IMG/VR virus record: IMGVR_UViG_3300030339_000018
Direction: 5' to 3' (one strand)
DNA: 64,000 nucleotides
Source of the DNA: a virus
Taxonomy: Duplodnaviria > Heunggongvirae > Uroviricota > Caudoviricetes
Notes under the pieces: model-generated
What the model was told of the DNA's origin: nothing
The model's input: only the letters and a program-made list of their open reading frames with translations
Database searches by the model: none
Program-made: the position numbers and the translations under genes
In this document: piece after piece, positions 1-64,000 of the stretch
How the letters are laid out: every line of letters starts with the position of its first letter
Position numbering within the stretch: position 1 is the first letter of the stretch

Positions 1-370
1 TTTCAATTATAAATTCTTCTCCTATGAAATCCGGGGTATATTTAACACTCTGCAAAGATTTAGATTTAGGATACATCCCATCTCCTTTTCTTTTATCTGG
101 TTCATAACTTTCTCCTATACATTTAAATGCTTCAGATATTGTAAATGTTTTTTGAGTATATTCAAACCACAATCCTGCAGCTTGTAATGCTTTATAGCAA
201 TATACTTCTAATTGAGAGTCAAATTTAATACCATCATATTCTGATTTAATTGAACTGACTTTCTTTTTTCCTCCTGATTTTTGAGGAACATGTGTTTCTA
301 ATTGCTCAGGAGAAGACGCTCAGAATGGTAATTCCGCTACATCTTTCTTTTTTTTCTTTGGAAATGCCAT
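1..370 (-). CDS. hypothetical protein, N-terminal part (gene runs off window start); frame requires a +1 correction in the A8 run at 349-356 and read-through of an in-frame TGA at 321-323
   Basis: ATG at 368-370 sits in the wrong frame relative to a stop-free frame of more than 105 codons from 320 to position 1 (...KKVSSIKSEYDGIKFDSQLEVYCYKALQAAGLWFEY...). A stop-free run this long is unusual in AT-rich DNA. Confidence 0.3.
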
Positions 371-381
371 ACTATGATTAT

Positions 382-1425
382 TTATTTAAACACATAAAAG
401 TGTTTAGTTTGTTTTATATATTCATCATCGAATATATGTTGTAATTCATCACTACACTCTAAAAAATGTGCTAGTCCTTTTTTCTTACACATATCACTGA
501 TATCCTTTGAATATTTACGTTTAATAAATATACATTTCAATCCAGGAAATGCTTTTTTGTATTTATGTGCACCTCGTACTCCAGCTAAATCATTATCCAT
601 TAATATAAAAATATTAGGAAATTTCTTATGTAATCTATCATATTGTGCATATGACATTAATACATTTTCTGAAGTTGGTGCAATTGAGTTTATATTGAGT
701 TCAAATAAAGACATTACATCTTTCATAGATTTAGTAATTAATAAATTATTACCTCTTACTGGTAATTGTTTAGCTCCTTGTAAAAAAGATCCTTTCCAAT
801 TACTTAAAAATCTATAAGTTCTCTTTGTTGGCATATATACTCTCCATAATTCCATTTCATCTTTTTTTCCTCCATAATACCCAAACATTGGAGAATTATC
901 AGAAGAAGATGAAAAATAAAATCCATTTAAAAATGAATGTGCACAAGACACAACATGAAATTTTTTTAAAGTTTTTGGAGATATACCAAAAGAATTCCAC
1001 CAATCTAATTCTTTTTGGGTAAATTCTTTAATTGCAACTTGAATATTACTAGTTGACTGCTTTTCTGTAAATTTTATATCTGATATTTTAATTTCAGCTA
1101 TATGAGGTGTATAATTATTTGATTTAATTATCCCAAAATCATTAGCAATAATCTTTAAAGCTATATAAAAACTACAGTTAAAAAGATACATTACTACTGA
1201 AATAAAATTACCATAAAATGATCCATCAAAATCATGAAATATTAAATCATTTTTTTGATTTCTAAAGAATGAGGCAGTTGGTAGTTTATCAGTTCTCATA
1301 GGATTTATCTGGAGTCCCTTTTTTACGGGGATTCCAAGATAAGTTTCCATATAAGTTTCTTCTGAATTATACTTTAATAAAAGTTCTTTTGTGATTCGCT
1401 CTTCGTTTTTAGGTATTTCAAACAT
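382..1425 (-). CDS. DNA primase, TOPRIM-type (DnaG-like)
   Basis: 347 aa ORF with a TOPRIM-like acidic motif FILMDNDLAGVRG. It lies in a replication gene block. Confidence 0.45.
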   Translation of the reverse strand: MFEIPKNEERITKELLLKYNSEETYMETYLGIPVKKGLQINPMRTDKLPTASFFRNQKNDLIFHDFDGSFYGNFISVVMYLFNCSFYIALKIIANDFGIIKSNNYTPHIAEIKISDIKFTEKQSTSNIQVAIKEFTQKELDWWNSFGISPKTLKKFHVVSCAHSFLNGFYFSSSSDNSPMFGYYGGKKDEMELWRVYMPTKRTYRFLSNWKGSFLQGAKQLPVRGNNLLITKSMKDVMSLFELNINSIAPTSENVLMSYAQYDRLHKKFPNIFILMDNDLAGVRGAHKYKKAFPGLKCIFIKRKYSKDISDMCKKKGLAHFLECSDELQHIFDDEYIKQTKHFYVFK

Positions 1426-1442
1426 TAAATCACAATTTTATT

Positions 1443-2174
1443 TTACAATTTAAAATCCATATCAGCTTCTGATCCAGCACCTGTACTAGGTTCACCTGCC
1501 ATAGATAAATCAAATGATTCACCTATTTTAGTTGGTTTTGCACCAGCTACTTTTTTTAAAGCTGCAATTTCTTTAGCATTAAAAAATACATTTTCTCCGA
1601 TAAAATTGAATTTCATATATTTCTTACCTTCTTTATCAATTGCTGCAAAATAAGGAAAAACTGCTTCACCCTTCTTATTTACAATTAATTTCAATTTTAC
1701 TTCTTTACCAATACCAGATTCAGTAGCTGCTTTCATTACATTACGTAAAGATAACCATGTAGAATGAGAATCATTACCAGTAATTTTCATTTGATTACCA
1801 GCTTCACCTTTATCAATTAATGCACCTAATTCAGGATTAACAGCATCAATTAAATGCTTAAAAATTAACATCATAGTTTCATTATTAGATAATTGAGGAA
1901 CAACATTTTCTTCTCCTTTATCATTTGTAAAAGTAGTTTCTCTACGTTTACCATCTTCTTCTCTTGGTTCAAAAATTGTATGTGAAAACCAACCCTCTTT
2001 ATTAGAGAATTTGATATTCAATACATTATACATTGCGGTTGGATCTTTTTTACCAGCCATATCTTTAATTTCTATTCCGTCAAATGTAACATCATAGATT
2101 GCATTTCCTTTTAGTTGTGGACGACTTGTGCTTTGAGCTGCACCGGCTGTTTCATTAAAATTAAAATCACTCAT
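1443..2174 (-). CDS. possible ssDNA-binding protein (acidic C-terminal tail)
   Basis: 243 aa ORF ending ...GSEADMDFKL, in a replication block; no strong motif. Confidence 0.25.
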   Translation of the reverse strand: MSDFNFNETAGAAQSTSRPQLKGNAIYDVTFDGIEIKDMAGKKDPTAMYNVLNIKFSNKEGWFSHTIFEPREEDGKRRETTFTNDKGEENVVPQLSNNETMMLIFKHLIDAVNPELGALIDKGEAGNQMKITGNDSHSTWLSLRNVMKAATESGIGKEVKLKLIVNKKGEAVFPYFAAIDKEGKKYMKFNFIGENVFFNAKEIAALKKVAGAKPTKIGESFDLSMAGEPSTGAGSEADMDFKL

Positions 2175-2735
2175 TATTTCTTATTATTTTTTATAAATTA
2201 AAATCTGTAAATTCTGTCAACTCTGTTGTTTCATTTCCAGAAACTTCTATATCTCTCACTTTTGCTACGGCTTCTTTAACCGGTATGTCTTTAGGTACAT
2301 ATACTTTATCACCCACTAACATATAAATTCCTGGTTTTGATTCTTCTAATGAGAATGTTTCACCAAATTCTGCTAAAATTTCATTAGCCTTGCCTCTATA
2401 GGCTACTGTACCAGCTTTAGCCAGTTTATTACCGCCTTTAATTCCGAATGCTAAGTCATTACCAAAGAATGGAGTAATTACACCATCAACTTTATCATAT
2501 CTTATAGATACTCTAATTTCATCTTCATCTCCTAAAAGTGTAATTAACTCTGGAGAAAGTACTAATTTTCCTTCTTCTCTTACTATTGTTAAACCTGTTA
2601 ATGCTTTACCAACTTGTTTAACTGTTGACTTTTTTGTAGTTGTTTTCTTTTCAACAACATCACCTACAGAACATACTACATCACATACGGATGTTGTTTC
2701 TGGATCGAAATTAAATGTTACTTTTACTGCTATCA

Positions 2736-3485
2736 TTATTCTTTATTTTGTGTTAATGAGGGATAAATATTTTCCCAGAATGTTTTAATACCTCCATCTT
2801 CTTGTCTTTGAGCAAGTAAGATAGTTTTTCCTGCAAGATGTGGCATTCTAGCACCGCATAATACAGAATTCATATCTCCAAAATTAGCCATTAAATCTGT
2901 AGTTTCTATGTCTCTATAAACATAACAAATTGCATCACTTCCAGCACTTAAAATACGACCAATTTTTCCTGTAAGATCTAAATCTTTTACATTTAATTCA
3001 GTACCATTTTCATTTAATGCTTTATCTTTAACATGCCCTACTAAAATAACATTTGGAGAGACTTTTTCAAACCAACCAATAACTCTTTGCATTGCTTGTC
3101 TTAAATACAAATAACCTGCACCATTAGCTAATGTTAATACACTTGTTTCTGCATCAAAATTAACACCCATAGAGGTTTCTCTATATAATTTATTTGCATA
3201 TGGAAGAACTATATCTTCTAATGCGGTAATAGTATCTAAAATTGTAAAATCAAATTGTCCTGGATTGTCTTTCAACTCCATTGCAATTTTATACAAATCC
3301 ATATACGTTTTAGCTTTATATGTAAAAGCTGAGATATAATCTGTCCCATCTTCAAGGTCAATATGAAGAGCTTTAGGAAGGAACGATAATGCTGTTGTTT
3401 TTCCGACTTTTGGTAAACCAAAAAGTATTAAATTTTTTGGATTTGAAGTTTTAATTTGGCTTTTAGCCATTGGTAATAATCCCAT
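2736..3485 (-). CDS. RecA-like P-loop ATPase (AAA_24/Sak4-like recombination ATPase)
   Basis: Walker A motif LILFGLPKVGKTT near the N-terminus; about 250 aa size class. Confidence 0.4.
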   Translation of the reverse strand: MGLLPMAKSQIKTSNPKNLILFGLPKVGKTTALSFLPKALHIDLEDGTDYISAFTYKAKTYMDLYKIAMELKDNPGQFDFTILDTITALEDIVLPYANKLYRETSMGVNFDAETSVLTLANGAGYLYLRQAMQRVIGWFEKVSPNVILVGHVKDKALNENGTELNVKDLDLTGKIGRILSAGSDAICYVYRDIETTDLMANFGDMNSVLCGARMPHLAGKTILLAQRQEDGGIKTFWENIYPSLTQNKE

Positions 3486-3487
3486 TT

Positions 3488-4576
3488 TTATAATTGAAAT
3501 TGATGTTTTATTTCATCTATTTGTGTCTCCACATGTTCTGTATCATCTATTTTATGTTCTATTTTAGGAGCTTTTAACTCTAAATAAGGTTCATAATCGC
3601 CAATTTCTTTAGCTTTTGGCATTTCTCTAAACATTCCTATTTCTCCAAAAAACGAAGTTCCAAGGTTTAGGTCAGCTTGTCCATACCGATTTTTCAGGAT
3701 TTGCGTTAATCTAAAGCGTTTTTTCAATACATTCTGTATTGGGTAACCTTCACATGTAGCTATCTTTTCTCTATAAGGAAAATAGAGAGCTAATACGACT
3801 TCCGAACCATCTGTAGTTCCTGAAGTGTCTTTAAAATCATCTAATTGAATAAGCTCATATCCATTAGTTTTACGATCCATCCCTTTTGCATTACGATTTA
3901 ATTGTTGTATAAATACACCAGTTAGACCGCACTTATTTCTAAGATAAATAAAAGTATCAACAACTGTATCAATTCTTATTTTTTTAGCATCACTTCCAGA
4001 AATTAATCCAACATGATCAATAAGAACTATTTTATATCTAGATGGATCATCACTAATATAATTTTCAGTATGTTCATCTACTTGTACAAATGTGCCAAAT
4101 TGACTTAACCAGTTTACACAAGTTTTATAAATTCCATTTGGTGTTAATGCTTTATCAAAAATAGTTAAATGCTCTGAAAGAGTTTCTACCCATCCTCTAG
4201 CTAAATTAACTAAATTTTCTTGAGAATCTGAAATTGGTTTAGTCAAAGATAAAATATCTTCATAAGTTACAATTTCATGATATTCATCCCAGATATATCG
4301 TGAGATTAATTTAGCATATAGTACATCAGCAGCCATTTCAAATGAATAATATAAAATAGATATAGGTATATTTTCAGCATTCTTAATTAAATTATATACA
4401 AATACATCTAATGCAAATGAAGTTTTACCCCCAGAAGTATCAGCACCAATTGTGTATAAATATGATTTTTGAATACCATAAATAACGGAATCTAATTTAG
4501 GCATTCCTGTTGAAATTCCAACATTCTTACCCTCCTTACCACGTTTTACGTTTTTGTATAATTTATTAACTCCCAT
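3488..4576 (-). CDS. DnaB-like replicative helicase (RecA-fold C-terminal domain)
   Basis: Walker A GADTSGGKTSFAL, hhhhD Walker B LIDHVGLIS, and a QLNRN arginine-finger-like motif. Confidence 0.5.
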   Translation of the reverse strand: MGVNKLYKNVKRGKEGKNVGISTGMPKLDSVIYGIQKSYLYTIGADTSGGKTSFALDVFVYNLIKNAENIPISILYYSFEMAADVLYAKLISRYIWDEYHEIVTYEDILSLTKPISDSQENLVNLARGWVETLSEHLTIFDKALTPNGIYKTCVNWLSQFGTFVQVDEHTENYISDDPSRYKIVLIDHVGLISGSDAKKIRIDTVVDTFIYLRNKCGLTGVFIQQLNRNAKGMDRKTNGYELIQLDDFKDTSGTTDGSEVVLALYFPYREKIATCEGYPIQNVLKKRFRLTQILKNRYGQADLNLGTSFFGEIGMFREMPKAKEIGDYEPYLELKAPKIEHKIDDTEHVETQIDEIKHQFQL

Positions 4577-5582
4577 ATTATAACAATTCAGAATTATTAT
4601 AACCGTTAATATTATCAGACAATTTTAGTTCTTCAATTTCTAACCATTTCATACTAATTACAAACTCTGTAATACCATAATGGATAAGATCATTTTCTTT
4701 TCCAAAAGTTAATAATTCCATAATTTTAGCATGCATTTCTGGATTAAATTTAATAGCTTTGCCATAAGCAAAACAAAAATCATCCATACTCTTAAATAGT
4801 TTACTAATGTTCTTTAATGAACACTGACGACCTTGAATATTTACAAAACTTGGATAAGTCATAAATAATTCCATTCCCATATCCCCAGAATGTTGATTGA
4901 AGGATTTTAGAAATACTTTATTAAAATCTACATCACGTGGATTAAATGTTGCTCCTTTTTCAGGAATTTTATAGGATTTATTAATAATTCCTTTTTCCTG
5001 TAAGGCTAAGAGAGTATCTCGTGGAGCACCTTTTAGAGGCATTTGACTAAAATATTTGCTTAAATATTCACTATGATCTTCCTGTGCTAAAAATATTAAT
5101 TGAATAATTAAAAATTCTTCAGGAAATAGTTGGTACTTAATCATAAAGTCAAGTTCTCTATCTATTGATAATTCTATTTGTTTCAAATTGGTTAAGTTTT
5201 CTTAACCACTACTTATTGTACCAGTTACGGCTTTATTACTGTCCCCAGTGATTTAATTGTTTTAATCTTGTTATTACATCATTAGGTGTATGCCCATCAA
5301 ATTTATCAGCTAATTCATATTCTGGAATTTTAAATAAATCCCAATCTTTATCTTCATAATGATTACTAATTTGTCCAGAAGGTAATGTAGCCATTACTAT
5401 AAACCAACCACCTCCAAAACATAATTCTCCATCGCTATGTTTCCAAGATTTATGTACATTATATTTAGGAATATCATATTGAGCCCATTCATTAAATAAT
5501 GCTGCATTATACACTTTTCTAAAGTCATATAACTCTCCAAATGTATGATAACCATCTGATATTAAGTTTGTATCCATATTAA

Positions 5583-6002
5583 TTATTTTAATTGTTGCCT
5601 TATAGATTCTAATATTAATCCTAATTTATTTAAACCAGTACCTTTACATTTACCCCAATATCTATCATTCCAAGTATTACCTTCAATTAATTGACATGTT
5701 CCCGTATTTAATAATTTAGTTTTTAAATCTGGATTTTGAGTAAATTTAGCAAGAACTATTCTGTACATTAATAAATCTTTTACTTTCTCCCAATCAGCTC
5801 TAAGATTTACTTTTCTACCTTTGGCTTTAGCAAGATTTGGAGATAAGAATATAAATTCTTTTTGAATAGTTTTATCTAATACTTTTTGAGCTTGAAAAGC
5901 TGCTTCATTATTAGCGTATTCTACTCCTTCAAATACCACAGGAGTTTCATAAAAGTTACTTAAAAAATAATATTCTCCTCGAAATTCATTTATACTATAC
6001 AT
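5583..6002 (-). CDS. NADAR (YbiA/DUF1768) domain protein, putative ADP-ribose/NAD-related N-glycosidase
   Basis: N-terminal EYYFLSNFYETPVVFEGVEYANNEAAFQAQK matches the conserved NADAR core. Confidence 0.5.
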   Translation of the reverse strand: MYSINEFRGEYYFLSNFYETPVVFEGVEYANNEAAFQAQKVLDKTIQKEFIFLSPNLAKAKGRKVNLRADWEKVKDLLMYRIVLAKFTQNPDLKTKLLNTGTCQLIEGNTWNDRYWGKCKGTGLNKLGLILESIRQQLK

Positions 6003-6253
6003 ATTTTGCTAAATACTCGCCATCTTCAATGAAAAAACCTAAAGATGTTAAATCCATAATATCTTCATCTGTAATATCTGCATCAATTAAATTATCAAGA
6101 TCTTCACTCCAAATCATATCATGATTCGCACCTTGAACAACATAATTTGAATATTTAGCTATAATAGATAAACCGATAAATGTATTATTCATTTCGGCTA
6201 CATAATCAGTTTTTGCATTTTCAAATACTTCTATAATTTCTTTTTTTGTCATA

Positions 6254-7237
6254 TTAAAATGTAAATAAAAATTGTTGTTTTTCTTGTACTACTTCTTGTT
6301 TTACTAATTCTTGATTCGTTAAGATATTCATTAGTTCATTTTCATTTATTTCGAAATGACTTAAACCAACTGAACTCTTTTTAAACCAATTTTCTTCCAT
6401 TGTTCCTCTTAGAATTAATGAAAATACTTCAGCATTTTTATTAGCTTCTTTTCTAATAATCCTACCAATTCTCTGTATTCTTTCAGTTGAAGAGCTACTA
6501 TTAGATAAAATAATACCTAAATTTAATTTTGGAATATCCGCACCTGCATTTAATACTTTACTAGTATGAACTACTCCAGTATCTTGCAAACAAAATTCTT
6601 CCATTGTAATTTTATTCTTCTTTTTAGTTTTACCTGAATGCACTACTAAACCTACTTTAAATTTTTCACATTGTGCAATAGTTGCATTAAATGTAATAGC
6701 TTTAGAATCAGGTCTATGTGCTAGAATTAATTCTGCAATTTCAATTTTCTTAGGATGATTTTTTACAAACTCCTTACGTGCTTTCAATGCCCTACCCCAT
6801 GCAAATGCATGAGCAGCAGTTTCAGCTATAATTTGTTTTTCAAATTTTGGATCAGGCTGAATAAATTTAGCATATGCTTTTATACATTGTCTACTAGTTA
6901 ATATTAATTCAGTACCTTTTCTAATACCAGCCATACAACCCATTGCTGTGTTGAACTGATAATCAAAAAATGCAAAATGTTCCATAAATTCTAAATTAGC
7001 TGCATTATATTCAGTTAAATCAACATCAATCATTACTTTGTATTCCTTATAAGGAGATACCCAACCTTTTGCAGTTGCTTCTTTGACTGTAATAGTATCA
7101 ATAATAGGACAATATTTAGCTAATAATGTTTGCTTACCATCTAATCTTTCAAATGTTGCTGTTAATCCTAATATCATTTTAGGTTTACATACATCAAATA
7201 TAGTATAAAATGATTCAGCAGCATACGCATGAACTTC
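6254..7237 (-). CDS. SF2 (DExH) DNA helicase, exon 2 (motifs II-VI)
   Basis: Begins EVHAYAAE (DEVH box completed by exon 1), then TATFERLDG (motif III) and HSGKTKKK...RIGRIIR (motifs V/VI). Confidence 0.6.
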   Translation of the reverse strand, partial: EVHAYAAESFYTIFDVCKPKMILGLTATFERLDGKQTLLAKYCPIIDTITVKEATAKGWVSPYKEYKVMIDVDLTEYNAANLEFMEHFAFFDYQFNTAMGCMAGIRKGTELILTSRQCIKAYAKFIQPDPKFEKQIIAETAAHAFAWGRALKARKEFVKNHPKKIEIAELILAHRPDSKAITFNATIAQCEKFKVGLVVHSGKTKKKNKITMEEFCLQDTGVVHTSKVLNAGADIPKLNLGIILSNSSSSTERIQRIGRIIRKEANKNAEVFSLILRGTMEENWFKKSSVGLSHFEINENELMNILTNQELVKQEVVQEKQQFLFTF

Positions 7238-8535
7238 CATGCTATCCTATAATTTTCACTATAAGTCCGACTATATCTTAATTTTTGTGTTTTTTATTAA
7301 ATATGTATTATTTTTTGTTTTTGTGTTATTACGAATTTGATTACTAATAGTACAATCCTTTAAATTAAAATAAAGAGCTGCTTCAACATTAGTTTTAAAT
7401 TTATTTAAAATAGACCCAATTGAATCTATTTCAAAAATTTTAAAAGTATTATCAAAATAATCAGTAAAATCTAGTATAGGACTAAGACTCCAAAAAGAAT
7501 TTTTCCACATAGTTTTATTTTTAATAGCTGTATCTAAACTACCAGCATTGGAATCTCCACTATTTAAAAATTCAGATATAACATCCCTTTTACTTAAAAA
7601 TACTTTTATTAATTTAAAAGTATCTTTATTATATTGATAATGTTTAAAACCCTTACTTTCTTTAGTAGTTTTTGTAGGTATAAGTTCATAATTTTTATTT
7701 AAAAAATCAGATTCATATAACCAAAAATACCCACCAGCTGTATTTGATCTTTTTTTTAAAACATTGTTAATTGCACCGGAACTTGAAAAATTATGTTCAT
7801 TAGAGGCTTTTACAATTGAATCATATGTTTTAATATAATTACCTAGTAAATCTAATTGTACAATTTTTATTTCGTGCGCAGAAATAGATCTTTGAATTCC
7901 CGAAATAACTCTTTTTTCTTTTGTAATAGATCCTCTACCACCTTTATCAATATTTAAAAGTTTATATCCTAATTCTTTATATTTTTGAATAAGGTCTATT
8001 TCTAGATTTTCCCATTCTGTAACATCGCATTCATCAATTTGTGTAATAATGACATTTTCATTTTTTAACATTAAACTGTAAATCCATTTTGCAACAGGAG
8101 TAACCCTTTTTAAAGGATTTTTTCCAGTATATTTATGTTGTGATAATCTGCTTTTTAAAGTGCAACTTGTTACTCCAACATATCTAACATCTTGCAAATT
8201 TGATTCACTACTTAATGTATAAAATACATATTTTTTAATTTTTTCTTGCATATTTTTAATTTTTAATAATATGCAAAGATAGCAAAAATTTTCGCCATTT
8301 CCAAATGAATTCCAAAATATTTTGAAATTTAAATGTACTCCCTTACGGGATAGTCTGTGAACCTTTTTCCAAAATTTATTTGGAAACTTGGATGCGGATT
8401 GACCAATTCTTTTTGATTTTACCATATCTTTCATCATTACTGAAAGCCATTATATGTATTACTACTATAATTTGGTTAAAAAGACTCTAAGGTTATTCCC
8501 GCAGTTAAACGAATTTAGACTCGACAAAGTTACTA
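7238..8535 (-). mobile_element. group I intron (about 1.3 kb) interrupting the helicase DEVH box, carrying a GIY-YIG homing endonuclease ORF
   Basis: Exon 1 ends ...CTC GAT (LILD, last nt U) and exon 2 starts GAA GTT CAT (EVH). The intron's last nt is G (8535..7238 on minus). The sequence GUCGAG at 13 nt into the intron can pair with exon CUCGAU to form P1 with a U.G at the splice site. Confidence 0.65.
7271..8437 (-). CDS. GIY-YIG homing endonuclease (intron-encoded); true start probably the internal ATG near 8251
   Basis: KYVFYTL...VRYVGVTSCTLKSRLSQHKY GIY-YIG motif. A TAtCTTTG promoter-like motif lies at about 8270-8281, just upstream of the internal ATG. Confidence 0.6.
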   Translation of the reverse strand: MMKDMVKSKRIGQSASKFPNKFWKKVHRLSRKGVHLNFKIFWNSFGNGENFCYLCILLKIKNMQEKIKKYVFYTLSSESNLQDVRYVGVTSCTLKSRLSQHKYTGKNPLKRVTPVAKWIYSLMLKNENVIITQIDECDVTEWENLEIDLIQKYKELGYKLLNIDKGGRGSITKEKRVISGIQRSISAHEIKIVQLDLLGNYIKTYDSIVKASNEHNFSSSGAINNVLKKRSNTAGGYFWLYESDFLNKNYELIPTKTTKESKGFKHYQYNKDTFKLIKVFLSKRDVISEFLNSGDSNAGSLDTAIKNKTMWKNSFWSLSPILDFTDYFDNTFKIFEIDSIGSILNKFKTNVEAALYFNLKDCTISNQIRNNTKTKNNTYLIKNTKIKI

Positions 8536-8832
8536 ATCGAGTATTAAGAGATCACAAAAAAAAGGTTGTTTTATTGCAGAATTAATAATTTTAACTTCTG
8601 CATTAAAACTTAATCCTTTTTTATCTAATATAGATATCCACTGACCTCTTAAATAATCAGTAGGTACAATTACTATAATTTTTTTTCTTGGATTTTTTAC
8701 AATAAATCTGTTGATAGCAATAATTGCTGCTGTAGTTTTTCCAAATCCAGTGCAAAATTCCCAGGTTCCATTACATCTATTTTTAATCCATTTTTCTACA
8801 GCTTCTAGCTGTCTATCATCTCTACTACTCAT
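8536..8832 (-). CDS. SF2 (DExH) DNA helicase, exon 1 (motifs I-II up to LLILD)
   Basis: GFGKTTAAIIAI Walker A (motif I) and ...CDLLILD, immediately followed by TAG and the intron. Confidence 0.6.
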
Positions 8833-9547
8833 TACTTATATAATTAATTATGTTTTTAGAAAACAAAATTAATTGTTCTTCTGTTGCTGAATTTTTCATT
8901 GAATTTGCTAACATTGAAATTACTTGAACATTTCCAACAATATAACCTTTAGAATTATTAATTCTATCTAAAGAATAAGTTTTAGAATAATCATCTTTTG
9001 TTCCTTTAATTAATTCAATTCCTAAAATTGGACAATGTGTAGGAAGTATAATATCTTCTTTTACTAAATTAAAATCTAAATTATTTTTTTTAGCTCTTTT
9101 TTTAGCAGCAGATAACATATGAGTTATTATACCATTTTCTGTATTTAAATAATCATTACTTATTTTATTTAAATAATCATTATATTCAGAATCTTCTTTT
9201 CGTTTTATATTTTTATTATCATTACATGTTTCAATATATTTTTGTCTGTTAGGATGTTCTAATACTATTTGTCTTTCACATTCTTTACATCTTGAATATA
9301 TTTTATTTTTTCCATCTTTATTTTTAGCACTTAAAATATAAAAATTTTCTAATAATAATATTTTTTTACAATTGGTACATTGTTTATGTCCTTCTGGAAT
9401 ATCTACTGTTTCTTTAGGTATATATTCTCTTCCAGCTTTTTCAGCTCTTTTTTTACTTTCCTCTTTATTTTTACATTTGGAACATTTATGATTACTATAA
9501 AACTTAGTTTCTGTATCATTTTTTCCACAAATTGTGCATACTTTCAT
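8825..9547 (-). CDS. HNH homing endonuclease (HNH_3-like) with N-terminal Cys-rich zinc-finger repeats
   Basis: LPTHCPILG...SLDRINNSKGYIVGNVQVIS...AN..KN motif. It is freestanding between the helicase and polB; its 3' end overlaps the helicase start. Confidence 0.55.
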   Translation of the reverse strand: MKVCTICGKNDTETKFYSNHKCSKCKNKEESKKRAEKAGREYIPKETVDIPEGHKQCTNCKKILLLENFYILSAKNKDGKNKIYSRCKECERQIVLEHPNRQKYIETCNDNKNIKRKEDSEYNDYLNKISNDYLNTENGIITHMLSAAKKRAKKNNLDFNLVKEDIILPTHCPILGIELIKGTKDDYSKTYSLDRINNSKGYIVGNVQVISMLANSMKNSATEEQLILFSKNIINYISNE

Positions 9548-9621
9548 TTTGTATTATTTAATATTATAATACAAAGATACAAAATTTTTTCTATATAAAA
9601 ACTATAATTCTGATAAAAATT

Positions 9622-11538
9622 TTAAAATAAACACAATTGTTTATCTTCAATTAAATTAATTAATTTATTACATTCTTTAATATAAAAATCATAATTAATA
9701 TCATATTCAGACATAATTTTTGATTCATAATTATTAAATATAGTTGTTACAACTCCTACACTTACTCCAGCTATTTTTCCACTTCCATCAGTTGATTTTT
9801 TATATAAAGCACCTCCATGATTTGATACAAAATATCTAGTAGTTTTACTTAATTTTTTAATTTTCATTATTTCATCAAGATAATGCCATTGGGCTTCAAA
9901 TCTACTATCAACTTTTAATCGTAAACAAAAATCATAAATATTATCATGTTTTCTTAATGTTTCTATTATTGGAATTCCAAAGAAAAAATATTGTTCTAAA
10001 GCAATAGATACAATTCTCATTGATGGATCTTTATGAAGATCTTTATTAATTTCAAAAGCACCTTTAGGTTTTATATGATCATCCATATATTGAGCAGAAT
10101 AATTATTAACATCTCTAATAATCATTTTTTTATACTCATTAAATTCATAAGTTAATCCCGTAATATTAGTCATTTCAGTAGTAACATCAATAGCTTTTTG
10201 ATAATCAGATCTTTTAAATCTTAAAGTAATACCATCAGTATTAACTTGAAGAATAACTAAATTTTTTATAGCTTTATGTAATTTTTCAATCCACATACTA
10301 ATCATAACTTGACCAGAAACAGTAGTTTTAAGAGTATATAAAGGATCATATAAATATGAATCTTCTGAATTAGTTTTACCATAACTTCCATTAGCAGCAA
10401 GTTTAAATCCTTCAACAATAACAAAATCTCGTTCTTTTTTAGGTTTTTTCTTTTCTGCTAATCTTACACTAACAATTTCTCCATCATAAATATCTAAAAA
10501 TCCAGTTCCTAAATGTTCAGGAAATAAACCTTGTTGTATAGCAAGACATGGATATAGACCATCAGCATCAATATCTAAAATCATATATTCATCATTTGAA
10601 TCATATACTCCAGATTTTATACAAGCATGACATCCTCCAACACCATAATCAAGTTTAGTTCCTTTATATATTACACTAAATGAAAATACGTTTTTAAGTA
10701 TACCATCATAAATAGTTGTTGAATTAAATTTATTTATTAATAAATCAAATTCTTTATCATTAAAATTAGTCCAAATTGGCATACAATTTTTTAATTGTAT
10801 TTCTTTTCGATAACTTCTTAATTTTTTAATTTCATTTATATTTAAACCAAATTTATCACAATATAATTTAAGAATTAATTCAGTTCCAAGTTTAATATCA
10901 TTATAATTCATACAAGGTAAATCGTATTGTCGTTGAATTTTTTGTCTTAATTCAATTTTATTTTTACCTTTATATAATGGATTTTCAGTATTACCTAAAG
11001 TAATGTTCAAAAATTCATTAGTTGCTTCAACATCATGTTTATTATAAGCTAAAATACTATTAATATCTTCAATAGTAGATATCCATTGAGTATGATGAAA
11101 TGGCATATCTTCTACAATAGGAAGATTCATTGCAACTTCTAATGCTTTTAAACTTGTAAGTTTAGCTTTATTATCATAATGCCAAATTCTAAATAAATCA
11201 ATTTGTTCTATTTTTTTATTCCAATCTGCAACTTGTGAAAATTGATTTGCAATTATTTCTTGAGATTTTTGATAAATCCTAGCAGTAATTGTCATTGGAT
11301 CTAAATATTTATATTCATGATAATGTCGAATAATATGATGTAATAATGGATAATCATAATTATCATTATTATAACCTATTTGAATTAATTTATCTCTAAA
11401 AAGATGATGTATTAATTCTTCATAATCATTTCTCAATTTATGAATTACAAATTGATGATACGTTTTTGTTTGACGACAATATCCAGTATATGTAAATAAA
11501 TTAGATAAACATTCTAAATCATATACTTCACTTAACAT
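9622..11538 (-). CDS. family B DNA polymerase (compact, with 3'-5' exonuclease domain)
   Basis: Exo I YDLEC, Exo II YNNDNYDYPLL, Exo III YNKHD. Pol motif A DIDADGLYPCL, motif B KLAANGSYGKT (Kx3NSxYG-like), motif C QVNTDGI. Confidence 0.7.
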   Translation of the reverse strand: MLSEVYDLECLSNLFTYTGYCRQTKTYHQFVIHKLRNDYEELIHHLFRDKLIQIGYNNDNYDYPLLHHIIRHYHEYKYLDPMTITARIYQKSQEIIANQFSQVADWNKKIEQIDLFRIWHYDNKAKLTSLKALEVAMNLPIVEDMPFHHTQWISTIEDINSILAYNKHDVEATNEFLNITLGNTENPLYKGKNKIELRQKIQRQYDLPCMNYNDIKLGTELILKLYCDKFGLNINEIKKLRSYRKEIQLKNCMPIWTNFNDKEFDLLINKFNSTTIYDGILKNVFSFSVIYKGTKLDYGVGGCHACIKSGVYDSNDEYMILDIDADGLYPCLAIQQGLFPEHLGTGFLDIYDGEIVSVRLAEKKKPKKERDFVIVEGFKLAANGSYGKTNSEDSYLYDPLYTLKTTVSGQVMISMWIEKLHKAIKNLVILQVNTDGITLRFKRSDYQKAIDVTTEMTNITGLTYEFNEYKKMIIRDVNNYSAQYMDDHIKPKGAFEINKDLHKDPSMRIVSIALEQYFFFGIPIIETLRKHDNIYDFCLRLKVDSRFEAQWHYLDEIMKIKKLSKTTRYFVSNHGGALYKKSTDGSGKIAGVSVGVVTTIFNNYESKIMSEYDINYDFYIKECNKLINLIEDKQLCLF

Positions 11539-13704
11539 TATACCAATTTATAGTTTTTAAATTCTGCAACTTCTTCAATTTGCTCCATTAAAGTAACCCA
11601 CTTTTTAATATGAAATAATACTTCTTCTTCCAAAGCAAATAAAATTTTATATCTTAAAGTTTCTAATTGAAGTGTAGTTAATTCAGAATATTTTTTACTA
11701 ACTCCTAATAAAATCATTGCACGAAATTGTACATAATTTAATCCTGCTGCATTTACTGGAATTTCTAAAGCAGTATTAATTCCAAGTCTTTCCTTAACAA
11801 CAGTTAATTTTTCAGACATAGTTTTGGCTTGTGAAATTTCTGTAAATTCTTTAGTTTCTTGAGCTGTAAACCATAAACCTTGTTTAATAATAAATGTTTT
11901 TGTTATATGTTTTCTATTAAACTTACCTAAAGTATCTTTACAACCTTTTAATACAGAAGCAATTGTTATACCATTTAATTGTGGTGGTAAACCACTATAT
12001 AAATTTTGCATTCTTACTTCTTGATCAGCAAATGTATCCTGATTTTTAAATAATGAATTTCTAATTTCAGTAAGTAAAGTAAATCTTGTATATTTTGGAT
12101 TACAATCAATAGCTTCAAACCACCTTATTAATAATTCAGCACCACAGTCATTAATTTGTTTACTTATTTCTTCAAGAACTACATATCTACCAGGATGTTC
12201 TTTAGATGTATTTAAAAGCATTGTTTTACAATGAGTATATTTTTCATTTAAAATATCTTCTGATAAATCAATCATTTTTATACTAACTTGTTCAGCACTA
12301 TTTAAATCTTTTTTATTTTTCCAAATATAAGATTCTAGTTTTATTTTACTTGTTTCTTTCATTATCTATATTATTTTTATTTCTATATCTTTTTTTTCCA
12401 TATCTTTAACAAAATCTCTAATATATGTATTAGTAAAATTATAAATATTAAATTGTCCTGTTTTTGGATCAAAATATTTATCTCCAGCAATTGCATCTTC
12501 ATATGTAATATACCCTATATCACCAATAGTAATTTGTGATATATCCCAATTTGGAAGTTGTGTGCACATTATATATTTATCTATTCCTAATTCAAATACA
12601 TATACTAAATAAATTCCTACTTTTTTAGCGACTAATTTTCCTTTTACTGTTTCAATCATTATACTCAGTATAATCGCAATCTACTAGTTCAATAAGAGAC
12701 ATTGGAAATTTCTTTTGATATAATGTTGCAGCTTGTTTAGTAAAAGTAACAATATCCTCTAGTTCTCCGTCAGCATTATAAATATAATACTCTTGTAAAG
12801 AATCTTTTGTTTTTGCCATTAGTTTTTTATTTGATAAGTTCCTTGAAGAACTCCGCCAATTATCTCACCTATTTGACTAGTTAGGTTTTCTATTCTTTGC
12901 TTTAAAATATCTATTTCACATTTATAGTGAGCTTCAGTATATTCTGAACCAGATACAAATGCATCTCGAATTTCAGCAGCCATAGTAACAGCTTCTAAAT
13001 ACTGATTAACTAAATAAACATTAGCTGCATTTCGTTTATCAGAATAAGTTAACATTATGAAATATAAAGATTACCTATTTCTTCCATAAAACGTTCTGCT
13101 TCTTCTACTTCTGAATTTGCTTCAATACGACCATCAGTTAAATCTTTAGTCATTTGATATGTAGAATTTCTTGTTTTAAAAATAGAATTAGAAATAATTT
13201 CAGTTACTGGTGAAGTTCTTAAACCTCCTAGATACACACAATCACCTACTATTACATTATTATGTAAAATTCCAATTTGAGTGTATCCTTTATTAATTTT
13301 ATTTGGATGTTCTCCATTAAAAACATCATCAGATAATTTTTCTATTTTTACTAAATCTCCTTTTTTAATCAACTCCATTGCTTTCTGTTTTTAAACTTGC
13401 ATCATAAACTAATTCATAATCTTCCCACTCTTCATCAGTTCCTTCAAATAAAGAAATTGAACTTGAATAATAATCATATTCTTGATTTTCTGCAATACTA
13501 ATCATTTCATCAGTATAATCTTCACCTTCTTCAAGTTGTTCTGCAAATAAATCGGATAAAACCTGCTCAAAACCACTAAAATCTGCAAAATTATTATAAG
13601 ATAATTCTTCAGCAAGATTAAGTAAATCAATTTCATCTTCAGCTATTGCCGCATAATCATTATATTCACCACACCAAGCAGTTTCAACATGAATTATATA
13701 TTTA

Positions 13705-14127
13705 TTAAAATTTTTCATTGTATTTATTATAAAAATTTGTTATAATTTTGCCACCTACTGGATTTTCACGTAAAGAATCACGTAAAATTGCTTCTTCTAA
13801 TTTAATAGGAAATTGTTTATATTCAATGTTAATTTCATATATTGAAGCAAATTTAATCCATTTATTTAAATATGTTTGATTTAAATTAGTAGCATCTAAT
13901 ACTACAGTATAACCTGCTGTTAGTCCTTCTATAACACAATTAGTTTCTATATAAGTAACTAAATTTTCTCGTTGTGGAACCCAATATTTACCTAGCATAT
14001 TTCGTATATCATCCCTATTAACTCTTACTCGAGTTAAAGGGGATTCTAGTACAAATTGTTTAGCCCACGTTGATTTTCCTGAAGCAGGAATACCTTGGGT
14101 TAATATTAATTTTTGAACTTCTTGCAT
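13705..14127 (-). CDS. P-loop polynucleotide kinase (AAA_33/Pnk kinase domain)
   Basis: Walker A GIPASGKSTWAKQF, about 140 aa, adjacent to an RNA ligase gene. Confidence 0.45.
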   Translation of the reverse strand: MQEVQKLILTQGIPASGKSTWAKQFVLESPLTRVRVNRDDIRNMLGKYWVPQRENLVTYIETNCVIEGLTAGYTVVLDATNLNQTYLNKWIKFASIYEINIEYKQFPIKLEEAILRDSLRENPVGGKIITNFYNKYNEKF

Positions 14128-14358
14128 ATTATAATTGTTCTACAACTGCAGTACAAATATCTTCTACTAAAGTAGTAAGAGTGTTACAATTATTTCCATC
14201 ATAATCACATATTTCTGACCCATTATTTTCAAATTTAATAAAATCATTTAATTCATCTAAAGAAGTTATTTTAATATTTATAGAAATTTCAATTGGATTG
14301 AATTTTATTTTTGAAACATTTATAGTCTTTTCCATTATTTTATTTTTTTATTTAGTAA

Positions 14359-15663
14359 TTAATTCTCAGATTCTATATCAATAATATTTTTATCTAGATT
14401 TTTACTCTCCATTTCATAAAAACCAAAAGATTTACATTTATATGCTTCGAATTCATTTTTTTCAATTCTTATTACAACTCCTTCTTCTACAACTTTATTC
14501 TTACAAATATAACAATCTTTTTCATTATACATTTCCTTTAAAACACTTAAGAAATCTTCCATGTTTTCTGGATTTTGTACTGATAGTTCAGCATATCTAA
14601 ACATAAAATCAAATACACTTCCATAATACAATTCTGGTACAGCCAAAAGACCTTTTTCTTTACAGAAATCTTGTACTTGGTGAGCACTGAATTCAAATAC
14701 TTTTCCAGATGGATTAGTATAAGTTATACGATAGATTCTGATTTCAAATTTACCCTCTTCTTGACCATAATCAAATGGACCTTGGATATATCCACCAGAA
14801 GGTAAAAATCCTACTATTTCATAATAGAAAGTCATCCCATCAGATAAGAACTCTTTAACCATTTCATGAGCTTTACCCCATATATCTGTATCATAGAAAT
14901 GAACAGCATTAGGATTTAAATCTGGATTCTTAATAACTTTACGTGAACTATAAATATAGTCATAATGTGTATCAACTACTTTTATAAATTTACTAGCAAG
15001 TTTTTCAAACCAATTTAAAGGTTTCTTACATAGAATTTTAGCAGAAATACCAGAAGTACCATGCATTTTATATGTAATAGAAATTAAATCATGAGGATGA
15101 ATCTTATGTAAATTTTTATATAATATAGAAGTATCATCATGAAATCTAAATTGATTTTCAATTAATTTTGATTCCCTTGCTAATTTTCCTTTACCTTTTT
15201 TACTATTAGGTGTACCTTGTATTTTATTAGTTTTAATAACATATTTAGAACAAATTGGAACTTTTTGATATTCATCAAATGATCCACCAATTGTCGGAAG
15301 TTCTGCAGCATATCCTTTAGTAATAAACTCTAAAGAATTCAAAGGCATATATAATCCTTCAGATTTATGTCCTCTAAATTTTACACACTTAATACGTCCA
15401 TTTTCTTCAAAATAACCTTTTTTAGTAGAATCTTTATTTAATTCTGCTTTTTTATATAAGTTATTAGCACTAAGATATTCTTTTGATAAGGCTGTTTCAA
15501 CTGGAAAATATAATCCCATTTCATTCATATGTACATCTAATCCAACAACTACTTGGTTTCCCATTATAATTGTGGCCTGTACTTTATCACATCCATCAAG
15601 AGGGACGAGTGCAATAATTTTTACTACAACTGCTGCATAGTTTTCATTTATAGGTTTATTCAT
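14359..15663 (-). CDS. ATP-dependent RNA ligase (Rnl2-like nucleotidyltransferase)
   Basis: Motif I YKMHGTSG (KxHGxxG as in Rnl2 KIHGTN); downstream FYYEIVGF and EGxF-like motifs. Confidence 0.5.
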   Translation of the reverse strand: MNKPINENYAAVVVKIIALVPLDGCDKVQATIIMGNQVVVGLDVHMNEMGLYFPVETALSKEYLSANNLYKKAELNKDSTKKGYFEENGRIKCVKFRGHKSEGLYMPLNSLEFITKGYAAELPTIGGSFDEYQKVPICSKYVIKTNKIQGTPNSKKGKGKLARESKLIENQFRFHDDTSILYKNLHKIHPHDLISITYKMHGTSGISAKILCKKPLNWFEKLASKFIKVVDTHYDYIYSSRKVIKNPDLNPNAVHFYDTDIWGKAHEMVKEFLSDGMTFYYEIVGFLPSGGYIQGPFDYGQEEGKFEIRIYRITYTNPSGKVFEFSAHQVQDFCKEKGLLAVPELYYGSVFDFMFRYAELSVQNPENMEDFLSVLKEMYNEKDCYICKNKVVEEGVVIRIEKNEFEAYKCKSFGFYEMESKNLDKNIIDIESEN

Positions 15664-16911
15664 ATTTATACTTCATTAGTTATAATTATTTCTAACCAAG
15701 TACAATCTTCTGTAGCAGCTAATTCATCTTCATCATATGGATCAGTTTCCCAAGCTAATGGAGAACAAAGTTTTTCTGTTATACCTCCACATACACATCC
15801 AGCTTTAAAGTAAACTGTATATATTGTATCAAATCCTTCTACTATATATTTATCTCCAATTTGGATTTCAATTCCATTTACATCAAATAAATTTGTTTTC
15901 ATTATAATATTGTTATTTTGTAATCAATGAAAGATACATAATCTACAATTTCTTCTTCAATATAATTAGTTGTATCTAACCAATCAAAGATTTGTTTTTG
16001 TGTAAAATTATCTAAATTAGTACTATAATCTTCTTCATCATCATGAACAAGATTATTAAGCCCTTCTAATAATTCATCATTGTCAATGTCTATTTCTAAT
16101 TCTACTTTAAGTCTCATTTAATTCCTTTTTTAATTCTTTTTCTTCTTTAATTCTTTTACGTTTTTCCTTCGCAGTTTCTACTTCTATATAAATAGCATTT
16201 TCTTTTAACCAATTTGAAGGAGCTGCAAGAAGATTAGTATATTTAAATAGTTGATAGTCTGTATAGGTATAAATAACAAAATCCACTAGATCTTTTATAA
16301 TCGTAGTGGATTTGTACATACTTGATTCTTCTAAATTCCAAGAATCCTGGGTTCTTTTAAAAATTTCTACTTCATAAATAAAAGCAGGGTACTCTTTTAA
16401 AAGTAAATCGTTATATTTATGATAGTGTTCCATTATTTTAAATAAATTAATAAAAAATCTTTTAATTGCGATGATAAAGATATTCCTATACATTGTGGCA
16501 TAACTGCACACCTATATAAAGATTTTGCATTTTCATTAAAATAACTACAATTAAAACATTCTTCTTTTAAATTAACACTTTCTAATATTAATTTAAATCT
16601 TCCATTTTCTAATGTCTTTAATAAATTTATATTATAATTTTCCATTCTATTCTTCTCTTGATATAGTTAAATTACCATAATACATACTTCCACTAATGTA
16701 TAAAATATCAGTAGGATTTTTAAAATAGATAAAAGTATTCCAATAATCTACTTGCCAACCATTAGTATCATAATCATCATTATCATAATATCCAATTGTA
16801 TTTAAAGCATCTTTTACTATTCCATATGATAAACAATCATAAGAAACTTTATCTTTTAAACCTCCCATAAGTTTTAAAATATCATTTGAAACTTCTTCAG
16901 TTAATTGTTCT

Positions 16912-18018
16912 TTAGTTTGCACTTTCTAATAGATAACGGTATTGAATATAACCTTTAAAATTATTACACCAACCATTAGCTGATTCTGGAAAATATTGAA
17001 CTCCATAACTAACACCTTCATCATCAATATATTTACCTTGACCTTTAGTAAAAGTATAATATTCTTCTTCTGTCATAGTGCGAGCACAATGTTCAAAAGG
17101 AGATAAATGCCTATTTGCTTTAAGCATATCATGCATATCAATATCTTTTTGATAATTGATTTCTTTATCGAATGTCATATAAGATAAACGTGCACAACGT
17201 GCAGTTGCAATTTTAATAATAGTATTCTCTGTTTGTTCATAAGGAGCAACATTAGACATTAATTCTATATTCATTTTATCACCAAAAGGAACATGCCATT
17301 CACCTGCTTTTAATAATTTAGGTGTAGATTCATTCATTACATCCCACATACTTTCAGCTAATGCTTGAATATGAATTTCAGCACCTGATGTATTAATATT
17401 TTGCCAATCATAATAAGAAAAATTTTCTAATTTTGTTAAATTTACTTTATTACTATGATTATTAATACAATCTTTTTTACTTTTAAAATAAAAACCTTCT
17501 CCACTTACTGGAGTATGAAATTTTGGACAACGAAGTTCAAAAAAATTATCATATTCAGTAGCTGTTAATAATACTGTATGCCACATAAATGGTTCTAGTA
17601 ATCTATTACAAAGTTGTTTAGTTATTCCTTCAGAAATAATTTCCCCTGGATCTTCAACTGATGTTTTCTTAATAATTGAGTCATGTAAATCATCTGCACA
17701 TTGAATTGCTTTTCTACTAGCATTAAGCCATTGACCGTGTCTAAATCTTATCTGCTTTTCGTCAGTTACATATTCTGTACCCTGCATACCAGAGTGATCT
17801 TTTTGCCATGCAATAGGAATAAATGGATCTGTTTCTACCATTGCTACCATCTTTTCAAATGGAATGGCTCGACTGCTTGCACTATTGCGCGTAAATAACC
17901 GATGTGTATTTAATTCAGGTAATATAAATCTTGGAAATGTTAACAAATAAGTTGTTATTCTATTACCAAATTCATTTATACTATCTGCTACTATTTCTGC
18001 ATTAATTTTTCTACTCAT
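16912..18018 (-). CDS. thyX: flavin-dependent thymidylate synthase ThyX
   Basis: HRLFTRNSASSRAIP resembles the ThyX RHRx7SxR motif; RCARLSYM region; size fits. Confidence 0.55.
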   Translation of the reverse strand: MSRKINAEIVADSINEFGNRITTYLLTFPRFILPELNTHRLFTRNSASSRAIPFEKMVAMVETDPFIPIAWQKDHSGMQGTEYVTDEKQIRFRHGQWLNASRKAIQCADDLHDSIIKKTSVEDPGEIISEGITKQLCNRLLEPFMWHTVLLTATEYDNFFELRCPKFHTPVSGEGFYFKSKKDCINNHSNKVNLTKLENFSYYDWQNINTSGAEIHIQALAESMWDVMNESTPKLLKAGEWHVPFGDKMNIELMSNVAPYEQTENTIIKIATARCARLSYMTFDKEINYQKDIDMHDMLKANRHLSPFEHCARTMTEEEYYTFTKGQGKYIDDEGVSYGVQYFPESANGWCNNFKGYIQYRYLLESAN

Positions 18019-18552
18019 ATTTAATATTTTTCATTTGTTCAAATAAATCTAACAAATCAGATGGTTCATTAATACTCCATCCTTTTGTTCTAAGAACATA
18101 AAATCCACCTTCAGTATCTAATCCACCACAAACTGATTCCATAGTAATTGATAATTTTTCATCTTCATCACTTTTTCCAGTTGTACCGTTTGTATTAGTA
18201 TCTTGTAAAAAAGTGAATACTGCTATATCTAATAACGGTTTTTTTATTTCCATTATAACATTCCTAAAAAAGGTAAAGCTGATTTAGCTTTTTGCATTAA
18301 ACTTGGTTTTGCTTCTACTTTAGCCATAATTTCAATTAAAGTTTGAGCTCCAAATTCATTTACTATAATCTGAACAGCTCTTAGTAAAGCCATTCCTTGT
18401 TCATTACTATTAATTACCGCCCTAAAAGTCATTTCTTCTACTATTGGGTATATTATAGGTTTTGTATCCGTTTTTTCTTGTATTGTACCTTGTATTGCTT
18501 CTGATGCCGGTACTTTTGCAACAGATAATTGTATTCCTTGATTTTCCATATT

Positions 18553-20343
18553 TTATATTTTATTTAAATTAACATTTGAATGTCTAACTGTAACATTTCC
18601 AGTACTTGTTTGATTCATACAACCAAACCAAATATAATCTCCTACTGCAACATTTACTATCCCAGATGATGACATTCCAGAATAATCTGTTGATGTTTGA
18701 AATCTTCTAGATGCTACAATATTATCTAATGACGTTGCATTTTGAAATAATTCAAACTTAAATGTATCTGTGGAATTTGATGGGAATGCTGTAACACTAA
18801 ATGCTAAAACATATGCTGCATTTGAACCTGGATTAACCTGTAGAGTACTTCCCCTACTAACTGATCCTGTTCTAGTTGACGTAAATGCATGTGTAATATA
18901 ATATGAATTTATAGTTACAAATGTTACAGTATAAACTCCATTATAATCTACTGTACCAACCTGAGTTACTGGTTCTCCTGTAAGTAAATTATGTGGTGTT
19001 GTAGTTGTTATTAATACTGTACCAGGAATTGTTCCACTATAATTGGCTACACTTGCTATTGAAGCACTTGCTCCAATTTTAAATGTAAATCCAAGTAATG
19101 AACCAGCACCAAAATTATTAATAGAATGATAAAGATTTATATTAGTTATATTAGTTGCAATAGCATTTTCATATTGATACATTTCTCCATACAATACTTG
19201 CGTACCATTAATTCATTCAGTTCCATTATATCTAAGTACCTGATCAAAGACAGGAGCTGTAATTGTTACATCACTTAATCCAGTCAATTCATTATTTAAT
19301 ATAACTCTTACAAATAAAGTTCCTGCTGTAGCACTAATAACACCAACTCTACCAACTCTAATTACATATTGTAATGGATCAGTTGGTGGAGTCATAGTTA
19401 GTCCTCCAGCTACTGTAGGACTTAAATATACATTAGCTCCAGATACAAAACCTAAAGTATTTAAATTATGTACTACACCAATATTAGTAATTAAACCAGT
19501 ATCTCCAGGTAAAATATCCTGAGTAGCAACCCCAAGAACTGTGGATGTAGCTTCTGATGTTGCAATAGCTAAAGATATAGTACTAGTATCACTTACAAGA
19601 CCAGTAGAATAAACCACTTGACCATTAAGAATAGTTGAACCTGTATTATTAAAACATAATACTGTTGTTTCTTGACCTATTTGTAATGTAACATTTCCTG
19701 CAATCATTATAGCTGCTGTTTTATTAGGAGCATCATAATATAATCTTCCTTGGTCAAATGGACCAACAAGTGGTGCATTTCCAAGTTTAATTCCTTCATT
19801 AAAAGTTGGATAACCATTAATAATTGTTTGTGGTACTGTTTGATCTAATGTTAAATATGATCCTATATTTGCTTTTAATTGTAATTGATCATATAATAAT
19901 TTAGCACTTGGATATTGTACATCTGTTGATGCACCTGAAATAGAAACAACTTTATTAGATATATCTTCTTTTCCTGCAATAGCTGCACTAGTTATATAAC
20001 CAACATCATTTGTAAATGCTGATATTAAAGTTGGAATAGCAGCACTTGTTATAAAGCCACTATCATTTGTTAATTGTGATGTTAAAGTGGGTATAATAGG
20101 TTTACCAGTTAAACTGGCATAAGTTCCTAAAGTAGCTACAGGAGCTAATATAGGTTTATTAAGTATTTCTGCTACTCCAGAAATGGCATTTCAATCTGAA
20201 TTTACTTGAACTCCTCCAGAGCCAAGATTTAAATCATTTACAAATTGACTAAGAAAAGTAGGTCTATTGATTACATTTAATCAATTAATTTTTTCTCCAC
20301 CTAATCCTAGTAAAGTTATGTAGTTGGGGGTTTCTTGTGTCAT
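18553..20343 (-). CDS. tail fibre / receptor-binding-like structural protein, about 596 codons including three in-frame TGA codons (19213-19215, 20191-20193, 20281-20283)
   Basis: ATG at 20341-20343 follows a terminator hairpin. One frame is continuous through TNDxGxITSAAI repeats and Ser/Thr/Gly/Asn-rich sequence. ORF-track pieces 19213..19707 and 18553..19194 are in the same frame and separated only by a TGA. Confidence 0.6.
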
Positions 20344-20355
20344 AATATATAGTAT

Positions 20356-20390
20356 AAAAAAAGGAGGGATATAAATATCTCTCCTTTTTA
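20356..20390 (-). terminator. bidirectional rho-independent terminator between the 20397..20569 ORF and the tail-fibre gene start
   Basis: Hairpin GGAGGGATAT-AA-ATATCTCTCC flanked by an A7-8 run (T-run on minus) and TTTTT on plus. Confidence 0.5.
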
Positions 20391-20396
20391 AGGTTG

Positions 20397-20569
20397 TTAC
20401 TTAGTTAAAAGTTTCATAATTTCTGATTCTGTACAAACGTATGAATCCATTATATCTGCTGTAGCTTTACCAAGTGTATCATAATAAAATTTACGTATTT
20501 TCATACGTTCTTCATTTAATACTAAGTCAATAACTTTAGTAAAACTAATTTTCATATATTCTTCTTCCA
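20397..20569 (-). CDS. small hypothetical protein (57 aa, below ORF-track cutoff)
   Basis: ATG..TAA ORF MEEEYMKISFTKVIDLVLNEERMKIRKFYYDTLGKATADIMDSYVCTESEIMKLLTK, immediately upstream of the terminator at 20356-20390. Confidence 0.3.
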
Positions 20570-20922
20570 TTACGATACTTTATTAGTTTCGTAGATTGCT
20601 ACTGCTCCACCTGCTGCTGAAGCTATTGCCATGAATGATGCTACTGAATTAGTAACAAATGCATCTCCGGCTGCTGCTGTTGCTGTTGCTGGTGTTAATA
20701 ACATTTCATAATCAGTTGCACTAACTACAGTAAAAGAACCTGAAATAGGAATTTTTTTAATATAAATAGTTTGTGTTGCTGATGTATTTTGGATTTGAAG
20801 ACTAGCTCTACTAGTATTAATAGGAGCTACTACTACGGATGTTGTTCCAACTACTAAAGGACTTGCCATAATTTTAAGTTTTTTTAAAAAATAGGGGAGA
20901 TTTTACTTCCCCTATCTTAAAA

Positions 20923-21726
20923 TTAGACAATAGTAGTTCCTGTTACTGTTGGATGAATATGAGTTAAGATTGAACTTAACAGATATTGATTTTGAGCATT
21001 GTTACTAACTTGATTGTTAGCAGCAGCTAATTGATCTCTTAAATTTTGTACATTTAAGTCATTAATTAATGAACGTGTTGCATTTCCGTCAGAATTAATT
21101 AATGATTTAATTTCACAGCAACATTGAGCCATTGCAGCAGCATTTGCAGTTCCTTGAGCTATAATTTGATTAGTAGCATTTTGTGTTTGCATTGCAGCTC
21201 CATTAAAACCTTGTAACGTTGTAGTTGTTAGGTTATTAAATGAATTCAATTGTTGTAATGCATTTTGATTACTTTGTGCAGTAATGTCACGACCTAAATC
21301 ATTAATTCCTTGTAAAGTAGTAAAAGCTGATGTAGCTTGTGCTGTTGATAAATTAGCTACAGAATTTAGAATATTTGCAGCTCCACCATCTATTGCTGAA
21401 TTAACTCTACGAAATTCACTATTTAAGATACTATTTAAGTCACCAGAAGCAACTTGAGATCCTAAATTAGTAATTTGTGATTGTAATGATTGAAATGCTG
21501 GATTAAGAACTACATCAGTTGCTACTGCTGTTGCTGCTGGAGCTACATATCCTGCTCCATATCCTCCACCTCAACCACCACGTCCACCAAGTAATCCACC
21601 TGCTAACGCTCCACCTAATAATCCGGCGATTCCCCCGCCTAAAATTCCACCTCCTGTGCCTAAAGCGGCTCCTGAAGTTCCTGTTCCTCCCATTGCTGGG
21701 ATCATGCCATCTAATGTAAGTGCCAT
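20923..21726 (-). CDS. Gly/Ala/Asn-rich low-complexity structural protein with one in-frame TGA (21571-21573)
   Basis: ATG at 21724-21726 lies downstream of a TAcCTTTG motif (21764-21781). The frame reads MALTLDGMIPAMGGTGTSGAALGTGGGILGGGIAGLLGGALAGGLLGGRGG[TGA]GGGYGAGYVAPAATAV... and continues into ORF 20923..21249 with no other stop. Confidence 0.6.
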
Positions 21727-21763
21727 AATTTAAAGTTTTTAAAAGTTTGTAATAATAATTAAA

Positions 21764-21781
21764 GTTTGTAGTACAAAGGTA
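21764..21781 (-). promoter_or_regulatory. Bacteroidota-type promoter -7 element (TAcCTTTG on minus strand) upstream of the Gly-rich structural gene. The same element recurs at about 8268-8283, 9567-9582, 35529-35545, 39009-39025, 42814-42828, 43973-43988, 55811-55827 and 61365-61381.
   Basis: Plus-strand CAAAGgTA / CAAAGaTA embedded in AT-rich context, about 20-40 nt upstream of minus-strand start codons. Confidence 0.45.
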
Positions 21782-21819
21782 CTACATTTTTAAAAACTAT
21801 ACGAACAAATTTTAAAACT

Positions 21820-22104
21820 TTATAACTTATTGGCTTCTAGATACTTACGAAGGTCAGATGTGTAATATTCCTTTTCTTTAAATCCTTTTCTTTTTCTAGG
21901 TTCTGGTATTACTCCAGAAGATCTAAGTTCATGAAATTTATTAAGAGATAATCCTAAATATTTAGCTGCATCTTCTCTACCCATAGTTTCAGGTTTATGA
22001 ACAATTTCAGTTAATATAATAAGTTCTTCCGGAGTAATATATTTACATTTACCTTTTTTACATAAATCTAAAGCTTCTGTTAAAATGAATTCTAAACCAT
22101 CCAT
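21820..22104 (-). CDS. small helix-turn-helix DNA-binding protein
   Basis: ...GREDAAKYLGLSLNKFHELRSSGVIPEP... HTH-like segment. Confidence 0.3.
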   Translation of the reverse strand: MDGLEFILTEALDLCKKGKCKYITPEELIILTEIVHKPETMGREDAAKYLGLSLNKFHELRSSGVIPEPRKRKGFKEKEYYTSDLRKYLEANKL

Positions 22105-22605
22105 ATTGTGAATAAATTATAAGTGAGGATAATGCAGAAATACTTGCTATTAATAAAATAATCCAAATAGTTTCCATATCTGTAGTAATTCTATGTAAAG
22201 AATTAATCCATGAAAAAATTGCAATTATTAATAAATTAATAATTAAAATTCTATGCCACATACAAAATTTAAATACTTTAGAAAAAAGCAATAATAAAAT
22301 ACAAGTAGAAATTGGACTAGATACTGGATAAGATAATATATTTATTATTACTGGTATATTAAACAATGCAAAAATAAAAGATACTATTATAGCTATTGTA
22401 GAAATAATAGGAAACCATTTTATAAATTTAATGCATAATCCTACTGGTTTCATAATTTTTAAGAATTTTTTTTAGGAATAATAGGTCCGATTGGGGAGGG
22501 TGGATCTGTTTTTGTTTGTGAAATAGTATTAAGATTTTTTTGGGTTTCTTTTTCAATAATTTTTTTCATTCCAATGTAATTTTTAATAATTTATAATTTA
22601 TTTAT

Positions 22606-23163
22606 CTAAGAATTATGAATTTTAACATCCATATCTTTCATTAACTCTTTAACATCATTCCATGAATAAACTTTAAATTCATCATTATCAATACCAACAT
22701 CTTTACGTCTATAAAACATATTTAAATCAGTATAATCTAATCTATGATGATTATGTCCATGTAAATGATAACTTCTTTTTCTATCCATCTCTAACCATTC
22801 TTCAAATGGGTGATGTGATAAAATTAATAATTTTTTATCTATTTCTAATTCAAGTATTAATTGTACTGAACTAAATAGATCTTGTAATTTGATATGACTA
22901 AATCCTTCAAAACGTTTAGTATAATCTTCTAAGATATTTAATTTCTCAAGCAAATATCTTTCATCAGCAGGAATTTTAATTTCCTTGTTTTTCTTTATAT
23001 GTTCATCGTGATTACCAAGGATTAAATGTATATTCTTACAGTTAATTCTCTTCCTAAAATTCCATATATTATCTATTCCATTGAAACTCCAATCACCTAA
23101 GTGATAAAGAGTATCATCTTCCATAACTACTGAGTTTATTGCATGAACAATACCATCGTTCAT
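22606..23163 (-). CDS. calcineurin-like metallophosphoesterase
   Basis: GDWSFNG ... GNHDEH ... HGHNHH metal-binding motifs. Confidence 0.55.
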   Translation of the reverse strand: MNDGIVHAINSVVMEDDTLYHLGDWSFNGIDNIWNFRKRINCKNIHLILGNHDEHIKKNKEIKIPADERYLLEKLNILEDYTKRFEGFSHIKLQDLFSSVQLILELEIDKKLLILSHHPFEEWLEMDRKRSYHLHGHNHHRLDYTDLNMFYRRKDVGIDNDEFKVYSWNDVKELMKDMDVKIHNS

Positions 23164-24329
23164 TGCTTCTATTGATGGAAAATCTCGACATGAGATATCT
23201 GCATCATCCCAAGTAGTTACAGCTTTACATATGTTTATGTGCCCATAATGTGTTTACTACGTGTCCGAGGTAAACCATACATTATGTATAGTACCCTCGG
23301 ACACCTTTTCTTTATTTTTATTCATAATTTAATCTAAATTTTGAGGTAATTGATCAAATAATAATTTAACTTCGTCAACATACTTTTTATAATGTGCTAC
23401 AAATTGTTTAAAACTTGTAAAATGAGTTTGATCTGGGTCATTTACTGCTCTTACATTAGCAATACGAATTAAACAATTTTTTAATTGGATACCATATCCT
23501 ACTAATTTAAATTCAGAACGTTCCGTAGGTTTTCCTTTATTAACAATGTGAATTAGATAAAGATCAAAAAATCTCATATCATTTGGACGACTTGAGATCA
23601 TTTTAAAATCACTTTCTTCAATGACAATTTTACCTTTTGTATCACCTTCTTTTTCTACAACTTCTTCGATGATTTCTTCATCAACTTCTTTTTCTTTCTT
23701 TGCCATTTTATTTTACAATATTATACCATTCGATATTAATAACTAATTGTTTAAATATGTCTTCTATATCATATCTAGTTACTGCATTATCTAATTCATC
23801 ACATAAATATTCATATCCAGAATAATGACCAAATATTTTATTATCAAGTGAATAAAAATTATCCCATTTATAATAAGCTGGCATAATATAATTCCAAGAT
23901 GAATGATATTTAAGATTATTTTCAGAATTTTTAATTACTTCTTTATACCAGATAATTCCTTGCTCTGTTATAGGTGATGTAAAAACCCAATTATTGTCTT
24001 CTTTACTCCAGTCACACATAAATTGTGCAATTAGTTTATTTCCTTTTAAAATTTCTTTTTCAGTCATCATTCATATCCTCCTGTTCTAAAAGTACTACCT
24101 AAAAATAAACCACATTCTGTACAATAAGTTTCTTTAATATACTTTGTTCGATCATAATAACTACCTTCTTCAGTAATTCTTCTTATTTCTGTCTCAGTAT
24201 GTGGACAAACTCTTTGTAATTCAGCATGTGCTAAATTTAAACGTTGACCTTTTTCATAATAAGCTTGTTTAGCTAAATCATATTCTACTTGACAAGTTTT
24301 AAGTATTTCTTTTACGCTATCTATATATG

Positions 24330-25040
24330 TCATTTTGTAATTGTTATATAAAAAGGTTCATATATAGGTTGATAATTTTCATTTTTAATAGATACATTAA
24401 CAACTTTGCCACCATTAAATTCAAATATATTATGATCCCCACTATGGATATGACCACAAACTAACAATTTAAATTTAGTTTTAGCTAATTGTTTTGCTAA
24501 TGGTGGATTTCCTACAGATTCAGGAGTTCCTCTATTCCATCTTGTACTTTCAAGTATTTGATCAACTTTACCAATATTATAAGGAGGATCATGTGAAATA
24601 ATTATATCACATTCTTCTGGAATAGCTAAAAATTTCTTTTCCATATATAAATCTTCTCTCATAAAAGGCCAACTACCAAATATATGACAATAAGGAGTTC
24701 CAAATATTCTAAATTCTTCTCCATCATGTCTATGAATAATATAATTGTTTTCTAAATAAATTAGTTTAAAATCACATTGTTCTTTTAACGCTGCAATATT
24801 TAAAGAATTAATTCCTTCAAAATAAGCATCATGATTTCCAGCTATTAGATATACTTTATCTACAGGTAGAGATTTAATCCAATAAGCAAATTCAGTTTCT
24901 AACCATTTTTTAATTTCTGGTTTATTAAATTGAATATTTAAAGGACTTATATCTCCTGCAATCAGCATTATATCAGCAGATTCAATAATTTCTGGTAAAT
25001 AACCATGAAGATCACTAATTGCTACTATTTTCAATCCCAT
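24330..25040 (-). CDS. calcineurin-like metallophosphoesterase
   Basis: DLHG ... AGDISPL ... GNHD ... GHIHSG motifs. Confidence 0.55.
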   Translation of the reverse strand: MGLKIVAISDLHGYLPEIIESADIMLIAGDISPLNIQFNKPEIKKWLETEFAYWIKSLPVDKVYLIAGNHDAYFEGINSLNIAALKEQCDFKLIYLENNYIIHRHDGEEFRIFGTPYCHIFGSWPFMREDLYMEKKFLAIPEECDIIISHDPPYNIGKVDQILESTRWNRGTPESVGNPPLAKQLAKTKFKLLVCGHIHSGDHNIFEFNGGKVVNVSIKNENYQPIYEPFYITITK

Positions 25041-25822
25041 AATTAGATTGTTTTAACAGATCCGGGACGAGTAGTTGCTTTTTGAGTAGAAGAAGGTAAA
25101 TTATCCCACCAACGTTTAAGACCTTCAAGTCTTGCTAATTTCTTTTTATATTTCATTTTATATAATTAATTTGTTTAACATTTTTATTACTATGTGCTTT
25201 TCTACAACTATCTCCACAATAATGTCTTATATCTCCACTTACTGTAGTAACTTCAATATAAGGTGCTCTTATGACACAGCCACAAAAATTACATGTTTTA
25301 TCCCACATTTTTTGCATATTCTTTAATTTGTTTTAAACTAGTAGATTCACTACGTGTTCCACAATAAATACTTTTATGGTTTATACAATCCCATCCAGCA
25401 TAATAACCAATAATATCTTTGTATAATAAATAATTACGATATTTATTAAAAGATGTTTCAAATTCAGATTTTATTTCTAAAGCTTTTTTTAAATTTACAT
25501 TTTTTACAATAAATATTTCATCATTAACTGTTACATCATATTCCATTTTCTTGTTTCAATAATTCATCAGTAAATTCATATGCAGTTTTTACAGCTTCAA
25601 TAGGTAATAATCCTCCTAAATTTTCAGATGGATCATTATTTGAAAGTGTTTGCCAATATCTACCATGATATGTTAACATTCCTTGTAATAATTGAGTAGC
25701 AATATATAATCTTTTTGAAACCCCATTAAATTTATGAGGAACTCCTTCAGGATGATAAAATGTAGAAAAACCTTTTTTTTCATAATAAAATCCAAATGCA
25801 GGATCTTTACCTAGTTTTTCCA

Positions 25823-26197
25823 TTATTTTAAATATTTAAATACTAAATTAATAAATAATACTAAAAAAGTAGCAATAAATGCTTCAGGATACATTTGAAG
25901 TCCAACTAATGCTCCTAATGCTGCACCACACCAAACTGTTGCTGCTGTTGTTAAACCTATAATCTGATTTCCAGATTTAAAGATAATACCAGCACCAAGA
26001 AAACCAATTCCAGTTACAATTTGACCTATAATCCTAGTAGGATCTGAATTAATAAAATGAATTGACATACAAGTAAAGAGTGTAGAACCAAGGCAAATTA
26101 ATGACATGGTTCTAACTCCTACTGCTTTATGATGTTGTTGTCTTTCCAACCCTATTAATAGACCTAGAAAAACAGATATTATCATTGGTACAATCAT
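25823..26197 (-). CDS. MgtC/SapB-family small membrane protein
   Basis: Hydrophobic 124 aa protein with GIGFLGAGIIF motif. Confidence 0.4.
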   Translation of the reverse strand: MIVPMIISVFLGLLIGLERQQHHKAVGVRTMSLICLGSTLFTCMSIHFINSDPTRIIGQIVTGIGFLGAGIIFKSGNQIIGLTTAATVWCGAALGALVGLQMYPEAFIATFLVLFINLVFKYLK

Positions 26198-26736
26198 TAC
26201 TTTTTATAGTTTACAATTGTAACATCGCAATTTTGTAATTCTTCTTGAATTATTTCTTTGATAATGTCCCAATTACCACCAGCCAAACCACAACCAATTT
26301 TAGGGAGACCAATATGCTTACCTGCAAAAATATAATTCATTTTACGCATACATAAAGTTATTGCTTCATAATCAACAGGAGCTCCACCAGAAGTCCCATA
26401 TCGACATTGTGTATAAGCATTAACAACAGAAAAAGTTTTTAAATCAGTCCATTGTTTGAATTGATTTCTTACTTTACTATGCGAAAATAATTTAGTTTCA
26501 CCTAAATCATGTTTAGATAAAGTAAATGTATCATAATCAATTTGACCAAGTTTATTTACATCACCTTTGTACTCCATATCTTCTAAAGGAAATGTATTAC
26601 ACTCAAAAGTATTTTTCATTTCCACAGCAATACCAGCACCCATTATACAATAACAATTGCAGCCATGAGCGATTACATCAAACTCACCTTGTAAGGCAAG
26701 TTTGATTAAATCACCATCTATTTCTTTATATGTCAT
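26197..26736 (-). CDS. macro domain protein (ADP-ribose binding/processing)
   Basis: DVIAHGCNCYCIMGAGIA glycine-rich macro-domain core. Confidence 0.45.
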   Translation of the reverse strand: MTYKEIDGDLIKLALQGEFDVIAHGCNCYCIMGAGIAVEMKNTFECNTFPLEDMEYKGDVNKLGQIDYDTFTLSKHDLGETKLFSHSKVRNQFKQWTDLKTFSVVNAYTQCRYGTSGGAPVDYEAITLCMRKMNYIFAGKHIGLPKIGCGLAGGNWDIIKEIIQEELQNCDVTIVNYKK

Positions 26737-28160
26737 TATTTTTTATTTAAAGCAATTTGTAAATATTCATCAGCAATTTTACGTATTTCAGTAAATTTTT
26801 GATCATTAAATAATTCTCCATTTTTATAAACTACTTGTAATTCATCTATATAAGGATTATTTTCACCAAATTGTTCAGTAGAACTTTGAATTGTCATAAA
26901 TCCATTACCAGCTTTATGTAATTTTAATAATCCTGCTTTACTTGCTTTAGTCATATCTGATTTTGGAGTTTTTTGTACATTAATAGATTTACCTTCAATT
27001 TCAACATGTGAAACCTTTACAGCCCACCTATCAGTATCTCTACATAAACCATCTGTATGTAATCCACCACCAGAACCAGTATTAAAATTTTCACAAGACC
27101 AACCTGTTTTAATATATTCTTCATAAATTTTAGGTATACTTTTTTCATTCATTCCATCACCTTGAAGTAAACCGACATTATGATTAATCACTTTGTAGTC
27201 TTTATGATTTAAATGATACCCAAAAAGATTACCTAATTGTTCAGAATATTTAATTACATTAGTTAAAGGATCATTACTATCAGGACGAGGTATAACTCTA
27301 CCAGGTCTATCAATAATTTTCTGTTTAACTTCTGGGTCACCGAGTACATTTTTAATAAAACCATCAGCATCATAACTATCCATTACAATACTAATTGGTA
27401 AATGTGGTTCAGCACGTTCTAACTGTGCTAACACATAATCAATTTCACCACGACCTTGACCCCATACAGTTGCTACTGAATGTTCAGTTGCCCACACAGA
27501 TTGACCAATATTATTATCAGTATAGTATTCTTCAATACCTTCCATTGCTGGAAGATTATCACTACCATTAGAGAATATTAACATAGCCATTCCACCTAAT
27601 ACTGCTCCCTCACGATAAACAGCACCACGTAATCCAAAATCATTCACTGCAAATGCTAAATCTGGCTTATCACAAGTCATATTAAAATAAGGAAGAATCC
27701 CTTTTTTAATATTGAATAAACGAGTTGCTACACCAGACGATTGCCAATTCCACATTAAATAATCTTCAAAATGACTAACCATACAAGCAAACCAAGGTTC
27801 AGTTGATACAATAGTGAAACAAACATTACCTGTTGGAAGAACTGTGCCTTCTTTAACACATTTAATTTCCAATGGGAAATAACCTAATTTTTTAACTTTT
27901 TCCCAAATTTCTTTAGGAAAGTATTTATCAGTACCAAAGACACGTTTGCATCTTGCAGCACCTCTTTCAATATTTTCCTGTGTTACTTTCTGCATGAAAT
28001 ATTCTTTAAGAATATATTGCATCCCAAAGAAACAAATTTCTGCATGTTGTCCACCCTTACGAGCTTCACCATATGAATAAAAATGATTAATTCCAGCTGG
28101 ACGTTGTAACCAATGAGTTATTTTATAAGCATCAGTATCTATTACACTATTTTTCCACAT
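26736..28160 (-). CDS. nicotinamide phosphoribosyltransferase (NAMPT/NadV-like)
   Basis: 474 aa, with the NAMPT size and composition typical of phage NadV; adjacent to an NMNAT-Nudix gene. Confidence 0.6.
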   Translation of the reverse strand: MWKNSVIDTDAYKITHWLQRPAGINHFYSYGEARKGGQHAEICFFGMQYILKEYFMQKVTQENIERGAARCKRVFGTDKYFPKEIWEKVKKLGYFPLEIKCVKEGTVLPTGNVCFTIVSTEPWFACMVSHFEDYLMWNWQSSGVATRLFNIKKGILPYFNMTCDKPDLAFAVNDFGLRGAVYREGAVLGGMAMLIFSNGSDNLPAMEGIEEYYTDNNIGQSVWATEHSVATVWGQGRGEIDYVLAQLERAEPHLPISIVMDSYDADGFIKNVLGDPEVKQKIIDRPGRVIPRPDSNDPLTNVIKYSEQLGNLFGYHLNHKDYKVINHNVGLLQGDGMNEKSIPKIYEEYIKTGWSCENFNTGSGGGLHTDGLCRDTDRWAVKVSHVEIEGKSINVQKTPKSDMTKASKAGLLKLHKAGNGFMTIQSSTEQFGENNPYIDELQVVYKNGELFNDQKFTEIRKIADEYLQIALNKK

Positions 28161-28974
28161 ATCTCTTATTTATTTTTTTAAATATTTATTTATTTTCTTC
28201 TACAAATTCTCCAATAATATATTCTGTACGAATTTTACCTACTACTTCGGCTTCACATGAACCACGAGGACAGCATTTAAATTCTTGGCATCTAGGACAC
28301 CAAATTAAATCCGTTTCTTTTGTTGGTATATCAGGTATTACCATTGTTTATTAATTAAATATTCATAAATTTCTCTCCAATCAGTTTCTGGATCGAATCC
28401 AGCTTTATCATCCAAAAGGACACTAAAGTAAAACTTTCTATTAAAATTACCAGTATTAGTATTATGAATATCAGTATTTTTATTAAAGAAATCAACAGTT
28501 ATATTATTTTCTTTAAACATTTGTCTAATACGCATTAATTCAGATGGGTAGCACGAACTCCATAAAATAATTTTAGATTCAGGTAATGAACTAATTAATT
28601 GTAAGCATTCTAAAGCATCATTATTAATCCATTCATTTTGATTAGTAGTATAATTACTTTTTAAACATACACCATGAAGATCAATACACCAATAAATAGT
28701 CTCCCAATTGCGCTCATCCATTACTGAATAAGCACGTTCGATTGATTTGATTATTGACATACTATTAAATTTTAGTACAAGAACAAGTTGCTTTGTTCAA
28801 AGCATAAGAACTAGTTCTAAATCTATCTTCTGGATCTGGGATTGCTTTTAAAGAAAAATCAGTTGTATTTACATGGTATCCTTTAGATTTCAAATGATAT
28901 GCAATTATTTCTTTAATATCTGCAACACTTAAATTAATAGTTACTATTTCGCTAATTTCCATATTAGATATTTT

Positions 28975-29868
28975 TCATTTTAATAAAAATTTAAAAAGTT
29001 TTTTATGTTCTCCGACCAAAATATTTTCTACCTCTGGAGTCATTTTAACCCATTTTAAGGCAGCTATATCATCTTGAGGTTGTGGAGATCCAAACAAAGA
29101 TTTACACTTGTAAAAATGAGTCATAATAGAACGATCTGTCATACCTCTATATCTCCAATCTTGTATCTTCATTGAAGTTACAAATTCAAAGTTGGATAAT
29201 TCAAGTCCTGTTTCTTCTCTTCCTTCACGTTTTGCTGCAGCTTCGTCTGATTCATCTTTAATGTCAACGAATCCACCTACAAACCTCCACTCTTTTTCAT
29301 TAGGTTTTTGACCTAATAATAATTCACCTGCTTCATTAAAAATCGCTACATCTACAGTTGAGTAAACTGTTGGATATTGATTATAAACTGAATAAATTAT
29401 ACCTGCTCTAAATTCAGAGGAAGATTTAACCTTTTTAGATATATCAACACGAATATCAGTTGCAGAGATAAAAGTATCAGGAGTTAATTCCTGAGTCTTA
29501 AATTTACCTTCATAAAAAGGAATAAATGAATCTTTACTTCCGTAAAGAGTTACTGATTCCATATTAAAGATATCTCTAATTTTTTCATCAAGTTTATTAC
29601 TCCAAACTGCATTAGACTTTTGGTCTCTCAAAGGGAATATACCAGCAATACGTAAATCATTCCCAAATGCCTCTTTTAACATCAAACTACGAGTTAAAAA
29701 ATCCATTGGATGTTTCATATTACCTATTGTAGGACTAACGCCTAGAAAGATAATAACTTTATCATGTTTGCTAAGTACGAAGTTAATCAATTTAATATGT
29801 TCACTATGTAGCTCATTAGTTTGAAATCTTCCAATTATAACTCCTACATCTGTTGTTTTAATATCCAT
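28975..29868 (-). CDS. bifunctional NMN adenylyltransferase / Nudix hydrolase (NadM-Nudix-like); ends at a TGA that is in frame with the next ORF (28765..28962)
   Basis: N-terminal GVIIGRFQTNELHSEH nucleotidyltransferase motif; C-terminal Nudix box GGFVDIKDESDEAAAKREGREETGLE. Confidence 0.6.
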   Translation of the reverse strand: MDIKTTDVGVIIGRFQTNELHSEHIKLINFVLSKHDKVIIFLGVSPTIGNMKHPMDFLTRSLMLKEAFGNDLRIAGIFPLRDQKSNAVWSNKLDEKIRDIFNMESVTLYGSKDSFIPFYEGKFKTQELTPDTFISATDIRVDISKKVKSSSEFRAGIIYSVYNQYPTVYSTVDVAIFNEAGELLLGQKPNEKEWRFVGGFVDIKDESDEAAAKREGREETGLELSNFEFVTSMKIQDWRYRGMTDRSIMTHFYKCKSLFGSPQPQDDIAALKWVKMTPEVENILVGEHKKLFKFLLK

Positions 29869-30993
29869 ATTTAACTATTTTATTATTAATTATTGCATCC
29901 CAATATGTTTCATAATACCAATAATGATCACAAAATTGTGTATCCCCATAATATTTATATATATGATATATATAAAAATAAGTATTTTTAGGATAATCTT
30001 TTTGAAACCAAACTATAAAATTAAACATAAAATATAATATATTATATATATGTTTAAATATAAAAAATATACTCCAAATAATAAATCTAATTATGTATCC
30101 CATATCTTATTATTAATTTTAATGTACTTATTAATGCATATTCCAATGCTAATTCATAATCATCATACATTGGTGATGTTCCAGTAGAAATTTTTACTTG
30201 ACCTATGAAATGTATTTTATATGCATATAATTCATCAACTGAATTACCATGAACTTCAACACTTAAACCATAAGTATCTCTTAACCATTGTTGTAATTCT
30301 GTCATCCAGAATAACCACCTTAATGGTTCTTTAGAATGATGTACCCATTCTTTATAAAAATATCCTATAAATTCAAAAGGTTTATTTTTAGCTAAAGATA
30401 TTAGTTCTTGATTCATAATTATTCTGTAATAAGTACATATTCTTGAACTATCTTTATAATATTATTCATAAATCCAATTTCACGATATAATTCATAAGTT
30501 AATTCATAATTATATTTATCAATTGAATTTACATCAGATAACATATTATCTCTAAGTTTATTTAGATATTCTAATTCTTCTTCCATTTTAAATAATTTAT
30601 AATGTTTAAAATACTAAAGGAAATATACATTATAAGCATAGGAAATGAGAAAGTTAATAATGAAAACATTAATAAACCTGCAATACATCCTATTATACCT
30701 AATATAAATCCAAATTTTTTCTTACAACCTATTAAGTAATAAGAATATAAATTGAGTAGCATAACTATCCAATCTAATCCATAAAATGTAGTCATAACTA
30801 TTTATCAAAACGAGTATACATAAACCAGAAAGATAAAAATATAATAATTATTTTCCAAATGGAAAGAGTATTCATAAATATTACAAATTCTGGTACTAAC
30901 AATTGTAAGATTACACATCCAATTATTATCCTAAGGAATCCTATTAAACTTTTCAGCATATTATTTAAAATCAAAAGTAAAACCTGTTTTAAT

Positions 30994-31425
30994 TTATTCT
31001 GGAACTTGACTAACAGGTTGTATATCAATTTCACATCCTTCTAAATGACTACTAAATACTGCCCATGTATCACAAAGACTATTTCCTACATTTCCTTCAT
31101 GACCTTTAACATGAACAAAACGAATATTGGGTGTTACTAATTTAAACATAATTGGCCAAAGATCAATATTTTTTTTCATTTTCCAATTTTTAGTCATAGT
31201 ACCTATAACATACATTGAATCTGTGAAAATAGTTATATTTTCAGTTATATTATTATCACGAATATATTCCATAGCTTTAATACAGCCATAAATTTCCATA
31301 CGATTATTAGTAGTACTTACTAATCCATCATATTTAAGAACACGAGGTTCTATATCAATATAAAATGCCCATCCACCTTGATCTCTCGAAGATGAATAAG
31401 CACCATCTGAATATATATTAATCAT
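30994..31425 (-). CDS. ribonuclease H
   Basis: IYSDGAYSSSRDQGGWAFYI N-terminal RNase H motif; 143 aa. Confidence 0.6.
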   Translation of the reverse strand: MINIYSDGAYSSSRDQGGWAFYIDIEPRVLKYDGLVSTTNNRMEIYGCIKAMEYIRDNNITENITIFTDSMYVIGTMTKNWKMKKNIDLWPIMFKLVTPNIRFVHVKGHEGNVGNSLCDTWAVFSSHLEGCEIDIQPVSQVPE

Positions 31426-31963
31426 GTCTCAAACTATTCCAAATTTCTGAACAATACATAATTTGATTTTTACAATCATCAATAGGATTGTGAGGAACTC
31501 CAATAAAAACATGATTCTCTTTTACTTCTGGTTTAAAACTAACTAAAGTTCTAACATCACGTTCAAGAGTATATTTCCAAGGAATTTCTTTATAACCTGC
31601 AACATAATAAGCTTGGGCTAGAATACCTAAATCAAATCTATTACTATTACCCCATACTTTAAGATTAGCAGGATTTAAATTTGCAATAAAATCTCTAAAG
31701 TTATGTAAAACTTCTGTAAGATTTTTAGGATCTTTAAAAAGTTCTTGTTGAGCTTCTTTCGATTGTCCAAACCACCATTCTAATGTTCCTCCTTGTATAA
31801 ATAATCCCCTATCTAGACAAGATTGAATATCTATTTTTTCATAGAATTCATCTCCGGTTTCTCCGGTTTTAAGATCAAATAATACAGCTGCAACACTAGT
31901 TACAACACATCCAGCTTTATTACCTAATGTTTCAAGGTCTATCATTAAATTTGTTTTAGCCAT
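31418..31963 (-). CDS. DEDD-type 3'-5' exonuclease
   Basis: MIDLETLGN Exo I motif, later H..D motifs. Confidence 0.5.
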   Translation of the reverse strand: MAKTNLMIDLETLGNKAGCVVTSVAAVLFDLKTGETGDEFYEKIDIQSCLDRGLFIQGGTLEWWFGQSKEAQQELFKDPKNLTEVLHNFRDFIANLNPANLKVWGNSNRFDLGILAQAYYVAGYKEIPWKYTLERDVRTLVSFKPEVKENHVFIGVPHNPIDDCKNQIMYCSEIWNSLRHD

Positions 31964-34761
31964 TTACTTTTTTATAAAGTTGTGATACTTCTTTACCATT
32001 GTAAAGTTCTGGATATTTTACTTTAAAGTAGTTCATGCAATCTTTCATTTCATTAAATTTATGAAGTATTAAGATAGCTTCAATTTCAATAGAAGTTAAT
32101 TGTTTAGGGATAAACATCTCAAGAATTTCATTTTCACCTTCTACATGACATTCAATATTACTTTGAATTAATTTCTTAATTATCGCAATACATTCATCAT
32201 CTGTAATAGAGGTTATTCGTTTAGGAGCTTTTTCAACTCTCTCAAATTCTCCCAGGACAACTCCCAGGAGAACTCGTGCTTCTTTATAAGTATTACGATA
32301 CTCAATAACTTGATCTTTTACCATAATGATATAGTATAGTTAGGATTAGATTGCATAATTACAAATAATCTACCTTGAGATCGTTTTGATAAACATCCAG
32401 TTAATAATTTGAAGAATTTATCTTTTTGATCCAATTTATAAACTTTTACATAAGAATTTTTCTCTTTAACTACTTCTCCTAAACATTCTTTCAATTGTCT
32501 ACCAAAATTGCCTACACCATATCCACAATAGTTGATATAGATTGCACTTTCTGAAGTTAAGTTAATTTCTCCTGTTTCATTGTATATTTGTATCTGCATA
32601 ATTATTCAGCAAAGAAATCAGGTTGAAAATATTTCAATGAACGTTCATTCATTTTCAGTAAAAGATCACCTAAACTGAATGGAACTGCTTTGAGATAGAA
32701 ATCTTCTAGTGTATCTTCATCAACACAAGCAACTAAATCAGCACGTAATAAAGCTAATTCTAATGCTTTTTCTTTGTTGAATTTATCTTTCTTGTCACAC
32801 AATGCCCAACCCATTACACTTGGACCAGTAGCAACTACTACACCTATTGCAGTTTTAACTTCATTAATTTTAGCAACTGGACCTAATTTAGTATAATCAA
32901 TAAAAGGAACGAGTTTTGTTTTATACAAATACTCAATAAGAATTTTTTTGTTTTCACACATAATTTTTATTTTTTAATTGTTGTTATAATTATTTAATGT
33001 ATTTACAACCCATTCTCCAAATGTATCTTGAATTAATCCAGGATCATCTGTTTTAATGTATTGTAATCTACCCCATCCTTTTACAAGGATAATTTTTCTG
33101 TCACCATAAAATATTTCACCATCTTTAATAGAAAATAAAAGATTTTTAAAATTAAATTCTAAACCTTTTTCTCCATTTAAGATTTGTATAAGTACTGTTT
33201 TAGATTTTTCATCTACACGGCCAATCCACATCAAACACATATTACTTTCACTATCATAGATATATGGATCCCAATCTTTAAATGGTAGTTTATAATATTT
33301 ACTTAAAAATTCATTCATTAGTCAATTTTTTGATAATAGTTTAATAATTCTATACGTTTAGTATCAAATTCTTCTTTAGTGATAAGTTTGAAATTATCAT
33401 TTTTACTAGTTAGAATATCTAATCCTTTATTTCTTAAACCTTTATAATCTAAAAAATAATCATCTTTACAATCACTTGTTGGATGAAAATCAGTATAATC
33501 TTGTTTATTTTGCCTAACCTGAATTAAATCATAAGTATGTCCACCAGGATATCTAGGAATAAATGCAAATAGAATTAATCCTTCTGCAAAAAAACATCCA
33601 TCATCTGTATATGCATAATATGCAGCTTCATCTGGAAGATCAACTTCTTTTTCAATTGTATTTACTGTTGTTGTTATTTTATTAACAGCTATTTTTATGA
33701 TTTCTTTCATAACTATTCAACGTTTTCTCTTAATGATAATAAGTCTTTAATTAAAGTTACATAAGCACTTCTTTTTGAAAGCTCTTCTTTATTTTTGGAA
33801 TAATCAATAGATTTAATATCCCACATATATTCACCACAACATTCACAAATACAATTATAATTAAATAATTTGAATTTTCTTCTTTCAACTTTATATAAAG
33901 CTAATAAACGTGGTGTAGGTAATTTTTCTAATTCTTCTTTTGATTTAGGTTCTAATATTTTCATATAACTTGATTAATTGTATCTAAAATAGATTGTTTA
34001 TCAATTACTGAAAAGTCTGTAACATCTCCACTATACATTTTAGACTTAGCATTTTCAGCAGCTAATTTAAGAAGTTGTTTTCCAAAATCTATATAAGATT
34101 CTCTTAAATGTGATTTAAATAAATTAATCATATTATCACCATCATCATCTATATAATCATGGACAGCTATATCTTTAATTATTTCTTCTATATTTATTGT
34201 TTTCTCCATTTATTCAAATTGAAATCCAATTTCTTTTAATTTATTATATACTTTACTACCACCATAATAATAAACATAAGCATTAAATACAATTTGATTA
34301 TCTATTTCAGTTTCAATTGGTTCACCATAGTGTTCTAAATCTGATGTTATTATAACATCTTCATTATGTAATAATCGTTTACATAAACGTATTTCTTTTT
34401 TCTTTTCAATTTTAGTAAATATTTCAAATACTAAATCACCTTCCAATGTTAAATGTTTCATATTATTTCTCCTTTATCAATTTCTATTTGTCTGTCATAT
34501 CTAATTAAACTCTTTAAAATAAGATTTTTTACATCTTTCTTTCCAAGATTAGAGTTTTCTATATTACCGAGAACTTCAAATACAAAATTTGATTTTACAG
34601 ATGTAACTAATTTTCCAAATAATAAAAATTGTTTCTTTATTCGTTCAATTGTATCATCATAAAACTTAGTTGTAGTAAAACAATATTCATCAGTACATAT
34701 TTCATATTGGAATTTTCTTCCATCAATAACAATATCTTTCATATTTTATATTTTAAATTAG

Positions 34762-34796
34762 ACGAAAAAAAGCCACCTCAATTAAGAAGTGGCTCT
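34762..34796 (-). terminator. rho-independent (bidirectional) terminator hairpin at the low-coordinate end of the tRNA island
   Basis: Hairpin agccacCTCAATTAAGAAgtggct flanked by an A6 run on plus (T6 on minus) and a T-rich tail on plus. Confidence 0.5.
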
Positions 34797-34848
34797 TTAT
34801 ATTTTTATTGTACCCGGGCCGAGAATCAAACTCGGATTTGAACGTTAG

Positions 34849-34921
34849 TATGCAAGCTGCGAATCGAACGCAGGACACTCGGTTTAGAAAACCGATGCTC
34901 TATCCCCTGAGCTACAAGCAC
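34849..34921 (-). tRNA. tRNA-Arg (anticodon TCT); acceptor stem carries U.U mismatches
   Basis: D arm GCTCAGGGGATAGAGC, anticodon arm TCGGT-TTTCTAA-ACCGA, T arm CTGCG-TTCGATT-CGCAG. Coordinates approximate. Confidence 0.55.
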
Positions 34922-34924
34922 ATA

Positions 34925-35512
34925 TTACTTATCTTTAGGATAGCGAAATTCATTTCTTGCACTATTCTTATTCTTTGATTTAAATGTATCTAATTGAGAA
35001 TCACAGTTAGGACAAATACACCTATAATTTTCTCTAATGTTATTTGCTGCATCTCCATCAATATGATCTAATATTAAAACTAAATGTTTATTATTCCATA
35101 CAGAATCCATCCCACAAATTGCACATTTATTACCTTGTTCTTTAAGAATAAAAGGTTTTACAGTAGTAATACTATAATTACCTCTTTGATATTCTTTTGG
35201 AGAAGTAAGAAAATAATCATATAATTCTTTAGATTGAAATTCTTTTTGACATGTAATTCCACAATATTTTCTTTGAGTAGTTGTATCTAAAGGTTTTCCA
35301 CAATTTACACAAACTAAATCAGCATATTTATTTACACCTTTTCTAAATGTTTCAGATTCATTTATCTTTCTACGTTGTGGTAATTCAATTCCAAATTTTT
35401 TAGCAACTTTTCTTATATTTGAACCAGTGCAACCATAAGTTAAACCAATTGTATTATAAGGGATATTTTGTACTAAAATTAACTCCTCTAATTCTTCTTT
35501 TATATATTCCAT
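34925..35512 (-). CDS. HNH endonuclease with Zn-ribbon repeats
   Basis: ...LVLILDHIDGDAANNIRENYRCICPNCD... HNH motif; TAcCTTTG promoter-like motif at about 35529-35545 upstream. Confidence 0.5.
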   Translation of the reverse strand: MEYIKEELEELILVQNIPYNTIGLTYGCTGSNIRKVAKKFGIELPQRRKINESETFRKGVNKYADLVCVNCGKPLDTTTQRKYCGITCQKEFQSKELYDYFLTSPKEYQRGNYSITTVKPFILKEQGNKCAICGMDSVWNNKHLVLILDHIDGDAANNIRENYRCICPNCDSQLDTFKSKNKNSARNEFRYPKDK

Positions 35513-35630
35513 TTTTATTAATTATTTATACTACAAAGGTACAAATAATTTTTGATATAAAATAGTTTGAATTAGTTAATTTATGTTAAAAGTGTACTGT
35601 TCTATTCAGTTGAACTATCCAGGCATTTAG

Positions 35631-35701
35631 CAAGTACACTAGGATTCGAGCCTAGATCAGGAGTTTTGGAGACTCTTATGCTACCATTGAATCATATACC
35701 T
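35631..35701 (-). tRNA. tRNA-Trp (anticodon CCA)
   Basis: Anticodon loop CTCCAAA; T arm CTAGG-CTCGAAT-CCTAG. D arm is imperfect. Approximate coordinates. Confidence 0.45.
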
Positions 35702-36138
35702 ATTTTAATTAATATCACATATTAAAGCTTTTCTTTTTTCACAAACTCCATAATAAAATTTAAGATTTTTTAATCCTCTCAAATAAACATTTTGTCTTTG
35801 TGTATCATCCCAATGAATTACAATTTTTGATTTTATAGTTTTATCTGTAATCCAATAATTTGGTTTATTTTTAATATATTCAATAAAATGTTTAATACAA
35901 TTTTTTGCCCATATTAAACTCTTTAATCCATCTTTTCCAGTTACTTTTAAAAATTGATAACCTTCTTTTCTTTTACCAATTTGTAATTTAACATAATACC
36001 AATCACATTTATTAGTACTATCACATTCTAATTCTAAAAAAAGAATTTGACCTGCTTCATTTTTAGTAATATAATAATAAATATCTTTATATTTATTATT
36101 AGGTTTTAATACAATTTCATACATATTATTAATTTTTG

Positions 36139-36219
36139 TACATATAGCAGGACTCGAACCTGCACGCCCCTACGAGCATCGGAGTCTAAACCCGATATGT
36201 CTACCATTCCATCATATAC
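36139..36219 (-). tRNA. tRNA-Leu (anticodon TAG), type II
   Basis: Anticodon loop TTTAGAC, long variable arm GCTCGTAGGGGCGTGC, T arm GCAGG-TTCGAGT-CCTGC. Confidence 0.6.
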
Positions 36220-36226
36220 GCATTTG

Positions 36227-36299
36227 AGCCAAAGGTGGGGCACGATCCCACAACCCTCTCATTACAAGTGAGATACTCTACCAATTGAGCTACTTCGGC
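36227..36299 (-). tRNA. tRNA-Thr (anticodon TGT)
   Basis: GCCGAAG acceptor, D arm GCTCAATTGGTAGAGT, anticodon arm TCTCA-CTTGTAA-TGAGA. Confidence 0.65.
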
Positions 36300-36435
36300 A
36301 ATTTTAGAGGGTCACTATTAACCTCTTTGATGTTGTTTCTTCTTATTCGTACACGTGTTTGAAATTCAGACTGGACTACATTTCTTTACCAGATAGTTTT
36401 AAATATATAAGACTAATGAAAACCTATATATCTTG

Positions 36436-36522
36436 CGGAGAGTACCGGATTCGAACCGATGTGCCCTGTTACAGGCCACTAGTTTAGCAAACTAGCACGA
36501 TAAACCACTCTGCCAACTCTCC
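36436..36522 (-). tRNA. tRNA-Ser (anticodon GCT), type II
   Basis: GGAGAGT/ACTCTCC acceptor, anticodon arm CTAGT-TTGCTAA-ACTAG, long variable arm, T arm ATCGG-TTCGAAT-CCGGT. Confidence 0.65.
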
Positions 36523-37073
36523 AATACATTACTTATGTTGCATATGATAGTGTTTAACTCTCAAATCAACTTTACTTTGTTTTAATTTACTATTAGCAAA
36601 TAAGTTATAAACAGGTTCTTCTAATATGTGATGAATAACATATATAGGAAAATTTAATATATCTATACCAATACAATATTTAACTATCATATTTTTCTTG
36701 CAAATTTATGAATCAACCATCCAAAAACTAAAACAGCCCCTATTATAATTCCAATAATAATTCCAATTCCTATTTTAAACATTATTTTTTAATTTACGTT
36801 TTTGACCATGATATTTAATTTCAATCATAAATATTCATAAGTGACCTTCTTTTTTTTTCCAATCATCTCCATATGATAAACCGCATTAATAGGTCTATCT
36901 TCAATTATACAAACTCCATTCCCAATATAATTATACGATCTTGCATACATTTTATCATTGGTGGAATCTCTAATACATATTTCTTTACCTTTTAAATACT
37001 GCCAATTAATTATAACATCATTACATAATTGATGAAAACTTCCTTGAACTATTTGCATATTATTTAATTTTTG

Positions 37074-37161
37074 GGTGAAAGGTGGGATTCGAACCCACAT
37101 TAGTCATTACAACATTCCTGATTCACAATCAGGTCGGCATCCCTTACCGGCTACAATCACC
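37074..37161 (-). tRNA. tRNA-His-like (anticodon GTG), non-canonical: two U.U pairs in the acceptor stem and about 18 nt between the anticodon and T arms
   Basis: Anticodon arm CCTGA-TTGTGAA-TCAGG, T arm GTGGG-TTCGAAT-CCCAC, possible G-1. Confidence 0.35.
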
Positions 37162-37171
37162 ATATAAAAAG

Positions 37172-37254
37172 TGGGACATGATGGAGTCGAACCACCCGAG
37201 TCCGAAGACAACTGCTTTACAGGCAGTCCCGCTACCCCTACGGTATAACATCCC
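37172..37254 (-). tRNA. tRNA-Tyr (anticodon GTA), type II
   Basis: Anticodon arm ACTGC-CTGTAAA-GCAGT, long variable arm TTGTCTTCGGACTCGG, T arm GGTGG-TTCGACT-CCATC. Confidence 0.6.
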
Positions 37255-37554
37255 ATATAATAGTCTTTCCTATCAGTCATACTTCCTTTAAATTCTGTTT
37301 AGATAATTCATCCTAACGGCAAAGCAGTATTGTATAAACCAGTATTCTTTAAAATTATGCTTGTACCGGAGTATTAGCTTCTTTAATTTTTTCAGCAATT
37401 TTAGTATTAACTGCTTTTAAATTTGCTTGTGCTTGTTCAACTGTAACTATTTGATCATAAGCTAATGCTTTTAAATCATTTAATGACATTGTATCAAGAT
37501 TTACTTGTTGTTCATTCATTGTTTTAATTTTGACTATTATTTATCTCTTTTTAT

Positions 37555-38031
37555 TTATCTTACATTTATAATATTACTAAGTGTACCTTTACTACTAATA
37601 TTATATTTTAACATTAAATCTTTATAAGAATATCCAGAGTCACGATCAGCTTTAATTTCTATAACTAATTCATCTGAATATTTTTTATGTGCATTAGAAG
37701 CTTTATTAATTCTTATTTCTTTAGATTGATCCATCATATTATCACTATGTGTACCTATTTTAAGATTATCCCAAGAATTATTTAAAGAATTACTATCCAT
37801 ATGTCGAATCATTATATTTTCTTTATAAATTTCTTCTCCAAATTTTTGATATGCTTGTAATCTATGTACTCTAACTTTAATAGTTTTACCTAGTAATTTT
37901 GTACTAATAGTTTTATAACCATTATTAATTGTGCCTAATAAAATTTTTCCAGATTTACTAATGCATGTACCATCTTTTTCAACTTTGTACCCTAAATCAA
38001 AAAGTACTTTTTCATAATATGTATATTCCAT
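37555..38031 (-). CDS. HNH_3-family homing endonuclease
   Basis: ...VHRLQAYQKFGEEI...IRHMDSNSLNNSWDNLKIGTHSDNMMD... It is preceded directly by a tRNA-like gene. Confidence 0.5.
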   Translation of the reverse strand: MEYTYYEKVLFDLGYKVEKDGTCISKSGKILLGTINNGYKTISTKLLGKTIKVRVHRLQAYQKFGEEIYKENIMIRHMDSNSLNNSWDNLKIGTHSDNMMDQSKEIRINKASNAHKKYSDELVIEIKADRDSGYSYKDLMLKYNISSKGTLSNIINVR

Positions 38032-38044
38032 ATAATAATTTAAG

Positions 38045-38127
38045 CGGAAGAAGTAGGTCCCGACCCCAAGATGTTTCCGTCCGTACAGATTTCAAGTCTG
38101 TCTTGCTACCTAAGCAATTCATCTTCC
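38045..38127 (-). tRNA. tRNA-Ser-like (anticodon TGA if minus strand), type II-like with aberrant T arm; possibly a pseudo-tRNA
   Basis: Acceptor GGAAGAT/TTCTTCC, D arm TTGC-TTAGGTA-GCAA, perfectly palindromic anticodon stem ACAGA-CTTGAAA-TCTGT. No canonical TTCRA T loop. Confidence 0.3.
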
Positions 38128-38206
38128 ATTAACGAGATTGCTTTGAACCTCTAAAGTCAACCTATATTGATACATATAGGATTTTAGTCTTTCTGGAGAA
38201 AGAATA

Positions 38207-38992
38207 TTATTTTTTAACTATATTTAAAATATCATAAAATTTACACCATTTTCTTATAGCATTATCTGTAACACCATAAAATTTACCAACAGCAACAAAT
38301 GAAATTAATTCTTTAAATTTAGATATAAGTTCTTCAGAAGTAGGTCTTTTACTACCATTAATTTTGTGTGAACATTCTTGAGAACAACATTTATTTTTTC
38401 TAGATTTACCAATTAATTCTTTATTACAGTATAAGCAATATTTAGGAATAATTTCTTTAATTTCTTTAACTTTAATTTCTTTAATTATTTCAATTGGAAT
38501 AATATTTTCATTCACAATAAGACTTTCTTCTTTTTTACCTTTACCTCTATAATTATCAGTAAAAGCGTGACAATTAGGGCATAACATTTGTAAATTTTCA
38601 ATACAATGATTAGTATTTACTCCATCAATATGATGTAATTCTAAAGGAATAGGTTCTTCCATTCATTCAGTATTATTACATTTTTCACATCTATATTCCT
38701 TAATACCTTCTTTTAATAATCTTTTATTTAATTTTGATGTAGAAAAAGTAGAATAAGATACTAAAATTTCTTCAATTGGTTGGGCAAATTTAATTTGTGT
38801 ATATCTTAATCCAACATTCCATACTTGCCCAGTAAAATGATCTGTATTTAAATCATATTCTTTAATTTTAGCATGAATTGTTTTGTAATTTCCTCCAACT
38901 GCTTTTAATCCTATTTGTCGGCATACTCCAGCAATAGATAAATTTTCTTTTACTGCAATTCTAATTTGTTCTTCTGTGTACTTAGTTCTCAT
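38207..38992 (-). CDS. HNH homing endonuclease with N-terminal HTH and C-terminal DNA-binding module; single gene containing an in-frame TGA at 38663-38665
   Basis: ORF-track pieces 38663..38992 and 38207..38662 are in one frame. TGA lies between YRCEKCNNTE and MEEPIPLELHHIDGVNTNHCIENLQMLCPNCH, so the CxxC...HH...N...CxxCH HNH motif spans the TGA. TAcCTTTG promoter-like motif at about 39009-39025. Confidence 0.6.
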
Positions 38993-39074
38993 TTTTATAA
39001 TTATTTAATACACAAAGGTACTAAATAATTTTGAGTCTACCAAATCGAATTATGTTAAAATATATTAAAAATAG

Positions 39075-39155
39075 TACCCGTAGCAGGAGTCCAACCTGCA
39101 CGCTTTTAGGCGCTCCCGCTTAAAAGGAGTGTGTCTAGCATTTCACCATACGGGT
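39075..39155 (-). tRNA. tRNA-Leu (anticodon TAA), type II
   Basis: ACCCGTA/TACGGGT acceptor, anticodon arm CTCCT-TTTAAGC-GGGAG, variable arm CGCCTAAAAGCGT, T arm GCAGG-TTGGACT-CCTGC. Confidence 0.55.
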
Positions 39156-39209
39156 ATTAATTGATTATTTTATATATAATCATAGTTTTAAGAACCATTC
39201 GTTCTTTGT

Positions 39210-39280
39210 TGTCCCATCTAGATTCGAACTAGAGCTATTTGAGTCAAAGTCAAATGTGTTAGACCACTACACTATGGAAC
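39210..39280 (-). tRNA. tRNA-Gln (anticodon TTG)
   Basis: Anticodon arm TTTGA-CTTTGAC-TCAAA; T arm CTAGTTCGAATCTAG. Confidence 0.6.
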
Positions 39281-39548
39281 AATATTATTTTTCTATGCAG
39301 TAAGTGCTTAGACTTGCCTATCATACCTATCAGAATCATTTAATCTGGCACTAATCTTGGTTAGAAAAATTTAATTTAAAGGTACTGAATATCTTAACCC
39401 ACCAGTACAGTCTCAATTCAATTGTATCGCTGTATACGAATACCTTCATGAGGATGGAAGAATTGCTCACACGTTACCTTTATATTGTAAGAATATCATC
39501 ATTAGAAATACAATAAATTGTATTTCATCACACTACTATATTCTTGAG

Positions 39549-39619
39549 CGGGAAGTGTAGGAATCGAACCTACGCCTATTGATTAACAGTCAACTGCTCG
39601 ACCTTCGAGCTAACAACCC
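39549..39619 (-). tRNA. tRNA-Asn (anticodon GTT); acceptor stem with two U.U pairs
   Basis: D arm GCTCGAAGGTCGAGC, anticodon arm GTTGA-CTGTTAA-TCAAT, T arm GTAGG-TTCGATT-CCTAC. Confidence 0.55.
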
Positions 39620-39742
39620 AGTTTATAATTTTTGCTTACCATCGCTTCACTGTTAAAATTACAAAAATACATCAGTTACCATTATCGTTGTTTCTGCATC
39701 AACGCTTCATCCGAAGAGGTCTATAGTCGGTTACTATAACTG

Positions 39743-39816
39743 AGCGATAAGTGGGTCTCCAACCCACAACCTCCGACTTGGAAGGACGGCACTCTAAGCA
39801 ATTGAGCTATTATCGC
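39743..39816 (-). tRNA. tRNA-Gly (anticodon TCC)
   Basis: GCGATAA/TTATCGC acceptor, anticodon arm CCGTC-CTTCCAA-GTCGG (one U.U), T arm GTGGG-TTGGAGA-CCCAC. Confidence 0.5.
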
Positions 39817-40248
39817 ATTTTAATTTAATACTATATCAGGGGTTTTCTATTGTACATTTAGCGAGCTCCCTTATACACATCATGACTAAATTCATGTTAT
39901 TTCCATTTTACAGAAACTATAATATTAAATTATTTTATTAGTTGTAATCTATCAAAGATTAAACCATTATTTTCTATTGCTATGGCTGTAATTGTGCCAC
40001 ATAAATCTGGTTCATGAAATTCAGAAAATGTATATCCATTGTTTGCTAACTTTGGAATCCATTCATCTAAATTTGCTGATAAAAAGAATAAATAGTTGTT
40101 ATTCCATTCTTGTGTTTCTTTATTATCAAGGAGGAATTGTGCTACTGCATGTGCTCCTTGGACACATCCATATACGCTATTTAATCTATTATTAATTAAT
40201 ACGTATAGTTTTCTTTCTTCTACTTGTTCCATTATTATTATTATTTTG

Positions 40249-40320
40249 TGCACCGCCCCAGACTTGAACTGGGAACCTATCGGTTAAAAGCCGAGAGCTC
40301 TACATTGGAGCTAGCGGTGC
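40249..40320 (-). tRNA. tRNA-Lys (anticodon TTT)
   Basis: GCACCGC/GCGGTGC acceptor, anticodon loop CTTTTAA, T arm CCCAG-TTCAAGT-CTGGG. Confidence 0.6.
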
Positions 40321-40481
40321 GAGTTTGTTGGAATAGGCAAATCACCAACTATGATACATGCATTGAAAAGAATCACTTTTACTAATTGTATCTTTCACAT
40401 AAAAGTAGATAATGTGATTAGCATTAAACGTACTTTTTCTATACTAAGTGATGTAGCAGAGCAGTTTATTAAACTGTTGTG

Positions 40482-40553
40482 TGAGCCTAATAGGAGTCGA
40501 ACCTATATCCCAGGATTCGTAATCCTGTGTTCTATCCATTGAACTATAAGCTC
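40482..40553 (-). tRNA. tRNA-Arg (anticodon ACG)
   Basis: Anticodon arm CAGGA-TTACGAA-TCCTG, T arm ATAGG-TTCGACT-CCTAT. Confidence 0.6.
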
Positions 40554-40563
40554 TCATTAATTG

Positions 40564-40636
40564 TGACCTCTGCTGGATTTGAACCAGCGACACCTAGATC
40601 TTCAATCTAGTGCTCTACCAACTGAGCTAAGAGGTC
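40564..40636 (-). tRNA. tRNA-Phe (anticodon GAA)
   Basis: GACCTCT/AGAGGTC acceptor, D arm GCTCAGTTGGTAGAGC, anticodon arm CTAGA-TTGAAGA-TCTAG, T arm GCTGG-TTCAAAT-CCAGC. Confidence 0.7.
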
Positions 40637-40683
40637 AAGCAAGATTTTTACTTCTAGGAAGAAATACCTTGAAAAAGAACCGT

Positions 40684-40753
40684 TGCGATATCAAGAATTG
40701 AACTTGAATCAAATGGATATGAGCCAAACATTCTACCATTGAACTATATCACA
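40684..40753 (-). tRNA. tRNA-Met/Ile2-type (anticodon CAT), elongator-like
   Basis: Acceptor TGTGATA/TATCGCA, anticodon loop CTCATAT, anticodon stem with two U.U mismatches, T arm TCAAG-TTCAATT-CTTGA. Confidence 0.5.
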
Positions 40754-40754
40754 G

Positions 40755-40828
40755 TGGGGAAAATAGGACTTGAACCTATGACCTCCCGGGTATCAGCCGG
40801 ACGCTCTAACCAACTGAGCTATATCCCC
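40755..40828 (-). tRNA. tRNA-Ile (anticodon GAT)
   Basis: D arm GCTCAGTTGGTTAGAGC, anticodon arm TCCGG-CTGATAC-CCGGG, T arm ATAGG-TTCAAGT-CCTAT. Confidence 0.65.
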
Positions 40829-41164
40829 ATTATTTTTCTAAATATTGGAATATAAAAATCTATGGATTGTATATCTTTTCTATGAATAGATACTTTATAA
40901 TTATCATATCTTTTAGATGTATTAGGTTGTCCAATTGGATCTTTCCATATTCTAAAATCTTTCATTACAAAATTTATGTATTCTCCTTCAAATACAACAT
41001 CTATTGGATAATGATAATACTCATTCATACCACTAGGTTTTAATTTATGTAGTATAATCCAACAAATTCTTTTATTACTTAATAATCTTGGTAAACTTTT
41101 AAAAACTTTTCTTGTCATTTGGATGTATTTTATTAATTAATACTGTCCGCCATTTTAATAATTT

Positions 41165-41239
41165 GAGCTCATACTCCGATTTGAACGGAGGAAATATTGG
41201 TTTTGCAGACCAACGCGTTAGACCACTTCGCCATATGAG
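41165..41239 (-). tRNA. tRNA-Cys (anticodon GCA)
   Basis: GCTCATA/TATGAGC acceptor, anticodon arm TTGGT-CTGCAAA-ACCAA, T arm TCCG-TTCAAAT-CGGA. Confidence 0.65.
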
Positions 41240-41402
41240 CATTTAAAAATTCAGTTCTTGCATAAGAAATAATAAACGTTAATTAGTTTTTTGTACGGGA
41301 GTTACACCTATTTATTATATTTACACAAACTAACTTATGCCTAAGTAAATAGCCCACTATATACGCTTCCACTATTTGTTTGCTTCAATCTGAATTTTAT
41401 TG

Positions 41403-41535
41403 TTGCGAGCGCCGGATTCGAACCGTGTCTCGGGGTTATAGCTTTATTCTATTCTAAAATAAATTTTAGTTTGAACATTTCACAGACTTTTAAACCTGTA
41501 TGAGCCCAGTGAGCTACCATTGCTCCACCCTCGCA
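41403..41535 (-). tRNA. initiator-like tRNA (anticodon CAT, GGG/CCC anticodon stem) interrupted by an intervening sequence of about 62 nt in the anticodon loop
   Basis: 5' half GCGAGGG-TG-GAGCAATGGTAGCTC-A-CTGGG-CTCATA..., 3' half ...CCCCG-AGAC-ACGGTTCGAATCCGG-CGCTCGCA. Between them lies about 62 nt of AU-rich sequence with the hairpin CTAAAATTTATTTTAG. Confidence 0.4.
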
Positions 41536-41549
41536 TCTGTTATATTTTG

Positions 41550-41622
41550 TATAAGCGGTGAGACTCGAACTCACGACCACATGCTCCCAAAGCATGCATT
41601 CTACCAACTGAAATACGCCTAT
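41550..41622 (-). tRNA. tRNA-Pro (anticodon TGG)
   Basis: Anticodon arm CATGC-TTTGGGA-GCATG, T arm GTGAG-TTCGAGT-CTCAC. Confidence 0.6.
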
Positions 41623-41729
41623 ATTTAATTAGAAATCCAATTTTTCAGGATCTTTGAAAGATAAAAACTCATTTGCGAATAATAATCCGTTCTTTAAATA
41701 AATATCTTGTTTCATATCTAAATCATTTG

Positions 41730-41802
41730 CAGTACTGATGGGAATCAAACCCACTAAATCTCGATAGACAGTCGAGTGCACCAATCGTTATGCGCCAGTA
41801 CT
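41730..41802 (-). tRNA. tRNA-Asp (anticodon GTC)
   Basis: AGTACTG/CAGTACT acceptor, anticodon arm CTCGA-CTGTCTA-TCGAG, T arm GTGGG-TTTGATT-CCCAT. Confidence 0.6.
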
Positions 41803-41808
41803 ATTTTT

Positions 41809-41882
41809 GTAATCGGTATCGGATTCAAACCGATGTTACTTCATAGAAGGTGAAGTGTGCTAGGTCACTGCACTAACCGATC
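41809..41882 (-). tRNA. tRNA-Glu (anticodon TTC)
   Basis: D arm GTGCAGTGACCTAGCAC, anticodon arm CTTCA-CCTTCTA-TGAAG, T arm ATCGG-TTTGAAT-CCGAT. Confidence 0.6.
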
Positions 41883-41885
41883 ATT

Positions 41886-42806
41886 TTATTTTAATAACTT
41901 AATATCCTTTTGTTTAGATGGTAATTCATAAAATTTACACCATTTTCTTATTGTATTGTCACTTACTCCAAAATCCTTTCCTAATTTTAAAAAAGAATTC
42001 ATCTTAATTAATTCTAATAAATCTTCTTTAGAGGGTCTTTCAACTTTTCTTTGATTTAAAGCTCTTAGTTTTTCTTTTTCAGAATAACCATTTTCGTCAC
42101 GAAATACTTTTTCTTTAATCTTAGGCATTGTAACAATACCTATCGTTTGATAAATAATTTCTTTTGTTTCAAGAGAATGTAAAACTATTTGAATAACTTC
42201 ATCAATATTAGTTTTAATCTGATTTTCAGCAATTCTAATAATATTCCAACCATTGTTTTTTAATAACAAATCCTTTTCGCCATCTTTAATTTTTCTTTCC
42301 TCTAACAAATGTTGAGAACCATCTATCTCAATAGCTAACTTTTCATTAATGAACGCAAAATCAATAAAATATGGAAATACACTATATTCTCTTGCAATTA
42401 AGTATTTTTTATCTAATTCAAATCTTTCTAAGGCTTCTTTAAATAAATTTTCAGGATAAGATATAGTGGAAGTTCTCCAAGCTGTATTCTCTGGATGTTC
42501 TTTCATATATTTTAGTCTAGCAATTCTTATTTTTTCTTTAGACTCATCAGAATGATGTAATGTATACTTTTTAGAAGCAATTTTTCGTGCTTCAGAAAAA
42601 GAACGAGTAAGTCCTTTTAAAATTCTTTGAACTATACAAGTAGATAAATCATATTCTTTTTTAATATCATTTATAGAATAATTTAATTCTATATATTTAT
42701 TTTTAATATCTAACAAATTTAATGCTGTTAATTTACATGCATTTTGATGGGCAATTTGTCCGCCTTTATTAGAAAATTCTAGTCCACATTTTTCACAAAT
42801 ATTCAT
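41886..42806 (-). CDS. homing-endonuclease-like protein: N-terminal Zn finger, central restriction-endonuclease-like (DUF559/Vsr-like) domain, C-terminal HTH module
   Basis: CEKCGLEFSNKGGQIAHQNAC; FAFINEKLAIEIDGSQH; C-terminal KLGKDFGVSDNTIRKWCKFYELP, the same module found in the HNH at 38207..38992. TAtCTTTG promoter-like motif at about 42814-42828. Confidence 0.4.
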   Translation of the reverse strand: MNICEKCGLEFSNKGGQIAHQNACKLTALNLLDIKNKYIELNYSINDIKKEYDLSTCIVQRILKGLTRSFSEARKIASKKYTLHHSDESKEKIRIARLKYMKEHPENTAWRTSTISYPENLFKEALERFELDKKYLIAREYSVFPYFIDFAFINEKLAIEIDGSQHLLEERKIKDGEKDLLLKNNGWNIIRIAENQIKTNIDEVIQIVLHSLETKEIIYQTIGIVTMPKIKEKVFRDENGYSEKEKLRALNQRKVERPSKEDLLELIKMNSFLKLGKDFGVSDNTIRKWCKFYELPSKQKDIKLLK

Positions 42807-43441
42807 TTTATACTATTTTATATAGTACAAAGATAATAAAAATATTTGGTTAGGACAATAGAATTTCAAAATTAATTAAAAATAAGTTTAATGGATAAGT
42901 TAATCAAAAATATAAATATCTAACACGAGTTAAATATTTATATTTCTAACCAATTATTCGATAGGGATGTGAAAATTATACCTATTGTAGTAGGTATAAT
43001 TTATATAAAGTACCATCAATTGCTTCTAGTAAATCATCCAGAATAGCATGCATATGTGTGTATTTTGCATCTATAACATCATATCTATTTTCATAGATCA
43101 TTTCTTTTATACCCTCAAGATACTCTGTTGCAGTTAATTTATATCCATAAATTAAACTACTAAGATCATACTCTACTACTTTTTGTTCACAGCCCTGATA
43201 AACCTCTATTAATCTATCTGCAATTTCAGGAACTTCTTGATAAAAATCATTTAATGCTAAATGTTTAATACCAGAACTTGCTCCTTGGATTTGTAAATGT
43301 TTGATATGTGACATCGTCCCTATGGAAACTATTGTTCCAAAAAAACTTTCAGGTTTTGTTTTAATTTTACCCATATTTTAATATTTTTTATTATTTAATT
43401 ATCTTAATCTGTACAAAACTTTAATTCTTTTTCTATTTTTA

Positions 43442-43981
43442 TTAGAATACATTATTTTTTAAATACTGATTATAAACATAAGCAGCATGTAATTCACAGA
43501 TAAAATATCCTAAAAATATTTTTCTTTTTAATACTGAATCCCATATATTAGATAGCCATTTCTTCCTAGTTTCTACCCAACATACACCTGTATATTGAGA
43601 TGAAGTATTAGTTCTAACATACCCATCACTTACATTATATCTATTAGAAACAATTTCCAAATTATCTAAATAATTATTTAATTTATTCCCATCAATATGA
43701 TTAATAACAGTAGTTCTTTTATTTACTATATAATCAAGAAAAGACATAGCAACTAAAATATGAATACAATAACTTTTTCTAATTTTATTTTTTGTAAGAT
43801 TTACAGATAAATAATTAGTTCCACATGGTTTTAATATTTTATCTTTTTTAGCTTTATTATTACCTAATGATAATATATTACCAAAATTACTACATTTATA
43901 TAATCCTTCAAATGTAGGTATATCTTTCCAAATTTCTTGCATATTTTCCTTTGTTTTATTTAATATGCAAAGATACAACAT
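43442..43981 (-). CDS. HNH endonuclease fused to an AP2-like DNA-binding domain; true start probably an internal ATG near 43942
   Basis: ...INHIDGNKLNNYLDNLEIVSNRYN... followed by YTGVCWVETRKKW (AP2 YxGVxW). TAtCTTTG promoter-like motif at about 43973-43988. Confidence 0.5.
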   Translation of the reverse strand: MLYLCILNKTKENMQEIWKDIPTFEGLYKCSNFGNILSLGNNKAKKDKILKPCGTNYLSVNLTKNKIRKSYCIHILVAMSFLDYIVNKRTTVINHIDGNKLNNYLDNLEIVSNRYNVSDGYVRTNTSSQYTGVCWVETRKKWLSNIWDSVLKRKIFLGYFICELHAAYVYNQYLKNNVF

Positions 43982-44030
43982 TTTTTCGACATAAAAAAAT
44001 TAAAATCAAGTTTTATTTAAAATTTCTTAA

Positions 44031-44762
44031 TTACTGTTCATTTGTTGGTTTAAGCCAAAGTTTGGTATGTTTAAAAATATACAACTTTAAATCCCTATAT
44101 TTACACAACATTTCTAAAGTTTTAAATGTATCAAACTTAAAACATTTGTATAACTCTTCACGAATACGTTCTTCAGACACAACTCCCATTTTGTATTCAT
44201 AATCATAGTTCTCAATAACTTCTTGCATATTTGCTGGAATAGCTAAATTTTTAGTTAATGCAAAACGAATAGCTCTTAAAATTCTAAGGGGATCATCATT
44301 AAATGTTACATTACATGGAAGAGGTGTTCTAAGAATTCTAGCTCTTAAATCAGCTTCTCCATTAAATGGATCAATAATATTTCCATCTTCATCTTTAGCC
44401 ATAGCATTAACTGTAAAATCCCTACGTTCAAGATCATCATATAATGAACCAGGTACAATAATAGGTGTACGAGTTCCAGGTATATAACCAATTTCCTTAC
44501 GTGCCATTACAAAATCAGCAACACCTTTATATTTATGTCCTACTGGAAATTTAGCACGAATTGTATAACAATCTTTAGTTACTAAAAATATTTCAAACAT
44601 ATCTCTTCTTAAGATTTGTTCCAATAAAATAAACATATCACTAGCTTTACTATGTGAAGCAAGTAATATATCATTTGGAACAGCAACATAATCGACATCT
44701 TTATTTACTAATCCAAGAAATTCATCTCGAATCTTACCACCTACTTCATAGAATTTAAACAT
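44031..44762 (-). CDS. minimal class II nucleotidyltransferase (CCA-adding enzyme / poly(A) polymerase head domain)
   Basis: VGGKIRDEFLGLVNKDVDYVAV, i.e. the GGxxRD...DxD head-domain signature; 243 aa. Confidence 0.55.
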   Translation of the reverse strand: MFKFYEVGGKIRDEFLGLVNKDVDYVAVPNDILLASHSKASDMFILLEQILRRDMFEIFLVTKDCYTIRAKFPVGHKYKGVADFVMARKEIGYIPGTRTPIIVPGSLYDDLERRDFTVNAMAKDEDGNIIDPFNGEADLRARILRTPLPCNVTFNDDPLRILRAIRFALTKNLAIPANMQEVIENYDYEYKMGVVSEERIREELYKCFKFDTFKTLEMLCKYRDLKLYIFKHTKLWLKPTNEQ

Positions 44763-46692
44763 AATTTATAAATAATTTTTTACAATTTGATTTTTTAGGG
44801 AATACAATACTACCATCTAAAATATAGCACCAATAACTAAATTTATATGAATTATACATATAATTAGATATTTCATTAATATTAATTATTTTAAAATAAA
44901 TATAATTTTGCATTTTTAAATCATATCCTATAATAGATTTAATAGGAAATTGCAAAGATTCTTTTTGTATAATATTTAATTCTTTTTTAAAAAAATTAAA
45001 CATAATTATTTACTTTGTTGTTGAGAAAGTCCATTAATAAGTTCTTCAACCATTTTAGTAACTTTTTCATTTAATTCAGGATCAGTAATACCATTTTTAT
45101 CAGTTATAATAACTTGAATAGTATATTGTTCATCATTTTTTATAAAATTTTCTATCATTTTTTCTTTTTTTTAAAATATTTTAATAAAGGGTGAAATATT
45201 TTTGCATTAATCCATAAATAATTAATATATAAACAAATAACTACACATACACTAATCCAACTTAAAAAAATAAATCCTGCAGGTATAGAATCATTATTAT
45301 TATCATTAACCCAAGCAAATAAAAACCAACTAATAACAATACCAATTATATAAATTATTAAATATATCATTCTTCTTTATGATTAAAGTAACAAACAGTT
45401 GGATTATTTTTTTGAATATCAATATCAGGGTATTCAGCATGAAATTGTTGTAAATTAAATGGAGTAGTAATCAAATGCCATCCGCTTTTAGTTGGGATTG
45501 ATGCAATTATTTTACTTTTAATATAATTAACAGCACTCCCATTCTCAGTAGTTACTACTTGAGGTAAACAATGATAATCAATAAATGCACACATTATGGG
45601 TGAAATTTCTGGTTCATCTACATCAATAATCCAACGTTTCTGTCCGATATTAATTTTTGATCCAAGTTCTAATTCAGTTGCAGGTCCTTTACCATCTTCT
45701 TCATCTTCTAAATATCCTCCACCTATTATAGTATCAAATAATCTATAAGTATAATCAAATTGTTTAAACCTTAACCTATCTGCTAATTGACAATTAAGTT
45801 CATAAGCAGCCCTCTCCATACTTTTCTCATTAAGATTTATATATGCACGAGCAGTAAATATTTCACATAGTTGAATAATTTCTTGTTCATGTTTCTGAAA
45901 ATCTTCTATACTTTTTATATAATAAGTCTTAATACATCGAGCATTATTATTACGTCCTCTATCGAATTCAGCACAATCTTTTTTACGTTTAAGAATTTGT
46001 AAATGATAAAAAGAATCTTTTGTTGTAAATGATAATAAAGATGCTATTTGTTTAAAATTATTTACTATCATTTTCCAGTTAATTTGTTAATATCAATAAC
46101 AATAGCATTTGAATTATATTTTACAGAACATAATAATTGACAATCTAATACATCTTGTAAAGAATATTGAGGTTTATTAAGATCAATATATAATTGAGCT
46201 AATTGTTCTGTCGAAAATTCTTTAATATGACTACTATAAAAAGTAGTATCAAAATGTGTAGCTGGCATTAATTTAAAATCATATAATCTTACACCAAAAA
46301 AAGTACCACCTTTACGAATTTCTTTACCATCTTCTGTTATAAATAAAACAGGATTTTTATTTTTATTAATAAATCTCCAAGCAGCTTCTTTTGTAGAGAA
46401 ACGTTTAACTTCAGAATTACTAGCCACAGTATAATTACTAGTTTGTTTAGGAGGATTTAATGTAGCTAATACTACATACCACCAACTATCTCCTGAAAAA
46501 ATAGTTACATTATCTTCCGTTAAAAATAATGCACTAACTCTTTGCCAATATTCTGGATATTCTTCAAAATATGCATCATTCCATTTAGAACTATAATAAG
46601 TTTTAAAACTATATAATTCATTAATATTTTCTTGAGTTACAATATCTCCAATATTTAATATAGAAAATATTCCAGGGTATTTTTTTATTAAT

Positions 46693-46980
46693 TTAAATTT
46701 TTTCATTTTTATTTATACGTTGTTGAAGTCTATTCATTTTAAAATCAATTTGTTCTTGAACATAGTTCATATCAGTTAATTTTTCGAACTGTTGTGACAT
46801 AATCATTACATCAGCAAATTCTTTATTAATTTCTATCCAATTTTCTTTAGAATCATCTCTAGTTCTAAATTTATGAATTGCCATAGCAAGTTCCATACAT
46901 TCTTCTTGTAACATTGCTAATTGTGAATTAAATCCCCATTTAGCAATTGCTTGATCTAATATTGTTTGATCTATATTCAT
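46693..46980 (-). CDS. MazG-like nucleotide pyrophosphohydrolase (small all-alpha)
   Basis: LAMLQEECMELAMAI EExxE-type motif; 95 aa. Confidence 0.4.
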   Translation of the reverse strand: MNIDQTILDQAIAKWGFNSQLAMLQEECMELAMAIHKFRTRDDSKENWIEINKEFADVMIMSQQFEKLTDMNYVQEQIDFKMNRLQQRINKNEKI

Positions 46981-49044
46981 TATATTGTTGATAACATTTG
47001 ATCAATTTCATTACTTACATTTTTCTTTTTTGCTTGTGCATAAGATATAAACATAAGATTACAAAATTGATGTCCTATATGTGATAGACCACTTTCTGGG
47101 TCTAATTCTTCTCCATCTAAAATTGCAGCAGTATGGCGTAAAAAACTGTCCCATAATTCTGTCTCTGGAAATCCTTTTTTCCAATTATCTCTTCCACTAG
47201 ATATTAATTTAAGTTGTTTAGAATCTACAACAGATACTTCATTTCCTTTAATTTTATTCCCTTTATCATCTTCAAATATACTATATTTATGTGCTCCATA
47301 CATAAGTACTTGAATCATTGGTTCTAGTGATTTCCAATGCATTAATGACCATTGAAGTTTTCCCTCATTATATCGTAATCCTTGTTCTTCCATTAACATC
47401 CTCCTCCACAATCATCACAATGCCACATTCCACATTCCCATGTAACATTAAATTCATAATCATAACCACTTTCTTCGGCCATTGCACTGCAATGTTCACA
47501 CCATTCTGGTTCATAAGTTAGTTCATCTAAATCCTCATCTAAAAGAAAATGTTTATTTTCTTTATATTCTTTAAATTCTAATTCCATAATATATAAGACC
47601 ACCTACGATATGTAGATGGCCTGTAAAAAATCAATTTATCTTTTATTCAATTATTTCAAAAGTAAACTTATTACTTCCAGCAAATTGAGTTAAATGGTAA
47701 AGAATACGAGCTTCTTCATTTAATTCAAGCCATACATTTTTTTTAATTCCGGATGGACATTCATCTGAAATAAAATTCATTACAGCACTTCCACTAATAT
47801 TTAAATTTTGTGTACAGTCTTGAACAGTACGTGGTTTAAAATCATTTGGTGCGGAATAATGTCCTTTTGGAGTTAAATACATTCCAGTAGGTAATCCTTT
47901 AGAATCAGTCATTTGAAGTTCCATTGGAGATGTATTAATTTTTGAGACTACTTCTTTAGTAGATTTATAGGATACCGGAGTACCTAACTCACCTCCGATA
48001 TGCACGGTCAGTAAGATTTTTGAAGTTTTATTTAATAACATAATATTTATTTCCACGTAAAAATATAACCTATTCCAGTTATATATTGAAATTGAATAGT
48101 AACAATTCTAAAATTATTATTCATTATCCAACTAATTCTAGATTTTATAATATAATTTTTATTATAAATATCTATAATATTTTTAGCCAAAGTAAGATTT
48201 TTAGTAACAATAGAAGTTTGATAACAAAATCCTGCATTATTTAAATAATAAAATACATCTACATTAGAATATATAACAATTAAACAAGGAATTTTCTCTA
48301 TAATAGAGTATCTCATATCATTATTGGTAAATTCATTTTTAATTTCATCCAATGAAGAACCAATTCTAGCTTGTGAATATATATTTACATATATACATAA
48401 ACTAACTAAAAAAACTATAAAACGTTTCATTTCTTTTTATTATTTTCAGTTTGAGCTTTAATAAAATTTTTAATTTGAAGTTGTTGCCCTGAAGTAAACA
48501 TAGTCATATCAAAATTATTTTTAGATGATTTTACTATTGAAAAAGTCTCATTTTCTTTTCTTAATTTTATAACTTCTTTTTCTAATTCCTGCATTCTAGT
48601 ATTATTTCCAATTTCTGAAATATCAGCTGCACTTTGCATAATAATACACCAATTAATAAGAAATGGTTTTAACTCTGTAAAAGTATTATAAATAAAAACT
48701 TTATTATTTATAGCTAATATATATTGAGTATTTGAATTATTTGGTACTAAAATATTCAATGCAAATTGAGAACTATTAGCGGATAAATGATTAGCAATAC
48801 GAATTTTTTTATTACCGATACGATAATAAATAGAACCAGAAGCAGAATTTATTAGTAATTCTGTTCTGGTTTCTAAAAATTTAGTTAATTTTGACACTTT
48901 TCAATTGGTTTAAGACTAATAGTGTGATTTTCTAATACATTATTAATAATTATTTCTCTACATTCTTCAATGAATTGTTCATCAGAACACGTAAGTATTG
49001 CTTTGTATTTTTTCAATAAAATTTTTAATTCTTCTTCCATATTT

Positions 49045-50622
49045 TTAATCAAAGTTTAATTCTATTACTTCTGGAAAATATTGCTCTGTTAATGATTTTT
49101 TTACTGATAAAGGTTTTGTTCCTAAAAAATCATAAAAATTTATATGAGCTTGTATTCCTTGAATATAAGCATTTGTTACTCTTTCTTTTCTTGGTTTACA
49201 AATATTATACTTTTCACACCATTCATCAAAAGATATAATTGGATAATCATATTTTTTACATTCTTCAACAGTATATGATGCATAAGAATATATACAATAT
49301 GAAATACCTTTACCATATTGCGAACTTAAAAACCAATTTTCCTCAGGTTGATATCCTTTATATTTACAAACAAAATCCCATTCTTCTTGACTTTTACATT
49401 CTATTGCAAATTCTAAATTTTCTTTAGTTTTTACTTTTTTATTTGCATTTATAGACAAAGAATTTAATTTTTGCATTTCATAAGCTTCTTTTGTAATTTC
49501 AAGTATTTCAGCCCATTTGCCTTTTTTATATAAACATCCTTTACCACTTTCTCCATAAATTAAATCTAAACTAATAAATTCTTGAACTGGAATTACAACA
49601 GTGTATACTTCATTTCCTTCTCCAGCTGTTACATACTTAGTGCCTATAGGATAATCTTTAGCAGCTTTAGCTAATAATTTTTCTTTAGAAATATTTATAG
49701 ATTTTTCAAAATTCATAAATTGTTCAAAAGTAATTGGTGTATAACAATTTTCTATTTGACTACTAGTACATTGATTCATTCCATATTCAGGATAATGCCA
49801 ATAACTATCTGATGAACCACTGACTTCTCTTTTAACTAATTTATTAAATTTTTCATTAATTTGATCTTTATTATTAAAAGTAGATTGTATACACCATTTT
49901 TCAGGGTATATAAAAGGAACAATAATTTCGGAAGAATCTGATTCTTTTAATACATACTTTTTAAATTCATCAAATGTAATTACAGTAGAAGTTGTTTTAC
50001 CAGTACCAAAACCATTATTATCAACATATGAATAAGTAGATACTGATTTAAGATTGTTACGTCCTAATTTAATTTTAAAATCACTAAGTATTTTATAATT
50101 TTCTTCAGTAACTTTAACACACCACCTAAAGGGTAAAACAAATTCTGGAACTTTAATTGCTTCAAAAACTATTTCAGTTCTTTTTAATACATATTTTTTA
50201 AATTGATCAAAAGTAATTTCAATACAACTATTATTAAATTCTTTAGTATGCCATCCATCACAATCTAAATAACCAGGATTAATCCATTCTGAACTTGTTT
50301 TAGTTTTTCTCCAAACAGCTATTTCTTCAGGTTTATTATTTGCTTCAACTTTTACACACCATTTTGTAGGAAGTATAAATTTAAAAGGATCATATCCTAA
50401 AAATTCTTGAATTATAATTTCTTGTCCTAAAGGAAGTGATCTAGTAAGTATATTTGCATCAGAAGTTACTAAATAAGGCCAATTTTCTTTTAAATTATTA
50501 TAAATAGTTTTAGAAGTTATTGAAATATCATATCCATTTTTTTCGAGTTTATCCCAAATTAAAAGAAAAATATCATAAGTTAATTCTGGTATATATTTTA
50601 TACATTTATTTGTTAAAATCAT
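49045..50622 (-). CDS. large repeat-containing hypothetical protein, paralog of 56690..57871
   Basis: The two share an N-terminus (M(I)LTN+ (C/Y)(I/L)KY(I/N)P..T(Y/L)(D/E)(I/V)F..IW(D/N)KL(E/Y)(K/E)(N/K)G(Y/W)) and a C-terminus ...YFPEV(I/T)ELNFD. Three internal ITF(D/E)(Q/E)F(K/M)(K/N)(Y/F) repeats. Confidence 0.4.
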   Translation of the reverse strand: MILTNKCIKYIPELTYDIFLLIWDKLEKNGYDISITSKTIYNNLKENWPYLVTSDANILTRSLPLGQEIIIQEFLGYDPFKFILPTKWCVKVEANNKPEEIAVWRKTKTSSEWINPGYLDCDGWHTKEFNNSCIEITFDQFKKYVLKRTEIVFEAIKVPEFVLPFRWCVKVTEENYKILSDFKIKLGRNNLKSVSTYSYVDNNGFGTGKTTSTVITFDEFKKYVLKESDSSEIIVPFIYPEKWCIQSTFNNKDQINEKFNKLVKREVSGSSDSYWHYPEYGMNQCTSSQIENCYTPITFEQFMNFEKSINISKEKLLAKAAKDYPIGTKYVTAGEGNEVYTVVIPVQEFISLDLIYGESGKGCLYKKGKWAEILEITKEAYEMQKLNSLSINANKKVKTKENLEFAIECKSQEEWDFVCKYKGYQPEENWFLSSQYGKGISYCIYSYASYTVEECKKYDYPIISFDEWCEKYNICKPRKERVTNAYIQGIQAHINFYDFLGTKPLSVKKSLTEQYFPEVIELNFD

Positions 50623-50648
50623 AATAATTTATTTTATGTTATTAATTG

Positions 50649-50725
50649 TGGTATTAGAAAGATTCGAACCTTCAACCTCGTACCTTGCGGGTTTAACGTG
50701 CTCTAACCAATTGAGCTATAATACC
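50649..50725 (-). tRNA. tRNA-like gene with canonical acceptor, D and T arms but a non-canonical 25-nt anticodon/variable region; identity undetermined
   Basis: GGTATTA-TA-GCTCAATTGGTTAGAGC-A-[CGTTAAACCCGCAAGGTACGAGGTT]-GAAGG-TTCGAAT-CTTTC-TAATACC-A. No 5-bp stem plus 7-nt loop can be drawn in the bracketed part. Confidence 0.4.
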
Positions 50726-53700
50726 AAAAAAAAGTTGTTTAATAATAAGAAATATAGTTAATGCTAGAAATAAAGTTAAAGTCAAAGACCTCTTTTACAA
50801 CAAAGGCAAAGACAAAACACAAAGTTATCATAGGTATACCTATGACGTTTTTTTTGAATTTTATAAAGTTCGTAAAAGAGCGGTTTAGTTTTGATTATTT
50901 TATCATTATTGTTACCTTAACAAGGTAATGCTTATGCAGCATTGAGTAGATATCCCACGAGGGGATGAATTTGGTTCTTATTATTAAACATAAAAGATAA
51001 GTGCATCGGCTTATGCTTATCACTTATCTACCTTTAATTAAAATTTAAAAAGTTTTTTTGGTGCTGAATCAACTACAATCTCAATCTTAATTGGTTCTTG
51101 TACAGGTTCTGCATCTTTAATTTTAAGTACTAAATCAAGAGCAATTGCAAGTTCTCTATCATTATCACCACTATCATCAGAAATATTAAGAGTTGCATAT
51201 TTAGTTTTCCAATCTTCGGAAATAACTTCATAAGTATCTGATTCAGTTACTATAGGTATTTCTCCTTGAAAATCTACAACAATTAATGGAATATAAGAAG
51301 CTGAATAAATATGTTCATGGTTAGTATCTAAATAATGATCATATTCTGTCCATTGACCTTTACCTACTAATACTTTATCATCTCCGGCATCAAAATCATG
51401 ATTTGGAGGAATAACTAAAATATAATCAGCTTTATCAAGAGTATCAAAAGAATATTTACCTCCTTCAAATTCAAGAACTTCACAATCAAATCCAGCAAGA
51501 TAATCCTGAACCATACGAATATGGTCTGGATCACCTGCTTTAGACTTACATAAATAAATTTTAAGTATCATTATACAGTAACTTTAACTAAAAATTTATC
51601 AATGATTGGTTGAAACAATGGATCAACAGTAATACGTAAAGCAGCTAATTTCTTAATTGTTTCTTGGCGTTCAATTTCAAATTCTGATTCAATTTTAGAA
51701 CATGCATCATTATAATCACGCATTTCATCATTGTAGTCAGTATTTAAAACTTTATTAATGTCATTAACTCTAAAAGTTTCATCGGCATTTAATTTAGCTA
51801 TTCGAGCATTTTCAGTTGTAACTATAGTTTTTACTTTAGCTTTAAAATAATTTGTTCTTTGTTCATATTTGCGATGAATAATAGATAATTTTTCATGTAA
51901 AGATTGTAACTCTTCAGCTGTATGATTAGCAGTAATAATTACTGGACTCTTAGTTCCGGCAACAACATCAATCCATTCAATTGAAGGAAGTTTATTTAAT
52001 TCATCTCTTAATTTCTCAAGAATAGAACCTTTATGAATAAATTGACCAATATGAGCAGCAAGTGCTTCAACTTGATAAAATTCATTCATTTCTTTCACTG
52101 AAAGTTGTTCCCAACCCCACTCTTCATTTACATTATTAAGTAAATGAGACATTGAATATAAAGGACGAGGTACTATTTCAACAATAGTTAAATCAGGTTG
52201 TTCATTTTTAGCAGCCATCAATAAGCGTTCTTTTGTTTTAAGATTTTCTATCAAAAAAGCTTGACAACCAGTTAGTAATCCTTTTTCTTCCAACATTTCA
52301 ATCACATTAACCGGCATTACATTTCCTTTTTGCAAAGTATGTGTAATAGTACCAATTACTATAGTTTTAGATGCTGTGTTTACATTTTTTAAACAATTTG
52401 TAATATCTAATGCTCTTTGATTACAAAGATTAGATATTGATTGAGCTTCTGACATACTCAATCCTTTTTCTGATAATGAATGCTTTCTCATTTTATTTTA
52501 AGTATTTAATTTTTTTTCAATAAGTTGTTTTATAGTATCTTCAGGTGAAGATAATCCAGTTAATCCAGATATAGCACATCCAATCTTTCGTGCTGTATCA
52601 GCACATTCTCTTTTAACATAAGCTATTTCTTTTAATGCACTTCCAGCTTTCTTACGGCTTTCGTATTCTGCTTGATTAGTATTATAAAAAGCCAATGCAA
52701 TATCCATAGCACGTTGTCGTTCTTCAACTAACAATTGAAGTACTTCTTCTTTGTTGTATAATTGCTTCTCTGGGCCTACAAATATATCCCACATGTTTTC
52801 AATTTCACTACCTACCAATGAATCTTGTCTTCTATAAGAAGGCATAATCAATCTAGTATTCAGTTCACGCTCTTTCAAAGATAATTCCATATTCCACCAT
52901 TTAATGGCAGTCATTCTATTTCCTGACATTATTTCTTTAGTTTTAAAATTGAATCTTTATCAATAACAGTTTTAGTATAAAATGAGCCAGCTCTAACACC
53001 TTCATAATCTACTTGAACATATTTCATTGCCACATTTTCAACGCAATCATCAATACCTTGATTATATGCATCATCTTGAATCTCCTGAATCATTAAAACA
53101 TAATCATCATAGCCAAAGTCGCCTTTCATGATTTGTTTCATTGCGTATTTTGCGGGATTTATCATTTTATTAATTTTTAAATTAGTTAGATTCTCAGGTT
53201 CGAACTGAGCTTTACCAACACTATGTCGGTCTGTGCACTAATACACTAAATCAATAGGAATGTCAATCCCTCCAACAGTTTCTATCTGTAATAGTGATTT
53301 TCTCGGATAGAAAATTTACAAAAGAATTCTATTTTATACGTATAGATACATATTCTTATTCATAACCAACCTTTAAGAATGGAACCAACATGAATATACA
53401 TGCTCAACCTATTTTGACATAACAGGATTTTTATTTTTTAATAGAAAATGATTTTAATTCACCAGTTTCTATACATTTTTGTACAAATGTAATTTTATAA
53501 ACTTTACCACGTTTATTACTAAATTCTACTCGTTCTTGAATAGAAAAAGTAGGCTCAATTGGTGGAAGTCCTATCCAATAAGCTTTACCACAATGTTTAC
53601 AACGTTGGTAGCCTTTTGCATCAAGATAATCATATTCATGAATATGAAAAATACTATTAAGTAAGATCATTTTTTATTTAGTTTTATTTATATAAAAATT

Positions 53701-53983
53701 TATAATTTGTTTAAGTTCTTCTTCATCTGTTGCTATAACTAATTTATCATATCCAAATAATCCAAACATTCTATAACCACGACATAATATATATCCTTTA
53801 TAATCAATACCATTATATTGATATTTATGTTCTAAAATAAAATATCCTATATTAGTATTAAATAACCATTTTAATATTTTCATAATTAATTTTTTATTAA
53901 TTTAAAAATGGAATAAGTGGGCTTCACAGCAGACTTATTCACGAACTCAAAAACACTATATCATTAATCAAATGATTGTATAG

Positions 53984-54400
53984 TGGAAATGGTGGGAGTC
54001 GAACCCACGTCTTCCTCAGGAATCCATAATAAAATTTTACAGCTTAGCTTTTACAGTTGCTTATCTGCTATTTCTTGAAAAGAAACATTGAAATAACATG
54101 GGACTGTTTGGTTACAAACAGAACACCACCAGTACGTGTAACGTACACTTTAACAACCCTCAGTAAGGAGGCGATGTATTACAATTGTTCTTAGTAGGAA
54201 CATGACTATTACTCAATTATTGAATAATAAGGTCAATTGACAACCCCATTGGATATTATGCTGCTACAGCGTAAGCTGTGCGACTACCAAAAATAAGCGA
54301 TTTAACGTTTTCTTTTATTGTTTTGATCTCTGATTAACGAGGGTGGTCTACCTCAGCTGTTTTACTATTTATCTACTGCGAATCAATACCAAGCATTCCC
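53984..54400 (-). ncRNA. ssrA: tmRNA (ssrA)-like RNA, about 417 nt
   Basis: 5' GGGAATGCTTGGTATTGATTCGCAG... resembles the tmRNA 5' end (GGGG..GAUUCG). 3' end is ...GTGGG-TTCGACT-CCCAC-CATTTCC-A. Acceptor GGGAATG/CATTTCC includes a G3.U70 pair. Internal ORF ...GGT AGT CGC ACA GCT TAC GCT GTA GCA GCA TAA encodes ...TAYAVAA*, about 110-145 nt from the 5' end. Confidence 0.6.
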
Positions 54401-56689
54401 ATATTTAATAGAATTATATAATCTGACTCCTATTCTTGTTATAGTCTACCAGATAGTATCTTTTATAATTTAGAGTATATAGTATATAATTTTAATTTTT
54501 AATAACCGAAACAATTTACATAAGGATCATCATCAAAATCTTGAGTATTAAGATCATCTAATACATCACTTTCTTTTTTTAATTTCATACTTTTTATTCT
54601 TTAAAAGCTATAATTGTTCCATAAACTATCATTTTAACATTATCATATATAAAAGTAAAATGATTATTCTGAGAATGTACATCTATACATCCTTTCCATT
54701 CTCTAATAAGAAAATTACCATTATATAAACGAATACAATAAGTTGTATTATTTTTAGATGGTATATCATAAATTCCTCTATAAGAATTTGTAATTTCTGG
54801 AGAACAAGAAATCATAGAGATTAAAAATAATAAAATAATTAGTTTTTTCATATTGTTTTAAAGTTTAATTTAAAAAATTCAACGTTGCCAATGATCACAT
54901 CTAAACAGACATCACATAGTCCATCAAAATAATAATCATGACTTCCACATACAGGACATCTCATAATGTTTTTAATTTATTATATTTTAGTTTTATTTTT
55001 TCCTTCAATACAACATTCTACATTTAATACTTCTTTTATACAATTTCCATTATGGAAATGAGAAGGAATATCATTTGTTTTTATATAATATTTACATTTA
55101 GTACATTCTTTAGAACCAACTTTACAATTATAATACTTACATTTAATTTTTAATATATATTGATGATTAAAAAAGAATACATTGGTTCCTGGCCTTGTAT
55201 CTATCTCCATTTTAAAATCTATTTTATCTATTCTTCTATTCCTATATTTTTTAATAAGTAATATTTCTATAATATAATATATTAATAAAATAAATCCAAT
55301 AAAAGAAAGTACTGAAAATATAGCTCCATATTCATCTTGATATAGTCTTTTATTATTTACTTTAAGATATATTTTATTTAAAATATAAAATAACATCGGA
55401 TTTAGTATTAATGTAAATAATATATATATTAAAAATATTATAAATGCTATTTCTTCCATATTTATAGATTAATTTATTTTTTTTAGCACCCTTTTATCAA
55501 TAGGATTACCTTTCAATGGCATATGATAAATTAGGGTCATGCTGAGAACTCATTAGTATTGTTAGGATTTAATTTTAGACTGTGAAGTTTAACTATTTTC
55601 CTCGCTACTTTCTCTACAACTTTCTCAAGGTTGCAATACTTCTAGGATTACTCCATTACTTGATATATTGCAGATTTTACAGCAGCAATAAGTCATTCAT
55701 TTAAGCAGTTATATCCTGCATAATATCCTGTCTTCAGGATTAGTATCTTTATGTATTTGTAGGTCTAACCTACTATAGCAATTTCTATCAAAGCGTTAGC
55801 TCAAGTCTTCTACATACAAAGGTATTCAATGTTTAACCTTTAAATTATTAACCTGTTCTTCCAAGGTTAGCATTAACGACCACAGACCATAGTACACTTT
55901 GGATTCGTCAGTTAATAATTTATTTATTATGCAATTTGTGCTAAATATTTTTCATAAGTAGCAATACTTTTTTCTTCAGCTTCAGTTCTACGTTTAGCTT
56001 CTTCTTTTAAAGAAGTAATAGTTGATTCAACTTTTTCAACTTTGTACAATGCATTAGCAATAGCACCTTGCCATTCGCTTTTTACATAAGCAACACGTTC
56101 GTCACGACTAAGTTTTTCAACACTAATATTCAAAAATGCTTCTTCATAAGCCACTTGTGCATCACTAGCATATTCTGCTTGTGCTTCCAATTCTTCACTA
56201 AGATTAGTAGCTATTTTTGCAATATTTGCTTTAGCAACTGAAATAGCCTTAGTCCAAAGTTGTTTTGCTGTGTTTTGTACAGCAATTACATTAGCATCAT
56301 CACCACCTTTAACAAATGCAATAACACGTTCTACGAAAGATTTTTTTTCTTCACTCATTTTTTTTGTTTTTAAAAATTTAATTTATAATTCAATAATTGT
56401 TGGAAAATATTTTTCTATATCTACAATTTCAGATATAATAGGTTTTGGTAATAAAGTATTAGAAATAAAAGGGAGATATTTTAATAAAATATGTCTATTA
56501 TTTCTATTTAATGGGCATTCAGAACAACGTACACTTCCACATGTAATTAGAATATCTTCTACTAATATTTCATAATAACTACAAATAGATTTATCTGGGT
56601 TTTCTAAAGCTTTTTTAAGAGATTCTGAATTTTTAAAAAAATCTATAAAATTATTATTTTTTATAGCTGTATTAACATCTAAAAGCATT

Positions 56690-57871
56690 TTAATCAAAAT
56701 TAAGTTCTGTAACTTCAGGAAAATAATCTATAGTTTTTACTGGTGGATCCAATTGTAAAATATGATGTCCTAGTTTATACCCATCTGTTACAAATTTATC
56801 AGGTTGAAATAAACCCATATTTTGAGCAGTTTTTACAATTATATCTTTCATTGATAATTCACTACTAACTATTTCAGAACATGGATTTTTGGTTACTGAA
56901 GTATATAATTCAAATTCATGTGGACTTACAATAGTATATCTTCCATCTTTTTTAATATAATGATTAGTAGAATAATTAAGTTTATAAATTGTCCAAATTT
57001 CATTTATATAATATTCTACATCTTCATAACTTCCATTAGAAATAATTTTAACTTTATCTCCTACTTTATATTTTGTACAAATATTATTAATTTTTATTAA
57101 ATTTAATTCAGATTCAACAAATTCTTTAAAACCTTCACATTTAAGATAAATATTATCACAAGTACCACTAATAGCAAAACAAGATATACCTTCTTTGATA
57201 TCAAATTTAGTAATTACACGATTACTTGAAAATGAACTAGTAATAGATTTCCATTTATTACTATAAAAACAATTTGATTTATGAGCCCATTTAGTTAAAA
57301 TTTTATCCGAATATCCTATTCCTATTTTTAAATCATATACATTAGGTATATATAAAATAGTTACATCAAATGGTTTATTCACTTGATTATAATAATTTAT
57401 TTCTGCATCAGTTGCATATCGCCAATTACGTAAATTAGAACTTTTATCAGCTTTTAAACTTTTATTACCATTTTGTGTATTTCCTTCAAGATCAGTATAA
57501 GGATAAATACCTTCAGCTGTCATACGTATTTTAAAACAATAATTATTTTTAGCGCAATCACTATAATCCTCAATACTATCTAAAGTAACTATATAATCAT
57601 CCTTATAGAATAAATTTTCTGAAATTGGATTTAAAATTTCTTGTACAGTTATTTCTGTAAAAGAAGTACCATTTTTAGTTAAATAAAAATTAAATTCTTT
57701 ATCTTTTGTATCAACTAAATAAGAATATTCTTGTGTAAATTCAGTATAACTATATTCGAAAGATTTATTGTTTTCTCTTTTCCATCCTTTTTCATATAAT
57801 TTATTCCAAATTTTTGTAAATACTTCAAGAGTAATAGAAGGATTATATTTTAAATATCTATTTGTCAGCAT
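56690..57871 (-). CDS. hypothetical protein, paralog of 49045..50622
   Basis: N- and C-terminal conservation (...IDYFPEVTELNFD) with 49045..50622. Confidence 0.4.
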   Translation of the reverse strand: MLTNRYLKYNPSITLEVFTKIWNKLYEKGWKRENNKSFEYSYTEFTQEYSYLVDTKDKEFNFYLTKNGTSFTEITVQEILNPISENLFYKDDYIVTLDSIEDYSDCAKNNYCFKIRMTAEGIYPYTDLEGNTQNGNKSLKADKSSNLRNWRYATDAEINYYNQVNKPFDVTILYIPNVYDLKIGIGYSDKILTKWAHKSNCFYSNKWKSITSSFSSNRVITKFDIKEGISCFAISGTCDNIYLKCEGFKEFVESELNLIKINNICTKYKVGDKVKIISNGSYEDVEYYINEIWTIYKLNYSTNHYIKKDGRYTIVSPHEFELYTSVTKNPCSEIVSSELSMKDIIVKTAQNMGLFQPDKFVTDGYKLGHHILQLDPPVKTIDYFPEVTELNFD

Positions 57872-58357
57872 CTGTATCTTTTAGTTTATTATAATATTTA
57901 ACAAAATAATCAGAAATCTCTGAAATCTTCAATTTTTGATAGTATGATACTCTCCCATAATATTCAATAGTATGATCTCGATATACTAAAGCAATAAATC
58001 TATTTTGAAAATCAAAAATTTGAATACTACCATAAGAATCAAGAGTTATTGTAATTTGATGTTTTGGATTTGTTTTAAAATCATCATATATGTAAAATAT
58101 TACAAAAGCAAAAACTAACAAATAAAATATAAGATTATTACTAAAAAATAAAAAAAGTAAAGCTAGGAATATTAAATATACATATTTTTTCATATTTTTT
58201 TTGAATTTAATTGATTGTCTTTTACAGCTTAAACTTTAATCGACAGAGAGTACTTAACCTCATTCTTGCATTTTTAAATGCTACTGTCATTTTTCTAGAT
58301 TTAAATAACTAGCTGTTCTCAAGAACTTGAAAAGTTATTTGAGTTTTTTATTTTTTA

Positions 58358-59176
58358 CTATCGCATATTTACCATAGTACCGGCATTACCTAAAACAGTG
58401 GCAGAATTTACTCCATTCCATTTTTCAATTTTACGAAGTTCAACCAATTGAAGAGTTAATGAAGCAGAAACAGTACGATTATAATATGCTTCTCCATCTG
58501 CTTTAGCTCTTTTTATATTGGCTTTAGCGATTTCATCTGCTACCTGATTTTGTGTTTCTAATGCTTTCTGAGTCATTTTTACTTTATCATTCAATGATTT
58601 TTCAATCGAAGGTGGTATTCTAATAGCTCCAATTAAATTTAAATCATCAATAATTATACCAGTTGGTGCTAATTTATTTTTAATTATCATTTTAACAGAA
58701 TCAATTAATTTACCTTTACCAGCCCCATATACAGATTCAATAACCATAGATCCGGCAACACGATTCAAAGCATCTCTTATTTCTTTTCGGACAATTACAC
58801 CACGGATTTCTTCTTCACCTTTATGATATTTTTGAAACATTTCAGATATTTTATCAACTTCAAAATGCATAGATAATCCAAGATCAGCATAACAAATCAT
58901 ACCTTCATTAGTTTGAAAACTAAATTCTTCATTATCTTTACTACCTTCATTATTTTCTTTTGTATATATATAATTTACCTGGTAGGTAGGATATAAATAC
59001 AAATTTTCATTAGGGCCAATGAAATAACGACCAACACCTAAAACTTGAGATTGAACTCCTTTAGAACTACCTAAAAGATCAACTTTGACACCAACATAGC
59101 CAGCATCAACACGGGAACAAGAAGAAAGAGCTACTACTATAAATAGAAGCAAAGAAAAGATAAAACTTTTTTTCAT
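58358..59176 (-). CDS. SPFH/band-7 family lipoprotein
   Basis: Lipoprotein signal MKKSFIFSLLLFIVVALSSCS; SPFH-like central region and a coiled-coil C-terminus. Confidence 0.4.
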   Translation of the reverse strand: MKKSFIFSLLLFIVVALSSCSRVDAGYVGVKVDLLGSSKGVQSQVLGVGRYFIGPNENLYLYPTYQVNYIYTKENNEGSKDNEEFSFQTNEGMICYADLGLSMHFEVDKISEMFQKYHKGEEEIRGVIVRKEIRDALNRVAGSMVIESVYGAGKGKLIDSVKMIIKNKLAPTGIIIDDLNLIGAIRIPPSIEKSLNDKVKMTQKALETQNQVADEIAKANIKRAKADGEAYYNRTVSASLTLQLVELRKIEKWNGVNSATVLGNAGTMVNMR

Positions 59177-60812
59177 TTTTTTGTTTTTGTTTTGTTTATA
59201 AATAAGAAAGGTATTTTAAAAAGAGCTGCACCTAAAACAATGATAACACAAAGTCCTAAAAAGACAAGAAAATCACTATCAGAACTAATTAAAACTGGGA
59301 GAAGTAAGAAAATTGTAGCTAAATAAATTAGCAATAAAATAATAATTTTTAAATAAATTTTCATTTAAATGTTAAATAATTTTGTTGTTGTAATAACAAT
59401 GCATTGACTTTTTTATTAGCTAATTGTTGATGAAATAAAGCTAAATCAACCATAGTTGAATATTTTAATTTCATATAAGCATAATTAAGACGACAAGACA
59501 TATGATTTCCATAAGGAATTAACATAGTTTTTTTATACCACCATTTCTTATTTGAAAAAAATGTTTTATTGGGAAAATCTTTAGGACAAGCAAGTACATA
59601 ATACATTCTTATTCCAGAAACTTCCTCAATAAGAGAAACATTTTTTTCAAGGTTTTGAACATTAAATAATTTAGCCATTTTAACAAAATTGAATTTGACG
59701 ATTTTGTTTAAATTCTGCAATTTGAGAAGCTACATTGTTACTAAATGTATTTAATATTTTTGTACCACCACAAGTAATAAAATCATTATGACGTTTTTCA
59801 TATGCTTTTGCTTTTGTTACAATATTTATATTATGTTTAACAATTTCTTGTGATTCGTGAGAAACAATTTTTCCATTTGTTGATGAAAGAATTGGGATTT
59901 TTATTCTCTCAATTCTATTTCTCTGCATTTTTTTCTGATATTTTAAGATCTTCAATCATAGTTTTAATAATTATTATTCTAGTATTAAAATCATTTCTGT
60001 CCCACCAATAAGCTCTTTCAAAATCTGGTGTAAGAAGCATTTTTCTTTCACAAATTTCTTCAATATAATCTTTATTAAATAAAGGAAAAATTTTATTAAC
60101 AGTATAATAAAGAGTTACTGAATTATGTCGTATTTCTTGTACTAAATTTTTAAAAAAACATATACATAAACCATTATATTCTTTTTTTATTAAAAATTTT
60201 AAAACACTTTTAAGTACTTTCATTTCATAAGAACTAGATTTTGGATAAAATATTAATATTAAACAAATAATTATACAAAATCCAATAAATTCTATTAAAC
60301 AAAAAGGATTTGGATTTACATCAAAGCCTATTGCTATTGAACACATCATAATATGCAATATTATTAAAGCATAAATTATATTATTCCGAGAAAAGAGATT
60401 CTTCATTTTCTTTAAGTATTAAATAACGATCACCATACTGAGTTTCATTAACTTCTGCACCTATTAATAACTCTTGAGCCTTTTCAGAATCTTGAGTTAT
60501 TAATAGATCAGCAGTTTTTTCCATACAAACAATCATATATATTATTTTAAAAATGCGTTAACAATTTCATGATTAGCATTAGGACTAATATTGAGATTGA
60601 AACAGGTTTGATTCCGAGATTGTGTTTTCACACCACCAACTGTTTTATTAGTTGTATTAGTTGAAGATACAATAATTCCTTTTTTTTCAAATGATACTGA
60701 TTTAGAGTTACTTATAACTGTTAAATCTAAATTTTGAGCGGGAGTTTTTTTAATTAATTCCATAATGTTTTGAGTTTTTTTAAATGTTTTTATTTGTAGT
60801 TTATATATTAAA

Positions 60813-61373
60813 TCAATTAGTATCATTTGGATAATGTATTTCTTTATGGCAATTTGAACACACAAGAATACATTTATTCATTTCTAATAATAATCTATCT
60901 AAATTCGTAGTTTTAGCATTACCTAATGAAAATTCTTTTTCTTTAGGATCTATATGATGAAATTCTAAAGCGGCTATACATTTATTGTAACCACAAATAG
61001 AACATTTATTTCCAAATTTACTTAATATTTCTATTTTACGACGTTTTAGTAAAGAATGTTGTTCTTTATAATTGCATTTTTTACAATAAGATGTTAATGC
61101 CTCATTCTTTCTGATATAAAAATCCTCTACTGGTAATATATTATGACATTTACCACACTCTTTTGTTCCGGCAATAATTGGAGTTTTAGGTTTATTTTGT
61201 ATACTTTTATGATCAGAATGTAAATCATATTTATTCATATGATATCTAATACCTGCACCAGTATATCCTAATTGTTTACCAACTTCATTTGTACTAAATC
61301 CTTGATTTAATAATTCTTCTAATAATTCTTTTGTTATTTTTTTCTTTTCCATATAATTTTTTTTACTACACAA
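60813..61373 (-). CDS. HNH endonuclease with N-terminal HTH
   Basis: ...CSICGYNKCIAALEFHHIDPKEKEF...NLDRLLLEMNKCILVCSNCHKEIH HNH motif. TAcCTTTG promoter-like motif at about 61365-61381. Confidence 0.5.
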   Translation of the reverse strand: MCSKKNYMEKKKITKELLEELLNQGFSTNEVGKQLGYTGAGIRYHMNKYDLHSDHKSIQNKPKTPIIAGTKECGKCHNILPVEDFYIRKNEALTSYCKKCNYKEQHSLLKRRKIEILSKFGNKCSICGYNKCIAALEFHHIDPKEKEFSLGNAKTTNLDRLLLEMNKCILVCSNCHKEIHYPNDTN

Positions 61374-61573
61374 AGGTAATAAAAAATTCTTATTGAAAAG
61401 TATGAAAAGTAAAACTTCTCAAAAATAAATAATAACGTGAAAAGAATACAAAAATATATACTTTAAGAATCAATTTATAAAAAATATCATCTTAAAATAT
61501 ATATAGAATCTCGCTAACTTGGAAAGTTATTTGAGTTATTTTTTAAATTAATATTTATAATTACAATGATATA

Positions 61574-62083
61574 TCATATTGTAAAAGTTTGATTTTTTGT
61601 AATTTTAGATTCTACATTACCTTTATATAGTTGAAGAGAATCACTTATAATAATTGAAGGTATTCTTATTAAAGTATATAATGGCACATTTTCAGTTACT
61701 AATAAACAATCAAAATTTAATTCTTTTTCTTTTATTACTTTTGAAATTATATTAATAGTTTTACCTGAACAAATAAAATCATCTACTATAATATTTATTC
61801 CATCAGAAATATAATAAATATAAGAACCATGATGATTTTCTTCACCATCTTTTTTAACATGGCAAATTGTAGTGTTATATTGTTTTTTAATTAATTTACT
61901 AGCAATAATAGCAGCAATAATAGCACCAGAAGAACCACGACACCAAAGATTAATTCTTATTTTTTTTGAATAAAGTTTTGATAATTTAATAGCCATATTA
62001 TTAATAGTAACTAAATTATCTGAAATATGCTCAGCAACTGGATAATCTATACCCCCTTCAAATGAATAAAATTTAATTTCCAT
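61574..62083 (-). CDS. type I phosphoribosyltransferase-domain protein
   Basis: INIIVDDFICSGKTIN PRPP-binding motif. Confidence 0.45.
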   Translation of the reverse strand: MEIKFYSFEGGIDYPVAEHISDNLVTINNMAIKLSKLYSKKIRINLWCRGSSGAIIAAIIASKLIKKQYNTTICHVKKDGEENHHGSYIYYISDGINIIVDDFICSGKTINIISKVIKEKELNFDCLLVTENVPLYTLIRIPSIIISDSLQLYKGNVESKITKNQTFTI

Positions 62084-62437
62084 ATATTTTTTTAATTTAA
62101 TAATGCTTTATATTCTTCTATCATATTAATTTAAAAAATAATGAGTAAAACTTATTTCTAAGAAACCTCATTGCTCAATTACTTGTGAAGTTATTAAGTT
62201 TTTTATTTTGTATAATTTATTTTATCTAACGACAACGTTTATACACGTGACGACTGCCTTTTTTATATACCGTATGAGTTAACGGTTTATTAAATCTACT
62301 AAAGACTGATTTTTACTCAATGCATCTTATAGGCAATACACAATCCTGTTTGCTCAAGAGGAGAATTGCAGTAGATTTATATTTTAATAGGTAAGAATTC
62401 AGTAAATCAATTTACCAACATCTAATTTTGTATCCTA

Positions 62438-62650
62438 TTAAATCCGGGTTTTCAGAATATCAAGTTCACGTTGAATGCGCACACGATCTGAATCAGTTAA
62501 CGAAATTGGTTTTGTAGTATTAACACCCATCTTTTTAGATGGATTTTTTACTCCGGATTTTAATTGGGCATTTAATCTTTCGATAACACCCTTACGACGA
62601 GATTTTGTTGCTATAAGCAACGAGTGATTAACTCCATTCTTTTTAGTCAT
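62438..62650 (-). CDS. small basic protein (70 aa) of unknown function, set in about 650 nt of non-coding sequence
   Basis: MTKKNGVNHSLLIATKSRRKGVIERLNAQLKSG...; K/R-rich; no reliable family match. Confidence 0.3.
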   Translation of the reverse strand: MTKKNGVNHSLLIATKSRRKGVIERLNAQLKSGVKNPSKKMGVNTTKPISLTDSDRVRIQRELDILKTRI

Positions 62651-64000
62651 GAGAACTTCTTTGTTAATGATTTATATTAAAAAGCTTTAATGCTCCTAAG
62701 CACCTTTACAGATTTCTGAGTCTGTGCCTTTATTGTTTAAAAATTGTTAACACTTTCCAAAGGTGTTAAAGTTATTATATGGGCATGACTCCTTAACCAC
62801 CCGAAGGCTTATAAGGTCACCAGCCAGCATTTAGAAATTGGCATACATAACTCTAAGATTTGATTTATGGAATTAATATATTAATACCAACCTCACCAAC
62901 AAGGTCTTTGGTTCTTTACAGTATTACTACAGAATCAAATTTTAAACTTAGCAATTCTTATTTATTAAATAACAATTTCGTGTCAGCAGACACAAATCCT
63001 TCCTTATATTCCAATAGTGGAAGATGCAGGAAATGATTATAGATAACGCCAGGAAATGTAGTCAAGAGCAAATTATGATTTTTTGCTATATCTTGTTTTT
63101 TATTTTCTATGGCACTATTTTCGGCAAACCGGGCAGTTATGAATGTACTAAGCTCTTTATAAAATACAGTAAATTCCTCATATGGAATATTCTGATTTTC
63201 ATGAGACCATTTCCAGGCAACATTAGGACCATCAGTTCTTGCTGACATTATAATACTAGTAACAGTAAGAAATGTTTCTTTATTTAAGTTTGTGATTGTG
63301 GTTTTTTCCTTAAATGCAAGATAATAATTGTCGTAAGTTGTAACCTGATTCTGTTCCAAAGCTTTATACTCCAATTTGTAACCGGTTGATTGGTTATACA
63401 CTCCAGTAAAACTGGTATAAAGAGACGCGATGCTGGAATATATAATTCCAACTACAAATAAGAGAATAAATATCTTAAATGTAAAAGGCATTTTAAATGT
63501 TTTCATATTATTCTCCGGATTTTCTTTCGATTAAAATTAAATTCTTGTTTTCAGTGGAATGTCCGATATATTTATCATTACTATTCCTGTTATTGAATAA
63601 ATCTCTTACATCAGTATAACTATCCACATTTCTACTAGATTTAATAGGTGTTTCACCTGTCATAAATTGTTTCTTTATATCTTCTTTAAGATATTGAAAA
63701 TACATAGTAGTTATTAAAGAAACTTCGGCAATAAAAATAAAAATTCTTATAGTAATGGCCCAACCATCATTAGATTTGATAAAATTCCACATTGCAATTG
63801 GATCAAAAAACCCAACAAGTAACATTGTTAATACACCAAAAGTCGGAAGAAACATAAAGCCCATAGCTTTACTTAAAATTTTGAAATTCATTTGTTTTAA
63901 ATTGTTTTGAGTTAAATAGTTATTAATAAATATACGTAAATCATTAAATAGTAAAAAGAATGTTAATGGAAAAAACGTTACTACTATAAATTTACTATAT

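Follow-up and report, generated by a model that had tools for sequence, protein, structure and literature searches.

Stalled ribosomes are released by tmRNA, which also tags the incomplete protein for degradation. Catalogues of phage tmRNAs go back two decades, yet to our knowledge no study has demonstrated what these RNAs do during infection. Among cultured phages, tmRNA genes are carried by the cluster C mycobacteriophages (Bxz1, Catera and others) and by Bacillus phage G (PMC4131195, PMC12484599). tmRNA was detected in 402 of 18,146 phage genomes (2.3%; PMC9004378), in line with the preliminary description of the DNA analyzed here, which had called tmRNAs rare in phages. In phages that recode TGA, the pattern is partial: the recoded codons accumulate in structural genes, and the replication genes are free of them (preprint 10.1101/2021.08.26.457843). 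Here we describe a sequence-divergent tmRNA from a phage that also carries in-frame TGA codons. This tmRNA is new, whereas phage tmRNAs as such are uncommon but already known.

The window, the whole stretch of 64,000 nucleotides of viral DNA that was analyzed (IMG/VR record IMGVR_UViG_3300030339_000018), has a GC content of 27% and carries essentially all ORFs on the minus strand. Its genes include a Toprim primase, a DnaB-type helicase, a NAMPT and NMNAT-NUDIX pair, RNase H, several HNH/NUMOD homing endonucleases, a tail fibre and 21 tRNA genes (20 found by ARAGORN, plus a tRNA-Asp found by Rfam). The same region occurs on an ENA contig of 168,189 nt, and many other contigs from metagenomes carry it with an identity of 99.7-99.9%. 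The contig of at least 168 kb is filed as ENA ERZ27249832 k141_1775190 and as JGI 3300029998 Ga0302271_10000029. No nucleotide match for the window was obtained in 50,697 phage records with blastn or megablast. The carrier is thus an uncultivated jumbo-phage lineage with a genome of at least 168 kb.

All Rfam families were scanned against the window. On the minus strand, positions 53981-54400 matched the tmRNA model RF00023 with 75.5 bits (gathering score 47, E 1.6e-27), the match spanning model positions 1-374 of 374 without truncation. This was the sole non-tRNA match across the window, and a riboswitch match was absent. The preliminary description had proposed a phage-encoded tmRNA in a 417-nt minus-strand segment with tRNA-like termini and had named a covariance-model search as a check. 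The significant full-model match, together with the formation of helix P2, bears this proposal out, and all the sequence features listed for the segment were located at their positions on the minus strand.

Detection by ARAGORN depended on the threshold. At default settings the program reported 20 tRNAs and no tmRNA over the window, the gene lying just below the threshold. With thresholds set to 95% (-ps), it returned a tmRNA with ends identical to those of the RF00023-based gene, the resume consensus aataaaaGAAaacgttaa and the tag ENVKSLIFGSRTAYAVAA followed by a stop. ARAGORN, which had also been put forward as a check, therefore missed the gene by default but gave matching ends and tag at the lower threshold. 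Since default ARAGORN misses this divergent copy, surveys based on the default settings may undercount phage tmRNAs. The RNA has a length of 417 nt (420 nt with CCA). Its GC content is 37%, compared to 27% for the window, and most other tmRNAs recovered in our searches have a higher value, which would argue for long residence in phage and against recent capture.

The two ends of the RNA can form a tRNA-like domain. Helix P1 pairs nt 1-7 with nt 410-416 at all seven positions, including the wobble pair G3.U414, and is followed by the discriminator A417 at 53984. The acceptor stem (54400-54394 with 53991-53985) and the T arm (54008-53992) are thus as reported in the preliminary description. The D-loop analogue is UGGUAUUGA (nt 10-18), which aligned with high posterior probability to uGGaUUCGA of RF00023. 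A GG-containing analogue is therefore present, as had been claimed, but the GAUUCG originally assigned to it only overlaps its 3' end and continues into P2 (5' strand). The gene does not encode the CCA end; because the genome reads CUA after the discriminator, CCA would be added post-transcriptionally.

Helix P2 is predicted to consist of three segments. P2a (nt 19-27 with 380-388) has canonical pairs at 7 of 9 positions, P2b (nt 33-41 with 367-375) consists of nine A-U or G.U pairs by Rfam alignment, cofolding and the unconstrained minimum free energy (MFE) fold, and P2c (CAGC/GCUG, nt 42-45 with 358-361) pairs at 4 of 4 positions. In the Rfam alignment, four marks of non-canonical pairing lie within P2. 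The unconstrained MFE fold (-102.7 kcal/mol) recovered P1, the T arm and P2b/c unaided, the whole molecule folding modestly better than shuffled sequences (z -2.19). The coordinates of all features are collected in Table 1.

Table 1. Features of the tmRNA locus and of the genes discussed in the text. Coordinates are window positions; tmRNA position t corresponds to window position 54401 - t.
Feature	Coordinates	Strand	Remarks
Tail-fibre gene	18553..20343	-	596-codon frame with three in-frame TGA (20283-20281, 20193-20191, 19215-19213)
Gly-rich protein gene	20923..21726 (21726-20923)	-	One in-frame TGA; extension fills another code-11 gap
HNH endonuclease gene	38207..38992 (38992-38207)	-	One in-frame TGA
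CCA-adding-type tRNA nucleotidyltransferase, N-terminal half	44031..44762	-	243 aa; Pfam PolyA_pol head 2.8e-15
Terminator-like hairpin	53904..53942	-	GAAUAAGU...ACUUAUUC, then U run; ~45 nt beyond tmRNA 3' end
One-piece tmRNA (ssrA) gene	53984..54400	-	417 nt to discriminator; RF00023 and ARAGORN at 95% thresholds
Acceptor stem, 3' strand and discriminator	53984..53991	-	CAUUUCC + A; genome then reads CUA
T arm	53992..54008	-	GUGGG-UUCGACU-CCCAC; Rfam alignment; 5/5 pairs; also in unconstrained MFE
Helix P2, 3' strand	54013..54043	-	nt 358-388; Rfam alignment, cofold
Candidate PK4	54048..54098	-	9-bp stem UGUUAUUUC/GAAAUAGCA, nt 303-311 with 327-335; loop CUUUU pairs with AAAAG, nt 349-353
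Tag reading frame	54256..54312	-	Resume codon GAA 54312-54310, 18 codons ENVKSLIFGSRTAYAVAA, stop UAA 54258-54256; ARAGORN -ps and direct reading
Hairpin spanning final tag codons, P5-like	54260..54284	-	nt 117-141; -10.2 kcal/mol, z -2.26; directly before stop
PK1 region	54325..54355	-	Rfam alignment and pseudoknot enumeration
Helix P2, 5' strand	54356..54382	-	nt 19-45; Rfam alignment, cofold, MFE
Acceptor stem, 5' strand	54394..54400	-	GGGAAUG; G3 of the G3.U70 alanine identity pair; 7/7 pairs with 53985-53991
Promoter-like candidate	54413..54442	-	ATAACA-18 nt-TATAAT; 10/12 consensus; ends 12 nt 5' of mature 5' end

In PK1, stem 1 (UGAGG/CCUCG, 5 bp, nt 46-50 with 59-63) is intact. Stem 2 (GACCAC/GAGAUC, nt 53-58 with 71-76) sits where the model expects it; four of its six positions pair canonically, with C.A and A.A mismatches in between, and Rfam marks its pairs as non-canonical. 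Pseudoknot enumeration found no better stem 2 of at least four pairs in the region. Thus, the P2/PK1 architecture is recognizable in P2 and PK1 stem 1, and PK1 as a whole is half convincing because stem 2 is degenerate. Cofolding and pseudoknot enumeration gave several stable hairpins in the region that leads from the tag to P2 (3' strand). Convincing among these is a candidate PK4-like element, whose 9-bp stem was aligned by Rfam to the last hairpin of the model; PK2-PK4 are predicted only as candidates. The Rfam alignment of the middle of the molecule has low posterior probability and contains an 80-nt insertion.

The tag frame had been described as ending in ACA GCU UAC GCU GUA GCA GCA UAA, and this frame is present, with its stop at 54258-54256. 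The resume codon GAA begins at tmRNA nt 89, and the tag stop UAA occupies nt 143-145. In bacterial tmRNA the reading frame is set by the segment from -6 to +1 around the resume site (PMC3985003). The sequence AAUAAAA upstream of GAA places U at -5 and A at -4, with G at +1, in agreement with this requirement. The tag ENVKSLIFGSRTAYAVAA is absent from the list of known tags in ARAGORN. Its C-terminus is hydrophobic and Ala-rich, with YAVAA directly before the UAA, and resembles the ClpXP-type degrons of bacterial tags. Since the tag stop is UAA, suppression of TGA would leave termination of the tag unaffected.

We then considered the partners of this RNA. SmpB (Pfam PF01668) was found neither among the 72 ORFs of 90-300 aa or the larger ORFs scanned in the window nor among the genes of the 10-kb left flank; together these cover ~74 kb of the genome of at least 168 kb. 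The absence of smpB, which the preliminary description had suggested checking, thus holds for the part examined. We assume that the tmRNA uses host SmpB. None of the 21 tRNA genes encodes CCA. The product of the nucleotidyltransferase gene matched NCBIfam CCA tRNA nucleotidyltransferase models at ~1e-27 over model positions ~2-230, and this CCA-adding-type enzyme could supply CCA to the tmRNA and the 21 tRNAs.

As judged from sequence, the elements for the tRNA-like and the mRNA-like functions all appear to be present and intact, and the defining features of RF00023 are recognizable, PK1 stem 2 being the exception in both respects. We consider it likely that the locus is a functional one-piece tmRNA (ssrA) gene of this 27% GC jumbo phage. 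A tmRNA that is in decay or has been repurposed, and has lost its tagging function, would be a different matter: it might serve as a tRNA-like decoy titrating host SmpB, AlaRS or EF-Tu and thereby dampen host trans-translation. The degenerate PK1 stem 2, the sub-threshold score in default ARAGORN and the lack of a phage SmpB in the ~74 kb examined are consistent with such a role. Viruses with genes that run into an unassigned stop codon can suffer from tagging by host tmRNA (PMC6207430), and a decoy has a precedent in the suggestion made for the molecule of mycobacteriophage DS6A, which consists of the tRNA-like domain (TLD) only (PMC4131195). However, DS6A retained the tRNA-like domain alone, whereas in the present RNA the mRNA-like part is intact, with the resume context, an open frame of 18 codons, a canonical hydrophobic Ala-rich ending and UAA. 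Moreover, the RNA is full length and P2 is formed, and a decoy would need none of these features. We regard a decoy as very unlikely.

Next, we searched for relatives of the tmRNA. Neither blastn nor megablast returned a match in the 50,697 phage records. In IMG/VR, no matches were obtained with patterns built on the 5' end, on the tag, on the two ends together or on the PK1 region; the 3'-end pattern alone retrieved unrelated tmRNAs that have only the common 3' end. Among 185,579 species genomes, the 23-nt 3' end occurred in only two, both Clostridia metagenome-assembled genomes (MAGs), with GGGGAUG acceptors, unrelated bodies and the tag AKNNNNFALAA. In metagenomes, the matches listed for the 3'-end pattern included at least some 25 one-piece tmRNA candidates with an identical 3' end, 23 of them confirmed by ARAGORN, and at least 51 tRNA-like matches. 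Some of the listed metagenomic tmRNAs lie on contigs of 250-360 kb beside many tRNAs. None of those listed showed similarity to the present tmRNA by nhmmer, the best global identity being 65%. One candidate, L153, shares GGGAAUGC, GCUGAGG..GACCA and GAUCAAA with it, and was rejected as a true relative on the basis of 65% identity and no match with nhmmer. The tmRNA thus appears to be divergent, as no relative of it came from the phage records, from IMG/VR or from the metagenomes sampled. Because no related tmRNA was found, the helices described above are single-sequence predictions without covariation support.

The neighborhood of the gene gave a similar picture. The adjacent 306-aa protein is widely conserved: ~2,000 homologues are encoded on metagenomic contigs with lengths of up to 640 kb, although tblastn gave no match in the 50,697 phage records; no homologues were found for the downstream 69-aa ORF. 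At 80 IMG/VR loci of related jumbo phages encoding homologues of the 306-aa protein with 43-53% identity, no tmRNA (0/80) was present within 10 kb of the homologue. In a relative with 55% identity, a group I intron occupies the corresponding place instead of the tmRNA, and the contigs of an 85%-identical relative stop short of the tmRNA position. Within the lineage itself, the position of the locus is unchanged in independent assemblies and the tmRNA is identical in 4 of 4 other copies compared, an identity that is uninformative because these copies are 99.7-99.9% identical overall.

These results also bear on whether the gene might be host DNA, either an attP/ssrA fragment that stayed behind after integration into the tmRNA gene of a bacterium or the product of a chimeric assembly. 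ssrA is a frequent target of integrative elements, which carry the 3' end of the gene (PMC9004378). Here, in contrast, both ends and the whole body are present instead of a 3' fragment, and Pfam scans of the window ORFs revealed no integrase domain. The junctions are identical in several independent assemblies, and the two species genomes that contain the 23-nt 3' end have unrelated tmRNA bodies. An attP or host ssrA fragment was consequently rejected, the gene being full length and no integrase being found, and a host origin of this DNA in general is extremely improbable.

The flanks of the gene contain candidate signals. The hairpin beyond the 3' end has a predicted stability of -12 kcal/mol (z -3.93), and 0 of 200 shuffled sequences folded equally well. 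Note that a consensus scanner, which requires at least three G-C pairs, did not call it. As for the promoter-like candidate on the 5' side, such matches are at least as common in shuffled sequence as in this window.

A functional tmRNA gene at this locus would be transcribed as a separate short unit ending at the downstream hairpin and U run. The RNA would then be expected to act along the established trans-translation pathway (PMC3985003), from which the following steps are drawn. Both ends of the transcript would be trimmed, and CCA would be provided either by the host enzyme or by the CCA-adding-type enzyme of the phage. Host AlaRS would alanylate the RNA via G3.U70 and A73. Together with EF-Tu and with SmpB, the latter presumably that of the host, the charged tmRNA would enter ribosomes stalled without a usable A-site codon. 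The tag frame would be entered at GAA, (A)ENVKSLIFGSRTAYAVAA would be appended and translation would terminate at UAA, freeing the ribosome and leaving a product with the degron-like end YAVAA. The likely benefit would be added ribosome-rescue capacity during infection, beside the 21 phage tRNAs.

The preliminary description had also presumed that the phage depends on read-through of TGA, and this premise is supported. ORFs of at least 50 aa under the standard code cover 86% of the window, and most of the gaps hold tRNAs or the tmRNA. One gap lies within the tail-fibre frame, which is interrupted by three TGA codons only; its product is assigned as a tail fibre by similarity to annotated tail proteins. 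With the single TGA codons of the Gly-rich protein and HNH endonuclease genes, there are five in-frame TGA codons in three genes. The TGA codons of the tail-fibre and Gly-rich protein genes are identical in three independent assemblies. Codon 51 of the tail-fibre frame stands opposite the W of a QVNSDWNA..ILNKP repeat in all four alignments that place a residue there, which involve three phages (Dulem virus 41, the tail fibre of Ralstonia phage RSL1 and a tail protein of crAssphage cr50_1). Codon 377 is matched by the W within YYNGTYWTN in MW202796, the only homologue with a good match; I, F or I stand there in the remaining homologues, whose alignment at this codon is poor. Thus, two of the five TGA codons align to a conserved Trp, and TGA is evidently read as Trp in some genes of this phage. 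This partial pattern, with the TGA codons gathered in a structural gene and missing from the replication genes, matches that of the TGA-recoded phages.

Elsewhere in the window, the Trp codon is TGG (214 occurrences in 95 ORFs), and 15 ORFs terminate at TGA, on which grounds we rejected a host that uses code 4 throughout. No tRNA with a UCA anticodon or other TGA suppressor tRNA was found among the 21 window tRNAs, also at lowered ARAGORN thresholds; the anticodon of the phage tRNA-Trp is CCA. Window scans, covering 64 kb of the at least 168 kb, revealed no domain of RF1 or another release factor and none of TrpRS. Back-up stops after TGA-ended ORFs were tried as evidence of suppression and set aside, since their frequency (10/15 versus 33/80, p 0.09) was not significantly raised.

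The co-occurrence of a tmRNA and recoded TGA codons raises the possibility that the tmRNA is part of a code-switch toolkit, either absorbing the rescue load that arises from UGA read-through and stalling or competing with host tmRNA. UGA would be suppressed to Trp for genes such as that of the tail fibre, so that ribosomes would also pass the UGA stops of host and early genes and run to mRNA 3' ends, or would come to a halt at UGA where suppressor is in short supply. The in-frame TGA codons with W at two homologue sites and the 15 window ORFs that end at TGA are compatible with this scheme, as is the use of UAA and not UGA in the tag frame. Substrates for tmRNA arise when nonsense-suppressor tRNAs cause read-through (Ueda 2002, as cited in PMC3985003). 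At unassigned stop codons, too, tmRNA is active, and it thereby limits or blocks the propagation of viruses (PMC6207430). However, these arguments are circumstantial, resting on co-occurrence in one genome. tmRNAs are also present in phages not known as recoded, namely the cluster C mycobacteriophages and Bacillus phage G (PMC4131195), and the main survey of recoded phages, the preprint of Borges et al. (10.1101/2021.08.26.457843), does not mention tmRNA. The window results on suppressor tRNA, RF1 and TrpRS, and the lack of significant enrichment of back-up stops, likewise speak against it. In the literature searched, we found no paper that ties a phage tmRNA to stop-codon recoding by the phage. 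Overall, the tmRNA may plausibly be linked in function to TGA recoding, but we regard this as unlikely.

What is notable about the locus is a tmRNA that is invisible to default ARAGORN and lies within a TGA-recoding jumbo phage. The combination suggests a testable idea, namely that ribosome rescue buffers stop-codon suppression, which is undiscussed in the recoded-phage literature searched. A single case does not establish it. If true, phage code switching would include ribosome rescue as a component that has so far gone unrecognised, with a private tmRNA and its unusual 18-residue tag clearing read-through or stalled ribosomes or displacing host tmRNA.

Compared to the bacterial one-piece tmRNA, the present RNA has the same order of elements (TLD-P2-PK1-tag-helices-P2-TLD) and shares the G3.U70 pair with discriminator A, the T arm, the long P2, U-5/A-4/G+1, the Ala-rich tag and UAA. 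It differs in being phage-encoded, in its GC content of 37%, in the unlisted 18-codon tag, the degenerate PK1 stem 2 and the GGGAAUG acceptor. In addition, it is longer, with 417 nt versus ~350-370 nt for the typical one-piece tmRNAs recovered in our searches, and its resume codon is GAA, compared to GCA in the Rfam consensus.

Among phages, the closest parallels are offered by the cluster C mycobacteriophages and phage G, which are lytic. As in these phages, a complete ssrA gene is carried by a large phage with many tRNA genes and occupies a non-coding stretch flanked by small ORFs to which no function is assigned. There is no sequence similarity to them (blastn, 50,697 phage records), and the tag of phage G is AKLNITNNELQVA. 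Moreover, these phages are not reported to recode stop codons, whereas the present phage has in-frame TGA. The marine myophages of the Melnitz type also carry a phage-borne ssrA, proposed in their case to maintain the hijacked translation machinery (PMC9004378). In contrast to the one-piece gene described here, for which no riboswitch match was seen, Melnitz has a circularly permuted two-piece tmRNA and a glutamine riboswitch.

The metagenomic huge phages of Al-Shayeb et al. 2020 (PMC7162821) resemble the present phage in being uncultivated and large and in combining tRNAs, a tRNA-maturation enzyme and a tmRNA. In that survey, tmRNAs were called by ARAGORN at default settings, under which the present one is missed, and SmpB was reported in huge phages, whereas none was seen here in ~74 kb of at least 168 kb. 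The TGA-to-Trp recoded phages (Agate, Jade and other clades; Borges et al.) come from gut microbiomes, and some of them carry a suppressor tRNA, RF1 or TrpRS, none of which was found in this window. What the present phage has in common with the recoded clades is in-frame TGA in a structural gene, replication genes free of it, a large genome and tRNAs.

In-frame TGA codons occur in three genes of the window (see table). Of the three that break the tail-fibre gene, each of which is unchanged across three independent assemblies, two lie in an alignment opposite a Trp that is conserved in other phages' tail proteins. The phage thus reads TGA as Trp, at least in the tail-fibre gene. Trp elsewhere in the window is encoded by TGG (214 TGG codons in 95 ORFs). 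Extending the Gly-rich protein through its single TGA closes a gap that is free of ORFs under the standard code (code 11), and the gene for the HNH endonuclease is cut into two by standard-code gene calling.

None of the 21 tRNA genes in the window is directed against a stop codon, and the phage tRNA-Trp has the anticodon CCA. The reader of the in-frame UGA is thus not visible within the window. A tRNA-Leu(tag)-like structure was detected inside the ORF-free gap at 53166-53430, ~730 nt downstream of the tmRNA. Neither the tRNA genes nor the tmRNA gene of the window encode the CCA end. The 243-aa ORF resembling a CCA-adding tRNA nucleotidyltransferase, together with the homing endonuclease and the 130-aa ORF that follow it, may represent a CCA-adding enzyme gene divided by a mobile endonuclease, or the enzyme may be a shortened one; the 130-aa ORF had no family match.

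The helicase gene may be interrupted (by an intein, an intron or a homing element) or truncated. The adjacent NAMPT and NUDIX/NMNAT-type genes suggest an NAD-salvage pair of the phage, with an Rv2179c-like exoribonuclease encoded nearby.

Coordinates of features in the window and at loci of other phages and contigs
Feature	Locus	Position	Strand	Details
Helicase ORF, 362 aa	window	3488-4576	minus	DnaB_C profile, first 70 of 255 positions only
Tail-fibre gene	window	18553-20343	minus	in-frame TGA at 20283-20281, 20193-20191, 19215-19213
Gly-rich protein gene	window	20923-21726	minus	TGA at 21573-21571, context GGRGG(TGA)GGGYG
NAMPT gene	window	26736-28160	minus	
NUDIX-domain gene	window	28975-29868	minus	weak cytidylyltransferase-like (NMNAT-type) match
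Rv2179c-like 3'-5' exoribonuclease	window	31418-31963		E 7e-52
tRNA genes	window	34848-41882, 50648-50725 and 35630-35701		
HNH endonuclease gene	window	38207-38992	minus	single TGA at 38665-38663, context CEKCNNTE(TGA)MEEPIPLELHHIDG
130-aa ORF	window	42982-43374	minus	
NUMOD4/HNH_3 homing endonuclease	window	43442-43981	minus	
CCA-adding tRNA nucleotidyltransferase-like ORF	window	44031-44762	minus	similar to N-terminal half only
tRNA-Leu(tag)-like structure	window	53185-53255	minus	ARAGORN, lowered thresholds only
tmRNA	L129 (JGI Ga0206103_100014)	9067-9456		tag ANATKADLALAA
Group I intron	L092 (also L093, L094)	8980-9326		RF00028, 84.7 bits

At the corresponding locus of a related phage (L092; 55% identity in the 306-aa protein), a group I intron lies in the gap upstream of the 306-aa protein gene, and no tmRNA was found within 10 kb. 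The contigs of an 85%-identical relative (L088-L090), from three samples of ENA soil and other metagenomes, all stop upstream of the gene for the 306-aa protein, at a distance of at most about 65 nt. Since all three break off there, the region that holds the tmRNA in the window may, in this relative, be variable or difficult to assemble.

The 3'-end motif common to the tmRNAs of the window and of L129, a 358-kb metagenomic contig, was also present on several more contigs of 240-330 kb among the matches listed; on at least one of these (L142) the tmRNA is permuted. In L129, 24 tRNA genes and the tmRNA lie within 10.5 kb. Compared with the window tmRNA, that of L129 has the start GGGAAUGCUUGGU in common, whereas the rest is unrelated.
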